This document shows positions 1 through 64,000 of a DNA stretch of 64,000 bases, piece after piece. The translations under genes were made by a program, and so were the position numbers. The notes beneath the pieces were generated by a model. The model had not been told where the DNA came from. It worked only from the letters and a program-made list of their open reading frames with translations, and did no database searches. The DNA comes from Candidatus Bathyarchaeia archaeon. GTDB lineage: Archaea; Thermoproteota; Bathyarchaeia; Bathyarchaeales; Bathycorpusculaceae. Every line of letters begins with the position of its first letter. Within the stretch, counting starts at the first letter, position 1. The stretch spans positions 1 to 64,000 of the forward strand of contig JBEKGO010000022.1 in assembly GCA_050012755.1 (NCBI GenBank), read 5' to 3'.

Positions 1-243
1 AACAGCTTTTGTAATTATTGCTGTATCACCTCGAACTAGCCCCGGCACCAAGATTTTGTCAAAGCTCGTTAGGTTCATGTTTTCTAAGCGCATAGCTATG
101 GTTTCAGGTGTTAACAAAGCGGCAACAGCAATTTTGAGGGCAACAACTTCTGTGTTTACGTTGCTCTGTTTGGCATAGCATTTGACTGCGTCCTCTGCAA
201 GTGCACCTGTAATCAAAAGAATTTTGCTGGTTTTAATTGACAC
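1..243 (-). CDS. Dihydropteroate synthase-like protein, N-terminal part (runs off the window edge)
   Basis: Manual translation from GTG at 243: (M)SIKTSKILLITGALAEDAVKCYAKQSNVNTEVVALKIAVAALLTPETIA...DKILVPGLVRGD. This resembles the N-terminus of archaeal DHPS-like proteins. It overlaps the RFAP synthase stop. Confidence 0.75.
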   Translation of the reverse strand, partial: MSIKTSKILLITGALAEDAVKCYAKQSNVNTEVVALKIAVAALLTPETIAMRLENMNLTSFDKILVPGLVRGDTAIITKAV

Positions 244-1186
244 GTTTTATGGTTGCTCCCTTATTGTTAGCTTTGGCAATGAATGCTTGCCCACCAACAC
301 CTTTGTTTAGGTAAGCTTTGACTTCCTTGAGCGCTTGTTTTGCTTCTTCTTTTTTTACTACACCGTAGAGTGCGGGCCCCCAAGAACTTTGCCCAACCCC
401 GTAAGCGCCAGTTTCCTTCATGAACTCTATGCATTCTGCAACGTCAGCTCGGGTGAATTTGCCACCTTGCACCTGCGCAAAATAACTTCCAATTATTTCT
501 TGAATTCGAGTCAGGGCTTCTCCAAAATTTTTAATGTCAACCTCAGCCAAGGCTGGAAGCAGTTTAAGCATTGTTAGGCGACAGATTTTGCCCACATCTT
601 CCGCCGGCATCTTCGAAAGTCTGTCAAAAGCATGATTTTCCTGCGAATTAGATAAGCCCTCAATCAAGTTTGGAATAGCAACCACAAATTGCCACTCTGT
701 CGGAAATGGCTGGCGATAAATTAGAAACGGAAACGGAGCGTTTTCACCTGTGCTTTTGCCGCCGTCAACTACAAATCCGCCTTTTTCAAAAATAGCTGTG
801 CCGACCCCTGTTCTTCTAGCTCTGCCCATAACAACTGTTAGTTCCTGAATCGACGCTTGCACGTTATACAGCCGTGCGAGGGCTACCGCGACGGCGAGGG
901 AAAGCTGGGTGCCGGAGCCTAAGCCGATATGCGCTGGAATAACCTTCTTAACATTGATGTGAATCTTAGGCGGCAGATTGTAAAAAGTGAGCAATCGGTT
1001 TGCCATGTCAGTGACCAATTTGGTTTCTTTGCCTTCGATAGATAATCCGTCTGATTTTTCAGCCTCAACAATAACGTTTGGGTGATCAATTCCGACGCCT
1101 AAACCGCCGAACATTCTGCCCAAATCACCATTTAAATCGATTAGCCCCAAGTGCAGCCGTGCAGGAGTTTTAACCCAAATCTTCAC
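233..1186 (-). CDS. mptG: Beta-ribofuranosylaminobenzene 5'-phosphate (RFAP) synthase, GHMP kinase family
   Basis: TPARLHLGLIDL N-terminus, PAHIGLGSGTQL GHMP motif, GGFVVDGG, GQSSWGP. Confidence 0.9.
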   Translation of the reverse strand: MKIWVKTPARLHLGLIDLNGDLGRMFGGLGVGIDHPNVIVEAEKSDGLSIEGKETKLVTDMANRLLTFYNLPPKIHINVKKVIPAHIGLGSGTQLSLAVAVALARLYNVQASIQELTVVMGRARRTGVGTAIFEKGGFVVDGGKSTGENAPFPFLIYRQPFPTEWQFVVAIPNLIEGLSNSQENHAFDRLSKMPAEDVGKICRLTMLKLLPALAEVDIKNFGEALTRIQEIIGSYFAQVQGGKFTRADVAECIEFMKETGAYGVGQSSWGPALYGVVKKEEAKQALKEVKAYLNKGVGGQAFIAKANNKGATIKRVN

Positions 1187-1836
1187 CTATGGATTCCCCA
1201 CGAATCGATTCTTTTGAGTAAATCGGCCATAACAAGAGAATAAGATGAATCTGGAGCAACCCGATTCACCACATCACTGCATTGCTTAACCATTTCCAAA
1301 AGGTTCTGAACCTCAAGCTGCTGGCGTTCATCTTTTGCGAAAGCTTGGATTCGGGTTGCATGTATGATGGCTTCAAGGGTTGCTGACATTGCACGACAAT
1401 GGACCTGTGGGTACTTTTGTGTTGCCTCAATCAGCTTAACGTTGAAAACGACCTTGGTTTTTTCTTTGCCAAACGGTGCTAAATCATCGGCTGACATTTC
1501 AACCACAGCGTCTGCTGTGTGAAGCTTGGGAGCGTTAATCGATTTGGATTTTTCAAACCATTCCTTTGGCAATTTGCCGTTTGGGTTTGCTTCTTTGAAT
1601 GTTGTTTTGTAAAAAAGATCTATGTTGCTTGTTAAATTAGCGACTGCGCACCGATTGGCTTTGATGTTTTGAAACGTTGAGGAAGAATTGAAAAGGTTTA
1701 CGACTATATGCGAGGGGTCTTGCATGATTGTGCCCATGGGTGCAGCGTTCGGTGTTCCGTCTTTGTTGTATGTTGAAATGATGGTCTCCGCTATTATGCC
1801 TCTTTGGAAACCCAGCTCGGTTAAATCGACCATCAT
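1183..1836 (-). CDS. DUF447 family protein (flavin-binding split-barrel-like)
   Basis: ETIISTYNKDGTPNAAPMG and LEAIIHATR; adjacent to RFAP synthase. Probable start 1836 or 1833 (ORF track starts at 1929). Confidence 0.8.
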   Translation of the reverse strand: MMVDLTELGFQRGIIAETIISTYNKDGTPNAAPMGTIMQDPSHIVVNLFNSSSTFQNIKANRCAVANLTSNIDLFYKTTFKEANPNGKLPKEWFEKSKSINAPKLHTADAVVEMSADDLAPFGKEKTKVVFNVKLIEATQKYPQVHCRAMSATLEAIIHATRIQAFAKDERQQLEVQNLLEMVKQCSDVVNRVAPDSSYSLVMADLLKRIDSWGIHR

Positions 1837-2070
1837 ATCCCATCTTGCTACTAGAAGGTCGAAAGTATTTCGTTTCAACCGAATGTAAAAAATCACAGTG
1901 CCATAATAAAGTTTTGCCAACATAAACATCGGTGCCCTTTAAGCAGACATATCTGCAATCCAAAGCGCCAGTTCTAAAATTCGCTTGCTTATGAAAAGTT
2001 TAGATTAATAGGCAGGCATTTAATCTCAAAACCGCCATAATCACAACAAACAACATTACAGTGCAAAACT

Positions 2071-2586
2071 TTGCAAAAAACAATCTTGATTCCCGCTATC
2101 ATAAGTTCTTCCAGAATTGCAGTTCTACCCCTCTTCTTCTACTTCTACAACCCAGCAAACATAGCTCCATGCTTAGTCTTGCTTGCTTTTTCAGCCAGCA
2201 CAGACTTTTTTGACGGCTACGTGGCAAGAAAACTGGGAGCGGCTTCAAGATTTGGCGCATATTACGATGCCACAACAGACTTTGTCCTAGTAATTGGCGT
2301 ATTTCTATTTTTTACAGCCGATGGATTCTACCCGATTTGGTTACCGCTGCTAATAGCCATATCATTTGTTCAATTCATAGTGACAAGCTACTACGTCAAA
2401 AAGGTATACGACCCCATAGGCAAGTACATTGGAAGCGCCCTGTACATAGGCATAGTCTTAACGCTTGTTTTTCCCACTCAAGCAACATACACCTTCGTGC
2501 AGTATGCGTTTGTAGGATTTTTCTTAGTCTCGCTTGGAAGCCGTATCGCAAACTTAGCGAGAAAACGCGATTCCAAATTAAACTAA
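2071..2586 (+). CDS. CDP-alcohol phosphatidyltransferase family protein
   Basis: DFFDGYVARKLGAASRFGAYYDATTD matches DxxDGxxAR...G...DxxxD; hydrophobic protein. Confidence 0.9.
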   Translation: MQKTILIPAIISSSRIAVLPLFFYFYNPANIAPCLVLLAFSASTDFFDGYVARKLGAASRFGAYYDATTDFVLVIGVFLFFTADGFYPIWLPLLIAISFVQFIVTSYYVKKVYDPIGKYIGSALYIGIVLTLVFPTQATYTFVQYAFVGFFLVSLGSRIANLARKRDSKLN

Positions 2587-2630
2587 TATATCCAATCAAT
2601 TTTCTTATTATTCTTAAATTCGGTGTGAGT

Positions 2631-3650
2631 TTGCAGGAACCAAATTTCAAAAAAACAATTGCACCAGACCAGATTCGAGTTTCATCAGGATCCGCCATAG
2701 TCCTCGGGCTGCTAAAGGGCAAATTAGATGCTGAACCTACAACAGCTTATCTTATGACTTACAAAATGGGCAAGTGTACGGCTAACTGCGGTTTCTGCCC
2801 CCAAGCCAGAGAAAGCAAAAGCAGCACGGAATTACTGTCTAGAGTTTCATGGCCAACTTTTTCAACCATCGATGTTGTAAAAGCAATAAGCTACACGTTC
2901 GACAAGGGAAAAATTAAACGGGTCTGCATCCAAGCCCTGAATTACTCACAAACTTTTTCTCATCTCTATGCGCTCGTAAAGGAAATAAAGAACCAAGTAC
3001 ATGTTCCAGTTTCGGTTTCTTGCCAACCAATTAACAAGGAAAACGTCCAGCTCATCGCAAAAGCAGGCGTTGATAGGTTGGGAATAGCGTTGGATGCAGC
3101 AACAAAAGCCTTATTCAAAAAAGTTAAGGGCAAAGATGCAGGCGGCTGTTACAGTTGGGAGAATCAGTTCAGCATGTTAAGTGAAGCTCTAGATGTTTTT
3201 GGAAAAGGAAACGTAAGCACACATTTAATCGTGGGGTTGGGCGAAACGGAAAAGGAAGCAGCCCAGATTATTCAAAAATGTATAGACATGGGTGTTTTGC
3301 CAGCTCTTTTTGCTTTTACTCCAATCCGCGGCACGACACTGGAAAACAAATCTCCGCCGGCGTTAGAATCCTATCGGCGAGTGCAGCTTGGAAGGTTCTT
3401 AATCCTCAAACGTTTGACAACATTTGAGGCTATGCAATTTGATAATGAGGGCAAAATAATTGGATTTGGATTAACAAATCATGAGCTGAAACGGACAATC
3501 GAATCTGCGGAGCCTTTTCTCACTTCCGGATGCAAAGACTGCAACCGCCCCTTCTACAATGAAAAACCAAGCGGACCCATCTACAATTACCCAAAAAAAC
3601 CAAACAAAGAAGAATTAGAAAAAATAAAACAGCAATTTAACTGTTATTAA
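2631..3650 (+). CDS. Radical SAM protein, biotin-synthase-related; LipS2-like archaeal lipoyl synthase component
   Basis: CTANCGFC radical SAM motif, HLIVGLGETE, and C-terminal TSGCKDCNRP resembling the TxGCPxC(N/D)RP motif of LipS2. Likely TTG start after a GGTG SD (ORF track starts at 2337). Confidence 0.75.
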   Translation: MQEPNFKKTIAPDQIRVSSGSAIVLGLLKGKLDAEPTTAYLMTYKMGKCTANCGFCPQARESKSSTELLSRVSWPTFSTIDVVKAISYTFDKGKIKRVCIQALNYSQTFSHLYALVKEIKNQVHVPVSVSCQPINKENVQLIAKAGVDRLGIALDAATKALFKKVKGKDAGGCYSWENQFSMLSEALDVFGKGNVSTHLIVGLGETEKEAAQIIQKCIDMGVLPALFAFTPIRGTTLENKSPPALESYRRVQLGRFLILKRLTTFEAMQFDNEGKIIGFGLTNHELKRTIESAEPFLTSGCKDCNRPFYNEKPSGPIYNYPKKPNKEELEKIKQQFNCY

Positions 3651-4954
3651 ACTACCAATTTATCAGCTGTTTGAAGAGGCTGTTTTTTGCTCGGTGGGGG
3701 CAGTTTAGGCTTTTGCCTTGTAACTTGCTCAACCAAGCGCCAGAACTCCTCCATAGTGTAACCTTTCAGCAGTTCTTTCATGAGTTTTTTAACTTGGTAG
3801 TAAGTCATTTGAGCCTCGCCTTTGTCCAAGCTTTCTTGTGGACCTTTAATGCGCCTGAAAAGTTCATCCATTTGTCTTGGTGAAGCCCTAATTCCAGCTT
3901 TTTCTAGAAGCTTCTGGATGAGCGTCTGACCTGTGTTTCTGCCTATGAAAATCATTGTTTCCCTGCCTACGATTTCAGGTGGGAAGGGCTCAAAAACGAG
4001 GGGCTGAGCCATCATTTCTTCCACATCTTCTTCAACTTCATGTGTGAAAATGTTTTCGCCGATGATGGGTTTATGGAATTGAATTGGCAGTGCAAACGCT
4101 TTTTCGGCTGATTGAGCAAGACGGTAGATTTTTCCCAAATCAATTCCGGTATCGATATTATAGAGTAATTCTGTAGCTGTTACAACCTCTTCGAAGGGAG
4201 CTATTCCTGCGCGTTCACCAAATCCAGCAATGCACGTATGCAGGTATTGCACGCCTTCTTCCATGGCTGCTAACGTGTTTGCTGAGCCCAAGCCGAAATC
4301 ATTGTGACAATGGATTGAGAGTGGCACTTTCTTTCTTATAGCATCCGGTAAGCCATCACGAATATGAGACATTAAGTAACGCATGGATAGCGGTCTCATG
4401 AACCCAACGGAGTCAGCTATTCCCAGTCGGATCGCACCGGCTTTGCCAGCGGCTTCAAAAACTTCAAGGATGTCTTCAAGCGGGGTTCTTGTTCCGTCCA
4501 TAAGGACGAAATTGACGGTTGCTCCATGTTTTTTTGCGTAGTCGATATTTTCAACTATTTTTTGTAATGCTTGTTCTTTGGTTATTTTTAGTTTGTATTG
4601 AAGGTTTAAACCGTTTATAGGTGATTCAATTGTAATTTCTTTGACGCCGCACTCTAAACAGGCGTTTACGCTGTTTTTGGTTGCTTCAGCTGAAGCAGTA
4701 AGTTTTGCATTAATGAAACTTTCATTAATGATCCGTTTGACGTTGCGTTTTTCGTCTTCAGAAATTGCTGGGAAACCAACGTTAATTATGGCCACGCCAG
4801 CTTCATCCATGAACTTTGCCAGCCTAACTTGCTCAACGTAGGTTAAGTAGACTGTTGGCGCCTTGATGCCCTCTCTGAAAGTTTCGTCCCAAATAAATAC
4901 GCGGTCAGGAAGTTTAGGTGGCAAATTCTTTCTCAGACGATTGTAATTTGTCAT
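3647..4954 (-). CDS. Homocitrate/isopropylmalate synthase family (DRE-TIM) protein with a degenerate active site
   Basis: DETFREG, VGFPAIS, IADSVG, HCHNDFG and GERAG motifs present; several catalytic positions substituted (see findings). Confidence 0.8.
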   Translation of the reverse strand: MTNYNRLRKNLPPKLPDRVFIWDETFREGIKAPTVYLTYVEQVRLAKFMDEAGVAIINVGFPAISEDEKRNVKRIINESFINAKLTASAEATKNSVNACLECGVKEITIESPINGLNLQYKLKITKEQALQKIVENIDYAKKHGATVNFVLMDGTRTPLEDILEVFEAAGKAGAIRLGIADSVGFMRPLSMRYLMSHIRDGLPDAIRKKVPLSIHCHNDFGLGSANTLAAMEEGVQYLHTCIAGFGERAGIAPFEEVVTATELLYNIDTGIDLGKIYRLAQSAEKAFALPIQFHKPIIGENIFTHEVEEDVEEMMAQPLVFEPFPPEIVGRETMIFIGRNTGQTLIQKLLEKAGIRASPRQMDELFRRIKGPQESLDKGEAQMTYYQVKKLMKELLKGYTMEEFWRLVEQVTRQKPKLPPPSKKQPLQTADKLVV

Positions 4955-5206
4955 TAGCCCCTGAGCTTCTAACTTTTTAAATATAGTCTTTCTCATCGAG
5001 ACACAATCCAACAATATGGAAGCTACATAGCAAGGTTAAGTTGCAGATTCCAATATAAAACTGCATCGTAAACAGCCCTTGACACGTCAGCGCTATCAGG
5101 AACAACTAACGATCAGCCAGTAATCAAAAAGTAAGATATTGATAAGTATGTTGCAAAAGACTTAATTGTAAAAAGAAGAATAATACCTGCAAAGGGGCAT
5201 AGGAAA

Positions 5207-5419
5207 ATGAGCAGCCTTCAAAAGACAATCGAAAAAATAAAGAATTTAGAAGTAGAAAAGAAAAACCTTCTTCTTGAAATTGAGGGGCTTAAAAAAATGG
5301 CTGATGCAAAGGCTACTGCATTAGAAAATGAGATTGTTGCCCTACGTGAAGAAGTTAAATCACTTAAAGTTTTAATGGGCGCAGAACAGCCAAACTCAAA
5401 CCAACTTAAAATTACTTAG
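5207..5419 (+). CDS. Small coiled-coil hypothetical protein
   Basis: 70 aa with a heptad pattern; AGGA SD upstream. Confidence 0.65.
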   Translation: MSSLQKTIEKIKNLEVEKKNLLLEIEGLKKMADAKATALENEIVALREEVKSLKVLMGAEQPNSNQLKIT

Positions 5420-5447
5420 CGATCATTCGCTTCTATCCCAATTTGTG

Positions 5448-6305
5448 TTAGGCTTGTTCAGGCGACGTAGGAGATCTTTGGATAAGAGCATTTATGGTAT
5501 TTGCCAACGCATTTGTTGCAGTTTGTCTTGGATCTGTGGATGTGTCGGCTTCAAGTTTTTCAAGTTCTTTATGTAAGCTATCGGATTTTTCAGTCAGTTC
5601 TTGTTTTCTTTTTTCGTAGTTATCATGCATTTTTTCTTGTTCAGCAGTGAAGTTCTCGAGCGTTACCTGTAATTCGTTTTTTGTAGATTTTAGCTCTTGT
5701 TGTGTCTGTTCAAGTTGCTGTGCAGCTTTTCGCCGTGCGTTTAGCTTATAAAAGCTGATTTTAATTTCTTGCTGATTGGCAACGCTTTCTTCCAATTCAC
5801 GGATTTTAGTGCTTAGACGTTGAACGTCAGCGTTTCGTTTGAAGCTACGTTCTCTTGTTTTTTCAGCATATTCCTTATCGGTTTCCACTATGAGGTGGCT
5901 CGTGTCAGCCAACTCTTTTGCTTCATCGGAGAGGTTATTTTCTTGGAGCCTTTTTTCTGCAAGAGCACCTTCGACGTCTAGAAAAATCTGTAAACGCTCC
6001 TTTACAAATTGTTCATCAATTTGTATAACTGGATTGGATTCGAATTCTGAAACAACTTGTTTTAGAGAAACAAGCCAATCATCAAAGTATTCACTAAATG
6101 GTGAAAGAGCAAAAATTTGATTACCAAGCCTATTTAGTGTACCGAGGGTTTTTTCTACAACTTCCTTTGCTGAAATCTCAGCCTGCTCTTCAATGTATTT
6201 ACCGCCAGAACGCTGCTTTCTTTCCTTCGCTTTCTTGTCATGTGCTGCCCTTGAGAATTGCCGAGCGGCACCTCTTCGTGAACCAGTTTGAGGTCTAAAG
6301 CTCAT
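5448..6305 (-). CDS. Long coiled-coil hypothetical protein
   Basis: Q/E/K-rich helical ORF; likely start MSFRPQ at 6305. Confidence 0.7.
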   Translation of the reverse strand: MSFRPQTGSRRGAARQFSRAAHDKKAKERKQRSGGKYIEEQAEISAKEVVEKTLGTLNRLGNQIFALSPFSEYFDDWLVSLKQVVSEFESNPVIQIDEQFVKERLQIFLDVEGALAEKRLQENNLSDEAKELADTSHLIVETDKEYAEKTRERSFKRNADVQRLSTKIRELEESVANQQEIKISFYKLNARRKAAQQLEQTQQELKSTKNELQVTLENFTAEQEKMHDNYEKRKQELTEKSDSLHKELEKLEADTSTDPRQTATNALANTINALIQRSPTSPEQA

Positions 6306-6385
6306 AAACAACCAGTGCTCTAAAGAAATATTTAAACAATGCACAAATCATTTGACTCTAGCTTGTGAGGGCAGCGGTGAAACGT

Positions 6386-7327
6386 TTACCTGTCGCGCCT
6401 AGAACCTGTTTTTCTCGGAACTACAACTATTTTTGTTTCCTGAGGCTTGCGTCGCTTTAACACCACAATGACTCCGACTACTGCTAGGACAACTACTACA
6501 GCTATTGCTGCGACCAACGTTAGGTTCAAAGATTTAGCAGTAGAGTCGTTGCCTGCAACTGGAGATCCACTGCCTTGATATGGAGTAACCGAAGGTGCTG
6601 ATCCCTGAAGAATTGGCAGTTGTGTTTGAACGAGAAGTGAATAGCTTGCAATTTTCAGATACGAAGGTACCTCGGACTGATTTAAGTCCAATGCATAAAT
6701 TTGGAAAGTTGTTTTTGCAGAAGGAGCTAAGTTATTCGGAGTTAGGTAAGTTGTGTATCCGACTCCAACTACTGAACCTGTAGAGTTGTAAAATTCCCCA
6801 ACTACTGTGATGTTTGTCGCAGTCTGGCTGCCTGTATTCTCAATTTCCCCGCTAACGCCGTAAGCGCCGTTGTAATCTCCACTGGTTCCGATTGAAGGCG
6901 TGCTGCTTGTGATTTTCAGGTCTGGATACTGATACTCACTAGTTGCGTTCGCTTGCGCCACGCTTAACTGAACATTAGTAACGTCTCCTGGTTCCCAAGT
7001 ATTATCGTCCTGTGGCGGCGCAAATTCCATCATAAAGGGTGCTTTCTGTTGCGGAACAATATAGGCAACCCAAGCTGTAGTGAAAGAATCGCTCACATCA
7101 AGCCCATTTTCATCAAAGATGGACCCTCGCAAGTCTACGGAGGCAATAGTGTTCACACCAACGTTCTGAATCTCACCTGTAACATCGAGAACACCGGAAG
7201 AATCAACATAATATGAATAATTTGTTACTTTGATGTCTTCAGTTTGGCCGAGTATTCGTGGAATTGAAGAGAATGTTAAGGAAACAATAACTATTGCAAT
7301 TAGAATGCACATCACTCTTTTTTCCAT
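6386..7327 (-). CDS. Membrane-anchored surface protein with two FxLYD-type Ig-like domains
   Basis: Signal peptide; two repeats (VTGEIQNVG...GSIFDENG and VSGEIENTG...GEFYNSTG); C-terminal TM helix followed by KRRK. Confidence 0.75.
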   Translation of the reverse strand: MEKRVMCILIAIVIVSLTFSSIPRILGQTEDIKVTNYSYYVDSSGVLDVTGEIQNVGVNTIASVDLRGSIFDENGLDVSDSFTTAWVAYIVPQQKAPFMMEFAPPQDDNTWEPGDVTNVQLSVAQANATSEYQYPDLKITSSTPSIGTSGDYNGAYGVSGEIENTGSQTATNITVVGEFYNSTGSVVGVGYTTYLTPNNLAPSAKTTFQIYALDLNQSEVPSYLKIASYSLLVQTQLPILQGSAPSVTPYQGSGSPVAGNDSTAKSLNLTLVAAIAVVVVLAVVGVIVVLKRRKPQETKIVVVPRKTGSRRDR

Positions 7328-7587
7328 GAATTCTCGCCCCTCATCCGTATGATTTCTAACAAAGCATCTTCGTACTATAAAACAGTTTTTCAAAATCAAG
7401 CCTCAATTGAAAATCTAAATTCCAACCATTTTTAGAAGAATCAAAGGTTATTGTTTATCTGGCAAGCAACCGATAAATAAAAAGCCAACTTACAGCAAAG
7501 CCGTCTTTCCTCAACGCCCTACAGCAGCAGAAAAAAGGATAATTCTTAAATGTAAAAGTATTATTATCTTCTAAGAAAAGGAATATT

Positions 7588-8067
7588 ATGACTGAAAAGT
7601 TACATCCATATGTAGTATTTCTTCCCACTGAGAAAAAAGATAAGATTCTAAGCGCCATCTTCGGTTCAAAGGCTGGTGTAGACCTTTTGAGATTCTCACT
7701 CAAACAAGGCATATCAAAAAACATCTACCAAAAAGAACTCGTGAAACAATTAAACTACTCAAACAAGACAATAATTGAAAACCTAAAAGCCCTAACCAAA
7801 CTCGGCGTACTAAACGAAAGCATGGAAAAAGATGAGAAAGAAGGAAGAATCATTTGGGTAAAAACTTATCAGTTAACAAACCTTGGCAAATGGTTTGCGC
7901 TTTTAATGGCTGAAGAAAAAGAGCTCACGGAACAAGAAAAAGCCGAAATCCTCCAAAGCCTATTCAGAACATACGTTAAACAAGTTAAACGCTTGGCAGA
8001 AGAAATAGGAATAAACAAGAAAATGTTGGAAGAAACCTTCAGAGAAGAAATGAAAACCACCCCATAA
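7588..8067 (+). CDS. Winged-helix DNA-binding protein / transcriptional regulator
   Basis: IYQKELVKQLNYSNKTIIENLKALTKLGVL helix-turn-helix, followed by wing and YQLTNLG. Confidence 0.75.
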   Translation: MTEKLHPYVVFLPTEKKDKILSAIFGSKAGVDLLRFSLKQGISKNIYQKELVKQLNYSNKTIIENLKALTKLGVLNESMEKDEKEGRIIWVKTYQLTNLGKWFALLMAEEKELTEQEKAEILQSLFRTYVKQVKRLAEEIGINKKMLEETFREEMKTTP

Positions 8068-8124
8068 ACAATTCCAGCCAAAAATTAACAATTAGACTAA
8101 TGAATTCAGCCGCATTAAGAAACG

Positions 8125-8239
8125 GAAAGGACGGGTTGGTTTTGGGTTGTGGGGTTTGGAGATAGTTTGAGGGGGGAGAAGGGAGAGCGTGCCAAAAAAT
8201 TAATTGTTCTCCAAACCTTTCCACCCAACCCATCTTTTC
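8125..8239. repeat. Imperfect long inverted repeat between the convergent wHTH and cdvC genes
   Basis: GGTTTGGAGA (8153-8162) pairs perfectly with TCTCCAAACC (8208-8217); GAAAGGACGGGTTGG (8125-8139) pairs 13/15 with CCAACCCATCTTTTC (8225-8239). Confidence 0.6.
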
Positions 8240-8264
8240 TGGTTTTGTTTTTGCCCTCCATTAG

Positions 8265-9449
8265 TTATAAGGCTTTGAAAGCCTCAAACCACCTACTGTA
8301 CGCTGATAGCATATCTAAGGAGACGCTTGGTTTACGTTCTTCAAGGATTTGTCTGAAGTCAGTCATAGTTAAGAGTCGTGGCTTTGCTTCTTTGTCCATT
8401 GCTTTGCCTGATTCAAAGAATTCTCCTATAAGTTTAAGCTGCGCTGATTGGCAGACGTCCCTTATGTCGCTTCCTGAGAATCCTTCAGAAAGCCGAGCTA
8501 ACTCTTGCAGATCTACATCTGTATCTATTGCTAGAGTGCTAGAGTAGAGTTTAAGCATACTTAGTCTGGTGCCGTGATCTGCCAATGGAACAAGAATTCT
8601 TTTTTGGAAACGCCTAATGAAAGCCCAGTCCAAGTCCCATGGTTTGTTTGTTGCGCCTATAACGTAAACGTGAAGGTTTTTGCCTTTGTCAACTATGCCA
8701 TCCATTTCTTTTAGGAACTGGTTTCGGACACGTATTTCTCCGCCGACTTCGTTAGTGTGTGCTCCCATCAGTGAGTCTAATTCGTCAACGAATACTATGG
8801 CTGGTTTGCCTTCGATGGCTGATTTGCGGGCTGTTCCAAATAATTTTGAAACGTTCTGTTCAGCTTCGCCAAGCCACTTAGACATAATTGACGCCGCATC
8901 GATAGAGTAGAAGTTTGCATCGATTTCAGTTGCAACTGCCGCGGCCAAGAGGGTTTTGCCACAACCAGGTGGACCAAATAGCAGGATGCCGCGTGGCCAA
9001 CCCAGAGGGAACAAATCTGGCCTTTGTACTGGGTAAACAATGGCTTCTTTCACTGCTTTTTTAGCGGTATCTAAACCGACTACTTCACCCCAGCTAATGT
9101 TAGGTTTTTCCGTAACTACGAGTTCTTCATTTTTACCGTTTCCGTTACCGCCGTTACCTTCCATAGTTGCTCCTCCACCGCCTTCGTTATCGTTATTGGC
9201 TGCCTCGTTCATTTCATGAGAAGAAACTGCTCCCTGCAAAGCTTTGATTCTTTCCTGGTAAGCGATGGCTCTTTGAACATAAACTTTGTTCAAGCCGTAT
9301 TCAGGGTAAAGCTGTACGAGCTGCAGTAAACTTTCAATTGCTTTTTGATAGAGGGTTATTGCTCTGCCTTTTTGCCCTTGCTTATCCAAGCGTACAGCAT
9401 CTAGGGCATAAGCTGTCGCTGCTTTTTCCAGTTCATTTGATGCGCTCAT
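8265..9449 (-). CDS. cdvC: Vps4/CdvC AAA+ ATPase with N-terminal MIT domain
   Basis: MIT helices (A...AVRLDKQG...AITLYQKAIE), Walker A GPPGCGKT, pore loop SKWLGE, Walker B VFVDELD, ATNKPWDLD, IRRF. Confidence 0.95.
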   Translation of the reverse strand: MSASNELEKAATAYALDAVRLDKQGQKGRAITLYQKAIESLLQLVQLYPEYGLNKVYVQRAIAYQERIKALQGAVSSHEMNEAANNDNEGGGGATMEGNGGNGNGKNEELVVTEKPNISWGEVVGLDTAKKAVKEAIVYPVQRPDLFPLGWPRGILLFGPPGCGKTLLAAAVATEIDANFYSIDAASIMSKWLGEAEQNVSKLFGTARKSAIEGKPAIVFVDELDSLMGAHTNEVGGEIRVRNQFLKEMDGIVDKGKNLHVYVIGATNKPWDLDWAFIRRFQKRILVPLADHGTRLSMLKLYSSTLAIDTDVDLQELARLSEGFSGSDIRDVCQSAQLKLIGEFFESGKAMDKEAKPRLLTMTDFRQILEERKPSVSLDMLSAYSRWFEAFKAL

Positions 9450-9476
9450 TTTTTTTCTCCCACTTCTCCTTTTTTT

Positions 9477-10430
9477 CTACTCAGGTGACCTTAATTCAAT
9501 TTTTATTTTACCTTTGGTTCCAAGGCTCTCCAGGGCACGCTCAATTTCTTCATTGGATGTTTGAAGTTCAATTGAACAACGACTTAGATCAACTTCACCG
9601 TTAGTTCTACGGACATACTCCAAAAGTACATCTTCTAAACACGGCTTCTGAACCTTCAGCGAGAACTCCTTAATCTCAGACTTCTTATATGAGAAAACAG
9701 CGTTTGACGGATCAAAACCAGTTTCCTCTGTTGTTTTATGCCCAATCATTTGTGAAGAGGCAGCGGTTAAGGCAACTAGCTCCTTGATAGGGGTTTTCTC
9801 TTTCACTTGTGTCCCTAGAGGTGGCTCTGGAAGGGTTTCAGTCAGCTTTTGCTGCATGAAACAAGTAACTTCTTTGAGGATTTCTTCTCCGCCTTCAGTT
9901 TTCCTGCCGACCGGAATTATTTCTTCATCGGCCGTAATCTTTGTTGCGTGAAGGGTCTCCTGGATTGTTGCGTTAACATTGTTTAGTTCTGAGCTAACAT
10001 CAGGCAACACCTGAAATAGCTCTTGCGAAACGCCCTGAAGCAACTTCAACGCAGGCTTCAAGTCAGCGACTATCTCACCAAGTTCCTTTATTGTTTCTAA
10101 ACGAAGAACCACGCGTTCAATCGCTAATTGGACGTTGTAGAGAAATTTTACAAGTTTTCGAACTTCTGCGAGTTCAGTGGCACACATTGCCGCTTTTTCG
10201 CGGTTGTTCTTTTTTAAAGCACCCATGCAAGTTTCAAAAAGTAATCTGTCTCTTTCTTTTAAACGATAACTTGCTTGTTCTAATTTGTTTTGTTGAATTT
10301 TAAGAGTCATAATAGACTTGTTGGCAACTTCACGGATTGGTGTGGGGGTGGGGTTACTTAATACTTTGATACTTATCCCTCCACAGAGTATGATTCCGCT
10401 TTTGATCCGATTAGATGCCTGCTTTCCCAA
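9477..10430 (-). CDS. cdvB: ESCRT-III/Snf7 family CdvB with MIM2-like motif and C-terminal winged helix
   Basis: Snf7 core (CATELAEVRK...QLAIERVVLRLETI), LPEPP motif, C-terminal LLEYVRRTNGEVDLSRCSIELQTS...LGTKGKIKI. True start uncertain (about 10370). Confidence 0.88.
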   Translation of the reverse strand: MGKQASNRIKSGIILCGGISIKVLSNPTPTPIREVANKSIMTLKIQQNKLEQASYRLKERDRLLFETCMGALKKNNREKAAMCATELAEVRKLVKFLYNVQLAIERVVLRLETIKELGEIVADLKPALKLLQGVSQELFQVLPDVSSELNNVNATIQETLHATKITADEEIIPVGRKTEGGEEILKEVTCFMQQKLTETLPEPPLGTQVKEKTPIKELVALTAASSQMIGHKTTEETGFDPSNAVFSYKKSEIKEFSLKVQKPCLEDVLLEYVRRTNGEVDLSRCSIELQTSNEEIERALESLGTKGKIKIELRSPE

Positions 10431-11136
10431 TTTCTTTCACGTAGACAACAACAGGGGGTTCTGGGAGTTTAGTTGCGGCATCACTATTATTGACGTGTTC
10501 TGCGTAGGTTTTTGTGGATTTCAATGTATTCTGTGATTGGTCACCCAACAGTACACTTCCGAGTTTGCTTCTGGTTAATTCATAATCTGTTTTTTCTGTT
10601 GATGCACGTTTGAGGGTTTCCTGGAGCAATGCGAAAGCAGATTTGTAGGTTTCTTCATCAACTTTTCCAATTTCATGTTCAATTTCCAAGTTAGCAATAG
10701 CATAGCTCAATGAGGTTATTTCTTCTCGGCAACGTTCAATTTCTACTGCGGATTCATCTATGATTACTTGAGCATCCTTTTTGAGCGACACTAAGACAGT
10801 TCCGAAGCTCTGATGAAGATCCTGAAAAACTTCGGGGGCAATTTTCTTCTTGTCGAGCAAGTCTTTAAGGGCTTCATCTTTGCGCCAAATTAAAGGGATA
10901 TGGTCACAAAGCGTACCTGCTTGAGATTTAATTTTTGTAACATAAGTGATTTCAGAGCCATTAAATCGCAAGTTTTCCATGGGCTGTTTTGTGAATTGGC
11001 CATCGCCAAATTCCATATATACAGCGTCAAATCTCCCATCGGGAGTTAATGCGAAAGAAGCTACTTTGCCAATTATTCGTCCATATTCGTTCTTTATTGG
11101 TTTACCAATATAAAGAAAAAGATTGGAGTTAGACAT
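10411..11136 (-). CDS. cdvA: CdvA-like cell division protein (PRC barrel plus coiled coil)
   Basis: IGKPIKNEYGRIIGKV PRC-barrel start, ANLEIEHEIGKVDEETY, short C-terminal beta motif; located between two ESCRT-III genes. Confidence 0.88.
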   Translation of the reverse strand: MSNSNLFLYIGKPIKNEYGRIIGKVASFALTPDGRFDAVYMEFGDGQFTKQPMENLRFNGSEITYVTKIKSQAGTLCDHIPLIWRKDEALKDLLDKKKIAPEVFQDLHQSFGTVLVSLKKDAQVIIDESAVEIERCREEITSLSYAIANLEIEHEIGKVDEETYKSAFALLQETLKRASTEKTDYELTRSKLGSVLLGDQSQNTLKSTKTYAEHVNNSDAATKLPEPPVVVYVKEIGKAGI

Positions 11137-11157
11137 TTTGTGTTTTATCCTCCTATT

Positions 11158-11817
11158 TTAGAAACTTTGTGTTGATTTTTCTGTTTGTGGGGCTGCCGGC
11201 ATTCCTGGAGGCAGATCTGGGAATTTGTCTTTAATCTTTTGCTCTGCAACTGTGGCTGCTTCTGCAAGAATCTTTGATGCATCTTCGTTTACTGAGTCAA
11301 AGTTTAATGTCATACCGCTGCCTTGGCCTGCTTCAATCATTATTCCGCTGAGCATGTTGCCGATTTCGCCTAGTTCACTTTCTGCTTCTGGAAATACGCT
11401 AACTAAGCCTGATCTCACTGAACGTAGAACACCGACGGCTGGACCTAAGGTTGAAACTACGTCGCCTAGTTCTGAAACTGTTCGTAATCTTAAAGTAATT
11501 TGTTCTAACGCTAGTTTGGCATTCATTATTAACTTTGACATTTTTCTTACTTCAGCAAGTTCGTTGGCGAAAACGTTTGCGCGTGCGCCGTCATGTTTTG
11601 CGTATGCATCGACAATTCGTGCAAAGATTGCTTTGTCTCTTTGGCTGAATCTGTCTGTTGCTTGGTCAAGCTTCTGTACTTGAAGCTCAATGCGTCTAAC
11701 AGCGAAGTCAAGTCGTGGTTTTAGTGGTCCTGGCGGTTTTACTGCGTCTTTGATGCGGTTTTGGAACGGCTCATCTTCCCGTTTACTTTCCCACTTTTTT
11801 GCAAATCTTTCTGACAA
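11158..11817 (-). CDS. ESCRT-III/Snf7 family protein (CdvB1/B2-like, no winged helix)
   Basis: FAKKWE N-terminus, ANELAEVRK...KLALEQITLRLRTVSELGD, C-terminal KFPDLPPG MIM2-like motif. Confidence 0.9.
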   Translation of the reverse strand: MSERFAKKWESKREDEPFQNRIKDAVKPPGPLKPRLDFAVRRIELQVQKLDQATDRFSQRDKAIFARIVDAYAKHDGARANVFANELAEVRKMSKLIMNAKLALEQITLRLRTVSELGDVVSTLGPAVGVLRSVRSGLVSVFPEAESELGEIGNMLSGIMIEAGQGSGMTLNFDSVNEDASKILAEAATVAEQKIKDKFPDLPPGMPAAPQTEKSTQSF

Positions 11818-12042
11818 TTTGATTACCTCTTGAATGTCAAGGTGCGAAAAACAATCTTATACATTGTTAATATGATCAAAATATGCACGTATATACGTAG
11901 GGCTATACACCCACAAAAAATGTCCATTGTGCTTTAACTTTTATAGTTAAACATGATGCGAGTGCTAATCTGTTTAGACAGAAATTTGTGTCTAAGACTA
12001 AAAAGAAACGCGGAGCAATCTAAATCCAAAAAGGTGAAGTGA

Positions 12043-12267
12043 ATGAACAGCAGGTTGAAAGTATTTGGTTTAATAGCTCTTTTAGGCTTCGTAGCAGGCA
12101 TCATAGCACAAATCACAGCAGTCTACTTTATCCCATGGATGGTCTCGGTTCTGCCGTTGCTCGGCGGAATGACAAGCTTCTTGATCTCAGGCTTTGCCGG
12201 TGCAGTCATAACAATCGCAGTAGTCGGCGCTTGGGCCTACATGACCGGTAAAAAAGAGCCCTACTAA
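12043..12267 (+). CDS. Small two-TM membrane protein
   Basis: Two hydrophobic helices; GGTGA SD; divergent from the cdv cluster. Confidence 0.65.
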   Translation: MNSRLKVFGLIALLGFVAGIIAQITAVYFIPWMVSVLPLLGGMTSFLISGFAGAVITIAVVGAWAYMTGKKEPY

Positions 12268-12325
12268 AATAGAGCTCTCCAATCTTTTCTTTACAGAAAA
12301 CTCATTTTTCAAACAAAAATTTTCT

Positions 12326-13339
12326 TTATCCTTTATTTTTTCTTTTCCCATATGCAATCAATGGAATACCTAGAAACATCAAAGCGACAGCCCAAAGGTT
12401 AGGGTTATGCAGTGGACCTATGACTTCATACCATACACTTGGATGAGCACTGTATGTGCCTGTTAGAAAGTAGTAGAGGGTGTTGAAGACAAAGTAGCTG
12501 CTGAATGCCACCAAAATCAAGCCTATCCAGGTCAAGTTGACGTGCGATACTTGTTTCTTGATTGCGGGAAAAACTATCAACAAGGTCGCAGTGGCAAGTG
12601 CAAATAAACCGAAAACTGTTAAAGCAAAACTCACGAAGTTGATTGGCTGAAAAATAAAGTTGAAACCGTACTGTTGGTACGTGCGCGGGTAGGGAACTGT
12701 AACGCAAGCCCATAACATGGAATAATTAAACCAGAAAACCACAAAGAGATAAGCCACACCACTCAGGCAACTCCACTTCACAATTTCTTCAGTTACTGCT
12801 TCATTTTTAATCCTTGAACGGAGCTTCAGCAAAAGCGGAGGAACAACCAGAACGATAGCTAGGCAAGGTATCGCTGTGCCATACAGCAAAAGCAGCCCTG
12901 GTGTATGGTCAAAATAGAACAGATATTGGCTTGTCAGGTTGTAGGCGAAAGCGGCGATAACTGAAGGAATTAAGGCGAGAAAGAACCCTGCTTCCAGAAC
13001 CAGTGCTCTAGCGACATTTCTTCTAATAGCTGGCATGGCAATGTCTTTTTTTCTCCAGTAGAGAAAAGCTGCGTAAACTGCGAAAGCTCCCGCAAAAGCG
13101 CGAAGCACAATCGATACTGAACCGCCTATGCCCTCGCTGCCATAGTAGAGCACTATCCACCACCAAGGATCCTTAGTTACCAAACCATAGACGTAATGGT
13201 CAGAAATGAAGCCCAACCCAAACTGTAATCCGTAAATCGCAAAGTAAAGGGCATAACCAAAATAAACGACAACTGCGATTAAAATCCAAAAACGAATTGA
13301 ACCTGCATATTTTTCAAGCCATTTTCCCATAAAGCTCAC
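12326..13339 (-). CDS. Multi-pass membrane protein, unknown function
   Basis: About 8 hydrophobic segments. Confidence 0.7.
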   Translation of the reverse strand: MSFMGKWLEKYAGSIRFWILIAVVVYFGYALYFAIYGLQFGLGFISDHYVYGLVTKDPWWWIVLYYGSEGIGGSVSIVLRAFAGAFAVYAAFLYWRKKDIAMPAIRRNVARALVLEAGFFLALIPSVIAAFAYNLTSQYLFYFDHTPGLLLLYGTAIPCLAIVLVVPPLLLKLRSRIKNEAVTEEIVKWSCLSGVAYLFVVFWFNYSMLWACVTVPYPRTYQQYGFNFIFQPINFVSFALTVFGLFALATATLLIVFPAIKKQVSHVNLTWIGLILVAFSSYFVFNTLYYFLTGTYSAHPSVWYEVIGPLHNPNLWAVALMFLGIPLIAYGKRKNKG

Positions 13340-14096
13340 CTGCTCAACTTGTGGATAAGCTTCAATTTAGTTCTACTTAAGGAACAAAACGTTCCAACGC
13401 TGGAACACACATTTTTCGCATCAAAGGTTAGGGGAGTTTGTTGAAAATTATCAGAGCAGCCGTTCTGAAGAATTAGGGGCCGATATCTAGCAAGTGCTAA
13501 TTAGTTAAAATCAAGCTTTGAATTCGAGGTTTGTTGTTGTATTGTAAATTTGAAAGGTAAATGCAAATAAGTTTCGCTGATTTTTTATTGCGTTGGACGA
13601 TGAGAAAATCGAGGTACGATGAAGCGGAAGGCGGGGTTAATAATGCTGGAAGCTTGTGAAGTCTTTTTCCGCTATTGAGTCCACAAGTAAAAGGATTTGG
13701 TCACTATATGTTGGGTTATCGAGATACGAAGACAACGTAACGGCGAATGATATCTTTTTAGACAAGAACCAGACTTAGCACAAACCAAGCCACGGTCAAG
13801 TCGTCATTATTTCCCAGTTTACACATGAAAGTGGCTTAAACCATACGCCTAACTTTAGCTGCAACCGATAAAACCTGGAAAGACTAAACTGGTAATAAAT
13901 CACTTTTATGAGATAACAACAATTCAATTAACAATCATTATGCTACATTCTTAAAAGAACATTCACTCTATTCTTGAACTTTTAATATATAGAGCTTATT
14001 TGTCTATATAGCTTATGGAAAACTTATGTGTATTATTGTAGAATAATTGTTAAATACCAGAAACAAACATGGTGAGTCAAGAGACGTGAAAGAGAC

Positions 14097-14537
14097 TTGG
14101 ATGTCAGTAGCCAGCCACCTGAAGACTCTGCGAATGGCTCACCTGAAAGCAAAGTTAAAACGCAGAAGGAATTAGTTGAAACGCTTAAGATTCAATGGAG
14201 ACTTTTATGGACCGAACGCTTTAACGATAAAGTGAGAGCTGAAGGAGTTTCAGAGAAAGACTACGAAATCTTGAAAGTTGAAAGAGGCACAGTTATTACT
14301 GCCACAAGAGATTACAAAGTGTTAAACTTCAAAGAAATTTTAGAAAATCACTTGATTGAGCATCCAGACCGCTTTATCCAACCAAATGTCAATATGGGAG
14401 GCTGGAATCGGTTTGTAAAAACCCACATCGACACTCACAAGCCACAAAGAAACAACAGGCCTAAGCGAGAAGACCCGAATAAGTTGATAGCTGTACAATC
14501 AAAGAAAAGCCGTCGGGGTTGGCTCCACGCAACCTAA
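14097..14537 (+). CDS. Hypothetical protein
   Basis: 146-aa ORF with protein-like composition. Confidence 0.6.
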   Translation: MDVSSQPPEDSANGSPESKVKTQKELVETLKIQWRLLWTERFNDKVRAEGVSEKDYEILKVERGTVITATRDYKVLNFKEILENHLIEHPDRFIQPNVNMGGWNRFVKTHIDTHKPQRNNRPKREDPNKLIAVQSKKSRRGWLHAT

Positions 14538-14599
14538 TCGGTGCACTCTACTTAATTTTTTGTTAATTAATAATAGCTAAAAATGTTCTTGTCTCATTC

Positions 14600-14776
14600 G
14601 ACTTGAAGGCCAAACAAATTGTAGCTCAGTTGACTCGGGACATTGGTTTTGATCCAGTTGATTGTGGACCGCTAAAGGCAGCGCGGTATCTGGAAGCCAT
14701 GGGAATGTTGATAATTAACTTAGCCTTTGAATATGGATTAGGACCAAAAATAGGCTATAAATTAGTAAAAGCGTAA
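14600..14776 (+). pseudogene. C-terminal remnant of an NADP/F420-dependent oxidoreductase (COG2085-like)
   Basis: DLKAKQIVAQLTRDIGFDPVDCGPLKAARYLEAMGMLIINLAFEYGLGPKIGYKLVKA*; no Rossmann N-terminus upstream. Confidence 0.75.
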
Positions 14777-14800
14777 ATGATTCAGCAAATGTTGCCTCGG

Positions 14801-15193
14801 TTAATGCAGAGCCAAACTTGCAGTTAACACGATGAGCACAAAGAGCGTTATCAAAACGTATTTGAAATGTTTTTCCCAAGCGAAATAGAGGGCAGAAGTT
14901 ATTGCTCGAATGTAGGGTGTAAGAATTAGAATTATAAGCCCTAATGTTATGTACAAGAGAGCGTTTTGGGAACCAAATAAGTTTCGGAACTGGTCAATTA
15001 TGAAGGCAAAAAAGTTTTGTCCACTAATAAACACGCTTTTGTCCTGTGAAATCTGCACATTTCCATATGTTCTATAGAAGAGCGCCATGCCGATAACTTC
15101 GAACACTACGCTGACTAGAACGCCGATTATCAGTATGTAGCTTATGATTGTTTCCAGTTTTGATTCGCCGCTACCCAAGCTTGGTGTGGTCAT
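14801..15193 (-). CDS. DUF1634 family membrane protein
   Basis: LETIISYILIIGV and GLIILILTPYIRA; typical partner of TauE/SafE genes, 4-bp overlap. Confidence 0.85.
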   Translation of the reverse strand: MTTPSLGSGESKLETIISYILIIGVLVSVVFEVIGMALFYRTYGNVQISQDKSVFISGQNFFAFIIDQFRNLFGSQNALLYITLGLIILILTPYIRAITSALYFAWEKHFKYVLITLFVLIVLTASLALH

Positions 15194-16017
15194 AAGGCGG
15201 TTACTCCTTTGTAGAGCATCTGAATAATCAGCAAGGCTACAACTATGAGGAATAATATTCTGAGGTTTCTGTCGCGGATTTTGTTTAAAACTCTTCCGCC
15301 AACCACTGCACCAACTGTTACGCCTACAGCCATTGGCGCCATCAAAGTCACATTTAAAAGACCAGAAAAAAGATAAACGCTTACGCCAGCCAACGCAGTC
15401 ATTCCTATTATGAAGGTGCTCGTAGCACTTGAGACTTTAGCAGGCATTTTTAGGACTTTTTCATGAACGATAACTTTGAAAGCACCTGCGCCGATTCCAA
15501 GCATTCCCGCGGCAAACCCAGCCACAAACATGCCTAAGCCACCCAACATCGAGTTTGTGCATCTGTACTTGATTACTTGTTTTGTTGATTGGTCGTAGTA
15601 GCTTCCTTCAAGGCCAAGCCACCTTGAAATCCTATCTTGTTTTTCAGGGAGCTTGTAGGCTTTGAATGAGCTTCTTATTTTGACGAAGGAAGTAAGCAGA
15701 AAAGCTGCGAAGAGGAAGTACAGGAAGATTGGCGCAATTATAACGGTTATTGTTGCTCCTGCGATGGCGCCGATGATCGTAAACATTTCGAGGTACATAG
15801 CGATTTTGATGTTGGTTATTTTCTGTTTGACAAATGATGAGGCTGACCCACTAGATGTAGCGATTATAGCGACCATGCCGCATGCCACTGCCTCCTTAAC
15901 GGGTATGCCTAGTAAAACCAAGATTGGCGTTAAGATACTGGCGCCGCCTAGACCTGTAAGAGAACCTAATAGTCCAACAGCGATAGAAATTAGGAGCAGC
16001 GAAACCATGTCAAGCAA
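15190..16017 (-). CDS. Sulfite exporter TauE/SafE family protein
   Basis: GSLTGLGGASILTP and repeated AGMLGIGAG; ATSSGSAS. Confidence 0.9.
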   Translation of the reverse strand: MLDMVSLLLISIAVGLLGSLTGLGGASILTPILVLLGIPVKEAVACGMVAIIATSSGSASSFVKQKITNIKIAMYLEMFTIIGAIAGATITVIIAPIFLYFLFAAFLLTSFVKIRSSFKAYKLPEKQDRISRWLGLEGSYYDQSTKQVIKYRCTNSMLGGLGMFVAGFAAGMLGIGAGAFKVIVHEKVLKMPAKVSSATSTFIIGMTALAGVSVYLFSGLLNVTLMAPMAVGVTVGAVVGGRVLNKIRDRNLRILFLIVVALLIIQMLYKGVTAL

Positions 16018-16206
16018 AGCATTTTCCCGCCATTAAATTGAATATTGAACTTATTAAATGCACAATTCAGTTTCTATATAGGAACAAACCGATTTAGTTT
16101 TTGAATCGAGACGTGCAGCAATAAGAGAATATTTCCTCTTTTTGAAAAGCTTAATTCAAATTGCTTTTTTGGTTTAGGGTTTGTTTTGTTTGTAGGTTGC
16201 GTCTCT

Positions 16207-16266
16207 AAATGTAAGGAAATGTAAGAATCTGTAAAAGAATGTAAAAATTTGTAAAAAAATGTAAGA
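16207..16266. repeat. Six tandem 10-bp units with a TGTAA core
   Basis: aaatgtaagg aaatgtaaga atctgtaaaa gaatgtaaaa atttgtaaaa aaatgtaaga. Confidence 0.85.
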
Positions 16267-16390
16267 AAAAGGAAGAAAAACGGTTGGTCTATTGTGTCTC
16301 GAATCAGTTATTGACGGGTTTTTGTGCAGTTTCTGTTCTGTTTGTTTTGGGTTGCTTTTTTGATTTGGATCTTAAATTGTTTGCAGGTTG

Positions 16391-16460
16391 AGTCCAAAAA
16401 AGTCGGAAAAAGTCCAAAAAAGTCTAAATAAGTCGAAAAAAGTCAAAGAAAGTGAACAAA
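16391..16460. repeat. Six to seven tandem 10-bp units with an AGTC core plus A-tract
   Basis: agtccaaaaa agtcggaaaa agtccaaaaa agtctaaata agtcgaaaaa agtcaaagaa agtgaacaaa. Confidence 0.85.
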
Positions 16461-16483
16461 TAAAGAAAAAGTCTAGCCACAAG

Positions 16484-18088
16484 TCAGGCTTGTTTGAATT
16501 CCTCTCGGATTTTCATCTGTCTTCGTTTAAGGTTGTAACTTAGCGAAAAGTCATGTGTCGCATCGCGGATTTTTCTCAGCAAAAGCATCATTCGACTGTT
16601 CCGGTCAAAACTCTTTGGTGCAGGATCATCTGGCAAGTAAATTTCTTCATGTTCCTTAGCTAGACCGATCAGCGGAATCTTCAATCCCAAAGTATCAAGT
16701 GCCGCTTTTGCAGCGCTCACTTGCCCAGGTCCACCATCAATCATCACTAAGTCAGGCAGCGGGCTTTTCTCCTCAACCGAACGTTTGTACCTTCGCGAAA
16801 CAACCTCGTTCACCGACGCAAAATCATCCTGCCCCACGAAGGTTTTGATTTTGAATTTTCGGTAGTTCTTCTTGTCAGGCTTCGTATCCCTGAAAGCAAC
16901 CATACCTGAAACTACATGTTCTTGCCCCAAATTGGAAATGTCAAAAGACTCAATCACACGCGGCAACACTGGAAGATTAAGCGCTGCTTGCAAATCCACT
17001 AGGGCACTGTCAACTTCTAAAGTAGACTCCAAATTCTTCTCCGCCAACTGCACAAGCGCCAATTTATCAGCTCGCCGAGGAATTGTCAATGAAACAGGTG
17101 CATTCCGTTTTGCTGAAAGAAATTCTTCAAGAGCCTTTTTCTCTTCTGCACCCTCCCAAACGGGTTTGTTTAACAAAATCTCTCGGGGAATCTGGCTAGT
17201 CGCGTAAAAAGCTTTCAAAAATTCCTGCTCAATCTGAGGCTGCAGATCAACGGTAAACTGGTTTTTGCCACGCAAAACGCCTTTGCGGACACCCATTTGG
17301 ACTGCCAACATTTTCTCGCCAACCCGCTTGAAAGCCATAACATCTTGGTCAAACCGCCTTTCATGGTCAACGATCTGGTGCTGAGTCAGAAGCCTAATCG
17401 ATGCAACTTGGTTGCGAAGATCAAGCGCAGTTTCATATTGCTTTTGTGCTGACGCTGTATGCATTTGAGAGGTGAGTTCCTCGATTGTTTTCTGGTAATT
17501 GCCATTAAGTAAGGAACGTGCACCCTTAACTTGCTCTGCATATTGTTCAGCAGTGACTTTGTCGATGCATGGTGCAGTGCAAATATGGATGTGAAAGTTT
17601 AGGCAAGCACGTTTATGCATTGTCTTGCATGTACGCAGTTTAAACACTCTTACTACCAAGCGCTGGAGGTCTTGCCGTATGAAACCTTCAGTGTATGGCC
17701 CAAAAGATTCAAGTTTACGTGAAACCTTGCGGCTCATCAATATTCTCGGGTATGGTTCTCTTGTAAGTGAGATATATGCGAAGGTTTTAGCGTCTTTAAG
17801 GTCAATATTATATTTTGGCGTATGCTGCTTAACCAGCTTGTTTTCCAAGAGCAGCGCTTCAACTTCGTTGTTGACGATAATCCAGTCGATATTTCTAATA
17901 TGGGAAACTAGTTGTCGGGTTTTTGCTGGTTGATCTGAAGTTGAAAAGTAGCTTTTGACTCGTGAGCGGAGACTTTTAGCTTTGCCAATGTAGAGGATTT
18001 CGCCTGTTTCGTCCTTGTACAAGTAGACGCCGGGATTGGTTGGTATGTTTTGGCTTCTAAAATCTTTAGGGCACGTGATTTTGATCAT
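16484..18088 (-). CDS. uvrC: Excinuclease ABC subunit C (no obvious C-terminal HhH domain)
   Basis: GIY-YIG domain (PGVYLY...LYIGKAKSLRSRVKSYF, EALLLE), UVR domain, RNase H-like FDISN...DDFAS...IDGG. Confidence 0.95.
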   Translation of the reverse strand: MIKITCPKDFRSQNIPTNPGVYLYKDETGEILYIGKAKSLRSRVKSYFSTSDQPAKTRQLVSHIRNIDWIIVNNEVEALLLENKLVKQHTPKYNIDLKDAKTFAYISLTREPYPRILMSRKVSRKLESFGPYTEGFIRQDLQRLVVRVFKLRTCKTMHKRACLNFHIHICTAPCIDKVTAEQYAEQVKGARSLLNGNYQKTIEELTSQMHTASAQKQYETALDLRNQVASIRLLTQHQIVDHERRFDQDVMAFKRVGEKMLAVQMGVRKGVLRGKNQFTVDLQPQIEQEFLKAFYATSQIPREILLNKPVWEGAEEKKALEEFLSAKRNAPVSLTIPRRADKLALVQLAEKNLESTLEVDSALVDLQAALNLPVLPRVIESFDISNLGQEHVVSGMVAFRDTKPDKKNYRKFKIKTFVGQDDFASVNEVVSRRYKRSVEEKSPLPDLVMIDGGPGQVSAAKAALDTLGLKIPLIGLAKEHEEIYLPDDPAPKSFDRNSRMMLLLRKIRDATHDFSLSYNLKRRQMKIREEFKQA

Positions 18089-20982
18089 GCAGTCTGCTTC
18101 ACTGTCAAAATAGTTTCTTCTTGCTGATGGTTAAGTATTTTCTTCAAAAACATTCCAGTGTAAGAAGCATCGTTTTGTGCGACTTCTTCAGGTGTTCCCT
18201 GAGCCAAGAGCTCGCCGCCAGCAGCTCCACCTTCGGGACCCAAATCGACCAGGTAGTCGCAGCTCTTAATCACATCTAAGTTGTGCTCGATGATATAGAC
18301 GGTATTGCCGTTGTCAACTAGCCGATTCAAAACTTTAATCAACCGTTTAGTGTCATCAAAATGCAGACCCGTAGTCGGCTCGTCAAGCATGTAAACTACA
18401 TGTCCCTTCTTGTTTTTGCTTAGTTCACGAGTGATTTTTATGCGTTGACTTTCTCCGCCTGACAAAGTCGTTGAGCTTTGCCCCAGCTTAATGTAACCTA
18501 ACCCAACTTCCAGCAATGTGCCAAGTTTTCGTGAGACTCTTGGAGTGTTCTCGAAGAATTTGGCTGCTTCCTCCACGGTCATATCCAACACTTCAGCTAT
18601 GTTTTTGCCCTTGAAAAGAATACCAAGTGTTTCTTTGTTGTATCGTTTACCTTTACACTCACTACATTGAACATAAACATCTGGAAGGAAGTTCATTTCA
18701 ATACGCAGAACACCGTCACCTTGACAGGTTTCGCATCTGCCTCCCTTCACGTTGAAACTGAATCGCCCTTCTTTGTATCCTCTTGCTTTTGCCTCTTTGG
18801 TTGAAGCGAAAATACGCCTAATCTCATCGAAAAGTTTAGTGTAGGTTGCTGGGTTACTTCTTGGAGTTCTCCCGATTGGGTCTTGATCGATAACTATAAC
18901 ATTCCTGACGATTTCAGGAACTTCAATTGATTCGTGTTTCCCGATTTTATCGGTTTGTTCACCAAACATTTGCTTCAACGCAGGAATAACTGTCAAATTC
19001 ATCAATGTGCTTTTGCCTGAGCCGGAAACGCCTGTAACTCCACATAGAACGCCCAGCGGCAGTTGCAAGTTTAGGTTTTTGAGGTTGTTTTCTTGTGCAC
19101 CTTTAACGGTGATGTAACCGACGGGTTTACGCCTTGTGTCGGGGACTTCAATTTTTAGTTCGCCTGAGAGATATTTGCCTGTGAGGCTTCGCTTATTGAG
19201 CATAATTTCTTCAGGTGGTCCTTCGGCAACTACATGCCCACCATGGACTCCTGCACCCGGTCCCATGTCTACAATGTAATCAGCTTTACGTATGGTTTCC
19301 TCATCGTGTTCCACGATAATCAGTGTATTGCCTAAATCGCGTAAACGGTGAAGCGTGCTTATCAACTTGGCATTATCTCTTTGATGTAAACCGATGCTGG
19401 GTTCATCAAGGATATACAGTACACCCATCAGGTTACTGCCAATTTGTGTGGCTAAACGAATTCTTTGGGCTTCACCGCCTGAGAGTGTTTTTGCTGCTCT
19501 AGAAAGCGAAAGGTAGCTTAAACCAACATTTTTGAGAAAACCAAGTCGTTCATTGATTTCTTTGAGCACCTGTTTGGCAATGGCTAATTCTTTCTCGTTA
19601 AGTTGCTCTGCCAGATTGCCAAAGAAGGTAACTGCTTCCTCGATTGAAAGGTCTGTGGCATCAATAATGCTCTTGTCCAAGATTTTTACAGCAAGCACTA
19701 CTGGCTGCAGTTTCTTGCCTTTGCATGAGTTGCAGGGCTTAGAAGTCATATAGTTCTCGATATCTTCTTTTCGCCATTGGCTCTCCGTTTGACGATAAAG
19801 CCTCATTGTTTGAGGAATTACGCCTTCCCAGCCGTCACGCATCCACATTGTTGCCCCATTTGACCATTGACCACTGACAGGCTCTCGGTCTCCGTACAAG
19901 AGCACATGCTGTTGCTCTTTTGTAAAATCTTTAATTGGAGTGAAAACGTCAAAGCCGTGTTTTTTGCCGACCATTGCAAGTTGTTGTGCACGCCAGCTAA
20001 GGTCCATACTTCCGTAAACGGCTAATGCGCCATCCATAATGGAGAGGTTTTTGTCTGGAATAACTTTGTCTTCTGAGATTTCTGTTATTTCGCCTAAGCC
20101 GTGACATGTTGGGCAAGCGCCAAAAGGCGAATTAAATGAGAACATGCGAGGCTCGAGGCTTTCAAACACTATTTCTGGATGGTTTGGGCATGCTCCAAAA
20201 GTGCTAAACATCGTTTCATCGGCGAACCGCTCAAGCTCCTTCTTTTCTTCGTAAGCTTTTTTGGCATCTATGACTATCATGGTACCTTTGCCAACTTTAA
20301 GTGCTTGCTCAACGGCTTCAGAAATGCGGGAACGCTCATCATCAATAATGCTCACGGTATCAATGACTGCTTCAATCCAATGTTTCTCATAACGCACAAG
20401 CTTGACTTCTTCTTTGATGCAGTCTGAATCATAAATTTTCTGGTCTGCCCGGATTTTAGTGTAACCTTGTTTTTTTAAGTCATCAAAAATTTGCTCATGA
20501 GTGCCTTTTATGCCCCTTATTATTGGCGCCAAGAAAGTGAGGGTTTTTCCTTTTTCAGCCATTATTAAGCTGGTGATGTTTTCGGGACTTTGGGGATGAA
20601 TTGAACTTCCACATTTTGGACAGTGATGTGTACCGATACGTGCAAAGAGCAATCTGAGGTAATCGTATATTTCTGTAACTGTGCCAACCGTTGAGCGGGG
20701 ATTTTTGCTAGTGCTTTTTTGTTCGATGCTAATTGCCGGAGATAACCCGTCAATTGAGTCAACATCTGGCTTATCCATTAAACCTAGAAATTGTCTTGCA
20801 TAAGCTGAGAGACTTTCAACATAACGCCGTTGCCCTTCAGCATAAATGGTGTCAAAGGCAAGGGTTGATTTCCCTGAGCCTGAAAGCCCAGTAATCACTA
20901 TAAACTTGTTTCTGGGCAACTCCACATCAATATTTTTGAGGTTATGCTCCCTTGCGCCCTTAATTGAAATATTATCTCTCAT
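18085..20982 (-). CDS. uvrA: Excinuclease ABC subunit A
   Basis: Two ABC ATPase modules ([17 protein letters not shown]; [17 protein letters not shown]) and Zn fingers. Confidence 0.98.
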
Positions 20983-21039
20983 AACCTAAACCAGTTTCCT
21001 TCTCCGCTCGTAAATTATCCTTTTTACGCTTGAGGCTTT

Positions 21040-23019
21040 TCAACCTTTTTGCTTCAAAACCCTCAATTGCTGGGTATAATCTTCGCTTTCTAACTTATTT
21101 GCCAAAGCCCTATTCAGCTCTGCAATTGTATCTCTGAGTTCAATTGCCCGCTCAAAGTTTAATCGCTCTGCCGCTTCCCTCATCTGCGCATCCAACTCAA
21201 TTAACTGCCGTTTGATGTCTGTTTTCGCAAGATGTTTTATCCCCTTTATAGTGCCCTCTTTCAAAGACACACCCTTAACGATCGTAGTCGGCGTGATATG
21301 ATGAATTTCGTTGAAACGTTTCTGGAATGAACGCCTGTAACTGGTAATTTTCATAGCTCGCTTAATAGACGATGTTTCCACATCAGCGTAAAGAATTACT
21401 CTGCCGTTGACGTTTCTCGCGGCTCGACCAATAGTTTGGATAAGACTTCGCTCGTCCCGTAGGAAACCTTCCTTGTCAGCGTCCAAAATGAAGATGGTGG
21501 CAACCTCAGGAATGTCTAAACCTTCACGCAAAAGGTTAATGCCGACTAATATATCAAATTCGCCCACTCGCAGTTGCCGTACAAGTTCAATTCGGTCTAA
21601 GCTTTCAATTTCTGAATGCATGTATCTGACCCGGAAGCCTTCCTTTACAAGATAATCTGTTAAATCTTCAGCCATACGTTTTGTCAAGGTTGTGATTAGC
21701 ACACGGTCGCCAGTCTCAATTGTTTTTTTGGCTTCAGTCATTAAATGTTGCATTTGTCCCGAGATTGGATGAACTTCAACCTCAGGATCCAAAAGACCCG
21801 TTGGCCGAGTAATTAATTCAACAGGCGGACCGCTTTTCTCCAGTTCATATTCGGCTGGAGTTGCTGAAACAAAGAGAACTTTGCCCATTTTTCGCTCAAA
21901 TTCCTCAAATTTCAAGGGTCTGTTGTCTAGGGCGCTTGGGAGCCTAAAGCCGAAGTCGACGAGGTTCTTTTTTCTGGAGAAGTCACCGTTGTACATGGCT
22001 CTTGATTGAGGAATAGTCTGGTGACTTTCATCAACAATTAAGAGGTAATCCTTTGGGAAATAATCAATCAAAGTGAAGGGTGGCTCCCCGGGTCTGCGTC
22101 CATCAAAGTGTCTGCTGTAATTTTCCATTCCAGCGCAGAAGCCGACTTCACGTATCATTTCTAAATCATAGTTTGTTCGTTGTTTGAGCCGTTGAGCTTC
22201 AAGTGGAGGAAGTTCAGGTAATCTGGATTCTAATTCTTGCTTAATAGCTTCAAGGGCGAGTGCATGCTTCTCTTCTGGAACCACGTACTGTCGTGCGGGA
22301 TAAAGCGTAACCTTATCAAGGGTTCCTTTAACATCGCCCGATATCAAATGCACTTCTTTGATTTTGCTAATTTCGTTTCCTGCAAGCTCAATTCTTATAA
22401 TATCATTCTCGTAGGATGGCACGATGTCCAGGACGTCGCCGCGCACACGGAATCTGCCGGGTTCAAGTACCATGTCGTTGCGCTCGTACTGCATGTCCAC
22501 TAGGGCATGGATGAGTTGTTGTCTTGTGTTTTGCTTTCCAACCTCCAACTGAATTGCCATGGTTCTGAAGTCGTCGGGGTTTCCAAGACTATAGATGCAG
22601 CTTATACTTGCAACAATTATGGTGTCGTTTCTGCTAACTACGCTCGATACAGCGTGCATCCGCATTTTTTCTATTTGCTCATTCACGGACGAATCCTTTT
22701 CGATGTACATGTCTTGCGCTGGCAAATACGATTCAGGCTGATAAAAATCATAAAAAGAAATGAAGTATTCAACTCGATTATGTGGGAAAAGCTCTTTTAA
22801 TTCCCCATAAAGCTGAGCAGCTAAAATCTTGTTGTGTGCAAGGACAAGGGTTGGTTTTTGGAGTTTGTTGATTAGGTTTGCCATGACAAAGGTTTTGCCG
22901 CTGCCAGTGATTCCAAGAAGGGTTTGTTTTTGATTTGTAGCGAAGTTTTTCACTAACTTTTCAACTGCTGCAACTTGCCCTGGCGAGGCTTGAAATGGAG
23001 CGATAAGTTCAAACTGCAT
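21040..23019 (-). CDS. uvrB: Excinuclease ABC subunit B
   Basis: GITGSGKT, YDFYQPESY beta-hairpin, DESH, GFRLPSALDNRPL, QTIGRAARN. Confidence 0.98.
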   Translation of the reverse strand: MQFELIAPFQASPGQVAAVEKLVKNFATNQKQTLLGITGSGKTFVMANLINKLQKPTLVLAHNKILAAQLYGELKELFPHNRVEYFISFYDFYQPESYLPAQDMYIEKDSSVNEQIEKMRMHAVSSVVSRNDTIIVASISCIYSLGNPDDFRTMAIQLEVGKQNTRQQLIHALVDMQYERNDMVLEPGRFRVRGDVLDIVPSYENDIIRIELAGNEISKIKEVHLISGDVKGTLDKVTLYPARQYVVPEEKHALALEAIKQELESRLPELPPLEAQRLKQRTNYDLEMIREVGFCAGMENYSRHFDGRRPGEPPFTLIDYFPKDYLLIVDESHQTIPQSRAMYNGDFSRKKNLVDFGFRLPSALDNRPLKFEEFERKMGKVLFVSATPAEYELEKSGPPVELITRPTGLLDPEVEVHPISGQMQHLMTEAKKTIETGDRVLITTLTKRMAEDLTDYLVKEGFRVRYMHSEIESLDRIELVRQLRVGEFDILVGINLLREGLDIPEVATIFILDADKEGFLRDERSLIQTIGRAARNVNGRVILYADVETSSIKRAMKITSYRRSFQKRFNEIHHITPTTIVKGVSLKEGTIKGIKHLAKTDIKRQLIELDAQMREAAERLNFERAIELRDTIAELNRALANKLESEDYTQQLRVLKQKG

Positions 23020-23096
23020 TGTACTTTGTCACAAACCAACAAGAAATGACTTCCAACTAGTAGAATTAATAAGTTTATTCTAGAAAGTCCAGAATT

Positions 23097-23408
23097 TCAG
23101 GCTTTATTGTTGTTTTGAGACGTTAACTTGTGGTTGTTGGCTCTTTTTCTTATTCGGTGAAACTGCCAGCGTTTTAAAACGAAAGCTGTCAATGCAGCTG
23201 CAAAGAGTGAATCATAGATTATCTGAATCGATAGGCTTTGAAAATTAGTGCCTCGCAGATTAGCATGGACCACTCCCATGAACAACGCCAGGTACATTAG
23301 CGTGTGGAATGGAGGCTAGTATGATGAAATTTTTCTACGCAGAAGTACCGTTCCAAATGCTAAATAAATGAGAAGTAAGGCTATGATGTTGCCAACAAAA
23401 AGAAGAAA
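23097..23408 (-). pseudogene. Fragment of a ferric-reductase-like transmembrane protein with an in-frame stop
   Basis: ...LAFGTVLLRRKISSY*PPFHTLMYLALFMGVVHA; TAG at 23318-23316 where Trp of the WxxxH...H heme helix is expected; N-terminus missing. Confidence 0.6.
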
Positions 23409-23493
23409 CTACGAACAAAAATCAAAAATACAAACAGGCAAAGCAACAATCGCTTACCAAGAAAATAAAGAAAAGCGCTCTTAACTAAGCGTT

Positions 23494-23802
23494 TTAGCCA
23501 ACGGCTAGTTTTCCAAATTTTCCAACGTTAAGTTGAAGTTCGCCTTTAAAGCTGGTTATGTATCCGTTGTCAATTTTAACATTGTCACCGACGTTGACTT
23601 GGTCAATTTGCTCATTCCATAAAGTCAGTTTTATGCTACCTGACTCATCGGCAACCACAGCATCAACTATTCTGTAAGTTTCATCTTTAAAACGTGATTT
23701 GACTTCTCGGGGGTCGCCTTTTTCAACAACTTTCGCTTCAACGCTAACCCGTTTCATTCCGTTCTGTAAATCTTTAATTGGTGTCACACTCACACTTATC
23801 AC
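23494..23802 (-). CDS. ssb: Single OB-fold single-stranded DNA-binding protein (crenarchaeal SSB type)
   Basis: IKDL, VADESGSIKLTLWN, FKGELQLNVGKFG. Confidence 0.88.
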   Translation of the reverse strand: MISVSVTPIKDLQNGMKRVSVEAKVVEKGDPREVKSRFKDETYRIVDAVVADESGSIKLTLWNEQIDQVNVGDNVKIDNGYITSFKGELQLNVGKFGKLAVG

Positions 23803-23855
23803 CTAAATTTGATTTTTCCCTCTCAGGGTTTTCACTTGCAAAAGTGCCCTTCAAT

Positions 23856-23871
23856 CATATAAATCTTGCTA
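23856..23871 (-). promoter_or_regulatory. Probable BRE/TATA promoter of ssb
   Basis: Minus strand TTAGCAAGATTTATATG about 55-70 bp upstream of the ssb start; it abuts the transposon target site. Confidence 0.5.
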
Positions 23872-24035
23872 ACTTCGGTTCTGTCAACTCTTCGGTTATT
23901 TGTTTTCCATGTAAACTTTCGGTTACGTTCTGTTACCCTCTCCGACTGTTCCATCTTCATGTTTCTTTTCGTCTGCTAATTCATGAAAGTAATAAATACT
24001 GAAACTAAACCATATTTCATAATTTGGAAATATCA

Positions 24036-24410
24036 ATGCCGAAATGTGAATTATGCGGAAAAGAAATACACTATCCCGAATTTCCATTCCGATGCCCTTA
24101 CTGCCAAAAAACATTCTGCGCCGAACATCGAATACCTGAAAGTCACGCATGTACAAATACACCTTTTTTAGCGCCTACTCTAACTTCGACAAAAACATGG
24201 GAACCATTTATGTGCCCAAATTGCGAAGCTCAAGAGAAAGATTGCGACATCACATATTATGATGCGGAAATAGTTACTTTCAAGTGCCGAGAATGTGGTA
24301 ATAAATGGACTCAAAAAAAGGGCAATTATGAACATGTTGAATTAAGAGAGCATTTAGATAAGAAAGAAAATGAAACTGAAAAACCGAAAAAGAGATTTCA
24401 TTTCTTTTGA
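24036..24410 (+). CDS. AN1-type zinc finger plus Zn-ribbon protein (transposon cargo)
   Basis: CELC...FRCPYCQKTFCAEHRIPESHAC AN1 pattern; second CPNC...CREC ribbon. Confidence 0.8.
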   Translation: MPKCELCGKEIHYPEFPFRCPYCQKTFCAEHRIPESHACTNTPFLAPTLTSTKTWEPFMCPNCEAQEKDCDITYYDAEIVTFKCRECGNKWTQKKGNYEHVELREHLDKKENETEKPKKRFHFF

Positions 24411-25534
24411 GTTGTTTTGGAGGAGCACGCGTTTTGAATGAGCGTTAGCCATTTGTTTTTTCCTTCTATTGCTATTCCACATGCTTCGCTCGGAGTTTTT
24501 CCGTCTAATGCTTCATGCGGTCTAATGAAGTTATGATAAAGTTGGCAACCTTGAAGAATTGCTGTATCAGTTGTCTTTAGTCCTCGCATAGTCTTTTCTC
24601 TATCTCGGATTTCTCCGTTCATGCGTTCCATTTTGTTATTATTGTGATTGCCTTTTAAAGTGATATGCCTAATGTGTTTGGTTCTAGGTCCTTTCATTGT
24701 CCACCACTCTTTGCCATATGCAACATGGTAAGAGTGTAGTCCATCAGTTATGAAAGTCATGGGTTTTTTTCCCATTAGTTCTTGAGACATACGTAATAGA
24801 TTTCTTGCGTCATGTTTGTCTTTGGTGTCAGCTACTTCTTGGGCTATCCAGAAACGTGTTTGGTCATCCATCATTGAAAAGAGATATTTCATGTTGCCTT
24901 TTACCTTTAGATAAATTTCGTCTGCTCTCCAAGTATCGCCAACATTAGGAACCAGTTTATCAGCGTAATTCTTCATTAAAGCAACATATTTTTTAATCCA
25001 ATTAAAAACCGTTTGATGCGAAACTTCCACTCCTAAAAGTTTGAGTGACTCCATTGTATTTCTTAAGCTCTCTCCAGAGAAATAAAGTTGCATAGCAGAG
25101 GTTATCGCTTGAGGATTATGCTTCATCCGTTCAAAACCAAGATTCACACTAAAGGTTTTACCGCAATCTTCACATAAGAACCGTTGAATATTTCCACTCT
25201 TGTTTTTTCTAACACTAAATTTTTTGATGTTTGCTGAGTGGCAAAAAGTGCAAGATGAAACATTAACCTCTTGAATGACAACATTCTTTCTGACCTCTGC
25301 CTTCAGTTTTTGGCTAAAGTCTACTGCAAAAATATGTTTACACTTGACATGGCGATACATAGCATCTGGGCAATCACACATCAATTCACCGTTGACTCTA
25401 TTAACGGTATATTCGCCATTGTTGGATTGTGATTTGACAATATAGAGGCAATCATCGATTTGTTTTACTTGACCGTTTAATTGTGCGATTGTTTGACCTC
25501 GTTCTTGTCTTGTGGTTGTTAGTTGGTTTGTCAT
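24398..25534 (-). CDS. IS6-family-like DDE transposase with N-terminal SWIM and Zn-ribbon domains
   Basis: SWIM CDCPD...CKH; CTFC...CEDC ribbon; HTH (GESLRNT...VSHQTVFNWIKKY); catalytic WRADE, ITDGL, NNKMERMN; HNFIRPHEAL. Confidence 0.92.
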   Translation of the reverse strand: MTNQLTTTRQERGQTIAQLNGQVKQIDDCLYIVKSQSNNGEYTVNRVNGELMCDCPDAMYRHVKCKHIFAVDFSQKLKAEVRKNVVIQEVNVSSCTFCHSANIKKFSVRKNKSGNIQRFLCEDCGKTFSVNLGFERMKHNPQAITSAMQLYFSGESLRNTMESLKLLGVEVSHQTVFNWIKKYVALMKNYADKLVPNVGDTWRADEIYLKVKGNMKYLFSMMDDQTRFWIAQEVADTKDKHDARNLLRMSQELMGKKPMTFITDGLHSYHVAYGKEWWTMKGPRTKHIRHITLKGNHNNNKMERMNGEIRDREKTMRGLKTTDTAILQGCQLYHNFIRPHEALDGKTPSEACGIAIEGKNKWLTLIQNACSSKTTQKK

Positions 25535-25633
25535 TTTAGGCACCTAAAACATAATTAGGTACCTAATAATATAAGCATTTCGGTACCTAAAATTATATAA
25601 AGGTCTAATATCTATTAGCCTAATAGGTGCCTA
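25534..25633. promoter_or_regulatory. Divergent tnp/abrB promoter region with four TAGGTACCTA-like palindromic operators
   Basis: TTTTAGGCACCTAAAA 25534-25549; ATTAGGTACCTAAT 25554-25567 (perfect palindrome); CGGTACCTAA 25581-25590; TAGGTGCCTA 25624-25633; TATA-like TTATATAAA about 25593. Confidence 0.7.
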
Positions 25634-25636
25634 AAA

Positions 25637-25801
25637 ATGAGGTTACAGAAGCAACTATCAAGAAAAGTGGATAAAATCGAATACCCAAAATATGTTGTGA
25701 CAATTCCACCGAAACAAATTCAAGAAGCAGGGTGGAAAGAGGGAATAGAACTTATAGCCGTTGTAGAAGACGGAAAAATTATTTTAAGACCTAAACAATG
25801 A
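25637..25801 (+). CDS. AbrB/MazE/SpoVT-family DNA-binding protein (54 aa, not in ORF track)
   Basis: MRLQKQLSRKVDKIEYPKYVVTIPPKQIQEAGWKEGIELIAVVEDGKIILRPKQ; VTIP...GW..G..L...IILRP swapped-hairpin signature; GGTG SD. Confidence 0.85.
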   Translation: MRLQKQLSRKVDKIEYPKYVVTIPPKQIQEAGWKEGIELIAVVEDGKIILRPKQ

Positions 25802-26563
25802 ATGTAGATGTTCATAAACTGCCTTAACTTCTTTATCAACGTCAGCCATTATTGTGCTTAAAGGAACCCCTATTATTTCTTTGGTTTGTCCTCCATCTGG
25901 AATACACCATATTTGAGGCAAGCCCTTTCCTACACCAACATTTTTTGTAATTTCATCTGTCTCTACGTATTTAATTGCGAATGCACCAATTTTTGCGGAT
26001 TGCACCATATTCATCGATTTATTCCAACATTTTCGGAAAATCTCAACGATGGGATTATACCCTATGAATACTGCTTCAGGCACTTCGACAGGTAAACAGT
26101 TAGTCGATTCTAAGTAGTACAGTTTGGCTAGATCATCTCTAGCGTTAACAGCAATTAAAATTTGAAGAGCACATTCATCATCGTTTTCAAACGCAACTGA
26201 ATATCGTTTTTTCATATCTGTAAGTAATTCTACACAATCTTGCTTAAAGTCAACAACAGAATATTCAAAATAAGGTGGGTTGGGGGCATCAGGATTATTT
26301 CCGAATGTATCTTCTCTATCTTTTTTTAATTTAGCGTTTTGATAAGTAATCCAAGATAAACGGCGATTTACATTTTGAGGAAGAATTGTTAGAAATTCTT
26401 CAAAGAGATTTTCCAAACCTGCTGCTCCAAAAATTGCCCATGGGATATTTTCACATTTCCTAACTTTCTCGGCATTATGTCCAACAAATTCGCCAGATCT
26501 AACTAATCTATCGCTAACAAGTACTACGCCGTCAGTGCATCGTGCACCGAAAATTAAGGTCAT
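25784..26563 (-). CDS. Proteasome-beta-like Ntn hydrolase (transposon cargo)
   Basis: MTLIFGARCTDGVVLVSDRLV...AEKV; Thr at position 2, Asp17- and Lys33-equivalent residues, GAAG, C-terminal NVGVG; GAGG SD before ATG 26563. Confidence 0.75.
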   Translation of the reverse strand: MTLIFGARCTDGVVLVSDRLVRSGEFVGHNAEKVRKCENIPWAIFGAAGLENLFEEFLTILPQNVNRRLSWITYQNAKLKKDREDTFGNNPDAPNPPYFEYSVVDFKQDCVELLTDMKKRYSVAFENDDECALQILIAVNARDDLAKLYYLESTNCLPVEVPEAVFIGYNPIVEIFRKCWNKSMNMVQSAKIGAFAIKYVETDEITKNVGVGKGLPQIWCIPDGGQTKEIIGVPLSTIMADVDKEVKAVYEHLHSLFRS

Positions 26564-26825
26564 GTGTTTATTTCCTCGCAGTCTTTTCCATTGCTCTTTT
26601 AGGTACCGATTACGTTGATTCTTGTATAAAGCATTTTGCTCTAGCAAGTTTAACCGACTCTTTACAGCCAAAAATTAAGCCTCCTTTTTACCGAAGACTT
26701 GACAGAACCCTAACTTCGGCACAGTTACCTCTACGGTTGCTGTTTTTCCCAAAATCTTTTGGAAACTTTCGGTTGCTGGAGGAATTCCAGTTGGGCAAAT
26801 AATAAATCTGAAGTGACACATGTTA

Positions 26826-27698
26826 ATGAACATGGATACTCGCAAGATTGCACAAGCAATATTGGATGCAATCGGTCACATCGGTTCAATCTTATGGCTT
26901 TTGATATTGCTAGGTGTGATCCCCGAACCAATGTTCCGAGGAGTTAACGTCATGCAAGAATACTCCCTAGTCTTCATTTTTCTGGCTCTGTTGATATTCT
27001 TTCTCTCTGCCCTTTGGTTGGGTTGGCAGATTCACACACGATATGTAAGGATTCCAGCATTCTCTCGAAAGGCAATTCCAAATGTGGATGAAAGATTTCA
27101 TAATCTGAAATTTCATTTTTCTCGGAAAACGGACACAGCAAAGGGTTCTCATGAACCGCCTAATTTCGTGGTGTATCAGGAAATTTACAAAGACACAAAA
27201 GAAGCCTATCCGATTCCTAATTATCTAGAACCTTATTTGAAAGCCTTTGAGACTAATTGGCAATCATACGATGGTATTAACAAAATAATGGAATATTTTG
27301 AAATTAACAAAATTCATCTGAACATCAAAGATCCTAGTTATGAAGATTTGGGTCTAGTGTTAGGTTGGGATGGATTACTCCATCTACCTGATTTGGACTG
27401 GGATATATTATTGAAGAAAATTGGCGGAAAAAAAATCAAAGGCGCAGTTATCTTCAATTTTCACTCGGTACGCTATATTTTTAGTTCCAAACCGTTTCTC
27501 ACACCTAACCGACTTCTAATTATAGAAAGAGAAGCATTTTGGGCTCCTCATCACGATATAGACTTGCTTTTTAGTCACAAAATAGAGCATAGAGATTGGA
27601 CTAAAATCAATTATAAGCTCTGGTGTTTGATTCATCATTACCATTATCATCCAGAGTACTATGATGAGGAAAAATTGCTTGAACTCTTAAAAGATTAG
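26826..27698 (+). CDS. Hypothetical protein with two N-terminal TM helices (cargo of element 2)
   Basis: About 290-aa AT-rich ORF; two hydrophobic helices then a soluble domain with no recognisable motif. Confidence 0.65.
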   Translation: MNMDTRKIAQAILDAIGHIGSILWLLILLGVIPEPMFRGVNVMQEYSLVFIFLALLIFFLSALWLGWQIHTRYVRIPAFSRKAIPNVDERFHNLKFHFSRKTDTAKGSHEPPNFVVYQEIYKDTKEAYPIPNYLEPYLKAFETNWQSYDGINKIMEYFEINKIHLNIKDPSYEDLGLVLGWDGLLHLPDLDWDILLKKIGGKKIKGAVIFNFHSVRYIFSSKPFLTPNRLLIIEREAFWAPHHDIDLLFSHKIEHRDWTKINYKLWCLIHHYHYHPEYYDEEKLLELLKD

Positions 27699-27858
27699 TA
27701 AACTGATTGCTGTCTTTTGTTTGCACTTGCGTTTTGTATTAGGGTTTTCCACTTGTTTTGTCCTTCAATGGCTATCCCACATGCTTCACTTGGAGTTTTC
27801 CGTCTAAGGCTTCATACGGTCTAATGTAATTTTGGAACAATTTGTAACCTTGAAGAAC
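27695..27858 (-). pseudogene. Frameshifted 3' remnant of the IS6-like transposase
   Basis: VLQGYKLFQNYIRPYEALDGK/TPSEACGIAIEGQNKWKTLIQNAS vs intact ILQGCQLYHNFIRPHEALDGKTPSEACGIAIEGKNKWLTLIQNAC; one base missing from a T-run. Confidence 0.9.
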
Positions 27859-28052
27859 CAAATAGAAGCGACAAGAGTTATTGAAGAGTTCGAATCGGAA
27901 AAGACTCAAAAAAGTTTTTCAGACTTTCCACTTTAGTTTGCTATCGACCGATTTTTCACAGAGAAAATCGTCAACGGACAACTTCACAGAACCCTAACTT
28001 TCTGTGAGCTGAAGCAAAAAAGAAAAAATTTAAAAAAAGACGAATTGTGGGG

Positions 28053-29342
28053 CTAAACAAAACCCACGAACAGCACTAAGACAAACCACGTAACTGCTAC
28101 GCTAACAGCTGCAATCAAAATTCGTTTCATCATTGAAAACTCTGGTTGAAGTGTTCCAACAATTATTGTGCAGAGAGCGCCTAACCAAACGTAGGATACT
28201 AAGAACATCGCTTCAACGACAAAGTCGAAGCCTGAGGTTACTGCCACTATATTGTTGAGAACAGCTTGGGACTGCGCTGTATAAGTGACTGCTGCTTGGA
28301 CAGGCACATATATTGCCCCATAAGGATTAGACGTAACCCCAAGTGAGACGTCAAATGGATAATAAACTGTGGGCAAGGTAAATGCTACCGCAATGTTTAC
28401 TACTGATCGAATGACCATAACAAACAAAGCAAAAACTACTGCAACAAAAAGGGGTTTCCAAGTGATATTGGCTTTTAACCCTTTGAAGAAGAGGTAAATT
28501 AGCCCTGTTAACAACAGCCAACTAAAAATGAACTGTAGAGAGAAAGCCTCCAAGAAGGATAGTAGAGCATTGGGTCCATAGGTTTGAATGAAAGTTTGAT
28601 ATTCCCCATGGAAGAATAAAGCGCCAATACGAATGACGAAATTTGAGCCAGATGGATAATTGAAGTCTAACTTTAATGCTGTAATATTACCCCAAGAAGG
28701 TGCTCCGCCAACGGCCCAGCCTTGAGCAGATGGACCTACTGGAATTGTTAGGTTGTTCCACTGGTTAATGTCTGAAGAGTTTGACATAAGTGAAGTTAAG
28801 TCATAAGTGTAATAGTTAGAGTCAGCAACTGAGTAAAGAGTAATAGTTGCGCTTGTGGGCACGATTTGAGGTTGAACCTGTTTTAACGTCATTGATAAGT
28901 TCTCAAAGCCGCCAGCAGCGCAGCTAACATTGAAAGCATTGCTTAAAGCAGCGGAAACGGCGCTAGCGTTGTTGGCATCAATTTCCAAGCTGCTATTTCC
29001 AAATAAACTGTAGTTTCCTATAATCGCTGGAACGTAAACGCTGTAGTTGAAGTAGTCATCAAAATTGTTGCTAATCGTTACGCCAGCACTGGCTCTCCAT
29101 AATGTTGAGTTTGGTTCAGAGGACATCGCTGCTGTTGCGTTGATATAATCTGATAATTGACCGATCGCAGGTGATGTGTTTTCGGTGTATGTTTTTGAGA
29201 ACTGTGCATATGCATATCCCATTTGTAAGCCTATGAAAAGAAGCAGAATAATTATGGCACCCAGATACTTTGGATTTTCAATTATCTTCTTGAATGCTGT
29301 TGCTGGTGCATAAATTACTCTTGCAATGTCATCTAGAATCAA
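28053..29342 (-). CDS. Yip1-like membrane protein with a large extracellular insertion
   Basis: VIYAPATAFKKI Yip1-type start; extracellular beta-rich region with NxS/T sites; C-terminal TM helices. Confidence 0.65.
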   Translation of the reverse strand: MILDDIARVIYAPATAFKKIIENPKYLGAIIILLLFIGLQMGYAYAQFSKTYTENTSPAIGQLSDYINATAAMSSEPNSTLWRASAGVTISNNFDDYFNYSVYVPAIIGNYSLFGNSSLEIDANNASAVSAALSNAFNVSCAAGGFENLSMTLKQVQPQIVPTSATITLYSVADSNYYTYDLTSLMSNSSDINQWNNLTIPVGPSAQGWAVGGAPSWGNITALKLDFNYPSGSNFVIRIGALFFHGEYQTFIQTYGPNALLSFLEAFSLQFIFSWLLLTGLIYLFFKGLKANITWKPLFVAVVFALFVMVIRSVVNIAVAFTLPTVYYPFDVSLGVTSNPYGAIYVPVQAAVTYTAQSQAVLNNIVAVTSGFDFVVEAMFLVSYVWLGALCTIIVGTLQPEFSMMKRILIAAVSVAVTWFVLVLFVGFV

Positions 29343-29393
29343 TCTCTCGACTCCCGTGGCTATCTGAGATTCACTGGGATTTATAAGTATTTG

Positions 29394-30902
29394 TTACATG
29401 CCAAGTTTAAGCCGACGGTAGGTAGTGTAATCCACGTACTCTATGAAGGGGTTTTCAGTTTGGAATTTAACCGTAACTTTCTGGCGTTTTCGCTTGTCAA
29501 GAAGCTGATTTGTGGTCCTAAGCAAATATGCGTCGCTTCCTGCGCCTGAACCGTAACTTGCGACCAAGATTCTGTCTTCAGGCTTTGCTATATCTAACAC
29601 CGCGGCTAAACCCGTAAGTGAGCAACCTGAATAAGTGTTGCCAATTTTGTTAATTTGAAGCGAGGGTAAGTACTGTTCATCTTTAAAACCGAGCTCTTTT
29701 GCGATTTTAACTGGAAACGTTGGGTTTGGCTGGTGCGCTACAAAATAGTTTATGTCACTTGGTTTGAGATTTGAACGTTCCATGATTTTAGTAGTTGACT
29801 TGCGGACGTGCTTAAAGTAAGCTGGGTCACCTGTGAATCGTCCACCATGCATGGGAAAAGTCTCGCCGTCTCTGCGCCAAAAATCAGTGGTATCGGAAGT
29901 ACATGAGTACCAACTTTCAACTTCAGCAATAACATCCTGTTTGCCAAAAATATATGCAGCACCACCGAAACCGACAAAAGTATCTAATTCGCCGCCAAGG
30001 CAACCTCTGGGGGCGGCTTGAGAGTTATCTGCGCCGATAACCATTGCGTATTTTACTCCTGACTTTGGATAGTTAACAAGAGCTGAGGCGTCTTTGAACA
30101 TGCTTGAAGCAGCTTTACACGCAAACTGTGTGTCAACTGCATCAACACCTTGAATGTCGCCGTCTTCTTCTCCAAGCTTTAGAACCTGAGCAACCTTTGA
30201 TGAAATTGGCTTAACAGCGTACGGGTTAGATTCAGAGCCAACATAAACCTTACCAACCAAAGTACTGTCAACGCCTGAGTGAATCAACGCCAATTTTCCA
30301 GCTTCAACCGAAGCTGTTACCGCATCTTCATCGATAAATGGAACAGCACGTTCCAACCCGCTTTCTTTAATTCTGAACTTTGAAGTGTAAACGCCATAAC
30401 CTACCACTCCAGGCATCTCATATTCTTTGGTTGGCGTAAAAATTTTGTAATCTTGATGTGGATAATATTCATCGGCTAAAGTGAAAGCCAAAGAGATAGT
30501 TGGAATCATGTCGCTTTTGCCGACGGAATAGCGCCGTCTAAAACGGGGAACCACTTCTCTGCCTTCAAGGCTTGAAAAATCAACATCGGCGCCGTCACAT
30601 ATCAATTGGTCTGTTAATCTTGCTGGAACACGGATTTTGCCATCATGGAAAGAAACGATTCCATAAATAAAGCTTGAAAGTTTAATGAATTTGTTTGTAG
30701 GTTCGTTGATGTAGGTGCATAATTCAAGTTTGCCTTTATCATAAAATAGGTCGATGCTGTCCATTTTTCCGAAGCTTTTTCTGCCGCAGTTAGTGCAGTA
30801 ATCTCTTACTTCAAAGTATTCTTTCCCGCAGCTTTGGCATCTGCTTGCTTTTAATCTGTCGCCTAAAAAAGAAACTCGTCGCTCTATGGGTTCACTACTC
30901 AA
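29394..30902 (-). CDS. DUF35 (Zn-ribbon/OB-fold)-hydroxymethylglutaryl-CoA synthase fusion
   Basis: N-terminal CQSC...CTNC plus OB fold; then GVVGYG, DEDAVT, VGSES, FACKAA (catalytic Cys), HQPN, IGNTYSG, SYGSGAGSD. Confidence 0.9.
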   Translation of the reverse strand: MSSEPIERRVSFLGDRLKASRCQSCGKEYFEVRDYCTNCGRKSFGKMDSIDLFYDKGKLELCTYINEPTNKFIKLSSFIYGIVSFHDGKIRVPARLTDQLICDGADVDFSSLEGREVVPRFRRRYSVGKSDMIPTISLAFTLADEYYPHQDYKIFTPTKEYEMPGVVGYGVYTSKFRIKESGLERAVPFIDEDAVTASVEAGKLALIHSGVDSTLVGKVYVGSESNPYAVKPISSKVAQVLKLGEEDGDIQGVDAVDTQFACKAASSMFKDASALVNYPKSGVKYAMVIGADNSQAAPRGCLGGELDTFVGFGGAAYIFGKQDVIAEVESWYSCTSDTTDFWRRDGETFPMHGGRFTGDPAYFKHVRKSTTKIMERSNLKPSDINYFVAHQPNPTFPVKIAKELGFKDEQYLPSLQINKIGNTYSGCSLTGLAAVLDIAKPEDRILVASYGSGAGSDAYLLRTTNQLLDKRKRQKVTVKFQTENPFIEYVDYTTYRRLKLGM

Positions 30903-32127
30903 GTTTCTTGTCTCCTAGAACAGTAACGTAAGCTTTGGTTCCAAAGCCCTCGTACTCTAGAACACAACCATTCTTCTGCGAACTATTAATCTTAACTTGA
31001 CGCTCGCCAGCTTCTCCTCTTAGCTGACGGTAAATTTCGAAAATCTGTGCTCCACCTGTGGCGCCCAACGGGTTTCCATCAGCTTTTAACCCACCATTAG
31101 TGTTAACGAAAAGTTGCCTGCCATCTATTTCGTAGCAGTTTTGATCATTTTGGCAGCCTTCATTTATACTCTTCCAAGCCGTGCCTGGTGCGCAGAATCC
31201 TAAATCTTCAAGAGAAACAAGCTCCATCATAGTGGACTGATCATATACCTCGATGACCTGCATATCAGATAAGGCTGTTTTAGCCTTTCGAGAGGCATTC
31301 TTCATAGCCAATTCCGCAGCAACAAAGTGGGATAGGTCCTCTCTTGCAGGATAATTCAGGTAATCAGTTGCTGAAGTGCAGTCTAAAACGTAAATTGGGT
31401 GATCATTTAACTTTTTGGCAACTGCCTCGCTTGTAAGAATTAAGGCTGAAGCGCCGTCGGAAATTGGGGCAAAATCATAGAGTCCTAGGGGTTTATGCGC
31501 TTTTTTTCTTGCAGTTAACACCTGATCAATAGTAATTTTTCTATGATATTGGGCATACTTGTTTTTGGTTGCGTTTGCATGATTTTTGACCGAAATCTGA
31601 GCCAATGCGAGATTGAGTTTGTCGAGTTTTTCTCCAGTGATATGGTGTTTTTTTATGTAGGCTCTAAGCATAAGTTCGTGGTTTGATTCTGGAGTTCCGC
31701 CTGCAAAATAGCTCCATGGATCATCCAGAAGCATTAGGTCGTCTCGTATTTTGTCCCAGCGATCAGTCATTTTTTCTATGCCACCCACAAGGACAGTGTT
31801 GTAAACTCCAGCCTGTATTGCGTGGCAAGCGGTTAACAATGCAGCGCTAAAAGAGCGAGTTACCTCCATAGGTACATGAAGTTGGGTAAGTTCTGAGAGG
31901 AACCCTTCTTCTAAACCCAATTTATTGGTGATGGGTAGAAAACAATCTGACATGTAACAAGCTTCTAGGTTTTTGCGTTCCATGTTACATTCATTAGAAG
32001 CGCCAAGCCATGCTTCCTCAATCAGCTTTTCCGGTTCTTTGCCGTAATGTTCTCCAAACTTGGTTCTGCCAACGGCAACTATCGCTGGACGACTTTGCAA
32101 GTTGTTTTCTTCCTTTTTGGATAGCAT
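30895..32127 (-). CDS. Thiolase-family (acetyl-CoA acetyltransferase-like) protein lacking catalytic residues
   Basis: VGRTKFG, GGIEKM, KNHANA, PISDGA, NTNGGLKADGNPLGATGGAQ; catalytic Cys, HDCF and GHP motifs absent. Confidence 0.85.
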   Translation of the reverse strand: MLSKKEENNLQSRPAIVAVGRTKFGEHYGKEPEKLIEEAWLGASNECNMERKNLEACYMSDCFLPITNKLGLEEGFLSELTQLHVPMEVTRSFSAALLTACHAIQAGVYNTVLVGGIEKMTDRWDKIRDDLMLLDDPWSYFAGGTPESNHELMLRAYIKKHHITGEKLDKLNLALAQISVKNHANATKNKYAQYHRKITIDQVLTARKKAHKPLGLYDFAPISDGASALILTSEAVAKKLNDHPIYVLDCTSATDYLNYPAREDLSHFVAAELAMKNASRKAKTALSDMQVIEVYDQSTMMELVSLEDLGFCAPGTAWKSINEGCQNDQNCYEIDGRQLFVNTNGGLKADGNPLGATGGAQIFEIYRQLRGEAGERQVKINSSQKNGCVLEYEGFGTKAYVTVLGDKKLE

Positions 32128-32578
32128 CTAACCTTTTCTGAAAAGACTATTAAGGGTTTGCCATATTTCGCATGAATAATCGAAGAGTCAACATATAGAT
32201 ATTAAGTTACTTTATTGGCGGAGGGGGATCGTATGGGGACTACAAATGAAGTAATTGGTCTTCAGGAGAGAATAAACTCAGTTTTTTTGCTAATGTGAAT
32301 TTTTAAATAACGTCGCTGTCATAGCAATGGACACGAGGTAATAGTCGTGTTATTTGTGAAAAAGGTGTCCATTAACGTCTTCTTTGTTTTTCTTCTGCAT
32401 TTCTGAATTATTTGCAAATTATAGAGAGACATTGGTTTGTCTATTCTATTTGGGTCGCGAGTTTGTGCTCAGTATTCTAAATTCATAACTGATTTATTAT
32501 CATTTATCGAGTATTTGAGTTGGGGTATGGCTAATAGAACCTGCCAACCAGAGTACAATAGCTGTAGAAGTAACCGAT

Positions 32579-35500
32579 TTGGTTGCGTCAAACAAAAAGA
32601 ACGTTATTCGAGTTTTACATGTTGACGATGACCCATCTATTCTTGAAATTTCAAAGTTAATCCTATTGGATATGGGCAACTTCGAAATTGACCAAGCCGG
32701 CTGTGTTGATGAAGCCTTAAAGAAACTATCAAGTGAGCACTATGATATTGTTGTTTCTGATTATGAGATGCCCCAAAAAGACGGACTCCAATTTCTAAAA
32801 GAGTTACGTGAAAGCAAGAATGAAATTCCTTTTATTTTGTTCATTGGAAAAGGCAGAGAAGACGTAGCCATACAAGCCCTAAACCTTGGCGCCGACGGAT
32901 ACCACCACAAACAAGGCTCACCAGAAACGGTCTACGGCGAATTGTCTCACCTTATGCATTTATTGGTAGAAAAAACCCGTAGCAAAACCCAGACAGCTAG
33001 GGATTCGGTTGCTCTTCAAACCGTTGAAGACGCCATTTTGACATCTGACCAAACACAAACTATTGTTTCATGGAACAAAGCAGCCGAAGAAGTCTTTGGA
33101 TGGTTAGAAAAGGAAGCTATTGGAAGAAATATAACGGACATATTCGTTCCCATGCAACTTGATGTTACTTTACAAAACGTAATTCAAACACTTCAAGAGA
33201 AAGGACGGTTCAGTGGCGAAGTACAGTATAAGAATAAAAAAGAGCAGCTAAGACACGGGGAACTGACCATCATTAACCAGACAAGTAAAAACGGCGAATT
33301 CTTGGGAAGCACAATTGTATGCCACGATACAACTGAACGCAAGAAAGCCGAGCGCGCCTTAGAGGATTCCGAAGAGAAGTACAGGAAGCTATTTGAAGAG
33401 TCTATGGACGCAATATTTGTAGCGGACACCGCGACTGGCATAATAGTTGACTGCAACCCTGCAGCGTCAAAGCTAGTTGGCAGACAGAAATCAGAATTGG
33501 TGGGTCAACATCAATCAATAATTACTCCTCAAGAGCAAATGGACGGAAGATTTGCAAGAGTTTTTAAGGAACACCTCAAAGACCAGACCAGCACTCTTGA
33601 AACGAAAATTATCCGGAAAACGGGCGAAATTAGATATGTCGCGGTCAAGGATAGTGTTTTTGTTCTGAACGGAAAGAAGCTGATGCAAGGAACACTCCGA
33701 GACATCACCGAACGCAAAAAAGAAGAAGAATTATTAAAGGAATCTGAGGAGAAGTACAAGAATCTTTTCGAAAACGCACCAGACGTTATTGTTACCGTCG
33801 ATTTGACTGGGAAAATAACTTCGGAAAATAAGGCTATCACGCACTACGGCTTTAAGGAAAATGAAGTCGTTGGGGAAAGCATATTCAAGCTTGTTCCAAT
33901 AGAATACAATCAAAAAATGCTTAAAGATCTCAAGAATCTCGCTGCCGGACATCCAGCTCAAGGTGAAACCGAAATACTCACTCCTAAGGGAAAGAGAAAT
34001 GCAGAGTACAGTAGCAACCCCATATGGCTAAATGGGAAAGTCGTTGGTTATCAAACGGTGTTAAGGGACGTTACTGAACGCAAGATAGCTGAAGATGCAT
34101 TAAGGAAAAGTGAGGAAGAATATAGTTCTCTTTTCAATAATATGATGGATGGCTTTGCATATTGCAAAATGGTATTCGACGAGACTGAAAAGCCTGTTGA
34201 CTTTATTTATTTACAGATTAATGATGCATTTGAAAAAATAACAGGTTTAAAAAAACAGTCAGTTATTGGAAAGAAAGTGACCGAGGCAATTCCCGGAATT
34301 AGAGAAGCCAATCCTGAACTTTTTGAAATTTACGGAAAGGTCGCTAACACGGGTCAAAAAGAGAAGTTCGAAATTTTCTTTAAACCTCTTAGTCTTTGGT
34401 TATCCGTTTCAGCTTATTGTCCAAAAAAAGACTATTTTGCAGCCATGTTTGAAGATATCACTGAGCGCAAAAAAACTGAGGATTCCTTGAAAGAGAGGGA
34501 AGAGAATTTTAGGAACCTCGCCGAAGAATCGCCTAACATGATCTTCATAAACCAAAAGGGTAAAGTGGTTTATTCCAACAAGAAATGCGAAGATACTATT
34601 GGCTATACTGAAGAAGAGTTCTATTCTCCTACCTTCAACTTTCTTTCAATCATTGCACCCGAAAGCGTTGAGAAGTTGAAATCGTCTTTTGCTATGCACC
34701 TGAGAGGGGAAGAGGTACCAGCGTACGAGTACTCGCTCATCAGTAAAGATGGTCAAAGGATCGAGGCAATAATCAATACAAAATTGACAGAATACAACGG
34801 AGAGAAGGCTATACTGGGAATAGTGACTGATATTACTGAACGCGAAAAAGCAAAGAGGGAATTACAAGAGAGTGAAGAACGTTTCCGCTCGCTCTTTGAG
34901 CAAGCTCCCCTTCCTGTTGCAATCACAGCTTTAAATGGAACAATATTTGACGCGAACGTTTCTTTGCAAACATTATTGGGCTGTTCTTTAGAAGAGCTGA
35001 AAAAGACATCTGCAATTCATTTGTATGAAAACCCCCAAGATCGAGAAACGTTGTTTGAAATCCTCGAACAAAATGGTGTTGTGTCTGATTTCTCCACACG
35101 GTTAAAACGCAAAGATGGCACCTGTGTTGACGTCGTTATGAATGTGTCAAAATTTCAAATTGGACAAGAGAGCTTTCTCCGAACAGCCTTTCAAGATGTG
35201 ACTGAACGTAAGAAAGCGGAAGAAACGTTAGACGAGGTTATGAATCAGCTGGTGTTGGTTAACGAAAAATTGGGCGTTGTAGGCAGCTTAACAAGACACG
35301 ACGTTCGAAACAAGCTTTCAGCGATTACCGGTTATGCATATTTACTAAAGAAAAGACACCCAGACCAGACTGATATTGTTGATGGTTTGAGCAAGATGGA
35401 ACAAGCTGTTAAAGATTCGATGCAGATTTTTGATTTTGCTAAAATGTATGAACAGTTGGGCGTTGAAGAGCTATCTCTTGTTTCCTTGGAGAACGCAATC

Positions 35501-35926
35501 AACGAGGCAGTTGCTCTTTTTTCTGGCTTAAACATTAAGGTGGTTAATGATTGTCATGGATTAACTGTGTTGGCGGACTCGTTTGTTAGGCAACTTTTAT
35601 ACAACTTTGTGGATAACACAAGAAAATACGGCAAAAAAACCACAACCATCCGTATATACTATCAATCGACTAATTCAAACGAGTTGCGATTGATTTACGA
35701 GGATGACGGAGTAGGAATATCTGCAGAGAACAAATCTAAGCTCTTTTCTGAAGGGTTTAGCACAGGGGGCAGCACAGGTTTCGGATTATTCTTGACCAAG
35801 AAGATGATAGATGTTTATGGCTGGGAAATTGAAGAAAATGGTGAACCCGGCACAGGAGCAAAATTCACCATAACCATTCCAAAATTAAACAAGAACGGAA
35901 AAGAAAACTATCAAATCATCTCATAG
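32579..35926 (+). CDS. Hybrid sensor histidine kinase: receiver, six PAS domains, HisKA, HATPase
   Basis: VLHVDDD...VSDYEMP receiver; six PAS ends DxTER(K/E); TRHDVRNKL H-box; YEDDGVG and GTGFGL-like G-boxes. Confidence 0.92.
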   Translation: MVASNKKNVIRVLHVDDDPSILEISKLILLDMGNFEIDQAGCVDEALKKLSSEHYDIVVSDYEMPQKDGLQFLKELRESKNEIPFILFIGKGREDVAIQALNLGADGYHHKQGSPETVYGELSHLMHLLVEKTRSKTQTARDSVALQTVEDAILTSDQTQTIVSWNKAAEEVFGWLEKEAIGRNITDIFVPMQLDVTLQNVIQTLQEKGRFSGEVQYKNKKEQLRHGELTIINQTSKNGEFLGSTIVCHDTTERKKAERALEDSEEKYRKLFEESMDAIFVADTATGIIVDCNPAASKLVGRQKSELVGQHQSIITPQEQMDGRFARVFKEHLKDQTSTLETKIIRKTGEIRYVAVKDSVFVLNGKKLMQGTLRDITERKKEEELLKESEEKYKNLFENAPDVIVTVDLTGKITSENKAITHYGFKENEVVGESIFKLVPIEYNQKMLKDLKNLAAGHPAQGETEILTPKGKRNAEYSSNPIWLNGKVVGYQTVLRDVTERKIAEDALRKSEEEYSSLFNNMMDGFAYCKMVFDETEKPVDFIYLQINDAFEKITGLKKQSVIGKKVTEAIPGIREANPELFEIYGKVANTGQKEKFEIFFKPLSLWLSVSAYCPKKDYFAAMFEDITERKKTEDSLKEREENFRNLAEESPNMIFINQKGKVVYSNKKCEDTIGYTEEEFYSPTFNFLSIIAPESVEKLKSSFAMHLRGEEVPAYEYSLISKDGQRIEAIINTKLTEYNGEKAILGIVTDITEREKAKRELQESEERFRSLFEQAPLPVAITALNGTIFDANVSLQTLLGCSLEELKKTSAIHLYENPQDRETLFEILEQNGVVSDFSTRLKRKDGTCVDVVMNVSKFQIGQESFLRTAFQDVTERKKAEETLDEVMNQLVLVNEKLGVVGSLTRHDVRNKLSAITGYAYLLKKRHPDQTDIVDGLSKMEQAVKDSMQIFDFAKMYEQLGVEELSLVSLENAINEAVALFSGLNIKVVNDCHGLTVLADSFVRQLLYNFVDNTRKYGKKTTTIRIYYQSTNSNELRLIYEDDGVGISAENKSKLFSEGFSTGGSTGFGLFLTKKMIDVYGWEIEENGEPGTGAKFTITIPKLNKNGKENYQIIS

Positions 35927-36154
35927 GCAAATAGTAGCATTAATTTGCCGAAGACCAAATGTGGCTCTTGACCTTATTTATTTGGTGAACTATATGGAAA
36001 AATCAAAGTCTCCCTTTAGAGAAGGGAACTATACCCGAATAGTCCGTGTCTACGGCTTATTGCACTTAAAAGAATGTGGAAATATTTCGCCTCAATGCAG
36101 AGAAGGCGGAAACAGCTATTGCGGTTTGTATAAAAAGAGAAGCAGGCAAAAACG

Positions 36155-37561
36155 TTAATCTTGTATTTTAGTGGCACCGTTAATTTCGTTTGTTGTTAAT
36201 TGGCGCTTCAAAGTTTTTATTAGGTTCTGTAGTTTTTTGCTTATTTCAACTGGATAAATTGGGGCATCTGTCAATGCTTTATATCCGTCTGGAAGTTTAG
36301 CCAAGTTCTTTTCAGTGTTGGCTCGAATTTCATGAAGCGACGGAAGTTTATAGATTATTTTGCCCTTTTCCATGACTTGGATCAGCAAAGGTTCACCTTG
36401 CACCTTTTCTTCGGCCAAAGCGATGATGTCTTTTTCGTACTCGCCGATTTTATTCTTTAAGCGGTAAACTTGTTTTCTACCCGGCAGTGTGATTTTATCT
36501 TTGCTCAACTTCATAATTGGCAAAGACCCCCCGTCTTCACCAATGGTTTCGCAGAGTTTGTAAATTACATCTAAATATGGCTTATCTGCGGAAGTACCCA
36601 TTTTTGTTCCTACGCCGAAAGAGTCAATTTTTGCGCCGTTGGCAAGAAGTTCACGTATTTTGAATTCGTCCAAGTCGCCGCTAGCAAAAATCTTCACATA
36701 AGCCAAGCCTTGGTCATCAAGGATTTTTCGAACTTTTTTGCTGTCTTCCGCTAAATCGCCGCTGTCTAAGCGAACGCCTCCAAGTCTAAAGCCGCTAGCT
36801 TCAAGCTCTTTCGCTACAACGGCGGCTTTTTCAGCGCCTGAAATGTCATTGTAAGTATCTATAAGAAGGGTAGATTTGTTTGGGAATGTTTTGGAGAAAG
36901 CTCGGAACGCATCAATCTCTTTTGGGTAAGACATAATAAATGAGTGCGCCATGGTTCCGAAAACTGGAATGTCATAGGTTTGCCCTGCAAGTACATTGCT
37001 TGTGCCTTGACATCCCGCTATGTAACTGCTTCTTGCAACTTTCATTCCAGCATCGATGCCGTGTTCTCTACGTAAGCCAAATTCAATTACTGATTTACCC
37101 TTAGCTGCATGTACTACCCGTGAGGCTTTGGTCGCAATCACAGTTTGCAGATTAACTGTATTGAGCAGGAAAGTCTCAACCAGTTGCGCCTCAATTATCG
37201 GCGCAGTGACGCGGATTAACGGTTCATTTGGAAAAATAACCGTGCCTTCTGGAACAGCCCAGACCTCGCCTGTAAACCTGAAACCACGTAAATATTCAAG
37301 AAAATCCCATTTAAACCCCTGTTTTTTGAGGTAAGCCAGCTGTTCCTCAGTGAATTTTATGGTTTCTAGATACTGGAGGGCTTCTTCTAGGCCTGCAAAT
37401 AGGAAGTATGAGCGGTTTTCAGGCAGTCGTCTAATAAACAAGTCAAAAGTTGCTATCTCGAAGTCATTGTTATCAAAATAACTTGCACACATCGTTAACT
37501 CATAAAAATCCGTGAATAAACTCATGTTTCCCTCTTTTAAGTAACCGAGAAAACTTTTCAT
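36155..37561 (-). CDS. pncB: Nicotinate phosphoribosyltransferase
   Basis: LFTDFYELTM, EFGLRR, GTMAHSF, LIDTY, VRLDSGD, FGVGT. Confidence 0.95.
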   Translation of the reverse strand: MKSFLGYLKEGNMSLFTDFYELTMCASYFDNNDFEIATFDLFIRRLPENRSYFLFAGLEEALQYLETIKFTEEQLAYLKKQGFKWDFLEYLRGFRFTGEVWAVPEGTVIFPNEPLIRVTAPIIEAQLVETFLLNTVNLQTVIATKASRVVHAAKGKSVIEFGLRREHGIDAGMKVARSSYIAGCQGTSNVLAGQTYDIPVFGTMAHSFIMSYPKEIDAFRAFSKTFPNKSTLLIDTYNDISGAEKAAVVAKELEASGFRLGGVRLDSGDLAEDSKKVRKILDDQGLAYVKIFASGDLDEFKIRELLANGAKIDSFGVGTKMGTSADKPYLDVIYKLCETIGEDGGSLPIMKLSKDKITLPGRKQVYRLKNKIGEYEKDIIALAEEKVQGEPLLIQVMEKGKIIYKLPSLHEIRANTEKNLAKLPDGYKALTDAPIYPVEISKKLQNLIKTLKRQLTTNEINGATKIQD

Positions 37562-37604
37562 ACGTTAATACTAAAAGTGAAGGGGATTTAATGCTTTCTC
37601 ACTG

Positions 37605-37886
37605 CTATGAAATCATGGCTGACGACCAAGTATCGTTTAATCCCATTGAATAGGGAAATTCGTTTTGTCCAGCCCAATTACATTCAGTTGAGCGTATAAA
37701 GAGCTGATTTGTTTCAAAAGTAATTGAAATAGCAAAGTGGGTTGAGCTATCGTTTACTTTAAAATAAACATTAGTAAAAGTTTCTCGTTGGGCATGTAGG
37801 CTAATTGATAGTTGGGCTTCAGTGCCGTTCATTAGCTCGGAGGGCGTCGTGAAATTTTGTGAGAAGGTTGCGTTTGCGAATAGTTT
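37605..37886 (-). pseudogene. Possible C-terminal fragment of a secreted beta-rich protein
   Basis: Open frame ...FANATFSQNFTTPSELMNGTEAQ...WSSAMIS*, rich in NxS/T sites, with no plausible N-terminus. Confidence 0.3.
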
Positions 37887-37925
37887 TTGTTTGCCGTCAA
37901 ATTATTAGTTAGTAAGGGAAGTCAG

Positions 37926-38798
37926 GTGCCGTTAATTACAAATTTTGACCCTTGGCGATCAGGCCTATGCACATGTCCGCCGAAACTCACGTTAAACCCT
38001 TACACTGGATGCGACCACCAATGCACCTACTGCTACGCTTCCAGCTACATCCCAAACTTCAGCGATTGCAGACCCAAAAAAGACCTGCTTGCAATTTTGA
38101 AACGCGAAGCAGGAAAACTCAAAGGCGAAACCATCTCAATAGCCAACTCATCAGACCCATACCCGCGTGCAGAAGCATCTACAGGGTTGACGAGGAGATG
38201 CCTAGAAATTCTATCTAAAAGCAACTGCAAAATCCAAATAATCACCAAAAGCAACATCGTAACCAGAGACGACGACTTGCTAACAAAAATTCCTTCAACA
38301 GTAGCGTTAACCATAACCACGGACGACGACAACTTGGCAAAACTGATTGAACCGTGGGCACCTTCACCGTCTCAACGTCTTAGGGCAGCCCAAGACTTGA
38401 TCAAAGCAGGAATACCCGTCTCGATTCGAATCGACCCCATTATACCCTTGGTAAACGATCAGCCGCAAAAACTCATTGCAGAGCTAGCCAGTATAGGTGT
38501 AAAACACTTAACATGCTCAACTTACAAGGCTAAAGCTGATAATTGGATGCGTCTCACCCGAGCCATGCCAAAAGTAGCGGACAAGCTTAAGCCACTCTAT
38601 TTTCAGCAAGGCGAAAAAATCGCCGGCAGCACGCTTTTGCCAAAAGACCTAAGATATAAGCTTCTTAGAGACATACGAGATTTGGCAGAGGCTAACGGGA
38701 TGAAGTTTGGCGTTTGTAGAGAAGGCTTAGCTCAACTAAACACGGCAGCATGTGATGGCTCATGGCTTATGCCGAAGGGCAAAAGGAGCACGCTGTAA
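37926..38798 (+). CDS. Radical SAM protein, spore-photoproduct-lyase-like (COG1533)
   Basis: LNPYTGCDHQCTYCYA, SDPYP, ITKS, PSPSQRL, RIDPIIP. Confidence 0.85.
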   Translation: MPLITNFDPWRSGLCTCPPKLTLNPYTGCDHQCTYCYASSYIPNFSDCRPKKDLLAILKREAGKLKGETISIANSSDPYPRAEASTGLTRRCLEILSKSNCKIQIITKSNIVTRDDDLLTKIPSTVALTITTDDDNLAKLIEPWAPSPSQRLRAAQDLIKAGIPVSIRIDPIIPLVNDQPQKLIAELASIGVKHLTCSTYKAKADNWMRLTRAMPKVADKLKPLYFQQGEKIAGSTLLPKDLRYKLLRDIRDLAEANGMKFGVCREGLAQLNTAACDGSWLMPKGKRSTL

Positions 38799-39901
38799 TG
38801 CAGAATCGCGTGGTTATGCTGGCAGATTTTGACTATTTTTTTGCCCAATGCGAAGAGCTACGCAATCCAGCCCTGAAGGACAAGCCTGTTGTTGTCGGCG
38901 TCTACTCAGGACGCACTGAGATAAGCGGAGCAGTAAGCACAAGCAACTATGTTGCCAGAAAACACGGCGTCAAATCAGGAATGCCTCTGTTCCTTGCAAT
39001 TCGGAAACTGGAAGGAACTGAGGCTATTTTCTTGCCAGTTGATCATGAATATTACGAGCAAATAAGCGAGCGCATTATGCAGATTTTCCGCGGCTACGCA
39101 GGCAGTATGGAACAGGTCAGCATTGATGAGGCTTATTTGGATGTTACGGAGCAAGTTCAAGGCAGCTTTGAAAGGGCAAAAGATTATGCTCAAGAAATCA
39201 AAAATGAAGTGAAAAAGCAAGTGGGCATCTCTTTCACAATCGGTATCGGACCCAACAAGCTTGTAGCCAAAATTGCGTGTGACAGCCAAAAACCCGACGG
39301 CTTAACAATTATAACCCCAGAGGAAGTCAGATGCTTTCTGTTGCCGTTGCCCGTTGATCGCTTGTTGGGAGTCGGCAAAAAGATAAATGCCAAAATGGAA
39401 TCTATGAGCATAAAAACCATAGACGACTTGTCGAAAATTGATGTTCAAAAGTTGATTGCAGTTTTCGGAAAAAGCCTCGGGCTATATTTTCACGACGCTG
39501 CTAGAGGCATCGACAATGAGCCTGTACAAGAAGCAGGCGAAGCTGGATCAATGGGGCGAATGGGTACGCTCAAAGAAGACACCCGCGACATATCAGTAAT
39601 AATGGCGAAAATTCACGAGCAGATTGAGGATATTTATGAAGAGTTCACAGCAAAAAACATTAGTTATCGGCTTGTAGGAATAAGTGCAGTGATGACTGAT
39701 CTTTCGAGCAAAAGCCGCTCTAAAACCTTAGATAAACCAGCAAAAGACCAAGAAACCATCTACAAAGAAGCCCAGGAACTCTTCGAGAAATATCTATCAG
39801 AGACGGAACTCCCAATCCGGCGCGTAGGAGCCAGAATTGGCAGTTTTGTCAAAGAAGAGCCGCGACAGAAACAGTTAACGAGCTTTTTCCAAACAAAATA
39901 A
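38798..39901 (+). CDS. dinB: DNA polymerase IV (Y-family)
   Basis: ADFDYFFAQ, STSNYVARKHGVKSGMP, SIDEAYLD, AKIACD..KPDG; TAATG coupling to the upstream gene. Confidence 0.95.
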   Translation: MQNRVVMLADFDYFFAQCEELRNPALKDKPVVVGVYSGRTEISGAVSTSNYVARKHGVKSGMPLFLAIRKLEGTEAIFLPVDHEYYEQISERIMQIFRGYAGSMEQVSIDEAYLDVTEQVQGSFERAKDYAQEIKNEVKKQVGISFTIGIGPNKLVAKIACDSQKPDGLTIITPEEVRCFLLPLPVDRLLGVGKKINAKMESMSIKTIDDLSKIDVQKLIAVFGKSLGLYFHDAARGIDNEPVQEAGEAGSMGRMGTLKEDTRDISVIMAKIHEQIEDIYEEFTAKNISYRLVGISAVMTDLSSKSRSKTLDKPAKDQETIYKEAQELFEKYLSETELPIRRVGARIGSFVKEEPRQKQLTSFFQTK

Positions 39902-39953
39902 GCCTAAGCAAACTTTTAGTTCATGCAAAACAATATTTTTGTAGGTAGTTTTC

Positions 39954-40547
39954 TTGTCCAACGAACTTGATAAAAAGAAGTTGCCGCCTAATCAAGAAGC
40001 AACAGATCGCATTTTACGTTGGGGCACTGATCACCCAGGCATAAAATCAACTAACCCTCAGCTCAAACTGGAAACCTACACGCTAACAATTGATGGCGAA
40101 GTAGAAACTCCTGTGAAGCTAAGCTGGAATGACTTCATGAAACTGCCAAAAACGGTTTCAACCAGCGATTTTCATTGCGTTGAAGGCTGGAGTGTTTTAG
40201 ATTGTAAATGGGAAGGCGTTCATATCCGTGAAATCGAAAAGCTCGTTAAACCCAAAGAAATTGCGAAGGCTGTCACTTTTGAATGCGCCGATTCGTATAC
40301 TACTTCGCTTTTCCGAGAAGAACTCTACGGCGACGATGTGCTCTTAGCTTACAAACTTAATAATGAAGTGTTGGAAGAAGGGCTGGGGTTTCCAGTACGC
40401 CTGATAGTTCCGAACAAATATGCATACAAAAGCGCTTTGTGGGTGGTTCATTTACGTTTCACACGCAACAAAGAACTGGGTTTCTGGGAACGACGAGGAT
40501 ACAATGACAACGCTGACGTCTGGAAGAATCAGCGTTTTAATTTATGA
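39954..40547 (+). CDS. Molybdopterin-dependent oxidoreductase (sulfite oxidase/MsrP-like catalytic domain)
   Basis: DFHCVEGWS, WEGV, GFPVRLIVP.KYAYKS, GFWERRGY. Confidence 0.9.
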   Translation: MSNELDKKKLPPNQEATDRILRWGTDHPGIKSTNPQLKLETYTLTIDGEVETPVKLSWNDFMKLPKTVSTSDFHCVEGWSVLDCKWEGVHIREIEKLVKPKEIAKAVTFECADSYTTSLFREELYGDDVLLAYKLNNEVLEEGLGFPVRLIVPNKYAYKSALWVVHLRFTRNKELGFWERRGYNDNADVWKNQRFNL

Positions 40548-41110
40548 CGTTCATTATTACTAAGACTCTTTGCTTAGGTTTTTTAATTTTTGATTTCGAC
40601 TTCAATTTGTTTCAGCGCGACCGTTTCGGAGTTTTGAGTTTGACGAACAAACGCTGTTTAAACACAATCAATCGCTTTTCATTTTTTATGTTAACAATAA
40701 ACTCAGTGATTTAAAAATTGGCGTTTAAACTCGGGACAAGATTTATAAGGGTACTTTGATACTCACTGGACTCTTCAAGAGGTTGAAAAATATGGCTCAG
40801 AAAAAACAAGCAAGGCACCCTTCAAACTGCCAAATAACCGCCGAAAAGGCAGTTATCACGACACAGTGCAGCATATCAAACGTGCCTTTGCAAAAACGAA
40901 AAGAAGACGCAAAAAAGATTCTCTACATAAACAGAATATAATCAACTGTTGTTAACGAGTTTTGTTAGGGTCCTCAGCAATTTTTAAACTGCACTTAAGC
41001 GACATCATTAGAATGAGAGGCAAAAGTGGAAAGTTTTATACTCAAAGTATATTCAAAGAAGATAACAAGAAATCCTTTGGACATAAAGGGTTCCACTAAA
41101 ATGAGTATTT

Positions 41111-42487
41111 ATGTTTGGCAAGGATGACGTAAAAAAACTAGTAAGCGAAAATTACCCGCTTTTAAGCATCCTAATCGGAATTACGTTTATTTCTCTTTCA
41201 ATAGGTCCTTTCCAAAATGGGGATACTGACTGGGAATTTGCAGCTGCAAAAGGCGTTTTGAAATGGGGCATGCCCTACGTTAACAGTATTGGTAACATAA
41301 TTAATCAGCCTCCTCTAGGCTTCTACCTTGAAGGATTATTTTTCAAAGGCGTTGGCACATCGGTGTACAACGGCACAATTTTAGTAACGTTGCTTGGGCT
41401 CGGAAGCACGATTATTATCTATAAAATCGGTAAGGAATTATACAGCAAACCTACTGGGCTGGTTGCGGCGGCACTTTTTGCATTAAGCCCATGGGAACTC
41501 GTTCTGTCAAGAAGCTTTTTGATAGACGTACAATGCTTATTCTTTAGCCTTCTTTGTTTATACGTTGGAATCTTAGCTATCCGCAGAGGTTCAATTAAGC
41601 TTTCCATGGTTTCAGGTATTTTCTTTGCAGCCGCGCTGCTAACCAAGTATTTTGCTGCCTTTATGCTTATCCCATTATTACTTTTTCTTCTCTATTCAAA
41701 ACCAAAGAAAACCAGGCTGTTTCTCAGTCAGGTAACTGCTTTCTTGGTACCTGCACTATTGTCTTCTTTGCTGTGGTATCAAGTAATTTTAGGAAAAAAC
41801 TTGTTTTATATGTTTCAACACAGCGACTTTAGCGATCTTAATAATAATGGCGTTAAATTGTCATACTCGTTCGTCGGCGTCTTTTTATGGAATTATGGTT
41901 TAGGCGCCTTCTTTATAGTTGCAACTGCGTTTTCTTTGATTTTGCTTGCTGCATTCAGAAAAGAATTACCAAAGACATTTCGTTTCGACCTTATTTGTTT
42001 GGCAACAATTCTCCCTATTTTAATCATTAATATGATCTTGGGAGCAGGGCTAAATCTTAAAGCTCCATACCTCAACGCCATCAAATATGATTACGAAGCG
42101 TTGCCTTTCTTCTGCTTGATTGCAGCTTCATTAGTAGGCAAATGCCTTTCCCTAATTAGTTTAACAAAATTCAAAGCTGATCTTAACGGGAAACTGGTTT
42201 TGTCGGCTGTTATAACTGGGTTTTTTCTGTTAGGGGCAACTATATTTTCCAGCATTAATTCTTCTTTCTGGCTATCTACTTCAGATTATTTGCTTTTTAG
42301 AGTGACCTTGGACCAAGCGGTCGGCTATTCTCTTTTTAATTATGCGCCAATTAGCCAAGGTAGCCTTCTATTAAGCCTTCAATATGCGGGGTTGTTTGTT
42401 CTTCTGTCTGGACTTCTATGGTCAAGCAGGGTCAAACTCCACGACTTCTTTAACGCAGTTTTGAAACTAACACACCATTCCAGTTGA
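41111..42487 (+). CDS. GT-C fold (PMT/ArnT-like, GT39-like) membrane glycosyltransferase
   Basis: NGDT..., NQPPLGFY, GLVAAALFALSP, SRSFLID, LTKY; multi-TM. Confidence 0.8.
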   Translation: MFGKDDVKKLVSENYPLLSILIGITFISLSIGPFQNGDTDWEFAAAKGVLKWGMPYVNSIGNIINQPPLGFYLEGLFFKGVGTSVYNGTILVTLLGLGSTIIIYKIGKELYSKPTGLVAAALFALSPWELVLSRSFLIDVQCLFFSLLCLYVGILAIRRGSIKLSMVSGIFFAAALLTKYFAAFMLIPLLLFLLYSKPKKTRLFLSQVTAFLVPALLSSLLWYQVILGKNLFYMFQHSDFSDLNNNGVKLSYSFVGVFLWNYGLGAFFIVATAFSLILLAAFRKELPKTFRFDLICLATILPILIINMILGAGLNLKAPYLNAIKYDYEALPFFCLIAASLVGKCLSLISLTKFKADLNGKLVLSAVITGFFLLGATIFSSINSSFWLSTSDYLLFRVTLDQAVGYSLFNYAPISQGSLLLSLQYAGLFVLLSGLLWSSRVKLHDFFNAVLKLTHHSS

Positions 42488-42569
42488 GACAAAACGCCAA
42501 GTCATGCAAAATAAGAGACAGACTTTTATACTAATCAACCAGATTTCAATCGCAAGCAAGGCCAAAACT

Positions 42570-43016
42570 ATGGACTTTACCGAAGCAAAACTCGGAAGAA
42601 TCTTCATACTCAGACTTCACCAGGACGAGCGACTAGATGAAGTTATAGAAAAATTTGCTTCCAAAAAACAACTTTCAAGCGCGTTATGTTTCTTTTTAGG
42701 TGGCGCAGAAGACAAAAGCAAAGTTGTCGTTGGACCAAAAGAGGGAAAAGGATGCACAATTGACCCCATGGTGACTCTTTTGAAGGGTGTGCATGAAGCC
42801 TGCGGAGTAGGAACCATCTTTACCAACGAAGAAGGCAAACCGAAACTTCACATGCATGCAAGCTTTGGACGAGATAACACCGCAGTTACAGGCTGTGTAC
42901 GGATGGGAGTTAACATTTGGTTGATAGGCGAAGTAGTCATTCTGGAGCTGGCAGGTTCCACTGCTAAAAGGGCAAAAAACAAAGAAACCAGTTTTGAAGT
43001 CTTAGATTTAAGTTAG
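42570..43016 (+). CDS. PPC domain (DUF296) protein
   Basis: GRIFILRL, HEACGVGTI, PKLHMHASFG. Confidence 0.85.
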   Translation: MDFTEAKLGRIFILRLHQDERLDEVIEKFASKKQLSSALCFFLGGAEDKSKVVVGPKEGKGCTIDPMVTLLKGVHEACGVGTIFTNEEGKPKLHMHASFGRDNTAVTGCVRMGVNIWLIGEVVILELAGSTAKRAKNKETSFEVLDLS

Positions 43017-43019
43017 CGT

Positions 43020-44678
43020 CTAACCTAAAAAGCGAACGAGGAAGAGTCTGTAACCTTTGTTGTTAGCAAAATCGCCAAAGAAAGGTTGATCAAGCGGATC
43101 GCCAAATCTGTGAGTATTGTAAATCATTGTCTCGACCTGCTGGTAATCCAAAGTAGAATTGAAAAATAATGTGTGAGGTCCATAGTCGAAGAGTATAATA
43201 TATTTTACGTTTCGTTGTTGGCATAGAATGACGAATTCTGTTATGTTAAAGTTAGGCGTGAAGGCGTCAACTGCTAGGTCAGGGTACTGCCAAATCTGGT
43301 CTGCTGACATGTTCGCGGGCAAATAAAACCTAAACATATCTTGGTCCAAAAGGTTGGAAGCGCAAACCAGCACTGCTGACTGATTTCGGTCAAGGTGATG
43401 AACCAAGTAGTTTGTAGCTTCATCGATGGGAATGTGGATTTGGTCTCTGGCAGTCATAAGGTAGGAATCACAACTAGCATAAGCAATTGTAGAAGCAATA
43501 ACTACAATGAAAATCACTGAAGCAAGTTTTTTGACTCGAACATCCTTGGCATCAACCAAATGGGGTTTCCATGCGCGGACTCTGCCGTAGAGGAAAAAGA
43601 TGAAGCTTGCCGCTGAAATCGCCAAGATTGGGAAGAGTGTGTCTACATATCGCCACTGCTTGTTTGGAATTGCAGTGAAGAAGAGGTAAATTACTATGAA
43701 CCAAGTGAGCAGGAAAAGGTCTTCTTTTTTGCGGCGGTAAGCAAAAAGCCCTAAGCCGCATAAGCCTAAGATGATAATTGGCAACGAGACGGGATGAACC
43801 GCTGCGTAGTTGTAGGGCCAGGTTATTTCAATCAAGTAGAAAACAGGCGCAAAAAATCGGTTGCTATATTCTAGTCGATTTTCTGCTCCGCTTTGCACTA
43901 CATAACCAACGGTCTCAAACTTTGTCATACCATTAAGTTGATAGACCATCAGAAACCATGGAGCGGCCACCAAAACAGCGATTACGAGAATGACGATGAC
44001 CTTTGCTATGCTTATTTTCAATCTCTTGCGCAGAAGCAACAGAACAGTTGCTAACATGGCGATAGCTGCAATTAAAATCTCATATTTTGCAAGAATGCCT
44101 ATGCCTAAAGTTAAGCCGCTGAAAAAAAGCGCTTTGTAACTGTTATTAGTTATCCACGAGTAAAAGAAAAACATTACCAAAGTAAAAAAGAAAATGAGGA
44201 TTGTTTCTAACATAGTTATTCTCGAAACCCAAAAGAACCCTGGCATAGTTCCGAGCAGTATGCTTGCGAGCAGCGCGTTTTTTGGTCCATACATTTTGCT
44301 GGAAAGTTCGAACACAACCCAGACGACAAGCACGGCAAAAGTAACTGAAACGAGCCTGCCCGCAATGGATGTCATCCCGAAAATTTGCATGTACCCAGTT
44401 GTTATCAAGTCGAATAATGGCGGGTAATAGCCATAAGTTGTCATGTAGAGGCTTGTCTGTCCTCGGCTTAACAGCAAACCGCCGTACAGATGAGGCATTT
44501 CATCCCATTGAAGCGACATGTACCCCAAATTCCACAAAAGAAAAACAACATAGACTATAGCGAAAACAAGGAAAGCAAGCCGCCACTTCTGTGTTTTAAC
44601 TACAAGCTTCAGCCTTGACCCTGCAGAGGCGTCAATTAACGGCGTCGTTGCATTGGGGGATATGCTTGGTTCTTCTAT
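43020..44678 (-). CDS. GT-C fold (PMT/ArnT-like) membrane glycosyltransferase
   Basis: WDEMPH, YYPPL, GRLVS, KQWRY. The frame stays open upstream of the ORF-track TTG (44537) to a probable ATA start at 44678. Confidence 0.8.
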   Translation of the reverse strand: MEEPSISPNATTPLIDASAGSRLKLVVKTQKWRLAFLVFAIVYVVFLLWNLGYMSLQWDEMPHLYGGLLLSRGQTSLYMTTYGYYPPLFDLITTGYMQIFGMTSIAGRLVSVTFAVLVVWVVFELSSKMYGPKNALLASILLGTMPGFFWVSRITMLETILIFFFTLVMFFFYSWITNNSYKALFFSGLTLGIGILAKYEILIAAIAMLATVLLLLRKRLKISIAKVIVILVIAVLVAAPWFLMVYQLNGMTKFETVGYVVQSGAENRLEYSNRFFAPVFYLIEITWPYNYAAVHPVSLPIIILGLCGLGLFAYRRKKEDLFLLTWFIVIYLFFTAIPNKQWRYVDTLFPILAISAASFIFFLYGRVRAWKPHLVDAKDVRVKKLASVIFIVVIASTIAYASCDSYLMTARDQIHIPIDEATNYLVHHLDRNQSAVLVCASNLLDQDMFRFYLPANMSADQIWQYPDLAVDAFTPNFNITEFVILCQQRNVKYIILFDYGPHTLFFNSTLDYQQVETMIYNTHRFGDPLDQPFFGDFANNKGYRLFLVRFLG

Positions 44679-44860
44679 GGTGAACCTCTCTCCTCTTAAA
44701 CAACCATTAATTCAATCATAATAAAAAAGCGTTTGTTAAAATGCAGATAATTTTTAGCGCAAGAGCACCAAGCTGGAGTCTATTTCGCGTCAAGGGAATT
44801 TCGTAGGTATAACTGTATTTACCCAAAAACAATCCCAGCCAAAAGATATGTTCCGCATGG

Positions 44861-45583
44861 ATGGCAAACGCTAAAATGAAGTTATCAATCGTAATACCAG
44901 CGTACAACGAGGAAAAACGAATCAAGACCACCTTGGAGAGCTTGGTTGAACGATTTGATGGTTCATGCGAAATTTTGGTAGTTTCAGAAAGCACTGATAA
45001 AACAGATGATATAGTCAGAGAATTCCCAAAGAACTCAGCAATTATCAAACTCTTAGCATCAAGCAAAAGGCTGGGAAAAGGCGGCGCTTTCAAAAAAGGC
45101 GCAACACAGGCCAATGGACAAATTGTAATGCTGCTTGATTCAGACCTGCCTGTGCCAGTGTCAGACGTTGAAAAAGTTGCAGCTTACATTGGGCAAGTTG
45201 ATGTTGCGGTTGCTTCAAGAGAACTTAAAGAAACAAAAATCTTAATTTATCCTCCTCGTGCAAGAGTTTTCGCTGGAAAAGCCTTCTCAAGAATATTCAA
45301 TGCCTTATTCAACCTCAATGTTAAGGATACTCAATGCGGCTGCAAGGCATTCAGAAAAGAGGTATTAGAAAAAGTCATAAATGATGTTGAAAGTAATGGA
45401 TTTGAGTTTGATGCAGAGCTTTTGTTCAAATGTAAAAGAGCTGGTTATAAAATAATAGAAGTCCCAGTGACTTGGAGTTATAAGCCTGATTCAAAGCTTA
45501 GTCTCTTTCAAGATACTTTAAAGATGGGCAGAGGGGTGCTCAAATTATGGGTGAAAACTTACATAGTCACGCAGAAGACTTAG
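44861..45583 (+). CDS. GT2 family dolichol-phosphate glycosyltransferase
   Basis: SIVIPAYNEE, GKGGA, LDSDL, DTQCGCKAF, GFEFDAE. Confidence 0.9.
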   Translation: MANAKMKLSIVIPAYNEEKRIKTTLESLVERFDGSCEILVVSESTDKTDDIVREFPKNSAIIKLLASSKRLGKGGAFKKGATQANGQIVMLLDSDLPVPVSDVEKVAAYIGQVDVAVASRELKETKILIYPPRARVFAGKAFSRIFNALFNLNVKDTQCGCKAFRKEVLEKVINDVESNGFEFDAELLFKCKRAGYKIIEVPVTWSYKPDSKLSLFQDTLKMGRGVLKLWVKTYIVTQKT

Positions 45584-46233
45584 AGCGTTTTGAAGAATCA
45601 GATTTTTGGAGCAAAGTCAAGGTTAAACTGATTTTGAAGCTGGTTGAGGGCAAAAAAGTCTTAGATGTTGGCAGCGGCTCCGGGCTTTTATCCAAAACCC
45701 TGCTAAATAAAGGCTACAATGTAACGGTAATTGACAATGATAGTAAAGCAATTGAGATTGCAAAAAAGAAAGGAATCAACGGATTTGTTGCTGACATAAA
45801 TACTTGGCAAACCCAAGAAAAATTTGATTGCATAATTCTTGGCGACGTACTTGAGCATATTGAAGATGATGAGTTGGCTATCAAGAAAGTTCATGAAATG
45901 CTGGAACCTAACGGCTGCATCATTGTGAATGTGCCTGCATATCAAACATTATTTAGCAAACATGACATCGTCTTGGGTCATAAACGGAGATATTCCAACA
46001 CAGATCTCGAATCTAAACTTCAAGATTCTGGTTTTACAATCGAAAGATTAAGACATTGGAATCTGCTGGCACTTCCAATTACCGTGTTCATTAAGATTTC
46101 CAAAAAAGATTACCCACATGAAAAAGTGTCAAATGTAACGCTGCTGTCAAAACTTCTCGAAAAATGGCTGTTAGCAGAATCAAAAGTGAATTATTGGTTT
46201 GGGATCTCTATTTTGTGCAAAGCAAGAAAATAA
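45547..46233 (+). CDS. Class I SAM-dependent methyltransferase
   Basis: VLDVGSGSG, DVLEHIEDD, VPAY...HD...GHKRRY. Confidence 0.9.
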   Translation: MGENLHSHAEDLERFEESDFWSKVKVKLILKLVEGKKVLDVGSGSGLLSKTLLNKGYNVTVIDNDSKAIEIAKKKGINGFVADINTWQTQEKFDCIILGDVLEHIEDDELAIKKVHEMLEPNGCIIVNVPAYQTLFSKHDIVLGHKRRYSNTDLESKLQDSGFTIERLRHWNLLALPITVFIKISKKDYPHEKVSNVTLLSKLLEKWLLAESKVNYWFGISILCKARK

Positions 46234-46258
46234 CAAGAAGGCATCTTAAAATTTTGTA

Positions 46259-46921
46259 TTAGACGTGGCTCAATTTTTTAATCATCCTTACGACCCGATG
46301 GTACTCTTGTTGAATGTTTAAAGTAACGGGTACAGCTTTGCCGAAGGGCTGGCAATTGCCTTCTACAATGGCTTTGGCGATGGCTTCAACATTTGGCTCC
46401 ACAGCCTCAATAACTGTGTAAGCATAACCTATTTGCGGTCCGTAATGTGAATCAGTGCCCGCCACCCGAACAAGCCCCAGCTTCTTGGCGGTTTCCTCTG
46501 CTTTTTTAACGCTACGTTTGAAGGGGAAAGCTCGGGAATTTATAACTTCCACTGCGTCAAAGGTGCTGCATACATTTTCTTTTAGGCACCCTTTGAAGTA
46601 CACGTAGGGGTGGCAGGCAATTGCGACTCCACCTGCCTTATGAATGCGCTCGACAGTTTCAGGAGCGCTTAAACCTCGGGGGATAAGCTCATGAACGTTA
46701 AGTGCGACGATGTGTCCGTCTGCGCTGGAGACTTCCATTCCTGGGATAATTAGGAAGTCTGTTTCTTTAGCTATTTTATACGCGCCATCCAACTGGTCAT
46801 GGTCTGTGACAGCTACAGCATTTAAACCCCGCTTTTTCGCATAATAAACAAGGTCTTTTGGCGTTATCAAAGAATCTTTCGAGTAGGTAGTGTGTACATG
46901 AAGGTCAGCTGTAATTCGCAT
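46259..46921 (-). CDS. PHP domain metal-dependent phosphoesterase
   Basis: DLHVHT..S.D, TDHD, GMEVS, HP, GTDSH. Confidence 0.9.
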   Translation of the reverse strand: MRITADLHVHTTYSKDSLITPKDLVYYAKKRGLNAVAVTDHDQLDGAYKIAKETDFLIIPGMEVSSADGHIVALNVHELIPRGLSAPETVERIHKAGGVAIACHPYVYFKGCLKENVCSTFDAVEVINSRAFPFKRSVKKAEETAKKLGLVRVAGTDSHYGPQIGYAYTVIEAVEPNVEAIAKAIVEGNCQPFGKAVPVTLNIQQEYHRVVRMIKKLSHV

Positions 46922-46935
46922 AGTTAGCCCCGTTC

Positions 46936-48636
46936 TTATTTTGGCTGGCTTTCCAGTTTAGCTCTAATCTGAGCCAACTGCTCATCCAGTTTCGCCTCGT
47001 CAGCATCAATTTTGTGAAACAGTGGCTTTGGCTTAGCTATTTTATGCCCAGCTCCAAGCGGTACTAAAGCTTCAGTCCAGTTGGTTTTGGCTGCGCTTCC
47101 TGGGAGGTTGAGTGTTTGCCAGAGCTGCTCTGCCGTTTCTGGAATGAAGGGTGCTGAAACAACTGCGATGGCTTTCACAACTTGCGCGGTTACGTAAAAG
47201 ATGGTTCCAGCTTTTTCTTTGTCGGTTTTCATTAAGTTCCATGGTTCTTTGTCGTTGAGGTATTGGTTGCCGATTCGGCTTATGCCGATGAGCGTGTTTG
47301 CGGCGGATTGTAACCATGAACCTTCGATTTCTTTAGCGGCTTGTTCAACTTTTTCTTTGACCGCTTGCAATATTGCCTCATCGTCTCTGTCAAGTTTGGT
47401 TGGTGCTGGAATTTGCCCATCAAATTTACTGTTAATGAATGAGAGGGTGCGGTGGATGAAGTTGCCGAAGGTGTCGTTGAGGTCAGCGTTTATTTTGTCT
47501 ATGAAGGCGCTCCATGTGAAATTGGTATCTTTGCTTTCCGGTCGCGTTGATACTAGGAAGAAGCGCCAGTAATCTACGGGAAACATTTCTAGGGCTTCAT
47601 CTATCCAGATGCCGATGCGTTGGCTTTTGGAAGCTTTTTGCCCTTTGAACTGTAGAAATTCGGTGGCTGAAACATTCCAGGGTAGATTGTAGCCTTGTCC
47701 TGAAGCCAGCAAGAGGGCGGGTAGGATTATGGTGTGGAAGGGGATGTTGTCTTTGCCGACGAAGTATAAGGTTTTGGCTTCCTTGCCAAACCAGAATTCA
47801 CGCCACAGCTCAGGTTGACCCATCCGTTCGGATAGCTCTATCGTTGCTGAAATATAGCCTAAAACCGCGTCAACCCAAACATAGATTGTTTTGCCTTCTG
47901 CCCCTTTGAAAGGTGCGGGGATGCCCCATTCGATATCGCGGGTGACGGCTCGTGGTTTTAAGCCTTCTTTTATCCAGTTCAGGCTGAAGTTTTTGACGTT
48001 GACTGGTAACTGCTGGTTACCTTTTAGGTACTCTGTCAATGGCTCGGATAGTTTTGAGAGGTCGATGTACCAATGCCTAGTGACTTTTACGGTAGGCTTA
48101 TTTTTGCAGATCACACAGTACGGCTCAACAAGCATAGTAGGCTCAAGTAGCCTGCCACATAGGTCGCACTGATCTCCGCGGGCTTTTTCACAACCGCAGT
48201 AAGGACATTTGCCTTCCACAAATCGGTCGGGTAAGAAGCGCTGGTCATGCTCGCAATAGAGCATCTGGGTTTCTTTATCGAAAATGTAACCATTTTTTTC
48301 GATTTCCAGCAGTGTTTTTTGAACAAACGCTCTGTGCACTGGGCTTTCTGTGCTTGTGTAATTGTCAAAAGAAGCTCCCCATCGCCGGAAGAGTTCGGCT
48401 ACTCTGGCGTGGTTCCGGTCAGTCAATTCTTTAGGTGTGATGCCCTGTTTTATCGCTTCTACCTCGATGGGTGTACCATGCGTGTCTGAACCGCTCACCA
48501 TCAGCGTATCGTCGCCCTTTAGCCTGTAATATCTGGCTGTAACGTCGGCTGAAAGGACGGAACCAACAAGGTTGCCCAGATGGGGTGTGACATTAATGTA
48601 CGGCCAAGCGGATGTAACTAAAACTCTTTCAGGCAA
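46936..48636 (-). CDS. metG: Methionine--tRNA ligase (no C-terminal tRNA-binding appendix)
   Basis: SAWPYIN..PHLGN, SGSDTHG, Zn knuckles, YVWVDA, GKDNIPFH, KASKS. Confidence 0.96.
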   Translation of the reverse strand: MPERVLVTSAWPYINVTPHLGNLVGSVLSADVTARYYRLKGDDTLMVSGSDTHGTPIEVEAIKQGITPKELTDRNHARVAELFRRWGASFDNYTSTESPVHRAFVQKTLLEIEKNGYIFDKETQMLYCEHDQRFLPDRFVEGKCPYCGCEKARGDQCDLCGRLLEPTMLVEPYCVICKNKPTVKVTRHWYIDLSKLSEPLTEYLKGNQQLPVNVKNFSLNWIKEGLKPRAVTRDIEWGIPAPFKGAEGKTIYVWVDAVLGYISATIELSERMGQPELWREFWFGKEAKTLYFVGKDNIPFHTIILPALLLASGQGYNLPWNVSATEFLQFKGQKASKSQRIGIWIDEALEMFPVDYWRFFLVSTRPESKDTNFTWSAFIDKINADLNDTFGNFIHRTLSFINSKFDGQIPAPTKLDRDDEAILQAVKEKVEQAAKEIEGSWLQSAANTLIGISRIGNQYLNDKEPWNLMKTDKEKAGTIFYVTAQVVKAIAVVSAPFIPETAEQLWQTLNLPGSAAKTNWTEALVPLGAGHKIAKPKPLFHKIDADEAKLDEQLAQIRAKLESQPK

Positions 48637-48890
48637 GCTTAAATCTCCAACAAATCGTTCAGCGCCAACCTTATTAAAATTACTATCCCGCCAAATCTTA
48701 ACCGTAGAATAATTGAAGAAAGCTGCCCACGAACACGAGACATTGCTGCCCTTAGATTAGCGCCAATTTCTCTTACCAAAATCAATCGATAGAAAATCTA
48801 AAAATGTTAAAACCAATATCAAACTGATGATTTTCTAATAAATGCTTAAATTAAAAAGTGCAATAACCGTAACATGAGGATTCATAACAG

Positions 48891-49208
48891 TTGCCTTACT
48901 GTCGAAATTGTGGAACTAAACTTGAAGAAAATGCAAGGTTCTGCCATAAATGCGGAACCCCAGCTGCCACCCTGCCGCCTCCATCTCCGCCGGCAACAAT
49001 GAAACCAAATAGAAATGACCCGCTCTTTGTTACAAGCATCGTCATAGCTGCCGTTGTGATCTCAGCTATAATTATTGGCGCTATAATTCTTCTTGCTTTT
49101 TTTCACGTTAATTTCGGCACAAACAATTCAAACCAGCCAAACCTCAACACTTTAAATCTAATTTTCAGTACGATAGTGCATAAACAAATGCCGTTACTAA
49201 CTTCATAA
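48891..49208 (+). CDS. Zinc-ribbon domain membrane protein
   Basis: YCRNCG...FCHKCG, Pro-rich linker, one TM helix. Confidence 0.75.
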   Translation: MPYCRNCGTKLEENARFCHKCGTPAATLPPPSPPATMKPNRNDPLFVTSIVIAAVVISAIIIGAIILLAFFHVNFGTNNSNQPNLNTLNLIFSTIVHKQMPLLTS

Positions 49209-49277
49209 CTCTGAGAGCTAAGGCGTAAACCATTTAAAACACAAGTCTCTAACTTTTTAATATAAGAAGGAATTTTT

Positions 49278-49517
49278 TTGACTGAAACAAAAAAAGTGAC
49301 TAAACAAGAACTTGAAGCAAATAACGGAAAAAACGGCAAACCAGCCTACTTCGCCTATAAAGGCAAAGTGTATGATGTTTCTGAAAGCAGTTTTTGGCTT
49401 GATGGAGACCATTTGGGAATGCATGAGGCTGGCAAAAACTTAACTGAAGAGTTAGAGATGGCTCCTCATAGGGAAGAGAATTTTCAGAGAGTAAAACTTG
49501 TTGGCGACTTAGTTTAG
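49278..49517 (+). CDS. Cytochrome b5-like heme/steroid-binding domain protein
   Basis: ELEANNGKNGKPAYFAYKGKVYDVS...W..G.H...HEAG..LT...APH. Confidence 0.88.
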   Translation: MTETKKVTKQELEANNGKNGKPAYFAYKGKVYDVSESSFWLDGDHLGMHEAGKNLTEELEMAPHREENFQRVKLVGDLV

Positions 49518-49529
49518 GCAAATATGCGC

Positions 49530-50765
49530 CTAAAAAATACATTGCAGCACAGAGTCTATACTGTGTAAATCACCCATTACGTTTTTCACATCTTTTTTGC
49601 TTAAAGATTCAAAGTTTTTATGCAGTTCACTGATGGTTTCGTAAAGTCTATCGAAGGCTGATTTTACAGATAAATCATTGCTCATGGCGTTTTCAAAGTC
49701 AGACCTAAGTCTGCCTGTAAGCACAGCCACTTTAGGGTGGGAACGGTCAGATTTTTGCTCTTGCAACTTCCTAATAATGTGTTTGAAAGAATCGAGTTTG
49801 CGGCTTGTCTCACCAAGTTTTTCCATGGTGAAGTTTAGTTTCTCTCTGTAAGATCCATAGATTAGAAAGAACCTTAAATGCTCGCCGCTGAATCCTTTTT
49901 TTAACAGGTCGTTTGGGTAATACACGTTGCCTGTGCTTTTTGACATTTTTTTCCCATTTACGAAGAGATGCCCGCCGTGAAGCCAATAACGCGAAAAAGG
50001 TTTGCCTGAAACGGCTTCTGCAACGGCAAGCGTATAATCATGATGTCTAACCAAATTATCAATTCCCCCGCAAGCAACATCGATTGAGAAACCCAAATGC
50101 TTAGTTACAATTGCTGCATCCTGAATATTCCAAGCTGGCCTGCCGCCGCCAATCGACGTTTGATAACAAACATATCCTTGTTTGCAACCATCCCAAATGA
50201 TAAAATCTCCCTTGTTCCATGGTGTGCCAGGGTAAGTATCCTTATGAAAGCGCCGTTTCTTTTTAGGCCACTTTGTCATATCCAAATGCGACAGTTTTCC
50301 GAAGCCTTTGAATTTTAATGGGTCAAAATAGACGTTCTCCGTTCCTTCATACTGGTATCGGTAAGCGTATCCTTTCTCCAAGAGTTGAGCAATCAATTTT
50401 GCCGCTTGATCCACAGCTGAAGAAGCCCTTATGGAGTAATCGGGCGTTTTGATTCTCAAAAGCTTGAAATCTTTGAAGAAGACGGCTTCATTCTTTGCAG
50501 ATAACTGCTCGACAGTTATGTTTTCTTTTTTTGCTTGAGCTATAGCTTTGTCTTCTACATCAGTTAAGGTGATTAGACGCGTCACCTTGTACCCTAAGTA
50601 TTCCATGTAACGTTGAAGTACGTCTTCAAAGAGAAAGGTGCGGTAGTTCCCGATGTGAGGTCGTAAGTAGGTGGATGGGCCGCAAGTATACATTTTAACA
50701 TGCATGTCTGCGGAGGGCTGAAACAGCTCAATTTTTCTGCTCAAAGAGTTGTAGAGATTCAGCAA
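49530..50765 (-). CDS. Cysteine--tRNA ligase-like paralog (altered Zn site, no anticodon-binding domain)
   Basis: MYTCGPS, HIGN and KMSKS intact; GRPAWNIQD instead of GRPGWHIEC; RHHDYT instead of PHHENE; ends after the DALR-like helices. Confidence 0.8.
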   Translation of the reverse strand: MLNLYNSLSRKIELFQPSADMHVKMYTCGPSTYLRPHIGNYRTFLFEDVLQRYMEYLGYKVTRLITLTDVEDKAIAQAKKENITVEQLSAKNEAVFFKDFKLLRIKTPDYSIRASSAVDQAAKLIAQLLEKGYAYRYQYEGTENVYFDPLKFKGFGKLSHLDMTKWPKKKRRFHKDTYPGTPWNKGDFIIWDGCKQGYVCYQTSIGGGRPAWNIQDAAIVTKHLGFSIDVACGGIDNLVRHHDYTLAVAEAVSGKPFSRYWLHGGHLFVNGKKMSKSTGNVYYPNDLLKKGFSGEHLRFFLIYGSYREKLNFTMEKLGETSRKLDSFKHIIRKLQEQKSDRSHPKVAVLTGRLRSDFENAMSNDLSVKSAFDRLYETISELHKNFESLSKKDVKNVMGDLHSIDSVLQCIF

Positions 50766-50781
50766 CCTGTGTCTTCTTCCT

Positions 50782-51258
50782 CTACGTTGTAAGCGACTGC
50801 TCTTTTTGAAGTTCCTGTAGTGTTTTTTTGGCTTCTTCTACATGGCGGGGAGCTTGGGATTGGGAAGAGAAAATATTCCTGACAACACCTCGTTTATCAA
50901 TGATAAAAGTGACTCTTCCAGGAATTATGCCCATGGTTGAGTGCACACCATATAATTTGTGTACTTTGTTATCTGCATCGCTTAGAAGCAAAAAAGGCAG
51001 CCCATAGTGGGATGCAAAAGACTTGTGCGACGCTATACTTTGAGCGCTGACGCCAAGAACTTCAGCGTCTAAATTTGTTAATTCCTCGTAGCTGTCTCTG
51101 AAAGTGCATGCTTCTTTTGTACAGCCAGGTGATTCATCCATCGGATAAAAATATAAAACCACGTTTTTCTTACCGAAGTATTCAGATAGAGTTACGTCAT
51201 CGCCCATTTGTGAAGGAAGCGTAAAATCAGGCGCTTTATCGCCAACATTAACAGACAA
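50782..51258 (-). CDS. bcp: Peroxiredoxin (Bcp/PrxQ)
   Basis: VGDKAPDFTL, VLYFYP.DESPGCTKEAC.FRD, RVTFIID. Confidence 0.92.
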   Translation of the reverse strand: MSVNVGDKAPDFTLPSQMGDDVTLSEYFGKKNVVLYFYPMDESPGCTKEACTFRDSYEELTNLDAEVLGVSAQSIASHKSFASHYGLPFLLLSDADNKVHKLYGVHSTMGIIPGRVTFIIDKRGVVRNIFSSQSQAPRHVEEAKKTLQELQKEQSLTT

Positions 51259-51356
51259 GAAATCACCAATGAAACAAACTTTTGAAAGCTATTATTCTTT
51301 TCGCATTTCTGCGATAGCGACTAACTGTTATAAGAAACGAAATCCAAGTAGAATCC

Positions 51357-51956
51357 ATGGAAAAAACATTAACCGCAGCTGAACACAAATGTGAAGCCCT
51401 ATACTCCACTGCACCGGGCACCCCAATTGTTTTCCTGCACGGATTATCGTACACGAAAGACATTTGGGAGCAGATTGGAGTAACAGAACTGTTAATGGAA
51501 AAACATGTGCCGTTTTTAGCCTTAGACATGCCTTACGGTTTGAGAAGTAAATGTCAACCTAAAAGCCGAAACCCCGAAACCAATGTTGAAGTTGCAGCTG
51601 AAGCTATTAAGAGTCAGTTCGGTTCAACAGTGCCAGTTCTTGTCGGCGCAAGCATAGGGGGACACATCGCGTTGAGGTACGCAGCAAGGTTTCCTGTCAA
51701 GGGTTTGTTTTTGGTTGCACCTGCCCGAGCATTCACAGAGGACCTGTTGCAGTCTTATAAGAAATTTAATTTTCCAGTCAGGATCATTTGGGGTTCGCAA
51801 GATAATGTTATTTCTGGTGAAGAAATGCGAACTTTGGCTGACAAATTGCCTAAAGCTAAACTTTTAGTCTACTATGGCGCTACGCATTCAGCCTACAAAG
51901 ATAAGCCTGAACAATTCAAACGCGACCTGCTAGAGTTCTACGCCAACGCAGAGTAA
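51357..51956 (+). CDS. Alpha/beta hydrolase
   Basis: FLHG, GASIGG nucleophile elbow, WGSQD, ATH. Confidence 0.85.
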   Translation: MEKTLTAAEHKCEALYSTAPGTPIVFLHGLSYTKDIWEQIGVTELLMEKHVPFLALDMPYGLRSKCQPKSRNPETNVEVAAEAIKSQFGSTVPVLVGASIGGHIALRYAARFPVKGLFLVAPARAFTEDLLQSYKKFNFPVRIIWGSQDNVISGEEMRTLADKLPKAKLLVYYGATHSAYKDKPEQFKRDLLEFYANAE

Positions 51957-51968
51957 ACTTAATCTTCA

Positions 51969-52529
51969 CTATGGCAAAGGTTTTCCAGTAACAACATAGT
52001 GGTAATTTCCTGCAGCCTTGATGTTTTCAATTTGAAAACCTGCATTTCTAATCAAATTTGATGCTTGCTCCTCGCTGAATCGAATTTTACCGGGTGGACC
52101 AAAAGGTATTTCTTGTTTTTTCCAGTCCAAATCAATCAGTCGTCCATCAGCCTTCATCATTTTTTTAGCATTTTCCAAAACTTTAACAGGATCAGCAAAG
52201 TCATGAAGCACCATACTATAAAAAACAAAATCAGCGCATTTATCGCAGAAAACAGTTTCCTCACCCATGCCAATTTTGGCAGTGATGTTTTTCAAGCCTT
52301 CAACTTCGGCTCTAAAGTTGAGTTTCTTGATGGCTGATGCATCTGCATCCACAGCGTAGACTTTCCCGCGTTCGCCAACTTTTTTTGCTGCTAAAATAGT
52401 GAAGAAGCCATCGCCACAGCCAATATCAGCAAATACCATGCCAGAGCGTAAGTCTTGCAGAATAGCCTCTGGATTATACCATGAGCGTCTTGTAGCTTCG
52501 TCGAGGGCAAAGCCGCCGTGACAAGTCAT
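51969..52529 (-). CDS. Class I SAM-dependent methyltransferase
   Basis: ADIGCGDG, GKVYAVD, VLHDF, DWKK...GPP. Confidence 0.88.
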   Translation of the reverse strand: MTCHGGFALDEATRRSWYNPEAILQDLRSGMVFADIGCGDGFFTILAAKKVGERGKVYAVDADASAIKKLNFRAEVEGLKNITAKIGMGEETVFCDKCADFVFYSMVLHDFADPVKVLENAKKMMKADGRLIDLDWKKQEIPFGPPGKIRFSEEQASNLIRNAGFQIENIKAAGNYHYVVTGKPLP

Positions 52530-52548
52530 ATGTGGAGACCGACGTTGA

Positions 52549-52854
52549 CTATGGCTTAAGCAATTCTCTTATTTGTTTTTCATGCGTTTGTCGAGTTGTT
52601 AGAGGGTAGATTTCTCGTTCACATTCAAAAAATAATGGATCTTGACCGATTATTTTTGAGAGTTTCTCGTCTGAATCAACATTAACTACGATCATAGTGC
52701 CTTGGTGCCCTATTAGGTGGTAATTAACTTCGATAGTCTTTTCCTTTTCCAAATTTTCAAAATACTTGAATTGTAGCGGAAGCAGTTTTGCCCATTTTTC
52801 GATGGGAACTTCTCTTTTTACTTTCTGTATAATCAAAAATTTCATAATTATCAA
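52549..52854 (-). CDS. Small dimeric alpha/beta-barrel protein (muconolactone isomerase/DUF3303-like)
   Basis: MKFLII start, G..IVVNVDS.E.L...I..DPLF...EIYPL pattern. Confidence 0.55.
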   Translation of the reverse strand: MIIMKFLIIQKVKREVPIEKWAKLLPLQFKYFENLEKEKTIEVNYHLIGHQGTMIVVNVDSDEKLSKIIGQDPLFFECEREIYPLTTRQTHEKQIRELLKP

Positions 52855-52945
52855 TTAATACAAAGTTGAGACTATTTTAAAATGTTTCTTAAATAGCATA
52901 AGTTCAAAAAAAGAAAAATGTGAGAGGTATTCTGATTGCCATTTT

Positions 52946-53098
52946 TTATTCTTTCTTTTCTCCGTGTCCTTTGAACATTTCGGGCAACTTCATTGACATC
53001 TTGGACATTGACTCTTTGGCTAATTCCATCAGTTCCTCGTTTACTTCAAATTCTACGGTTATTTTCAATTTTCCTTTCTTTTCGGGCATTTCAGTCAT
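52946..53098 (-). CDS. Small hypothetical protein (50 aa, not in ORF track)
   Basis: MTEMPEKKGKLKITVEFEVNEELMELAKESMSKMSMKLPEMFKGHGEKKE; strong GGAGGTG SD; overlaps the upstream gene stop. Confidence 0.65.
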   Translation of the reverse strand: MTEMPEKKGKLKITVEFEVNEELMELAKESMSKMSMKLPEMFKGHGEKKE

Positions 53099-53393
53099 GG
53101 AACCACCTCCTAAATCGGCTTAATTGTTTGGGGAATAGGTTACCAAGAAGATGAATAGCTTGCATGCCGGTTAAGTCTAAATCAATTTGAATTCGGTAAT
53201 GGAACTTTCCTAAGCGTTTAGTTTTGGTTTTGTAATTTCCTATCTTGCCTGATTCTTTGAATCGGTGAAGCTGCTGATTCACTACTACAGTAATTGCCGT
53301 TGGAGCCAGAGGTTCAAAAACAAAAACAACTTTTGAAAAAACGCGTATGGCACTACTGATTAGCGCTTCAGTTACGGACTCTTCCTCTGTCAT
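53091..53393 (-). CDS. Hypothetical protein
   Basis: 100-aa ORF, coupled to the downstream small ORF. Confidence 0.6.
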   Translation of the reverse strand: MTEEESVTEALISSAIRVFSKVVFVFEPLAPTAITVVVNQQLHRFKESGKIGNYKTKTKRLGKFHYRIQIDLDLTGMQAIHLLGNLFPKQLSRFRRWFHD

Positions 53394-53527
53394 TTTTTAC
53401 CCTTCAGAAATCTTCAGAATTCTTGTTTTCGCTCCTATAGAAGGGAGCCTGAACTTAATAATAAGAATAACGGAGCCATTTTTTTAAGGTTGTGTGACTG
53501 TCAATACCCAACGACGAGGCGATTGGT

Positions 53528-54037
53528 TTGGCACTTGAAGATTTGAATTTCCAAATTTATGGTTGCAAAAAATGTAGGCTTTGGCAGGGAGCGAAGCACG
53601 GGGTACCCGGAGAAGGACCACTAAACGCTAAGGTTATGCTCATAGGGCAGAACCCAGGAGCTGACGAGGACGAAACAGGCAGACCTTTTGTTGGCAGAGC
53701 TGGAAAATTCTTAACAAAAATCTTAGCTGAGAACGGCATAAAACGCGAAGACGTCTTCATCACCAATATTGTGAAACATGTTTCTCCAGAAAACCGGAAA
53801 CCGTACCCTGATGAGGTAGCTGCATGCTTACCCTACTTGAACACACAAATCAGCATTATCAAACCAAAAATAATTGTACTGTTTGGTGAATCGGCAAAAG
53901 AAACCCCACGAATTGAAGGCGCCAAATATATCCAAATTATTCATCCTTCAGCTGCCATGCGCTTCACCAAAATGGGAGAAAAGTTTAGAGAGCAAATCAC
54001 ACAATTATCAAGTTTAATAAATGAAATGAAAACTTAG
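53528..54037 (+). CDS. Uracil-DNA glycosylase family 4
   Basis: CKKCRL, VPGEG, GQNPG..EDETGRPFVGRAG, TNIVK, HPSA. Confidence 0.9.
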   Translation: MALEDLNFQIYGCKKCRLWQGAKHGVPGEGPLNAKVMLIGQNPGADEDETGRPFVGRAGKFLTKILAENGIKREDVFITNIVKHVSPENRKPYPDEVAACLPYLNTQISIIKPKIIVLFGESAKETPRIEGAKYIQIIHPSAAMRFTKMGEKFREQITQLSSLINEMKT

Positions 54038-54079
54038 AGGTAATAAAAGCGGTAGCTATAAGCAAAACTTGGCCCGGGT

Positions 54080-54685
54080 TTATTTCATGGGTTGTCTTAG
54101 GATGGTTCTTAATTTTTCTGGCGCAGTTGTGGCGGGGTTATTTAGGTAGATTTCGTGGTGTTTGCCGCTTAGTGTGTGTCCACTGTTTTGGATGAAAGCA
54201 TGTATTTTTGCTATGGTTGATCCTTCAGCCGAAAACGGTCCAACATACATTATTTGCGCAGCAAGTTCTTCATTGAAATTTTCAAATTGAACCTTAGGCA
54301 ACGCAGGCAGATTCTTTTTCTTTTTTACCTGTTCAATCGCCAATCCAACGTCGTTAGCAGTAACGTACTTGGGCTGCATAATCATGGCTGTCCACTTCCA
54401 TTCATCTTTTCGGTCTGAGTTGAACTTTGTCATGTCATCGACCCACCATAAACCTTCTAGTGGCATAACCGAGAAATCAATGCCAATGTTTTTCTTAATC
54501 ATAAATTTGAGTGTATAAGAAACACTAAATAACGCCTCAATAGCCTCGCTATATTGCGGTGATGTGGGTGCACCTTCGCCGTTAACTAACAGATAATTCA
54601 TTGCTGGAACATCAACAATGCTTACCTCTTTGGCGGATGGATTGTAGAGATGCTTTAATTCTTTTCTTAAGTCGATTTTCTCCAT
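54080..54685 (-). CDS. GyrI-like small-molecule-binding domain protein
   Basis: KIDLRKELK.LY, PLEGLWW, HHEIYL, LRTILRQP. Confidence 0.88.
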   Translation of the reverse strand: MEKIDLRKELKHLYNPSAKEVSIVDVPAMNYLLVNGEGAPTSPQYSEAIEALFSVSYTLKFMIKKNIGIDFSVMPLEGLWWVDDMTKFNSDRKDEWKWTAMIMQPKYVTANDVGLAIEQVKKKKNLPALPKVQFENFNEELAAQIMYVGPFSAEGSTIAKIHAFIQNSGHTLSGKHHEIYLNNPATTAPEKLRTILRQPMK

Positions 54686-54903
54686 TAACCTTCAACCTTT
54701 AAACACTAATCTGAATCCTGTTTTGTTTCTTTGGCAATAAAATAATTACGGTCTCAAGTGGAAAGAGAACGCAATAGCCAAAGAGTGCTCAACCTCTGGA
54801 ATTCAATTTAAACAGTCTTAGAAGCATTTCATTCGGTTTAATGAATCCATTTTGGATTTTGAAACTCTTATATATTTCAGATGATAATTGACTGTTGAAT
54901 ATC

Positions 54904-55212
54904 ATGGCTGAAGTTTGTTCAACATGTGGGCTTCCTAAGGACTTATGCGTTTGTGGAGAAATAGAGAAAGAGCAACAGCGAATCCGCGTTAGACTTGAAA
55001 CACGAAAATTTGGCAGACCAAGCACTGTAATCGACGGTATGGAAGATAAAAACATCAACTTGGCAAGCATTGCACAAAAACTCAAGACATATTGCGCATG
55101 CGGAGGAACCAGCAAAAACGGTCAAATTATGTTGCAGGGAGATCATCGGGACAGAGTTCGTGATTTCTTAATCAAATTGGGTTATCCAACAGAAAACATC
55201 GAAGTACAGTAA
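54904..55212 (+). CDS. Translation initiation factor aIF1 (SUI1/YciH)
   Basis: CSTCGLPKDLCVC, LKTYCACGGT, LQGDHR. Confidence 0.95.
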   Translation: MAEVCSTCGLPKDLCVCGEIEKEQQRIRVRLETRKFGRPSTVIDGMEDKNINLASIAQKLKTYCACGGTSKNGQIMLQGDHRDRVRDFLIKLGYPTENIEVQ

Positions 55213-55242
55213 GCCCAGTCAAAAGATAGAGATGCATACATC

Positions 55243-55464
55243 ATGAAAAAAATAGATGATATACGTGAAGTTTTCAAAGCAGCGAAGCATCAAAAACCCA
55301 CACAGATTTTCTGTCCAAGATGTTGCAGCCCAAAAATTCGCCTAACAACCAGTTTAGCTATTTGGTTAACTCCTAAACAATATTACTGTGAAGATTGCCA
55401 CTACGTCGGCATTGTTGTTATGGAACTTGAAAAAGAAAAAGAAGAAAATAATACGCCTAAATAG
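55243..55464 (+). CDS. Small Zn-ribbon protein
   Basis: CPRC...YYCEDCHY. Confidence 0.7.
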   Translation: MKKIDDIREVFKAAKHQKPTQIFCPRCCSPKIRLTTSLAIWLTPKQYYCEDCHYVGIVVMELEKEKEENNTPK

Positions 55465-55472
55465 AAAAAGCC

Positions 55473-56411
55473 TTAATCAGGCAACTCAAGGTTTAATTGT
55501 TTTTTAAGTGTCTTGTAGCGATTGCGCACTGTTACTTCTGTTACGCCAGCAGCTTCAGCGATGTCTTTCTGAGTCTTTTTCTCGCCATTCTGCAAACAAG
55601 CAATGTAGAGGGCAGCAGCAGCTAATCCCATGGGGTCTTTTCCGGCAGCAGCACGTTTACGTCTTGCTTCCCTAAGAATTTGGATGGCTGCACCTTGAGT
55701 TTTTCCTGAAATCCCGGTTTTCTCTGCAATTTTGGATACGTAAGTCAACGGGTCAGCGATGGGCATATGCACATCAAGTTCGCGTAACAGTAGCCTGTAG
55801 CATCTTGCAACGTCTTTTTTGTCAACGAGACTGGCTTCAGCTATTTCCCGTAGTGTGCGTGGTGTTCCGCTTCCGCGGCAAGCTGCATAAAGCGCAGCAG
55901 CAGCGATAGCAGCGATTGATCTTCCGCGAACTAAACCTTTGTCCAATGCTTTACGATAAACAACAGCGGCTTTCTCTTTAATTGGCGGAGGAATGTAGAC
56001 CTTGTCTGAAAGACGGTCAAGTTCCGCCATGGCTTGAGCCAAATTGCGGTCAATAGATGAGTGGACTCTACTGCGTATTTGCCATTTCCTAAGGCGCCAC
56101 ATTTGAAGTCGTGTGGACAGGGGCAGTTTTCTTCCGAATGCATCTCGGTCGACTTGGCTAATGGCTGTAGATAATCCTTTGTCATGAACTGAGTAGGAGG
56201 TTGGAACACCAACTCGGCTTCTTGACGCTTTCTCTTCTTGAGTGAACGCACGCCATTCTGGTCCTTTGTCCATCATTTGCTCGTATAGGACCAAGCCACA
56301 GTCGCCGCATACGGTTTCGCCTGTGTCATAATCGTGAACTAAATTTTCGCTGCCGCACTCTGCACACTTATCGGATAAGCGCGCCTGTGTTTTAACTTCT
56401 TTTTTGCTCAA
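55473..56411 (-). CDS. tfb: Transcription initiation factor IIB
   Basis: CAECG...CGDCG Zn ribbon, GPEWRAF, two cyclin repeats, VTEVTVRNRYK. Confidence 0.98.
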   Translation of the reverse strand: MSKKEVKTQARLSDKCAECGSENLVHDYDTGETVCGDCGLVLYEQMMDKGPEWRAFTQEEKASRSRVGVPTSYSVHDKGLSTAISQVDRDAFGRKLPLSTRLQMWRLRKWQIRSRVHSSIDRNLAQAMAELDRLSDKVYIPPPIKEKAAVVYRKALDKGLVRGRSIAAIAAAALYAACRGSGTPRTLREIAEASLVDKKDVARCYRLLLRELDVHMPIADPLTYVSKIAEKTGISGKTQGAAIQILREARRKRAAAGKDPMGLAAAALYIACLQNGEKKTQKDIAEAAGVTEVTVRNRYKTLKKQLNLELPD

Positions 56412-56882
56412 ATTTTTCTCTCCATTTCAACATGCGCAGAACCGTCACCATATCCATTTTGGGAGAAATAGTACATTCGGCCCGCGTAAACTAAGCTGAT
56501 GAACGTCACTACTATTTAAGTTTTGTGGTCTTAATAAAGTTATTGCACACAATACTTTCGATTTATCCACCACAAGTCAAATGGACTAATGGGAAATAGC
56601 ATAAGAAATTGCTTAAGCGCGGGCAAGGCCTATGACGAGAATATCCACAAAGAAGAGTCGGCATTCTACAGTCATAAGCGAATTCTCAATCGCCCATAAT
56701 CCTCCAGCCAATATGATTGCATTTTTTGTTTTCCAGTGACTTATTCTCTAAAGGTACAATTTAGAATTAATTGATTAAATAAGACGTTTTTGTTTTTTTG
56801 ATGGACATTATTATGCCGGTGCAAGAACGCTTATTAGATAAAAAATTGTCCTTAGATTTAGCATAAAGTCAAAAAACGTTGA

Positions 56883-56955
56883 AGCCCGGTGGTGTAGTGG
56901 TCAAGCATAGAGGGCTTTGGACCCTCCGACGAGAGTTCGAATCTCTCCCGGGCTA
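56883..56955 (+). tRNA. tRNA-Gln (TTG), intronless
   Basis: Acceptor stem AGCCCGG/CCGGGCT; D arm TGGTGTAGTGGTCAAGCAT; anticodon arm GAGGG-CTTTGGA-CCCTC; T arm GAGAG-TTCGAAT-CTCTC. Confidence 0.95.
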
Positions 56956-57516
56956 CTAGGTAAAGACGCAGCGCTGTCTATTCAAGAAAGGGTAAAAACT
57001 CGATTTGGGAAAAGCCAAAGGCTTTACACCTAAATAGGTAGCTTTATTCTACGATTCAAAAAATAGTTTCCAGAACAAGCTCGACTTTTTACGCAGCTTT
57101 GTCCCGACATTACATATTGAAATACGCATTGCACCGCTAATCATGTCTAGTCAATTACGCCAATGTTTTCAGCTATTTCTTGGTTCAGAATCGAACAAAT
57201 AATATTGAAGAGTAAGTATGAGGCTATTTTACCCAAGCAGACTTATGCATACGCGTTTGCGCAGACGAAGCCTCTAGCACTTCCAGGATTTCCTATTTTG
57301 ATACCGTTTAGGAAGAGCCAAACCAGAAGTTAAAGCCATTCTTTGTAGGAGAGTCTACTAATACAGGAGTATTTCAGATTTGAGACTTGTTAGCGCAGAG
57401 CGAAAGACACTCTTACTAGCATCTGCAAGAGTTGGGGGTACGAGGTTTGTTTTTTCCCATCGACTAAAGTCTCTATTCTTCGAATATGCAAAAGCATAAA
57501 AGGAGAGCTGGTCAAA

Positions 57517-58599
57517 ATGAATCCTCACATTACAAGGGGGTCATCATACACGAAAGGCAAAAAGGTTCTCGTAACTGGAGGAGCTTCTTTCATAAGCAGC
57601 CACTTGGTAGATACACTTCTCAAGGGAGGGGCTGAAATTTTGGTTGCTGACGATTTTTCTAGCGGGAAACTTGAAAATTTGAATTATCCTTTCATCAGTA
57701 AGTCTTCGGACAAATGGGAGTTTGATCGTCTGACCGTCTGCAAGGGTGACTTGAAAGACAGGGAATTTACAAGGCGGATGGTCAAGGGTGTGGATGTCGT
57801 GTTTCATCTTGCTGCGCTCCATGGAGGAAGAGGATATATCGATACTCACCCCGCTGAATGCTGTTCAAACATGATTTTGGATCAATTGGTTTTTGAAGAA
57901 TCATGCAAAGCTGGAGTAAAGAAGATTTGTTTTGCAAGTTCAGCTTGCGTTTATCCTTCTTTTCTTCAGGGGGAAATAGGATCCAACTATCTGCTTAAGG
58001 AAACAGACGCAGATCCGTTTGTAAGAGACAAGGCATTTGCCGATCTAGAGTATGGGTGGGCTAAGTTCATGGGTGAAATGGCACTAAAGGCATACCATAG
58101 AGAGTACGGACTGAAAACGGCAGCCGTACGGATTTTCACGGCGTATGGACCTAGAGAAAATGAAACGCATGCGATAGTCGCTCTAATTGCCAAAGCTTTC
58201 ATCAAAATGGACCCTTACGTTATTTGGGGCAATGGAGAGCAAGATCGAAACTTCACTTATGTACAGGATATCGTTGATGCTTTGGTGGCTGCTTCAGAAA
58301 AAATTGAGGATGGTTCAGCAGTAAATGCTGGGCGCAGCGACCGTCTAACAATTAATGAGGCTATGAATTTGGTGTTTGATCTGGTGGGTTGGAAACCTAA
58401 ACAGATTGAACGTGACTTAAGCAAGCCCCAAGGTGTGGCATCACGAGCCGCAGATTTAACCGAAGCAAATAGGGTCATAGATTGGGCGCCGAAAGTCACG
58501 TACAGAGAAGGCTTTAAGAAAACCATAGACTGGTACTTCGCAAACCACAGCATTGAAGCAGTCAAGAAAAATTTGGAGAAACTGCTTTTGGAGCGGTAA
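57517..58599 (+). CDS. NAD-dependent nucleotide-sugar epimerase/dehydratase
   Basis: VLVTGGASFISSHL, FHLAA.HGG, ASSACVY, YGWAK, RNFTYV.D. Confidence 0.92.
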   Translation: MNPHITRGSSYTKGKKVLVTGGASFISSHLVDTLLKGGAEILVADDFSSGKLENLNYPFISKSSDKWEFDRLTVCKGDLKDREFTRRMVKGVDVVFHLAALHGGRGYIDTHPAECCSNMILDQLVFEESCKAGVKKICFASSACVYPSFLQGEIGSNYLLKETDADPFVRDKAFADLEYGWAKFMGEMALKAYHREYGLKTAAVRIFTAYGPRENETHAIVALIAKAFIKMDPYVIWGNGEQDRNFTYVQDIVDALVAASEKIEDGSAVNAGRSDRLTINEAMNLVFDLVGWKPKQIERDLSKPQGVASRAADLTEANRVIDWAPKVTYREGFKKTIDWYFANHSIEAVKKNLEKLLLER

Positions 58600-58638
58600 A
58601 CCCCGGATTCACAACAATAGATCAAGGAAAGGGAAAGA

Positions 58639-59424
58639 ATGAACGTGCAAGTTGACCGCAAGCCCGATGAGATCGAGAACCCTGTTTCAGAAATGCATTG
58701 TCGAATAGCGGTGATAATGCCTGTTTATAATGAGGCAGACATAATAAAAAATACGGTCAGAGAATTCTACAGGAAAGTAGTTGACAAAATGGGCAATGTT
58801 GACATATGGGTTTTCGAGGATGGAAGTACAGACGGAACCCGGAAGGCTTTGGAAGAATTAGAAGTTGAGTTCCCGCTTTTCCATGCTGAGATGACAGCGA
58901 AAAGGAAAGGCTATCCTCGAGCTATGAAAGAAGCCTTTCTCAACATCAACTCAAGCGACTATGATTACGTGGTAGCAGTGGATTCCGATGGACAATATGA
59001 ACCAGACGACTTCTTCAAGCTATGGAGCATCATGCAACGTGACTCGCCAGATATAGTAATGGGAAGACGAATGACTCGGCGGGAGCCTGCCTATCGCCGT
59101 ATGCTTTCCCGTGGGCTGCAGCTTTTGGAGAGAATAATGTTTCCTATAAAGTGTAGGGATGTTACGAGTGTCATGAGGCTTATGAAAGTTGAACTTGCAC
59201 ATGAAATAGCTGGAGAGGTTAAGTATTCTCCTTATAATTTTTGGCTGGAGTTCACCGCGAGAATGTCTTTGAACGGTTACAGTATTGTGGAGATTCCGAT
59301 TGTATATCGAGAGCGGGCGGGTGGAAGCAGAGTTTACAGTGCAAAGAAGATGCCCACGGTTATCCTATCAGAGTTTCGCGCTCTAAGAGCCGTAAGAAGA
59401 GAACAAGCGAATCATAAGCGATAA
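58639..59424 (+). CDS. GT2 family glycosyltransferase
   Basis: VIMPVYNE, EDGSTDGT, VDSDGQY, EIPIVYRERAGG. Confidence 0.9.
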   Translation: MNVQVDRKPDEIENPVSEMHCRIAVIMPVYNEADIIKNTVREFYRKVVDKMGNVDIWVFEDGSTDGTRKALEELEVEFPLFHAEMTAKRKGYPRAMKEAFLNINSSDYDYVVAVDSDGQYEPDDFFKLWSIMQRDSPDIVMGRRMTRREPAYRRMLSRGLQLLERIMFPIKCRDVTSVMRLMKVELAHEIAGEVKYSPYNFWLEFTARMSLNGYSIVEIPIVYRERAGGSRVYSAKKMPTVILSEFRALRAVRREQANHKR

Positions 59425-59653
59425 AATTCTTTTTATTAAAAAAGGAAAACACATAACAACTTGAGAAAATACCTCTATTCCATTTTTTGGGCTCAAAACT
59501 ATTCTATTTTCAAAAATAGCTTGAAAATAACTAAAAAAAAAGGCAGTTTTAGATTAACGATAATGCATGGCAAGAGGTGTGGATAGAAAACCATTTAAGC
59601 AAATTGAACAGAATGAGACACTCAGATTAAAGGAGCAAAATAAATTGAAAAAA

Positions 59654-60475
59654 ATGAAAATTGCAATAATTTGCGCATTAACAATTGCTATTATGGCATT
59701 CGCAGGAACAGCATCAGCTTACAACGCTGCCTACACAGCCACGTGTTACCTTTTGTCCAATCCGCCAACTATCGATGGAAAATGGACTGGAACAGAATGG
59801 AGTGAGACTGGAACGAACACTTTCGGAACGAACGGTGTTTGGGCAACGGGATGGACTGTGTCACCCACTGTCTACGCATGCTTCATTATTGAAACCGCGG
59901 ACAACACTAACGATCCAGGCGATTACTGGGTAATCACCTTTGACGGAACCGCCGCTGGAACAACCACAGAGCCTAACGGAGGAACAGCACCCCAAACCGA
60001 CGACTTCAAACTAGTTGTCACAGGACATGATTCGCCTACTGTGCAATGGTACCAAGGAACAGGCTCGGCTTGGAAAACAGTTGCTACGCCATCAGCATGG
60101 ACTTCCGCCGTCTTCTCAGAGGCACAATCATTAAGTTCATCACCGCAGATTAGCGCACCACACTACATATTGGAATTTTACTTTGACAAGACAGACACGT
60201 CATTCGGTCAAACTATCGTGGGCTATGATTGGGCGAGTTACGTTGCCTACTACGACGCACATGCAGGCGGAAATGGACTTCAATCCTGGCCTCCAGCACC
60301 TGCTAACGATACGGACCCAGACAGTTGGGGATATGTGCCATACCAATATGCCGCAATTCCTGAAACACCAAACATCGGCATAGTTATAGCATTGTCTTCC
60401 GTTGCAGTCGTGGCTGGATCAGTAATCTTTAGCAAGCGACCGCTTACAAAACTAGCGAAGAAACACAGCCTGTAA
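59654..60475 (+). CDS. Secreted surface protein with a PEF-CTERM-like sorting signal
   Basis: Signal peptide; PPTIDGKW...EW carbohydrate-binding/DOMON-like start; C-terminal IPE motif, TM helix and basic tail (IPETPNIGIVIALSSVAVVAGSVIFSKR). Confidence 0.8.
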   Translation: MKIAIICALTIAIMAFAGTASAYNAAYTATCYLLSNPPTIDGKWTGTEWSETGTNTFGTNGVWATGWTVSPTVYACFIIETADNTNDPGDYWVITFDGTAAGTTTEPNGGTAPQTDDFKLVVTGHDSPTVQWYQGTGSAWKTVATPSAWTSAVFSEAQSLSSSPQISAPHYILEFYFDKTDTSFGQTIVGYDWASYVAYYDAHAGGNGLQSWPPAPANDTDPDSWGYVPYQYAAIPETPNIGIVIALSSVAVVAGSVIFSKRPLTKLAKKHSL

Positions 60476-60526
60476 ACAAAAAACTTTCTTCTTTTTTTTT
60501 CATTTTTAGCATTATTTAAGACCATT

Positions 60527-60990
60527 CTATAATGCCACTTCTGAGATCACCCTTTCCGCTACTGGGATGGGAGGCAATTTATCTTTTTTTCTTTCCAAAC
60601 GAGAACTTATTTTCTTAAAACCGTCCCTCGCCTTTTCTACTAAAGTGAACCTTTCAATGCAGACGATCAGTACGATAAATGAACAAATCCAGGTAAAACC
60701 GAATAGTTCTCTATATGTATTGTGAAATATCATGCCTACAACGAAAAAAGTCCCGAAAAGTCCAATAACAAAATAAAGCAAATTACGGAAACCCGAAGTT
60801 TTTGTTCTCTTAAAATAAAGAAGAATAATCAAAACATATAATAGTAAACTGTAGATCCCTGCACAGGCCCAAACTATTGCGAGACCTGCTCCCTTATTGC
60901 CCATACCAACTGTTAAGCTTGGCATTAAAGAACCACCAGTATGAACGGGATACGTCAACATCACTCTGTATCCAAAAAGGTCAAATACAG
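60527..60990 (-). pseudogene. Truncated archaeosortase/exosortase paralog
   Basis: Aligns with the C-terminal half of 61141-62280 (WACAG(I/V)YS, FHNTY); lacks the N-terminal half and about 20 aa containing the conserved Arg. Confidence 0.8.
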
Positions 60991-61072
60991 TGCAAAGAAG
61001 ACGCCGTCGGTTGTCCTGTCGGAGTTTCATGCGCTGAGAGCTGTGAGGCAAGAGCAGATAAAAGGCAAGTGA
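60986..61072 (+). pseudogene. 3' remnant of a second copy of the GT2 gene
   Basis: YSAKKTPSVVLSEFHALRAVRQEQIKGK* vs YSAKKMPTVILSEFRALRAVRREQANHKR* at 59335-59424. Confidence 0.85.
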
Positions 61073-61140
61073 GAAAGCATACTTCACTTCGCGGCAATTC
61101 CTTTGCATTTTCCAACCAAAAATCCAGACGATAACCGCGC

Positions 61141-62280
61141 TTAGCCTGGCAAACTCTCACCATTTGTTGTTCCAAATCGAGAGCTTATTTTTCTGAAACC
61201 CTCTCTTGTCCTTTCCACCAGCATGAATCGCTCAATACAGACGATTAGGATGATGAACACGAAGACCCATGTGAAACCGAACAATTCTCCGTATGTGTTG
61301 TGGAAGAACATTCCAGCTTTATATCCGCTCTGCAAAGAAATAACGAAGATTGTGTAGACTCGGAGGACGGCGGAGCAAAATGTTCCGAAAAGACCTATGA
61401 CAAAGTATGACAGCTTTCTGAATCCTGAAATGTTTGTTCTCTTAAAGAAAACCAGAATTATCAGCAGGTAAAGCAGCAAACTGTAGACTCCCGCGCAAGC
61501 CCACGAGATTGAGTATTCTGCAACTCTTCCTCCAGCGCTAACCATCAAACTGGGAAGCAACGATGGCCCCAAATGCACCGGATAAGTCATCGTCACGCTG
61601 TAGCCTAAAGCATCGAAAAGGGCAGCGGCACTGGCGGTTATGGGAAGAGCAACTTCTTGGAGCGGTCGAAAAACGCCAAAAGGGTAGACGGTGTCAAGCA
61701 TGTACGCAACGCTGATTGCTCCTAGCAGAGAAAGGGAAATCGAGAATATCTTCAACCCTTTTGTTTTGTAAGCCAAGATGATAGCGGCTAAAAAGGCTAC
61801 GAAGAAAACCATGTATTCCACCGACAATGGCCATTGAAGATGCAGAAAATCCGATGGCTGATTGTTAGCTGCCACGCTTATGATGCCGAGGCTATGGCCC
61901 ACTTTCATTATTGACAGGTCTAATCCAAAAAAATTGGTTGCCAAGACATAAATCGTCGGAATCAAGGCACAGACGAGAGATGCGACAACCAAGTTTCTGT
62001 TTCTCGGTTTCTTTTTTACGAGTTCATTCCAGCCGATTGCAGATTCGATCAGTAGGAACCACGCGAAAAAAAGATAGAATAGTCTGCCTTTCCACGTTAC
62101 GTCGAAGCTGAAGGTCTGGGTGAAATACGTGTTCGTCCAATGTACGAATGTGTTGGTTACGCCGTCATAGCGGTAATTGAATCCTTGAAGGTGGTAAAAG
62201 TCAAGAAATATCAAAAGCACAATGGGCAGACCTATGCATATCATTAACACGATGTGGAACCAGTATTTTTTGAAGTCTAT
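61141..62280 (-). CDS. Archaeosortase/exosortase family membrane protein
   Basis: Multi-TM; catalytic-type Cys (ISWACAGVYS), Arg (VLRV) and His (FFHN). Probable ATA start at 62280 (ORF track GTG at 62250). Confidence 0.85.
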   Translation of the reverse strand: MDFKKYWFHIVLMICIGLPIVLLIFLDFYHLQGFNYRYDGVTNTFVHWTNTYFTQTFSFDVTWKGRLFYLFFAWFLLIESAIGWNELVKKKPRNRNLVVASLVCALIPTIYVLATNFFGLDLSIMKVGHSLGIISVAANNQPSDFLHLQWPLSVEYMVFFVAFLAAIILAYKTKGLKIFSISLSLLGAISVAYMLDTVYPFGVFRPLQEVALPITASAAALFDALGYSVTMTYPVHLGPSLLPSLMVSAGGRVAEYSISWACAGVYSLLLYLLIILVFFKRTNISGFRKLSYFVIGLFGTFCSAVLRVYTIFVISLQSGYKAGMFFHNTYGELFGFTWVFVFIILIVCIERFMLVERTREGFRKISSRFGTTNGESLPG

Positions 62281-62508
62281 CGAACCCCATCCCTCGCTTG
62301 TTTATAACCCATTTGGGTGCACCACTGTCTTTTAGGTTTTTGCCAAAGAAAACCCAAAAAGTCAACTTTGCCTATTTGAGCAAAGTTTGGAAATTCAGGT
62401 GCATCTGGCACGTGATTTTGGTAAGTGTTTTAATACATCCTGCAATAATAATGGGAAACACATTTACAACAGATTCAAGTCAACGGTAAACTGATTTCGG
62501 GATACAAA

Positions 62509-64000
62509 ATGGTGAACGAGGGGTTGGAAGACCACGAGGTAGAAAATAGAGAAGACTTCCTAGTTCCCATCCTAATATTAACTTTTGTGGCTTGTGGCTG
62601 GTTGGTTTACGCTTACGTAAACAGAACATGGTTACCAGCAGTTCAACAAGTTGCGTCTTGGATAATTCACCCAGTAGTCATCTACACTCCCGCCCAAATC
62701 GTGGGCGTTCCACTGGCCTTTTTGGCAACTGTTGAGGTTCTGATTCTGGGAGCAACCTGCTCCTACGCGTTGCTCTACAATGAAAAAGACAGAAGTATCA
62801 GGCTTCTGAGCTCGCTGGGATTAGGATTTGGCCTCACAGGATTTGTAACTGTCGTTCTCGGAATCTTCGGAGCCCTGTATCAACTGCCCTTAAACTTAGC
62901 AATAGTGCTTCTCTGCACAGTTTTCCTGTCAGTTTTTGCATACCGAAAAACGCAGGTGGACAAACTTAAATTGAGAGAATGCTTCACCCCGCATTTTTCC
63001 TTCAAGTTTAAGTTGCCAAATAATTTCAAGTTCTGGTTCCCCGCGTGTCTTGCAATCGGCTTAATCTTTTTCTTCACTTTTTACCACGCGCTTCTAACGA
63101 TCATCGTTCATTGGGATGCCATCGTTTACCATGCAGCAATGGCTATCATAATGTACAGAGACCATGCAATTCCAGTAATAGCAGGTCCCTCAATCGGGCT
63201 TGAGATGAGCGCAAATTTCCCGCCGCTCTTTTCTGCTCTGGGGGCATTTTACTACATTCAAATAGGTACGGTAGAGGATTTCTTTTTAAGGGCAATTCCT
63301 CCTGTGATGGGAGTTCTAACGGTCTTGGCTACGTACAAGATTGGCGAGATTCTCGCTGGAAAAAAATTCGGGTTGCTGTCCGCGGTTTTCCTTGCAGTTA
63401 CGCCGTTATTTTTCCGATATTCGATGTACACAACAAGCTATTCTGCACTAACTTTCTTCTGCACAGTTTCAATTCTTTTTCTATTGCTCGCTATGGAAAA
63501 AGGAGAAGCCAAGTACTGGCTTAGTTGCGGACTCTTTTTTGGATTTGCGCTATTAACCTCTTATGAAATCCTCTATCTTGCCCCTTTTCTAATCATAGCT
63601 CTGATAGCCTACTTGGCACAAAAGAAAAATTCTCTCAGGTTAAACATGAAAAAGGTTTCAGTTTTGCTTTTATCAGCTTTGACAGTTGGCGGCGTCTGGT
63701 ATCTGCGGAATTATCTTGAAGTAGGAAACCCGATTTATCCTAACGCCTACACGTTGCTGGGAGGAATCAAAATTGACCCAGTCATAGAACAGGCGACTTT
63801 TGACAGCATAAAAATGAATGCAAATATAAATTTCTTCGGCGGATATGCTTCACCATTCGACAAACTTATGATGCTACTTACCTACAGATCATACTTCCCT
63901 GCGTTATCGCTGTTCACGGTGCTGGGTCTTGTGTTACTCTTAACTGTCCGCGACAAAAAATTTCTGCTATTAGCCCTGTGGCCTCTTACTCTGAGCGGGT
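62509..64000 (+). CDS. GT-C fold membrane glycosyltransferase-like protein (runs off the window edge)
   Basis: Open frame from ATG 62509; IVHWDAIVYH...ANFPPLFS, GLLSAVFLAVTP, WYLRNY...GNPIYP. Confidence 0.75.
   Translation, partial: MVNEGLEDHEVENREDFLVPILILTFVACGWLVYAYVNRTWLPAVQQVASWIIHPVVIYTPAQIVGVPLAFLATVEVLILGATCSYALLYNEKDRSIRLLSSLGLGFGLTGFVTVVLGIFGALYQLPLNLAIVLLCTVFLSVFAYRKTQVDKLKLRECFTPHFSFKFKLPNNFKFWFPACLAIGLIFFFTFYHALLTIIVHWDAIVYHAAMAIIMYRDHAIPVIAGPSIGLEMSANFPPLFSALGAFYYIQIGTVEDFFLRAIPPVMGVLTVLATYKIGEILAGKKFGLLSAVFLAVTPLFFRYSMYTTSYSALTFFCTVSILFLLLAMEKGEAKYWLSCGLFFGFALLTSYEILYLAPFLIIALIAYLAQKKNSLRLNMKKVSVLLLSALTVGGVWYLRNYLEVGNPIYPNAYTLLGGIKIDPVIEQATFDSIKMNANINFFGGYASPFDKLMMLLTYRSYFPALSLFTVLGLVLLLTVRDKKFLLLALWPLTLSG

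Follow-up and report, generated by a model that had tools for sequence, protein, structure and literature searches.

An abundant group of archaeal cargo-carrying transposons settles a few fixed nucleotides from a TATA box. The usual view of prokaryotic DDE transposons is that they select their targets only weakly, Tn7, casposons and other att-site systems apart, and IS6-type elements are credited with little target specificity. In the literature searched we found no description of such promoter-parking behaviour. The window analysed here, a stretch of 64,000 nucleotides from a Candidatus Bathyarchaeia archaeon, holds two such elements in tandem at the promoter of an ssb-like gene. Judging from the sequences, this array most probably arose through two successive insertions of related, yet distinct, cargo-carrying IS6-like DDE transposons that choose their target by core-promoter position.

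The array consists of element 1 and element 2 in identical orientation, separated and flanked by the 8-mers CTAACTTC (23869-23876, adjoining the promoter), CTAACTTC (26710-26717, between the elements) and CTAACTTT (27994-28001, the most promoter-distant copy), and the ssb TATA box lies 5 nt downstream of it. By itself the 8-mer is not rare, CTAACTTY having 13 matches in the window against 6.19 expected; the signal is that each of the three copies adjoins an element end. Contigs of public peat and wetland runs, among which the source sample may be included, bridge the ssb-element 1, element 1-element 2 and element 2-downstream junctions without differences. A 3145-bp public contig crosses the middle duplication, again without differences. 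Four public runs yielded no contig without element 1 and so give no sign of recent mobility at this locus.

Element 1 (23877-26709, reverse strand) is an intact cargo transposon of 2833 bp. Its inverted ends, GGTTCTGTCAACTCTTCGGT at 23877-23896 and the reverse complement of GGTTCTGTCAAGTCTTCGGT at 26690-26709, form 20-nt arms that are 95% complementary (19/20 positions), and the end pattern has only two matches in the window, both at these ends, with 0.00 expected from 100 shuffles. All coordinates that a first-pass annotation had given for the array at 23869-28001 hold, these 19/20 ends included. The element contains one intact IS6/IS240-type transposase of 381 aa and three cargo genes. The transposase (24398-25543, reverse strand), the sole full-length copy in the genome, matches PF13610 DDE_Tnp_IS240 (E = 2.8e-18; 66.8 bits against a cut-off of 27) and is ordered as a SWIM-type CxC..CxH motif, a second four-cysteine zinc ribbon and a DDE core, whose residues D208, D267 and E311 are invariant in an alignment of 17 transposase sequences. 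The cargo genes encode a zf-AN1 zinc-finger protein of 128 aa (24024-24410, forward strand; PF01428, E = 9.4e-10), an AbrB/MazE-type small DNA-binding protein of 54 aa (25637-25801, forward strand; PF04014, E = 1.1e-7) and a stand-alone proteasome-subunit-like protein (25784-26671, reverse strand; PF00227, E = 4.4e-5). The latter resembles Proteasome clusters in the Atlas (feature score 0.96, TM 0.79), where its record begins at residue 37, probably the true start. Three TTAGGTACCTAA-like palindromes, possibly an operator, lie between the divergent tnp and abrB genes (25536-25597), and a fourth copy lies at 26599-26612.

Element 2 (26718-27993, reverse strand) is decayed and measures 1276 bp. 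Its right end, GGTTCTGTGAAGTTGTCCGT (27974-27993), is matched with 2 mismatches, and its decayed left end, GGCACAGTTACC..., agrees with its own right arm at about 10/20 positions, counted by eye. The subterminal motif TG[T/G]AAACTTTCGGTT is common to both elements. The interior holds an orphan cargo ORF of 292 aa (26820-27698, forward strand), for which we found no Pfam family and no usable Atlas match, the Atlas model being poor, and a frameshifted C-terminal transposase remnant (27707-27858, reverse strand). Positions 27707-27811 of this remnant match residues 345-379 of the element 1 transposase at 71%, and positions 27751-27858 match residues 329-364 at 44% in another frame, with a TAG. 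At the DNA level the remnant is 82-83% identical to element 1 with a register shift of 1 nt, and the ends of the two elements match at only 75-85%. Given this divergence and its different cargo, element 2 is no copy of element 1, in line with the independent insertions that had been proposed.

The targeted promoter belongs to an ssb-like OB-fold gene (23494-23802, reverse strand; PF21473 Ssb-like_OB, E = 4.7e-15). Its core promoter (23857-23868, reverse strand) reads CAAGA at 23868-23864, BRE-like, and then TTTATAT at 23863-23857, the TATA box; we take these names from general knowledge of archaeal promoters, the boxes being known here from sequence and not from a transcript map. Upstream of the array lies a gene for a membrane protein with a weak Yip1 match (28053-29342, reverse strand; PF04893, E = 5.4e-4, under the curated cut-off), whose T-rich 3' flank precedes the target. 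The Yip1-like gene adjoins ssb in same-genus genomes, its neighbour being 83-99% identical to the ssb-like gene here in 26 of 29 loci, and the promoter block AGTTAG(G)CAAGATTTATATGATTGAAGG is kept across them.

The first-pass annotation had expected an empty site in relatives, or arrays with other cargo, and both are found. G282, the closest relative, with an ssb 99% identical, has an empty site that reads ...TAGTTAG followed at the boundary by CAAGATTTATATG, and the gap between the two genes is empty-sized (~140-240 nt) in 24/29 same-genus loci. Five other same-genus genomes carry different elements at the ssb promoter, four of them with the identical boundary of ...G before CAAGATTTATATG. 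These four are G255 (2972 bp, intact transposase, perfect duplication CGAGTTAG), G293 (duplication AAAGTTAG/ACAGTTAG), G297 (a decayed element) and G302 (an element of a type without the SWIM motif, with a perfect 9-bp duplication GTAGCTAGG); the fifth insert, in G260, is of ambiguous type. Genomes of one genus are not independent of each other, and the elements of G255 and G297, which have a common end type, may go back to one ancestral insertion. The first two bases of the ssb 8-mer vary between genomes (GA, AC, CG, AA), and its position is constant.

The same register is found at other genes. Among the best 80 of 578 transposase matches, 37 loci had clean boundaries and yielded 38 elements, each with inverted ends matching at 15 or more of 24 positions and a perfect 8-bp target duplication (38/38). 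They are 1983-6230 bp long and, like element 1, have GGTTCTGT at both ends. Their duplicated 8-mers are all different, and a third copy in the window's own genome is flanked by TTAAGAAA. By a crude hand-made 7-mer rule, applied to uncultured archaea without mapped transcription start sites, the best TATA-like box begins 3-6 nt past the duplication in 24 of 34 sites with a free flank (offset 4 in 11, 5 in 9 and 3 in 4), against 14.4% of 3519 random positions given the same treatment (binomial p = 1.8e-13). At the remaining 10 sites the best box lies off this range, some having a second or rule-missed AT-rich box there and others not. Read outwards from the duplication, the oriented profile is C A A n n T T T A W, and the downstream ORF starts 24-120 nt away in most sites. 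The downstream genes have housekeeping roles and include LSm (twice), proteasome beta (twice), TBP (twice), TFB, S6e, MetK, CTP synthase, SufB and others, and those targeted repeatedly (LSm, proteasome beta, TBP) come from different MAGs.

These observations answer a check proposed in the first-pass annotation, the targets clustering at BRE/TATA-like elements, and reshape two further proposals. Programmed targeting of one 8-bp site survives as regards its non-random position, but not as regards the 8-mer: thirty-eight differing 8-mers in a fixed promoter register argue that the target is a position set by the promoter and not the 8-mer sequence. Likewise, ssb is repeatedly occupied, but it is only one of several favoured promoters. 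Random duplications across genomes had been named as refuting evidence; the duplicated letters do all differ, but the sense of that objection is lost because the insertion positions are far from random.

Which component of the element could read such a position? The 120 cargo ORFs of the 38 elements have no family common to more than 4 and include restriction-modification, toxin-antitoxin and other accessory genes, and no Tn7-type or Cas1-type proteins appear among 25 listed of the 39 cargo families found. The transposase is the only conserved component, and we infer that it acts as the selector. Its SWIM domain, by which the first-pass annotation had named the transposase, is not required, since a SWIM-less sister group with 9-bp duplications (12/13) targets promoters alike, with the same promoter-side edge as the 8-bp group. 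The cargo-transposon group as a whole has members among Bathyarchaeia, Nitrososphaerota, lineages of methanogens and Methanoperedens, and Asgard MAGs.

Tandem arrays are common among these elements: 14 of the 38 adjoin another element end at exactly 8 bp, and of the 12 pairs of facing ends in 332 genomes, 7 have a spacing of 8 bp (p = 2.5e-8 relative to uniform spacing over 0-30 nt). Such figures would also be expected if a newcomer were drawn to a resident end and entered its flanking duplication, the promoter being irrelevant, and for IS26, integration next to a resident copy is described as about 100-fold more frequent (Varani et al. 2021, PMC7986276). We regard this as an unlikely origin of the pattern. 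Solo elements without a neighbour have a TATA-like box at the same distance, genomes with an occupied ssb boundary have closer relatives in which the site is empty, and newcomers always stand on the promoter side, never on the far side. Moreover, targeted integration of the IS26 type gives no new duplication and no 8-mer repeat, whereas in this array the middle 8-mer repeats the outer ones. Resident ends may contribute in addition to promoter targeting, which would help account for the high share of elements, up to a third, that stand in arrays.

The polarity of the arrays is likewise tied to the promoter. Elements with one abutting neighbour have a TATA-like box at +4 or +5 of their free flank in 10/10 cases. 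In all 11 resolvable arrays, the window included, the proximal element is full length and the distal-most one has a transposase remnant or none, which agrees with the polarised array of the first reading, newest element next to the promoter; the way the loci were sampled guarantees a full-length transposase in each, a bias as to which element looks 'intact'. One promoter in one genus is followed by elements A and C in G139, by B and A' in G180 and by P, B and A in G120, and element A is intact in the promoter-proximal position alone. Within arrays the same bonds have been reused up to three or four times. In one array (L083, in G060) the outer flank has no TATA-like box and the far side is not resolved.

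Could selection alone have produced this picture? If insertion were random and only copies at harmless intergenic positions survived in compact genomes, one would expect what is seen in these gene-dense genomes, where all sites found are intergenic with the core promoter left intact. Insertions elsewhere may have been purged, so that part of the clustering could be survivorship. As a full account this is very improbable, for it leaves the nucleotide precision unexplained. The upstream gene is separated from the 8-mer by some 50 nt of apparently neutral sequence that received no insertion in six occupied ssb loci, offsets 4 and 5 make up 20/34 sites, the promoter-side edge is common to the 8-bp and 9-bp groups, and the same bonds recur in arrays. 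We infer that the targeting is mechanistic rather than a matter of survivorship.

Recognition of CTAACTT(C/T) itself, or an origin of element 2 by local duplication or adjacent transposition of element 1, might be read from the three boundary copies of the 8-mer and from the end motifs and orientation common to both elements, and is rejected as scarcely credible, being already contradicted by the diversity of 8-mers among relatives, at ssb and within the same genome, and by the divergence of element 2 in remnant, cargo and ends.

Under promoter-position targeting, the element family would pick its target relative to the archaeal core promoter, with a staggered cut (8 bp; 9 bp in the SWIM-less sisters) whose promoter-side edge falls 4-5 bp upstream of the TATA box and would coincide with the upstream edge of the BRE. 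The duplicate adjoining the TATA box would retain the full determinant, so that the next arrival would cut the same phosphodiester bonds. The expected outcome is a tandem array spaced by one 8-mer, in which the newest element adjoins the promoter and its predecessors decay farther out. In the window, element 2 would have come first and element 1 would then have entered its promoter-side duplication, the ssb BRE/TATA staying intact through both insertions.

Recognition of a bent promoter bound by TBP/TFB and direct readout of BRE/TATA DNA appear about equally likely. A more specific proposal, which we put forward tentatively, is that the transposase, through the zinc-ribbon/HTH part common to the SWIM and SWIM-less groups, reads the TBP(/TFB)-bound bent promoter and integrates at the BRE upstream edge. 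This would make the family an archaeal DNA-transposon counterpart of Ty3-type initiation-complex targeting, would favour housekeeping promoters of high occupancy (those of ssb, LSm, proteasome beta and even the genes for TBP and TFB) and would let ordered arrays record the invasion history of each promoter.

All this points to a family that finds promoters, settles beside them and leaves them unbroken. A mechanistic basis for the targeting would make this, as far as the literature searched goes, the first system of promoter-directed integration in archaea, and a natural 'safe harbour' strategy by which accessory genes spread without gene disruption. It would also provide a computational marker for active core promoters of uncultured archaea and could give archaeal genetics a means of inserting DNA close to promoters, and the polarised arrays would offer a built-in relative chronology of invasions.

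How do these elements relate to known systems? Several features recall the IS6/IS26 family (IS26, IS257, IS240): the DDE transposase of element 1 matches the IS240-type Pfam model, the inverted ends start with GG and have G at position 7, and 8-bp duplications are found in 38/38. The ends of element 1 begin GGTTCTG, which we take to be IS257-like. Canonical IS6 members are described as 700-890 bp long, with transposases of 213-254 aa, no notable target preference and a passenger gene in only one listed member (PMC7986276). Element 1, with 2833 bp, three cargo genes and 381 aa, departs from this compact format of ~0.7-0.9 kb and a transposase alone. The elements here generally measure 2-6 kb, cargo is the rule, the target is promoter-set, and the 381-aa transposase has two extra zinc modules. 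Harmer and Hall argue that the 'IS6' elements of archaea may lie outside the IS6 family altogether, and their published analysis sets archaeal members apart from bacterial IS6 (PMC6807381). By description, the clostridial IS6-like 'clade h' is similar in its transposases of 340-350 aa, with an N-terminal CxxC zinc module before HTH and DDE, but it is bacterial, 1.2-1.5 kb long, and presented in that account without cargo or promoter targeting (PMC7986276). Targeted conservative integration of IS26 likewise clusters elements at one place; it is reported to give no new duplication and to leave one IS copy common to adjoining units (PMC7986276), whereas the elements here are complete and different, each is bounded by the same newly made 8-bp duplication, and the arrays grow only on their promoter side.

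An ordered pile-up of elements is also known from attTn7 islands and from tandem casposons and proviruses, the latter two described in archaea (PMC6563490); there as here it follows from a target determinant that outlives each integration. Systems of the att type recognise one gene or sequence (glmS, ef-2, tRNA genes), whereas here many promoters are used that have BRE/TATA geometry in common, and no separate target-selector protein of the Tn7 kind stands out beside the conserved transposase. In behaviour the elements also resemble the yeast retrotransposon Ty3, which targets Pol III genes through TFIIIB and integrates at a fixed distance from a TBP-containing initiation complex. As with Ty3 and other eukaryotic promoter-complex integrators, the distance is fixed on the nucleotide scale and the gene is spared; the archaeal elements, by comparison, are known from sequence alone, and their contact with TBP/TFB is hypothetical.

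Two elements are stacked beside the ssb promoter of the window. Element 1 (E1, 23877–26709) has 20-nt inverted ends with one mismatch between them; the end pattern matches nothing else in the window, and no chance match is expected. Its genes encode a zf-AN1 protein, a transposase of 381 aa whose DDE domain is of IS240 type, a small AbrB/MazE-type protein and a stand-alone proteasome-subunit-like protein. Element 2 (E2, 26718–27993) has a recognisable right end, a half-decayed left end and a subterminal motif common to E1; it contains an orphan 292-aa ORF, for which an Atlas search gave no lead, and a transposase reduced to a frameshifted C-terminal remnant, whose DNA is 82–83% identical to that of E1. 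The element boundaries are adjoined by CTAACTTC, CTAACTTC and CTAACTTT, and the tandem anatomy described in the first-pass annotation, two elements among three abutting 8-mers, is confirmed. Public contigs run across all three junctions with identical sequence, and forms lacking E1 or E2 were absent from contigs of four public runs. One joint leading back from 27769 to 24480 in public contigs probably derives from other family members. The source genome holds no full-length transposase other than that of E1.

Several further features accompany these elements. Three TTAGGTACCTAA-like palindromes occupy 25536–25597, in the gap separating the transposase gene from the divergent AbrB-type gene, and a fourth, at 26599–26612, precedes the proteasome-like gene's probable start by about 36 nt; together they look like a putative set of operators for the AbrB-type protein. 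On contig 7 of the source genome (locus L011, 7343–8189) lies a third family member, truncated, in which a remnant of the transposase (66% identical) is combined with a membrane ORF of 143 aa and one end; that end is flanked by TTAAGAAA, an 8-mer unlike those of the window, and an ABC-type ATPase gene follows about 57 nt downstream. The last 50–120 transposase residues recur in decayed copies beside a cargo gene and one end, as at 27707–27858 of the window, at 7343–7654 of L011 and in many short transposase matches; the remnant may flank a cargo gene that is kept, or deletions may begin at the other end. Contig depth summed over four peat/wetland runs is several-fold higher at 24497–24667 and 27746–27916, which cover the conserved 3' portion of the transposase gene, than in the rest of the region, which suggests many related elements in these communities.

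The ssb promoter itself can be followed across the genus. On the minus strand, the order is promoter-side duplication (GAAGTTAG), CAAGA, TTTATAT, ssb-like OB-fold gene; no tRNA gene or Rfam family was found at the target site. Of 29 loci retrieved from other members of the genus, 26 have a Yip1-like gene next to ssb inside the retrieved stretch, and the predicted empty site was indeed recovered: the gap between them has empty-site size (~140–240 nt) in 24 of the 29, including the closest relative (ssb 99% identical), which reads TAGTTAG/CAAGATTTATATG; the block AGTTAG(G)CAAGATTTATATGATTGAAGG is conserved genus-wide. All five remaining genomes carry inserts at the ssb promoter: a 2972-bp element that is flanked by a perfect duplication, CGAGTTAG, and whose intact transposase shares 71% identity with its E1 counterpart (genome G255); a 785-bp derivative (G293); a decayed element of ~0.9 kb (G297); a 2335-bp element of a related type whose transposase has no SWIM domain, with a perfect 9-bp duplication (G302); and an insert of ambiguous type (G260). 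Element plus duplication stops at the identical base, G/CAAGATTTATATG, in all four interpretable genomes (G255, G293, G297 and G302), and the duplicated word itself varies among genomes in its first bases. Since the boundary is common, the elements differ and the first bases vary, these alignments indicate that the ssb promoter has been struck repeatedly and independently, by different elements, at one phosphodiester position.

Is this behaviour peculiar to one locus? Full-length relatives of the transposase, at 58–74% identity, were present in 63 of the 200 genomes sampled from the same taxonomic family, and also in MAGs named as Bathyarchaeia, Nitrososphaerota, Methanoperedens, Methanoregula, Methanotrichaceae and Asgard archaea. 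Close relatives under bacterial MAG names (Saccharibacteria, Limnocylindrales and Pirellulales; loci L079, L087, L089 and L122) are likely mis-binned, as the genes around them, such as TFB in L122, look archaeal. Boundaries were called from inverted ends and a matching 8-mer in the best 80 of 578 matches with 10-kb flanks, which resolved 38 elements in 37 of these loci. All 38 have a perfect 8-bp duplication, and no two 8-mers are alike. Lengths of 2.0–6.2 kb imply that cargo is the rule. This cargo is varied (DNA methylases, restriction enzymes, PIN and NYN nucleases, acetyltransferases and many unknowns), and even its most widespread family occurs in at most 4 of the 38 elements, which leaves the transposase as the sole conserved protein; a search of the cargo for a conserved accessory gene as candidate target selector found none.

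Among the empty sites reconstructed and aligned on the duplication, 34 had at least one flank free; in 24 of these the best-scoring TATA-like box (a 7-mer ranked by a hand-made score) started 3–6 nt past the duplication, compared with 14.4% of 3519 random positions under identical treatment (p = 1.8e-13). The oriented profile, duplication/C-A-A-n-n-T-T-T-A-W, can be read as a BRE-like CAA ahead of a TATA box, names borrowed from archaeal promoters in general. Downstream, 28 of the 34 sites have an ORF of 50 aa or more beginning within ~260 nt, mostly 24–120 nt from the box. The genes concerned are mostly housekeeping, such as TFB, ribosomal protein S6e, MetK, CTP synthase and SufB; LSm, proteasome beta and TBP are each found twice, in different MAGs. 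The TBP and TFB genes themselves have promoters among the targets (L081, L085 and L122). The source genome has three TFB paralogues, one of them in the window (~55500–56400, minus strand), and two TBP paralogues; those outside the window are on contigs 3, 50, 25 and 6.

A sister group (L191–L210) has transposases of about 300 aa, ~33% identical and aligned from residue ~96, that lack the SWIM domain. Its elements are 2.9–6.9 kb long with ends GATACTGT or GGTACTGG; 12 of 13 resolved elements have 9-bp duplications, and the box lies at +4 or +5 in 10 of the 13. The promoter-side cut is common to both groups despite their unlike stagger (8 bp versus 9 bp). Given this same TATA-proximal placement, the SWIM domain is dispensable for the targeting. 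Mixed arrays also occur: at L199 a SWIM-less element abuts the GGTTCTGG end of a SWIM-type element. The data support the proposal that insertion beside the ssb BRE/TATA is programmed, and widen it to the whole family. Its specificity resides in a fixed position beside the promoter but not in the 8-mer, and ssb is a favoured promoter but only one among several.

Stacking is frequent. Another element's end lies exactly 8 bp away in 14 of the 38 elements, and an independent pattern search of 332 genomes found 12 facing end pairs, 7 of them spaced by exactly 8 bp (three of the seven being one locus in sister genomes, with a reversed control pattern matching one genome). Facing ends 6, 3 or 11 bp apart (L062 2815–2836 in genome G203, L049 and L051) may be decayed duplications or other events. 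Ten elements are bordered by another on one side only, and in every one of them the open flank is that of the TATA-like box. The transposase is full length in the element nearest the promoter in 11 of 11 resolvable arrays, the window included, and is reduced to a C-terminal remnant or missing in the most distal one; as all loci were chosen via a full-length transposase, which guarantees intact elements, this tests their position only. Two further arrays are indeterminate; in one of these, L083, the outer flank has no box. At one promoter in three genomes of one genus, the orders are promoter-A-C, promoter-B-A' and promoter-P-B-A, with A intact only where it adjoins the promoter. These arrays bear out the suggested polarity, with the newest element nearest the promoter.

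How, then, is the site chosen? The comparisons point to promoter position, not the 8-mer, as the determinant. Insertion would be anchored by the promoter, and the duplication adjoining the TATA box would stay open to the next element; the observed polarity matches such promoter-anchored insertion because the TATA-side duplication would still be a valid target. The preference for a few housekeeping promoters, in genomes with just a handful of elements, hints at initiation-complex occupancy as the cue, a bias that selection could also produce. Random insertion followed by selection cannot easily account for the single-nucleotide precision, for an apparently neutral spacer upstream of the ssb target that is never used, or for a cut common to the 8-bp and 9-bp groups. 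Targeting of resident ends, our first reading from arrays with other 8-mers, was demoted after solo sites, empty sites and the polarity, which is not as attraction to resident ends predicts. A predicted complex of the genome's best TFB, best TBP and the transposase alignment scored a median of 0.16, which weighs neither for nor against binding; an AlphaFold2 transposase model from 17 sequences reached a mean pLDDT of 59.6, too low for use in fold comparison, and a profile search of solved structures returned no meaningful relative (one match, E = 0.88).

No description of promoter-directed insertion of such elements was found in the main text of freely available articles; ISfinder-based supplementary tables could list further archaeal relatives. 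A term search of a 2026 archaeal IS survey gave no match to promoter, TATA, SWIM or passenger (PMC13343696). Harmer and Hall doubt the place of archaeal members in the IS6 family and point out that experimental work on these members is lacking (PMC6807381). As far as its accessible text goes, the IS6 review contains nothing on promoter-directed insertion; it describes members of 700–890 bp, one carrying a passenger gene, long clostridial forms with a zinc finger, and a preference of IS26 for resident copies (PMC7986276). The Thaumarchaeota mobilome paper, in whose available sections promoter-side stacking is absent, describes tandem casposons and proviruses (PMC6563490).

Follow-up and report, generated by a model that had tools for sequence, protein, structure and literature searches.

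Two abutting, cargo-carrying IS6-like elements in a peat archaeon of the Bathyarchaeia

Introduction

IS6-type insertion sequences are textbook transposase-only elements. Their hallmarks, as set out in the family description of the IS6 review, are terminal repeats of the GG..CTGT type and an 8-bp target duplication; the same description names ISDsp3 as the only member with a passenger gene and reports that IS26 relatives insert preferentially beside a resident copy (PMC7986276). In the part of their paper that deals with them, Harmer and Hall treat the long zinc-finger and archaeal 'IS6' elements as only distant kin of IS26, without experiments (PMC6807381). Within the scope of a 2019 survey, passenger-carrying DNA transposons were not detected in archaea (PMC6563490).

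Here we describe two abutting IS6-like elements of a Bathyarchaeia clade in a peat archaeon (Candidatus Bathyarchaeia archaeon), located in a 64,000-nucleotide stretch of contig JBEKGO010000022.1 (the window). They are very probably two head-to-tail members of a family of archaeal IS6-like transposons that occurs mainly in Bathyarchaeia and routinely holds passenger genes inside its repeats.

Results

The two elements occupy positions 23877-27993 of the window, between an SSB-like and a Yip1-like gene, with the following features:

23869-23876, unstranded: target-site duplication copy 1, CTAACTTC; identical 8 bp at 26710-17; a single CTAACTnn in empty-site congeners
23877-23896, plus: left inverted repeat of element 1, GGTTCTGTCAACTCTTCGGT; 29.1 bits on the family repeat matrix
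24024-24410, plus: passenger gene 1, 128 aa, AN1 zinc finger and C-terminal Zn-ribbon-like part (Pfam zf-AN1, E 9.4e-10)
24398-25543, minus: transposase, 381 aa, N-terminal Cys/His zinc-finger region and IS240-type DDE domain (Pfam DDE_Tnp_IS240, E 2.8e-18)
25536-25634, unstranded: divergent tnp/abrB control region with four TAGGTACCTAA-type palindromes (sequence search)
25637-25801, plus: abrB, 54 aa, AbrB/MazE fold, Ntn-associated subtype (Pfam MazE_antitoxin, E 1.1e-7)
25784-26671, minus: proteasome-beta-like Ntn hydrolase, 295-aa pro-form, mature part from Thr38 (Pfam Proteasome, E 4.4e-5)
26599-26610, unstranded: fifth AbrB-type palindrome (1 mismatch), at the 5' end of the Ntn gene
26690-26709, minus: right inverted repeat of element 1, complementary to the left repeat; 25.3 bits on the family repeat matrix
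26710-26717, unstranded: target-site duplication copy 2, CTAACTTC, the 8-bp spacer common to elements 1 and 2; such a spacer is the rule in tandem junctions of the family
26718-26737, plus: left inverted repeat of element 2, degenerate, GGCACAGTTACCTCTACGGT; a direct repeat, 75% identical to the left end of element 1
26820-27698, plus: 292-aa passenger with two N-terminal TM helices (two hydrophobic segments by hydropathy) and a conserved domain of ~200 aa, fold without assignment
27695-27858, minus: transposase remnant, last ~55 codons with one frameshift; DNA 82% identical to element 1
27974-27993, minus: right inverted repeat of element 2; 24.6 bits on the family repeat matrix
27994-28001, unstranded: target-site duplication copy 3, CTAACTTT; 7/8 match

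Of 21 same-genus genomes in which a single contig spans both flanks, at least 17 have the site between the SSB-like and Yip1-like genes empty, and there it reads as a single CTAACTnn (sequence inspected in seven of these at least 17), indicating that the element block is an insertion. The junction between the two elements is bridged by contigs of all four public peat runs compared, one of which may be the source sample. Because of these contigs and the empty site in congeners, we regard the two-element arrangement as more than chance.

Element 1 is intact, spans 2,833 bp and carries three genes besides the transposase. Its GG..CTGT-type repeats are complementary at 19 of 20 positions (95%), both ends reading GGTTCTGTCAAC... 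(consensus over 52 family ends: GGTTCTGTGAAGTCTTCGTC), and are flanked by a perfect 8-bp CTAACTTC duplication. Its transposase, the sole intact copy in the genome, matches PF13610 clearly (E 2.8e-18, 66.8 bits against a cut-off of 27) and barely passes the NCBIfam model transpos_IS6 (NF033587; 126.2 bits against 125). The short terminal repeats with GG start and CTGT motif thus agree with the IS6 type, as does the 8-bp duplication, which is also perfect at 23 of 34 related loci; size and content do not, since IS6 members hold transposition genes only (0.7–1.8 kb, one ORF). A search of the host genome found no second copy of element 1. As the initial annotation described, the AN1 gene lies between the left repeat and the 3' end of the transposase gene, overlapping this ORF by 13 bp, and a second slot, between abrB and the right repeat, holds the Ntn gene convergent with abrB. 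The AN1 proteins common among hosts (250–290 aa, 339/401 class genomes) resemble passenger 1 only within the AN1 domain.

The abrB gene of the window is 70–85% identical to abrB genes that are convergent with Ntn homologues elsewhere, and shows no BLASTP similarity to the abrB type adjoining the transposase in 18 of 34 loci. It is therefore part of a portable abrB-Ntn cassette in its own right rather than the core abrB of the family. Three abrB-Ntn loci have no transposase within 4–6 kb, and a weak repeat is kept at only one of them; the cassette therefore also exists outside elements. A 5.2-kb element in genome G370 has the pair again, also in the same arm. Both in the window and at loci L058-L061, abrB (plus strand) and Ntn (minus strand) converge with an 18-bp overlap, which rules out a same-strand operon of the type II toxin-antitoxin kind. 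All five window sites within one mismatch of the TAGGTACCTAA palindrome fall in element 1, and the same palindromes lie upstream of abrB at abrB-Ntn loci of other genomes. The AbrB protein is predicted to bind these palindromes, which overlie both the divergent tnp/abrB promoters and the Ntn gene at its 5' end.

For the Ntn protein, 27 homologues were found, and an alignment of 26 sequences shows a nearly invariant Thr2, invariant Asp18 and Lys33, and a conserved propeptide. Its AF2 model (pLDDT 92.9) has a proteasome fold, with Foldseek matches to 20S beta subunits and Anbu (E ~1e-10, TM up to 0.77 by target). With a Thr nucleophile, equivalents of Asp17 and Lys33, and an alpha-beta-beta-alpha fold in the model, it is predicted to be a proteasome-type Ntn hydrolase.

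Element 2 (1,276 bp) keeps the 292-aa two-TM (2-TM) gene and ~55 frameshifted transposase codons. Its left repeat scores 10.1 bits, the lowest of all repeats (family median 30). Since a transposase remnant is still present, we interpret element 2 as a transposase-deleted derivative that could move only in trans. The 4-bp overlap of the 2-TM gene with the transposase stop (27695-97) is as annotated initially, the 'transposase' there being the ~55-codon remnant. The 2-TM protein has no Pfam, NCBIfam or PADLOC match, yet its homologues are conserved at 29–57% identity. Those with DNA context all adjoin family repeats or a family transposase, and an intact element in genome G066 has the gene in the same arm as well.

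Among the 34 related loci, 23 are elements with repeats and a perfect 8-bp duplication, spanning 2.4–5 kb around a 1.1-kb transposase gene and holding 2–8 extra ORFs inside the repeats; 11 could not be delimited at both ends with the repeat matrices, and two of these, L016 and L017, were delimited later, outside the ORF scan. The 101 non-transposase ORFs of 25 delimited elements (mostly unverified open frames) fell into 84 clusters, only eight of them common to several elements and 76 singletons, most without a Pfam family. Homologous elements thus do carry cargo that differs between them, as had been proposed. Identifiable cargo types include type IIG and type II restriction-modification, a methylase-Mrr fusion, HEPN, NYN and GNAT. 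Over 2,434 bp, arms included, L016 matches L017 at 100% identity, and the two have different target duplications; the cargo therefore travels with the element, as in transporter IS (tIS) and unit transposons, and the proposed role as a shuttling vehicle gains support.

Comparisons of close relatives located the variable parts. L028 and L032 have 83-bp ends and a 1,418-bp core (82% identity) in common, but their arms are unrelated, and the pairs L031/L047, L018/L023 and L022/L030 behave likewise. Homology ends near the transposase stop codon and 50–83 bp from each end, with no junction motif at the cargo borders in these pairwise comparisons beyond the conserved terminal 50–83 bp, so a check for conserved slot-border sequences, as suggested earlier, came out negative. 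Of the conserved tnp-abrB core with two variable positions, the differing arms held up, whereas the abrB of the window is not of the core type. Similarly, a passenger slot with stop overlap is seen in both window elements, but neither orientation nor overlap is a rule of the family (downstream neighbours of the transposase: ~13 co-directional, 7 convergent). Nor are passengers freely interchangeable, given that distant elements hold the 2-TM gene, and likewise the abrB-Ntn pair, each time in the same arm.

Abutting repeats formed eight junctions in 7 of 36 sequences scanned, every spacer being exactly 8 bp although 0–20 was allowed; 20 shuffles gave five junctions, all spacers pooled. Further tandem cases are the window, L073 and L080. 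Tandem insertions re-use the same 8 bp. In L073, L075, L081 and L095, units of 0.8–1 kb consist of family repeats around non-transposase DNA.

Discussion

The account that we favour with high confidence, two members of a cargo-carrying family, would work as follows. Movement would need only the terminal 50–80 bp and the transposase, joined in most members by a small AbrB-type regulator encoded divergently, and both arms between these parts would tolerate any DNA. The transposase evidently mobilises everything that the repeats enclose and leaves an 8-bp target duplication, probably via replicative or cointegrate reactions by analogy with IS26, to which the tandem copies beside residents point indirectly. 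Arms may come to differ when related elements recombine within their common core and ends, and when new copies insert beside residents and re-use the same 8-bp target; such insertions would create tandem arrays, with decay of the inner parts to follow. In this account element 1 is an intact member, with the AN1 gene in one arm and the portable abrB-Ntn cassette in the other. Fusion of tandem copies should leave nested extra repeats, which occur in only 5 of 24 elements, with matching inner left repeats absent, and this rarity counts against our account. The single copy of element 1 in its genome, the abrB-Ntn loci away from any transposase and the merely distant kinship with IS26 argued by Harmer and Hall (PMC6807381) also weigh against it.

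The passengers of the window could instead be defence or conflict systems, making the elements mobile defence hotspots with an AbrB-controlled protease, a membrane effector and a zinc-finger sensor as candidates. The initial annotation had called such cargo typical of defence or conflict hotspots. In favour, restriction-modification genes, full length, occur in 5 of the 23 catalogued relatives, alongside NYN and HEPN. The Ntn and 2-TM genes are also rare and patchy (7/401 and 4/401 class genomes), and conservation of the Ntn protein includes its catalytic Thr, Asp and Lys. The cargo of the window itself fits poorly, however: PADLOC models searched against the AN1, AbrB, Ntn and 2-TM proteins and the C7 143-aa ORF returned 0 families at E ≤ 0.01 (0/4 window passenger proteins), the convergent abrB and Ntn genes form no toxin-antitoxin-like operon, AN1 is a common host domain, and most cargo in relatives lacks a recognisable family. 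On balance we consider this explanation unlikely. We are more doubtful that tandem pairs and varied occupants arise from a sequence- or structure-specific host hotspot resembling a Tn7 attachment site, with the same 8 bp re-used. The SSB|Yip1 site would suit it, being filled in 4 of 21 congeners by differing repeat types in both orientations, always at CTAACTnn and immediately upstream of a TATA-like ATATAAAT. Tandem junctions at seven other loci nevertheless have unrelated 8-mers, 23 target duplications share no consensus beyond AT-richness, and, in the account given by the IS6 review, a preference for sites beside a resident copy is a trait of IS26 relatives (PMC7986276).

It is very improbable that the arm ORFs are decayed or chance open frames, with element length owed to junk or remnants of other insertions. 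The many singleton clusters without a Pfam family and the nested repeats of some elements would be expected of such DNA, but the homologues, catalytic residues and confident fold of the Ntn protein, the conservation of the 2-TM family, the full-length restriction-modification genes and the eight recurring clusters would not. An integron-like platform, where site-specific recombination at conserved junctions would insert passengers into fixed slots, we find scarcely credible: homology between close relatives does break at the places noted above, yet no integrase or other recombinase is found among the ORFs within the repeats, pairwise comparisons reveal no repeated junction motif, and passenger orientation varies.

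Building on the cargo-carrying family, a more tentative possibility, to which we give somewhat less than even weight, is a self-assembling cargo platform. New members might enter the 8 bp flanking a resident end and pile up head to tail, and loss of inner repeats and surplus transposase genes might fuse neighbours into larger transposons with new passenger combinations (restriction-modification, AbrB-controlled proteases, membrane proteins). If so, the window would capture an intermediate stage, an intact element abutting a decayed one, with the inner repeat already degenerate and the outer duplications still matching at 7/8 positions.

As a means of carrying genes from one archaeal genome to another, the family has received little description. 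In uncultivated archaea of peat and sediment, an entire clade has 2–8 extra genes as a matter of routine, including complete restriction-modification systems, and stacks beside its own kind. It offers a concrete vehicle for gene flow and for the spread of genes for defence or addiction among Bathyarchaeia and their relatives in the Thermoproteota, and a simple route for the growth of small transposons. The 2-TM protein and the abrB-paired proteasome homologue represent gene families almost confined to these elements, with no function assigned. The latter resembles proteasome beta, HslV and Anbu in fold, in the N-terminal Thr behind a propeptide and in the conserved Asp and Lys; it differs in sequence (10–17% identity only), a 37-residue helix insertion, a C-terminal helix, the convergent abrB partner and its location on a transposon.

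Among mobile elements, the closest are IS6/IS26, especially the long clostridial zinc-finger clades and ISDsp3: all have an IS240-type DDE transposase passing the IS6 model, GG..CTGT repeats and the 8-bp duplication, the N-terminal zinc-finger extension is common to the present elements and the long clostridial clades, and the stacking here parallels the preference of targeted IS26 transposition for sites beside a resident copy. In contrast, the present elements reach 2.4–5 kb with 2–8 extra ORFs instead of 0.7–1.8 kb with one, their hosts are archaea, and tandem copies keep both repeats and share an 8-bp duplication, unlike the product described for the conservative IS26 route. As in tIS and unit transposons (Tn3 family), one transposase and one repeat pair move unrelated passengers together, but the transposase family is a different one and no resolvase or res site was seen. 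Element 2 and the 0.8–1-kb units in relatives we take to be comparable to mobile insertion cassettes of the MIC231 type, which likewise have repeats around non-transposase DNA, except that element 2 retains a transposase remnant. Finally, variable cargo rich in restriction-modification and tandem arrays with a common target duplication are shared with the Tn7-like carriers of defence cargo, as far as these are described in PMC8649781, while the elements reported here are much smaller and have no TnsABC/D-type machinery or attachment-site selector.

The insertion block and its two elements

The source genome (2.4 Mb in 65 contigs), whose relatives carry the labels Bathyarchaeota or Bathyarchaeia, holds a 4.1-kb block between an SSB-like and a Yip1-like gene, with a G+C content of 0.36–0.38 in the block vs about 0.42–0.44 in the flanks. 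Repeat search and direct reading gave the following order along the block: CTAACTTC, element 1, CTAACTTC, element 2, CTAACTTT.

Features of the block and its immediate flanks
23494–23802, minus strand: SSB-like OB-fold gene, left flank
23877–26709: element 1, intact
24024–24410, plus strand: AN1 zinc-finger gene
24398–25543, minus strand: transposase gene
25637–25801, plus strand: abrB
25784–26671, minus strand: Ntn hydrolase gene
26718–27993: element 2, transposase-deleted
26820–27698, plus strand: gene for a protein with two transmembrane segments (2-TM)
27695–27858, minus strand: transposase remnant
28053–29342, minus strand: Yip1-like membrane gene, right flank

Further out (18085–23019 and 29394–32127), reading of the translations by eye leads us to assume UvrA and UvrB genes on one side of the block and, on the other, a gene for a presumed fusion of DUF35-like and HMG-CoA-synthase-like parts together with a thiolase-like gene. 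Rfam gave no match in 22500–29500 at E ≤ 0.1, and no tRNA was found in 20000–32000.

The terminal repeats of element 1 are 20 bp long, complementary at 19 of 20 positions, and begin GGTTCTGT. Its 381-aa transposase matches Pfam DDE_Tnp_IS240 (E = 2.8e-18) and the NCBIfam IS6 model (126.2 bits, cut-off 125), with a Cys/His-rich N-terminus weakly resembling the zinc-binding models of IS1/IS1595. The last 13 bp of the AN1 gene overlap the transposase 3' end, while the divergent gene encodes a 54-aa protein of AbrB/MazE fold, with a proteasome-like ORF convergent to it. In element 2, the left repeat is degenerate and the right one good; between them lie an ORF for 292 aa with two hydrophobic segments and a transposase gene reduced to its final ~55 codons, which contain one frameshift. 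Its similarity to element 1 is confined to the repeats and, at the 3' end of the transposase, to 130 bp. Every detail that the initial annotation had observed is thus right in the sequence, save that the element 2 'transposase' is a remnant and not a gene.

Only one intact transposase gene of the family is present in this genome, the remnants being element 2 and a third on another contig, C7. There, a truncated element (locus L002, 1564–2403) combines a transposase C-terminal fragment, a hydrophobic ORF of 143 aa that runs in the same direction and matches no family, and a good terminal repeat scoring 30.3 bits. A weak match to the family's terminal-repeat matrix (13.2 bits) lies at 38344 in the window, far from any transposase match.

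The block is a real insertion

We searched 41 genomes of the same genus and found both flanks on one contig in 21 of them. The site was empty in at least 17 of these 21 congeners, the flanks lying 45–110 bp apart, and in the seven read directly a CTAACTnn-like 8-mer occurred once wherever the left anchor aligned. Repeat-like sequence in the empty site, judged by eye, was inconsistent between genomes. In all four public peat runs, one of which may be the source sample, contigs span the boundary of element 1 with element 2 at 100% identity. The block is a real insertion. A contig joint linking 23869 to 28129 in three of the four runs, considered as an empty-site relative, was not counted because its sides comprised only 19–30 letters at 90% likeness.

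In the remaining 4 of the 21 congeners, the SSB|Yip1 site (23869–23876) holds family members that differ in repeat type, one lying in inverted orientation, and the position is CTAACTnn each time (occupied-site loci: the window, L073, L074, which is also L019, and L075). The position may be an insertion hotspot, or may hold an old insertion that has turned over. Two of the four peat runs gave a summed contig depth of 157–321 over 24569–24735, a conserved part of the transposase gene, vs about 5 elsewhere in the element, a difference suggesting that those two peat communities contain many related elements.

A transposon family with variable cargo

Across species-representative genomes, 34 related loci with the transposase were found, hosted mostly by Bathyarchaeia, with a few in Nitrososphaeria or Methanomethylicia and two in records labelled as bacterial bins. 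The latter, L027 (6.4-kb contig) and L048 (58-kb contig), labelled in listing order Saccharibacteria and Limnocylindrales respectively, each carry a type IIG restriction-modification gene; the labels could reflect either mis-binning or transfer into bacteria. A pair of GGTTCTGT-type repeats with a perfect 8-bp duplication enclosed 2.6–5 kb in 21 loci. Two further loci from one MAG, L016 and L017, show 100% identity along 2,434 bp and are flanked by different perfect duplications. They provide direct evidence of recent transposition of the complete unit together with its arms, and bring the total with a perfect duplication to 23 of 34. The 23 duplications showed no target consensus beyond AT-richness. 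Scanning viral contigs with the transposase, using single-sequence patterns of low sensitivity, found no relative.

To catalogue cargo, we called ORFs with a minimum length of 50 aa in the window's two elements and 23 relatives, 25 delimited elements in all, a set that leaves out the 11 of 34 loci not delimited at both ends with repeat matrices, among them L016 and L017, which were delimited later. Transposases or their fragments made up 27 of the 128 ORFs; each of the 25 elements held between one and eight others. We looked for relatives without cargo, or always with identical genes, and found neither: the 101 non-transposase ORFs fell into 84 BLAST clusters, only eight of which were common to two or more elements. 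The variable-cargo reading of the initial annotation therefore survives.

Pfam searches covered 50 upstream-arm and 48 downstream-arm ORFs, plus single scans, and gave the assignments listed below, most of the remaining arm ORFs having no Pfam family.

Pfam assignments among the cargo of related loci
Type IIG restriction-modification fusions: L027, L048
BsaWI-type endonuclease and its methylase: L024
Lone methylase: L046
Methylase-Mrr fusion: L030
HEPN: L032
NYN: L031, L034
GNAT: L031

PADLOC matched methylases, NYN and 'mad2' among the relatives' cargo and recognised none of the window's passengers. The proposal that the cargo is of defence type draws support from the restriction-modification, NYN and HEPN genes of relatives, but not from PADLOC for the window's own passengers, for which a defence role is possible.

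Arms, core and the abrB-Ntn cassette

In pairwise comparisons of close relatives, the terminal 50–83 bp and the abrB-transposase core were conserved, and the DNA between them, i.e. the arms, was unrelated. L028 and L032, for example, share a core of 1,418 bp (82% identity) as well as ends of 83 and 82 bp, with unrelated downstream arms of 768 and 1,199 bp; L031/L047, L018/L023 and L022/L030 form similar mosaics. Since these comparisons revealed no junction motif beyond the conserved ends and core, and no recombinase was found, the 'slots' are simply the two dispensable intervals. Of the two hypervariable positions proposed earlier, the variability is borne out and a junction sequence at their borders is not. 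About 13 elements have a co-directional gene beside the 3' end of the transposase and about seven a convergent one, so stop-codon overlap, as seen in the two elements of the window, is not a family rule.

A profile HMM for the small, divergently oriented neighbour of the transposase gene placed this core-type abrB 90–130 bp upstream of the transposase gene in 18 of 34 loci. L016 and L017, whose transposases are the nearest to that of the window (76%), have the core type. By BLASTP, the window's AbrB has no similarity to the core type, and is 70–85% identical to the products of abrB genes convergent with Ntn homologues in five other genomes. Three of those loci have no transposase within 4–6 kb and a regulator-like gene as divergent neighbour, and only one of the three keeps a weak repeat beside the Ntn gene; in G370, the pair occupies the same arm as in the window, inside a 5.2-kb element with good repeats. 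As the window's abrB is of another subtype and the pair occurs elsewhere without the transposase, we take abrB-Ntn to be a portable two-gene cassette that took over the abrB position. On these alignments, the conserved tnp-abrB core of the initial annotation gives way to one in which the ends and the transposase are the sole constant parts.

The 93-bp intergenic region between abrB and the transposase gene is filled by four TAGGTACCTAA-type palindromes, and the Ntn gene has a fifth at its 5' end; the 64-kb window has no other site with at most one mismatch. The same palindromes stand upstream of abrB in the transposase-less abrB-Ntn loci, and core-type elements have TAGGTA/TACCTA repeats at the equivalent place. 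AbrB would then regulate both the transposase and the Ntn promoters.

Passenger proteins

The Ntn protein has 27 homologues at 41–67% identity, and its gene is present in 7 of 401 genomes of the class. The alignment shows a conserved propeptide followed by a nearly invariant Thr, with invariant Asp and Lys, and the structure model (pLDDT 92.9) matches 20S beta subunits and Anbu; the protein most likely processes itself and acts as a protease. A large protein collection lists a 259-aa product that begins at Met37, but homologues have propeptides to which the preceding 36 residues align; the real product is therefore probably the 295-aa pro-form with a TTG start. In G370, an ordinary-looking proteasome beta-subunit gene (L061, 10809–11540) lies just beyond the right end of the Ntn-bearing element.

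The 2-TM protein has three homologues in the large protein collection and matches in 4 of 401 class genomes, and all those with DNA context adjoin the repeats or transposase of the family. G066 holds an intact element arranged as element 2 (repeat, 2-TM gene, convergent transposase), G095 and one metagenome contig carry the gene on short repeat-bearing units, and in G260 it lies beside transposase fragments. Its structure model, built from five sequences, was poor, with a pLDDT of 56.6, and the protein atlas offered no usable match. The AN1 protein resembles a short captured paralogue, the AN1 domain being its only part in common with the widespread 250–290-aa host proteins.

Tandem insertion

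In 36 sequences, we looked for right ends with a left end 0–20 bp behind them. Eight tandem junctions were found in seven loci, with a spacer of exactly 8 bp every time, vs five matches scattered over all spacers in 20 shuffled controls. For six of the seven loci (all but L025) the duplication of the adjoining element is delimited, and in each it is identical to the spacer. L030 has three units in a row, with TTGAATAT at every border. Tandem neighbours are different members of the family, in either orientation.

Loci with tandem insertions
Found by the scan: L030 (2914–8998), L024, L025, L027, L031, L043, L048
Further cases: the window, L073, L080 (1229–1238)

An extra inner right-end repeat occurs in 5 of 24 elements, none of these five having an inner left repeat; a fusion of tandem neighbours would fit these extra repeats, which are suggestive only.

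Comparison with known systems

Within a partial coverage of the literature, work on archaeal IS6 passengers, on mobile elements of Bathyarchaeota/Bathyarchaeia and on ISDsp3 held no description of this clade. The IS6 review names ISDsp3 as the sole member with a passenger gene (PMC7986276), Krupovic et al. describe passenger-carrying DNA transposons as undetected in archaea (PMC6563490), and a term search showed the word 'passenger' to be absent from a 2026 census of archaeal insertion sequences (PMC13343696). Harmer and Hall see no more than a distant relationship to IS26 in the archaeal and the long zinc-finger 'IS6' elements, for which they note a lack of experiments (PMC6807381). The observations of the initial annotation are confirmed and its interpretation is partly supported: the clade is one of passenger-carrying, tandem-inserting IS6-like transposons. 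IS26 relatives insert about 100-fold more often beside a resident copy, according to the IS6 review; the tandem product seen here, which retains both repeats around a common duplication, is not the product described there for the IS26 route (PMC7986276).
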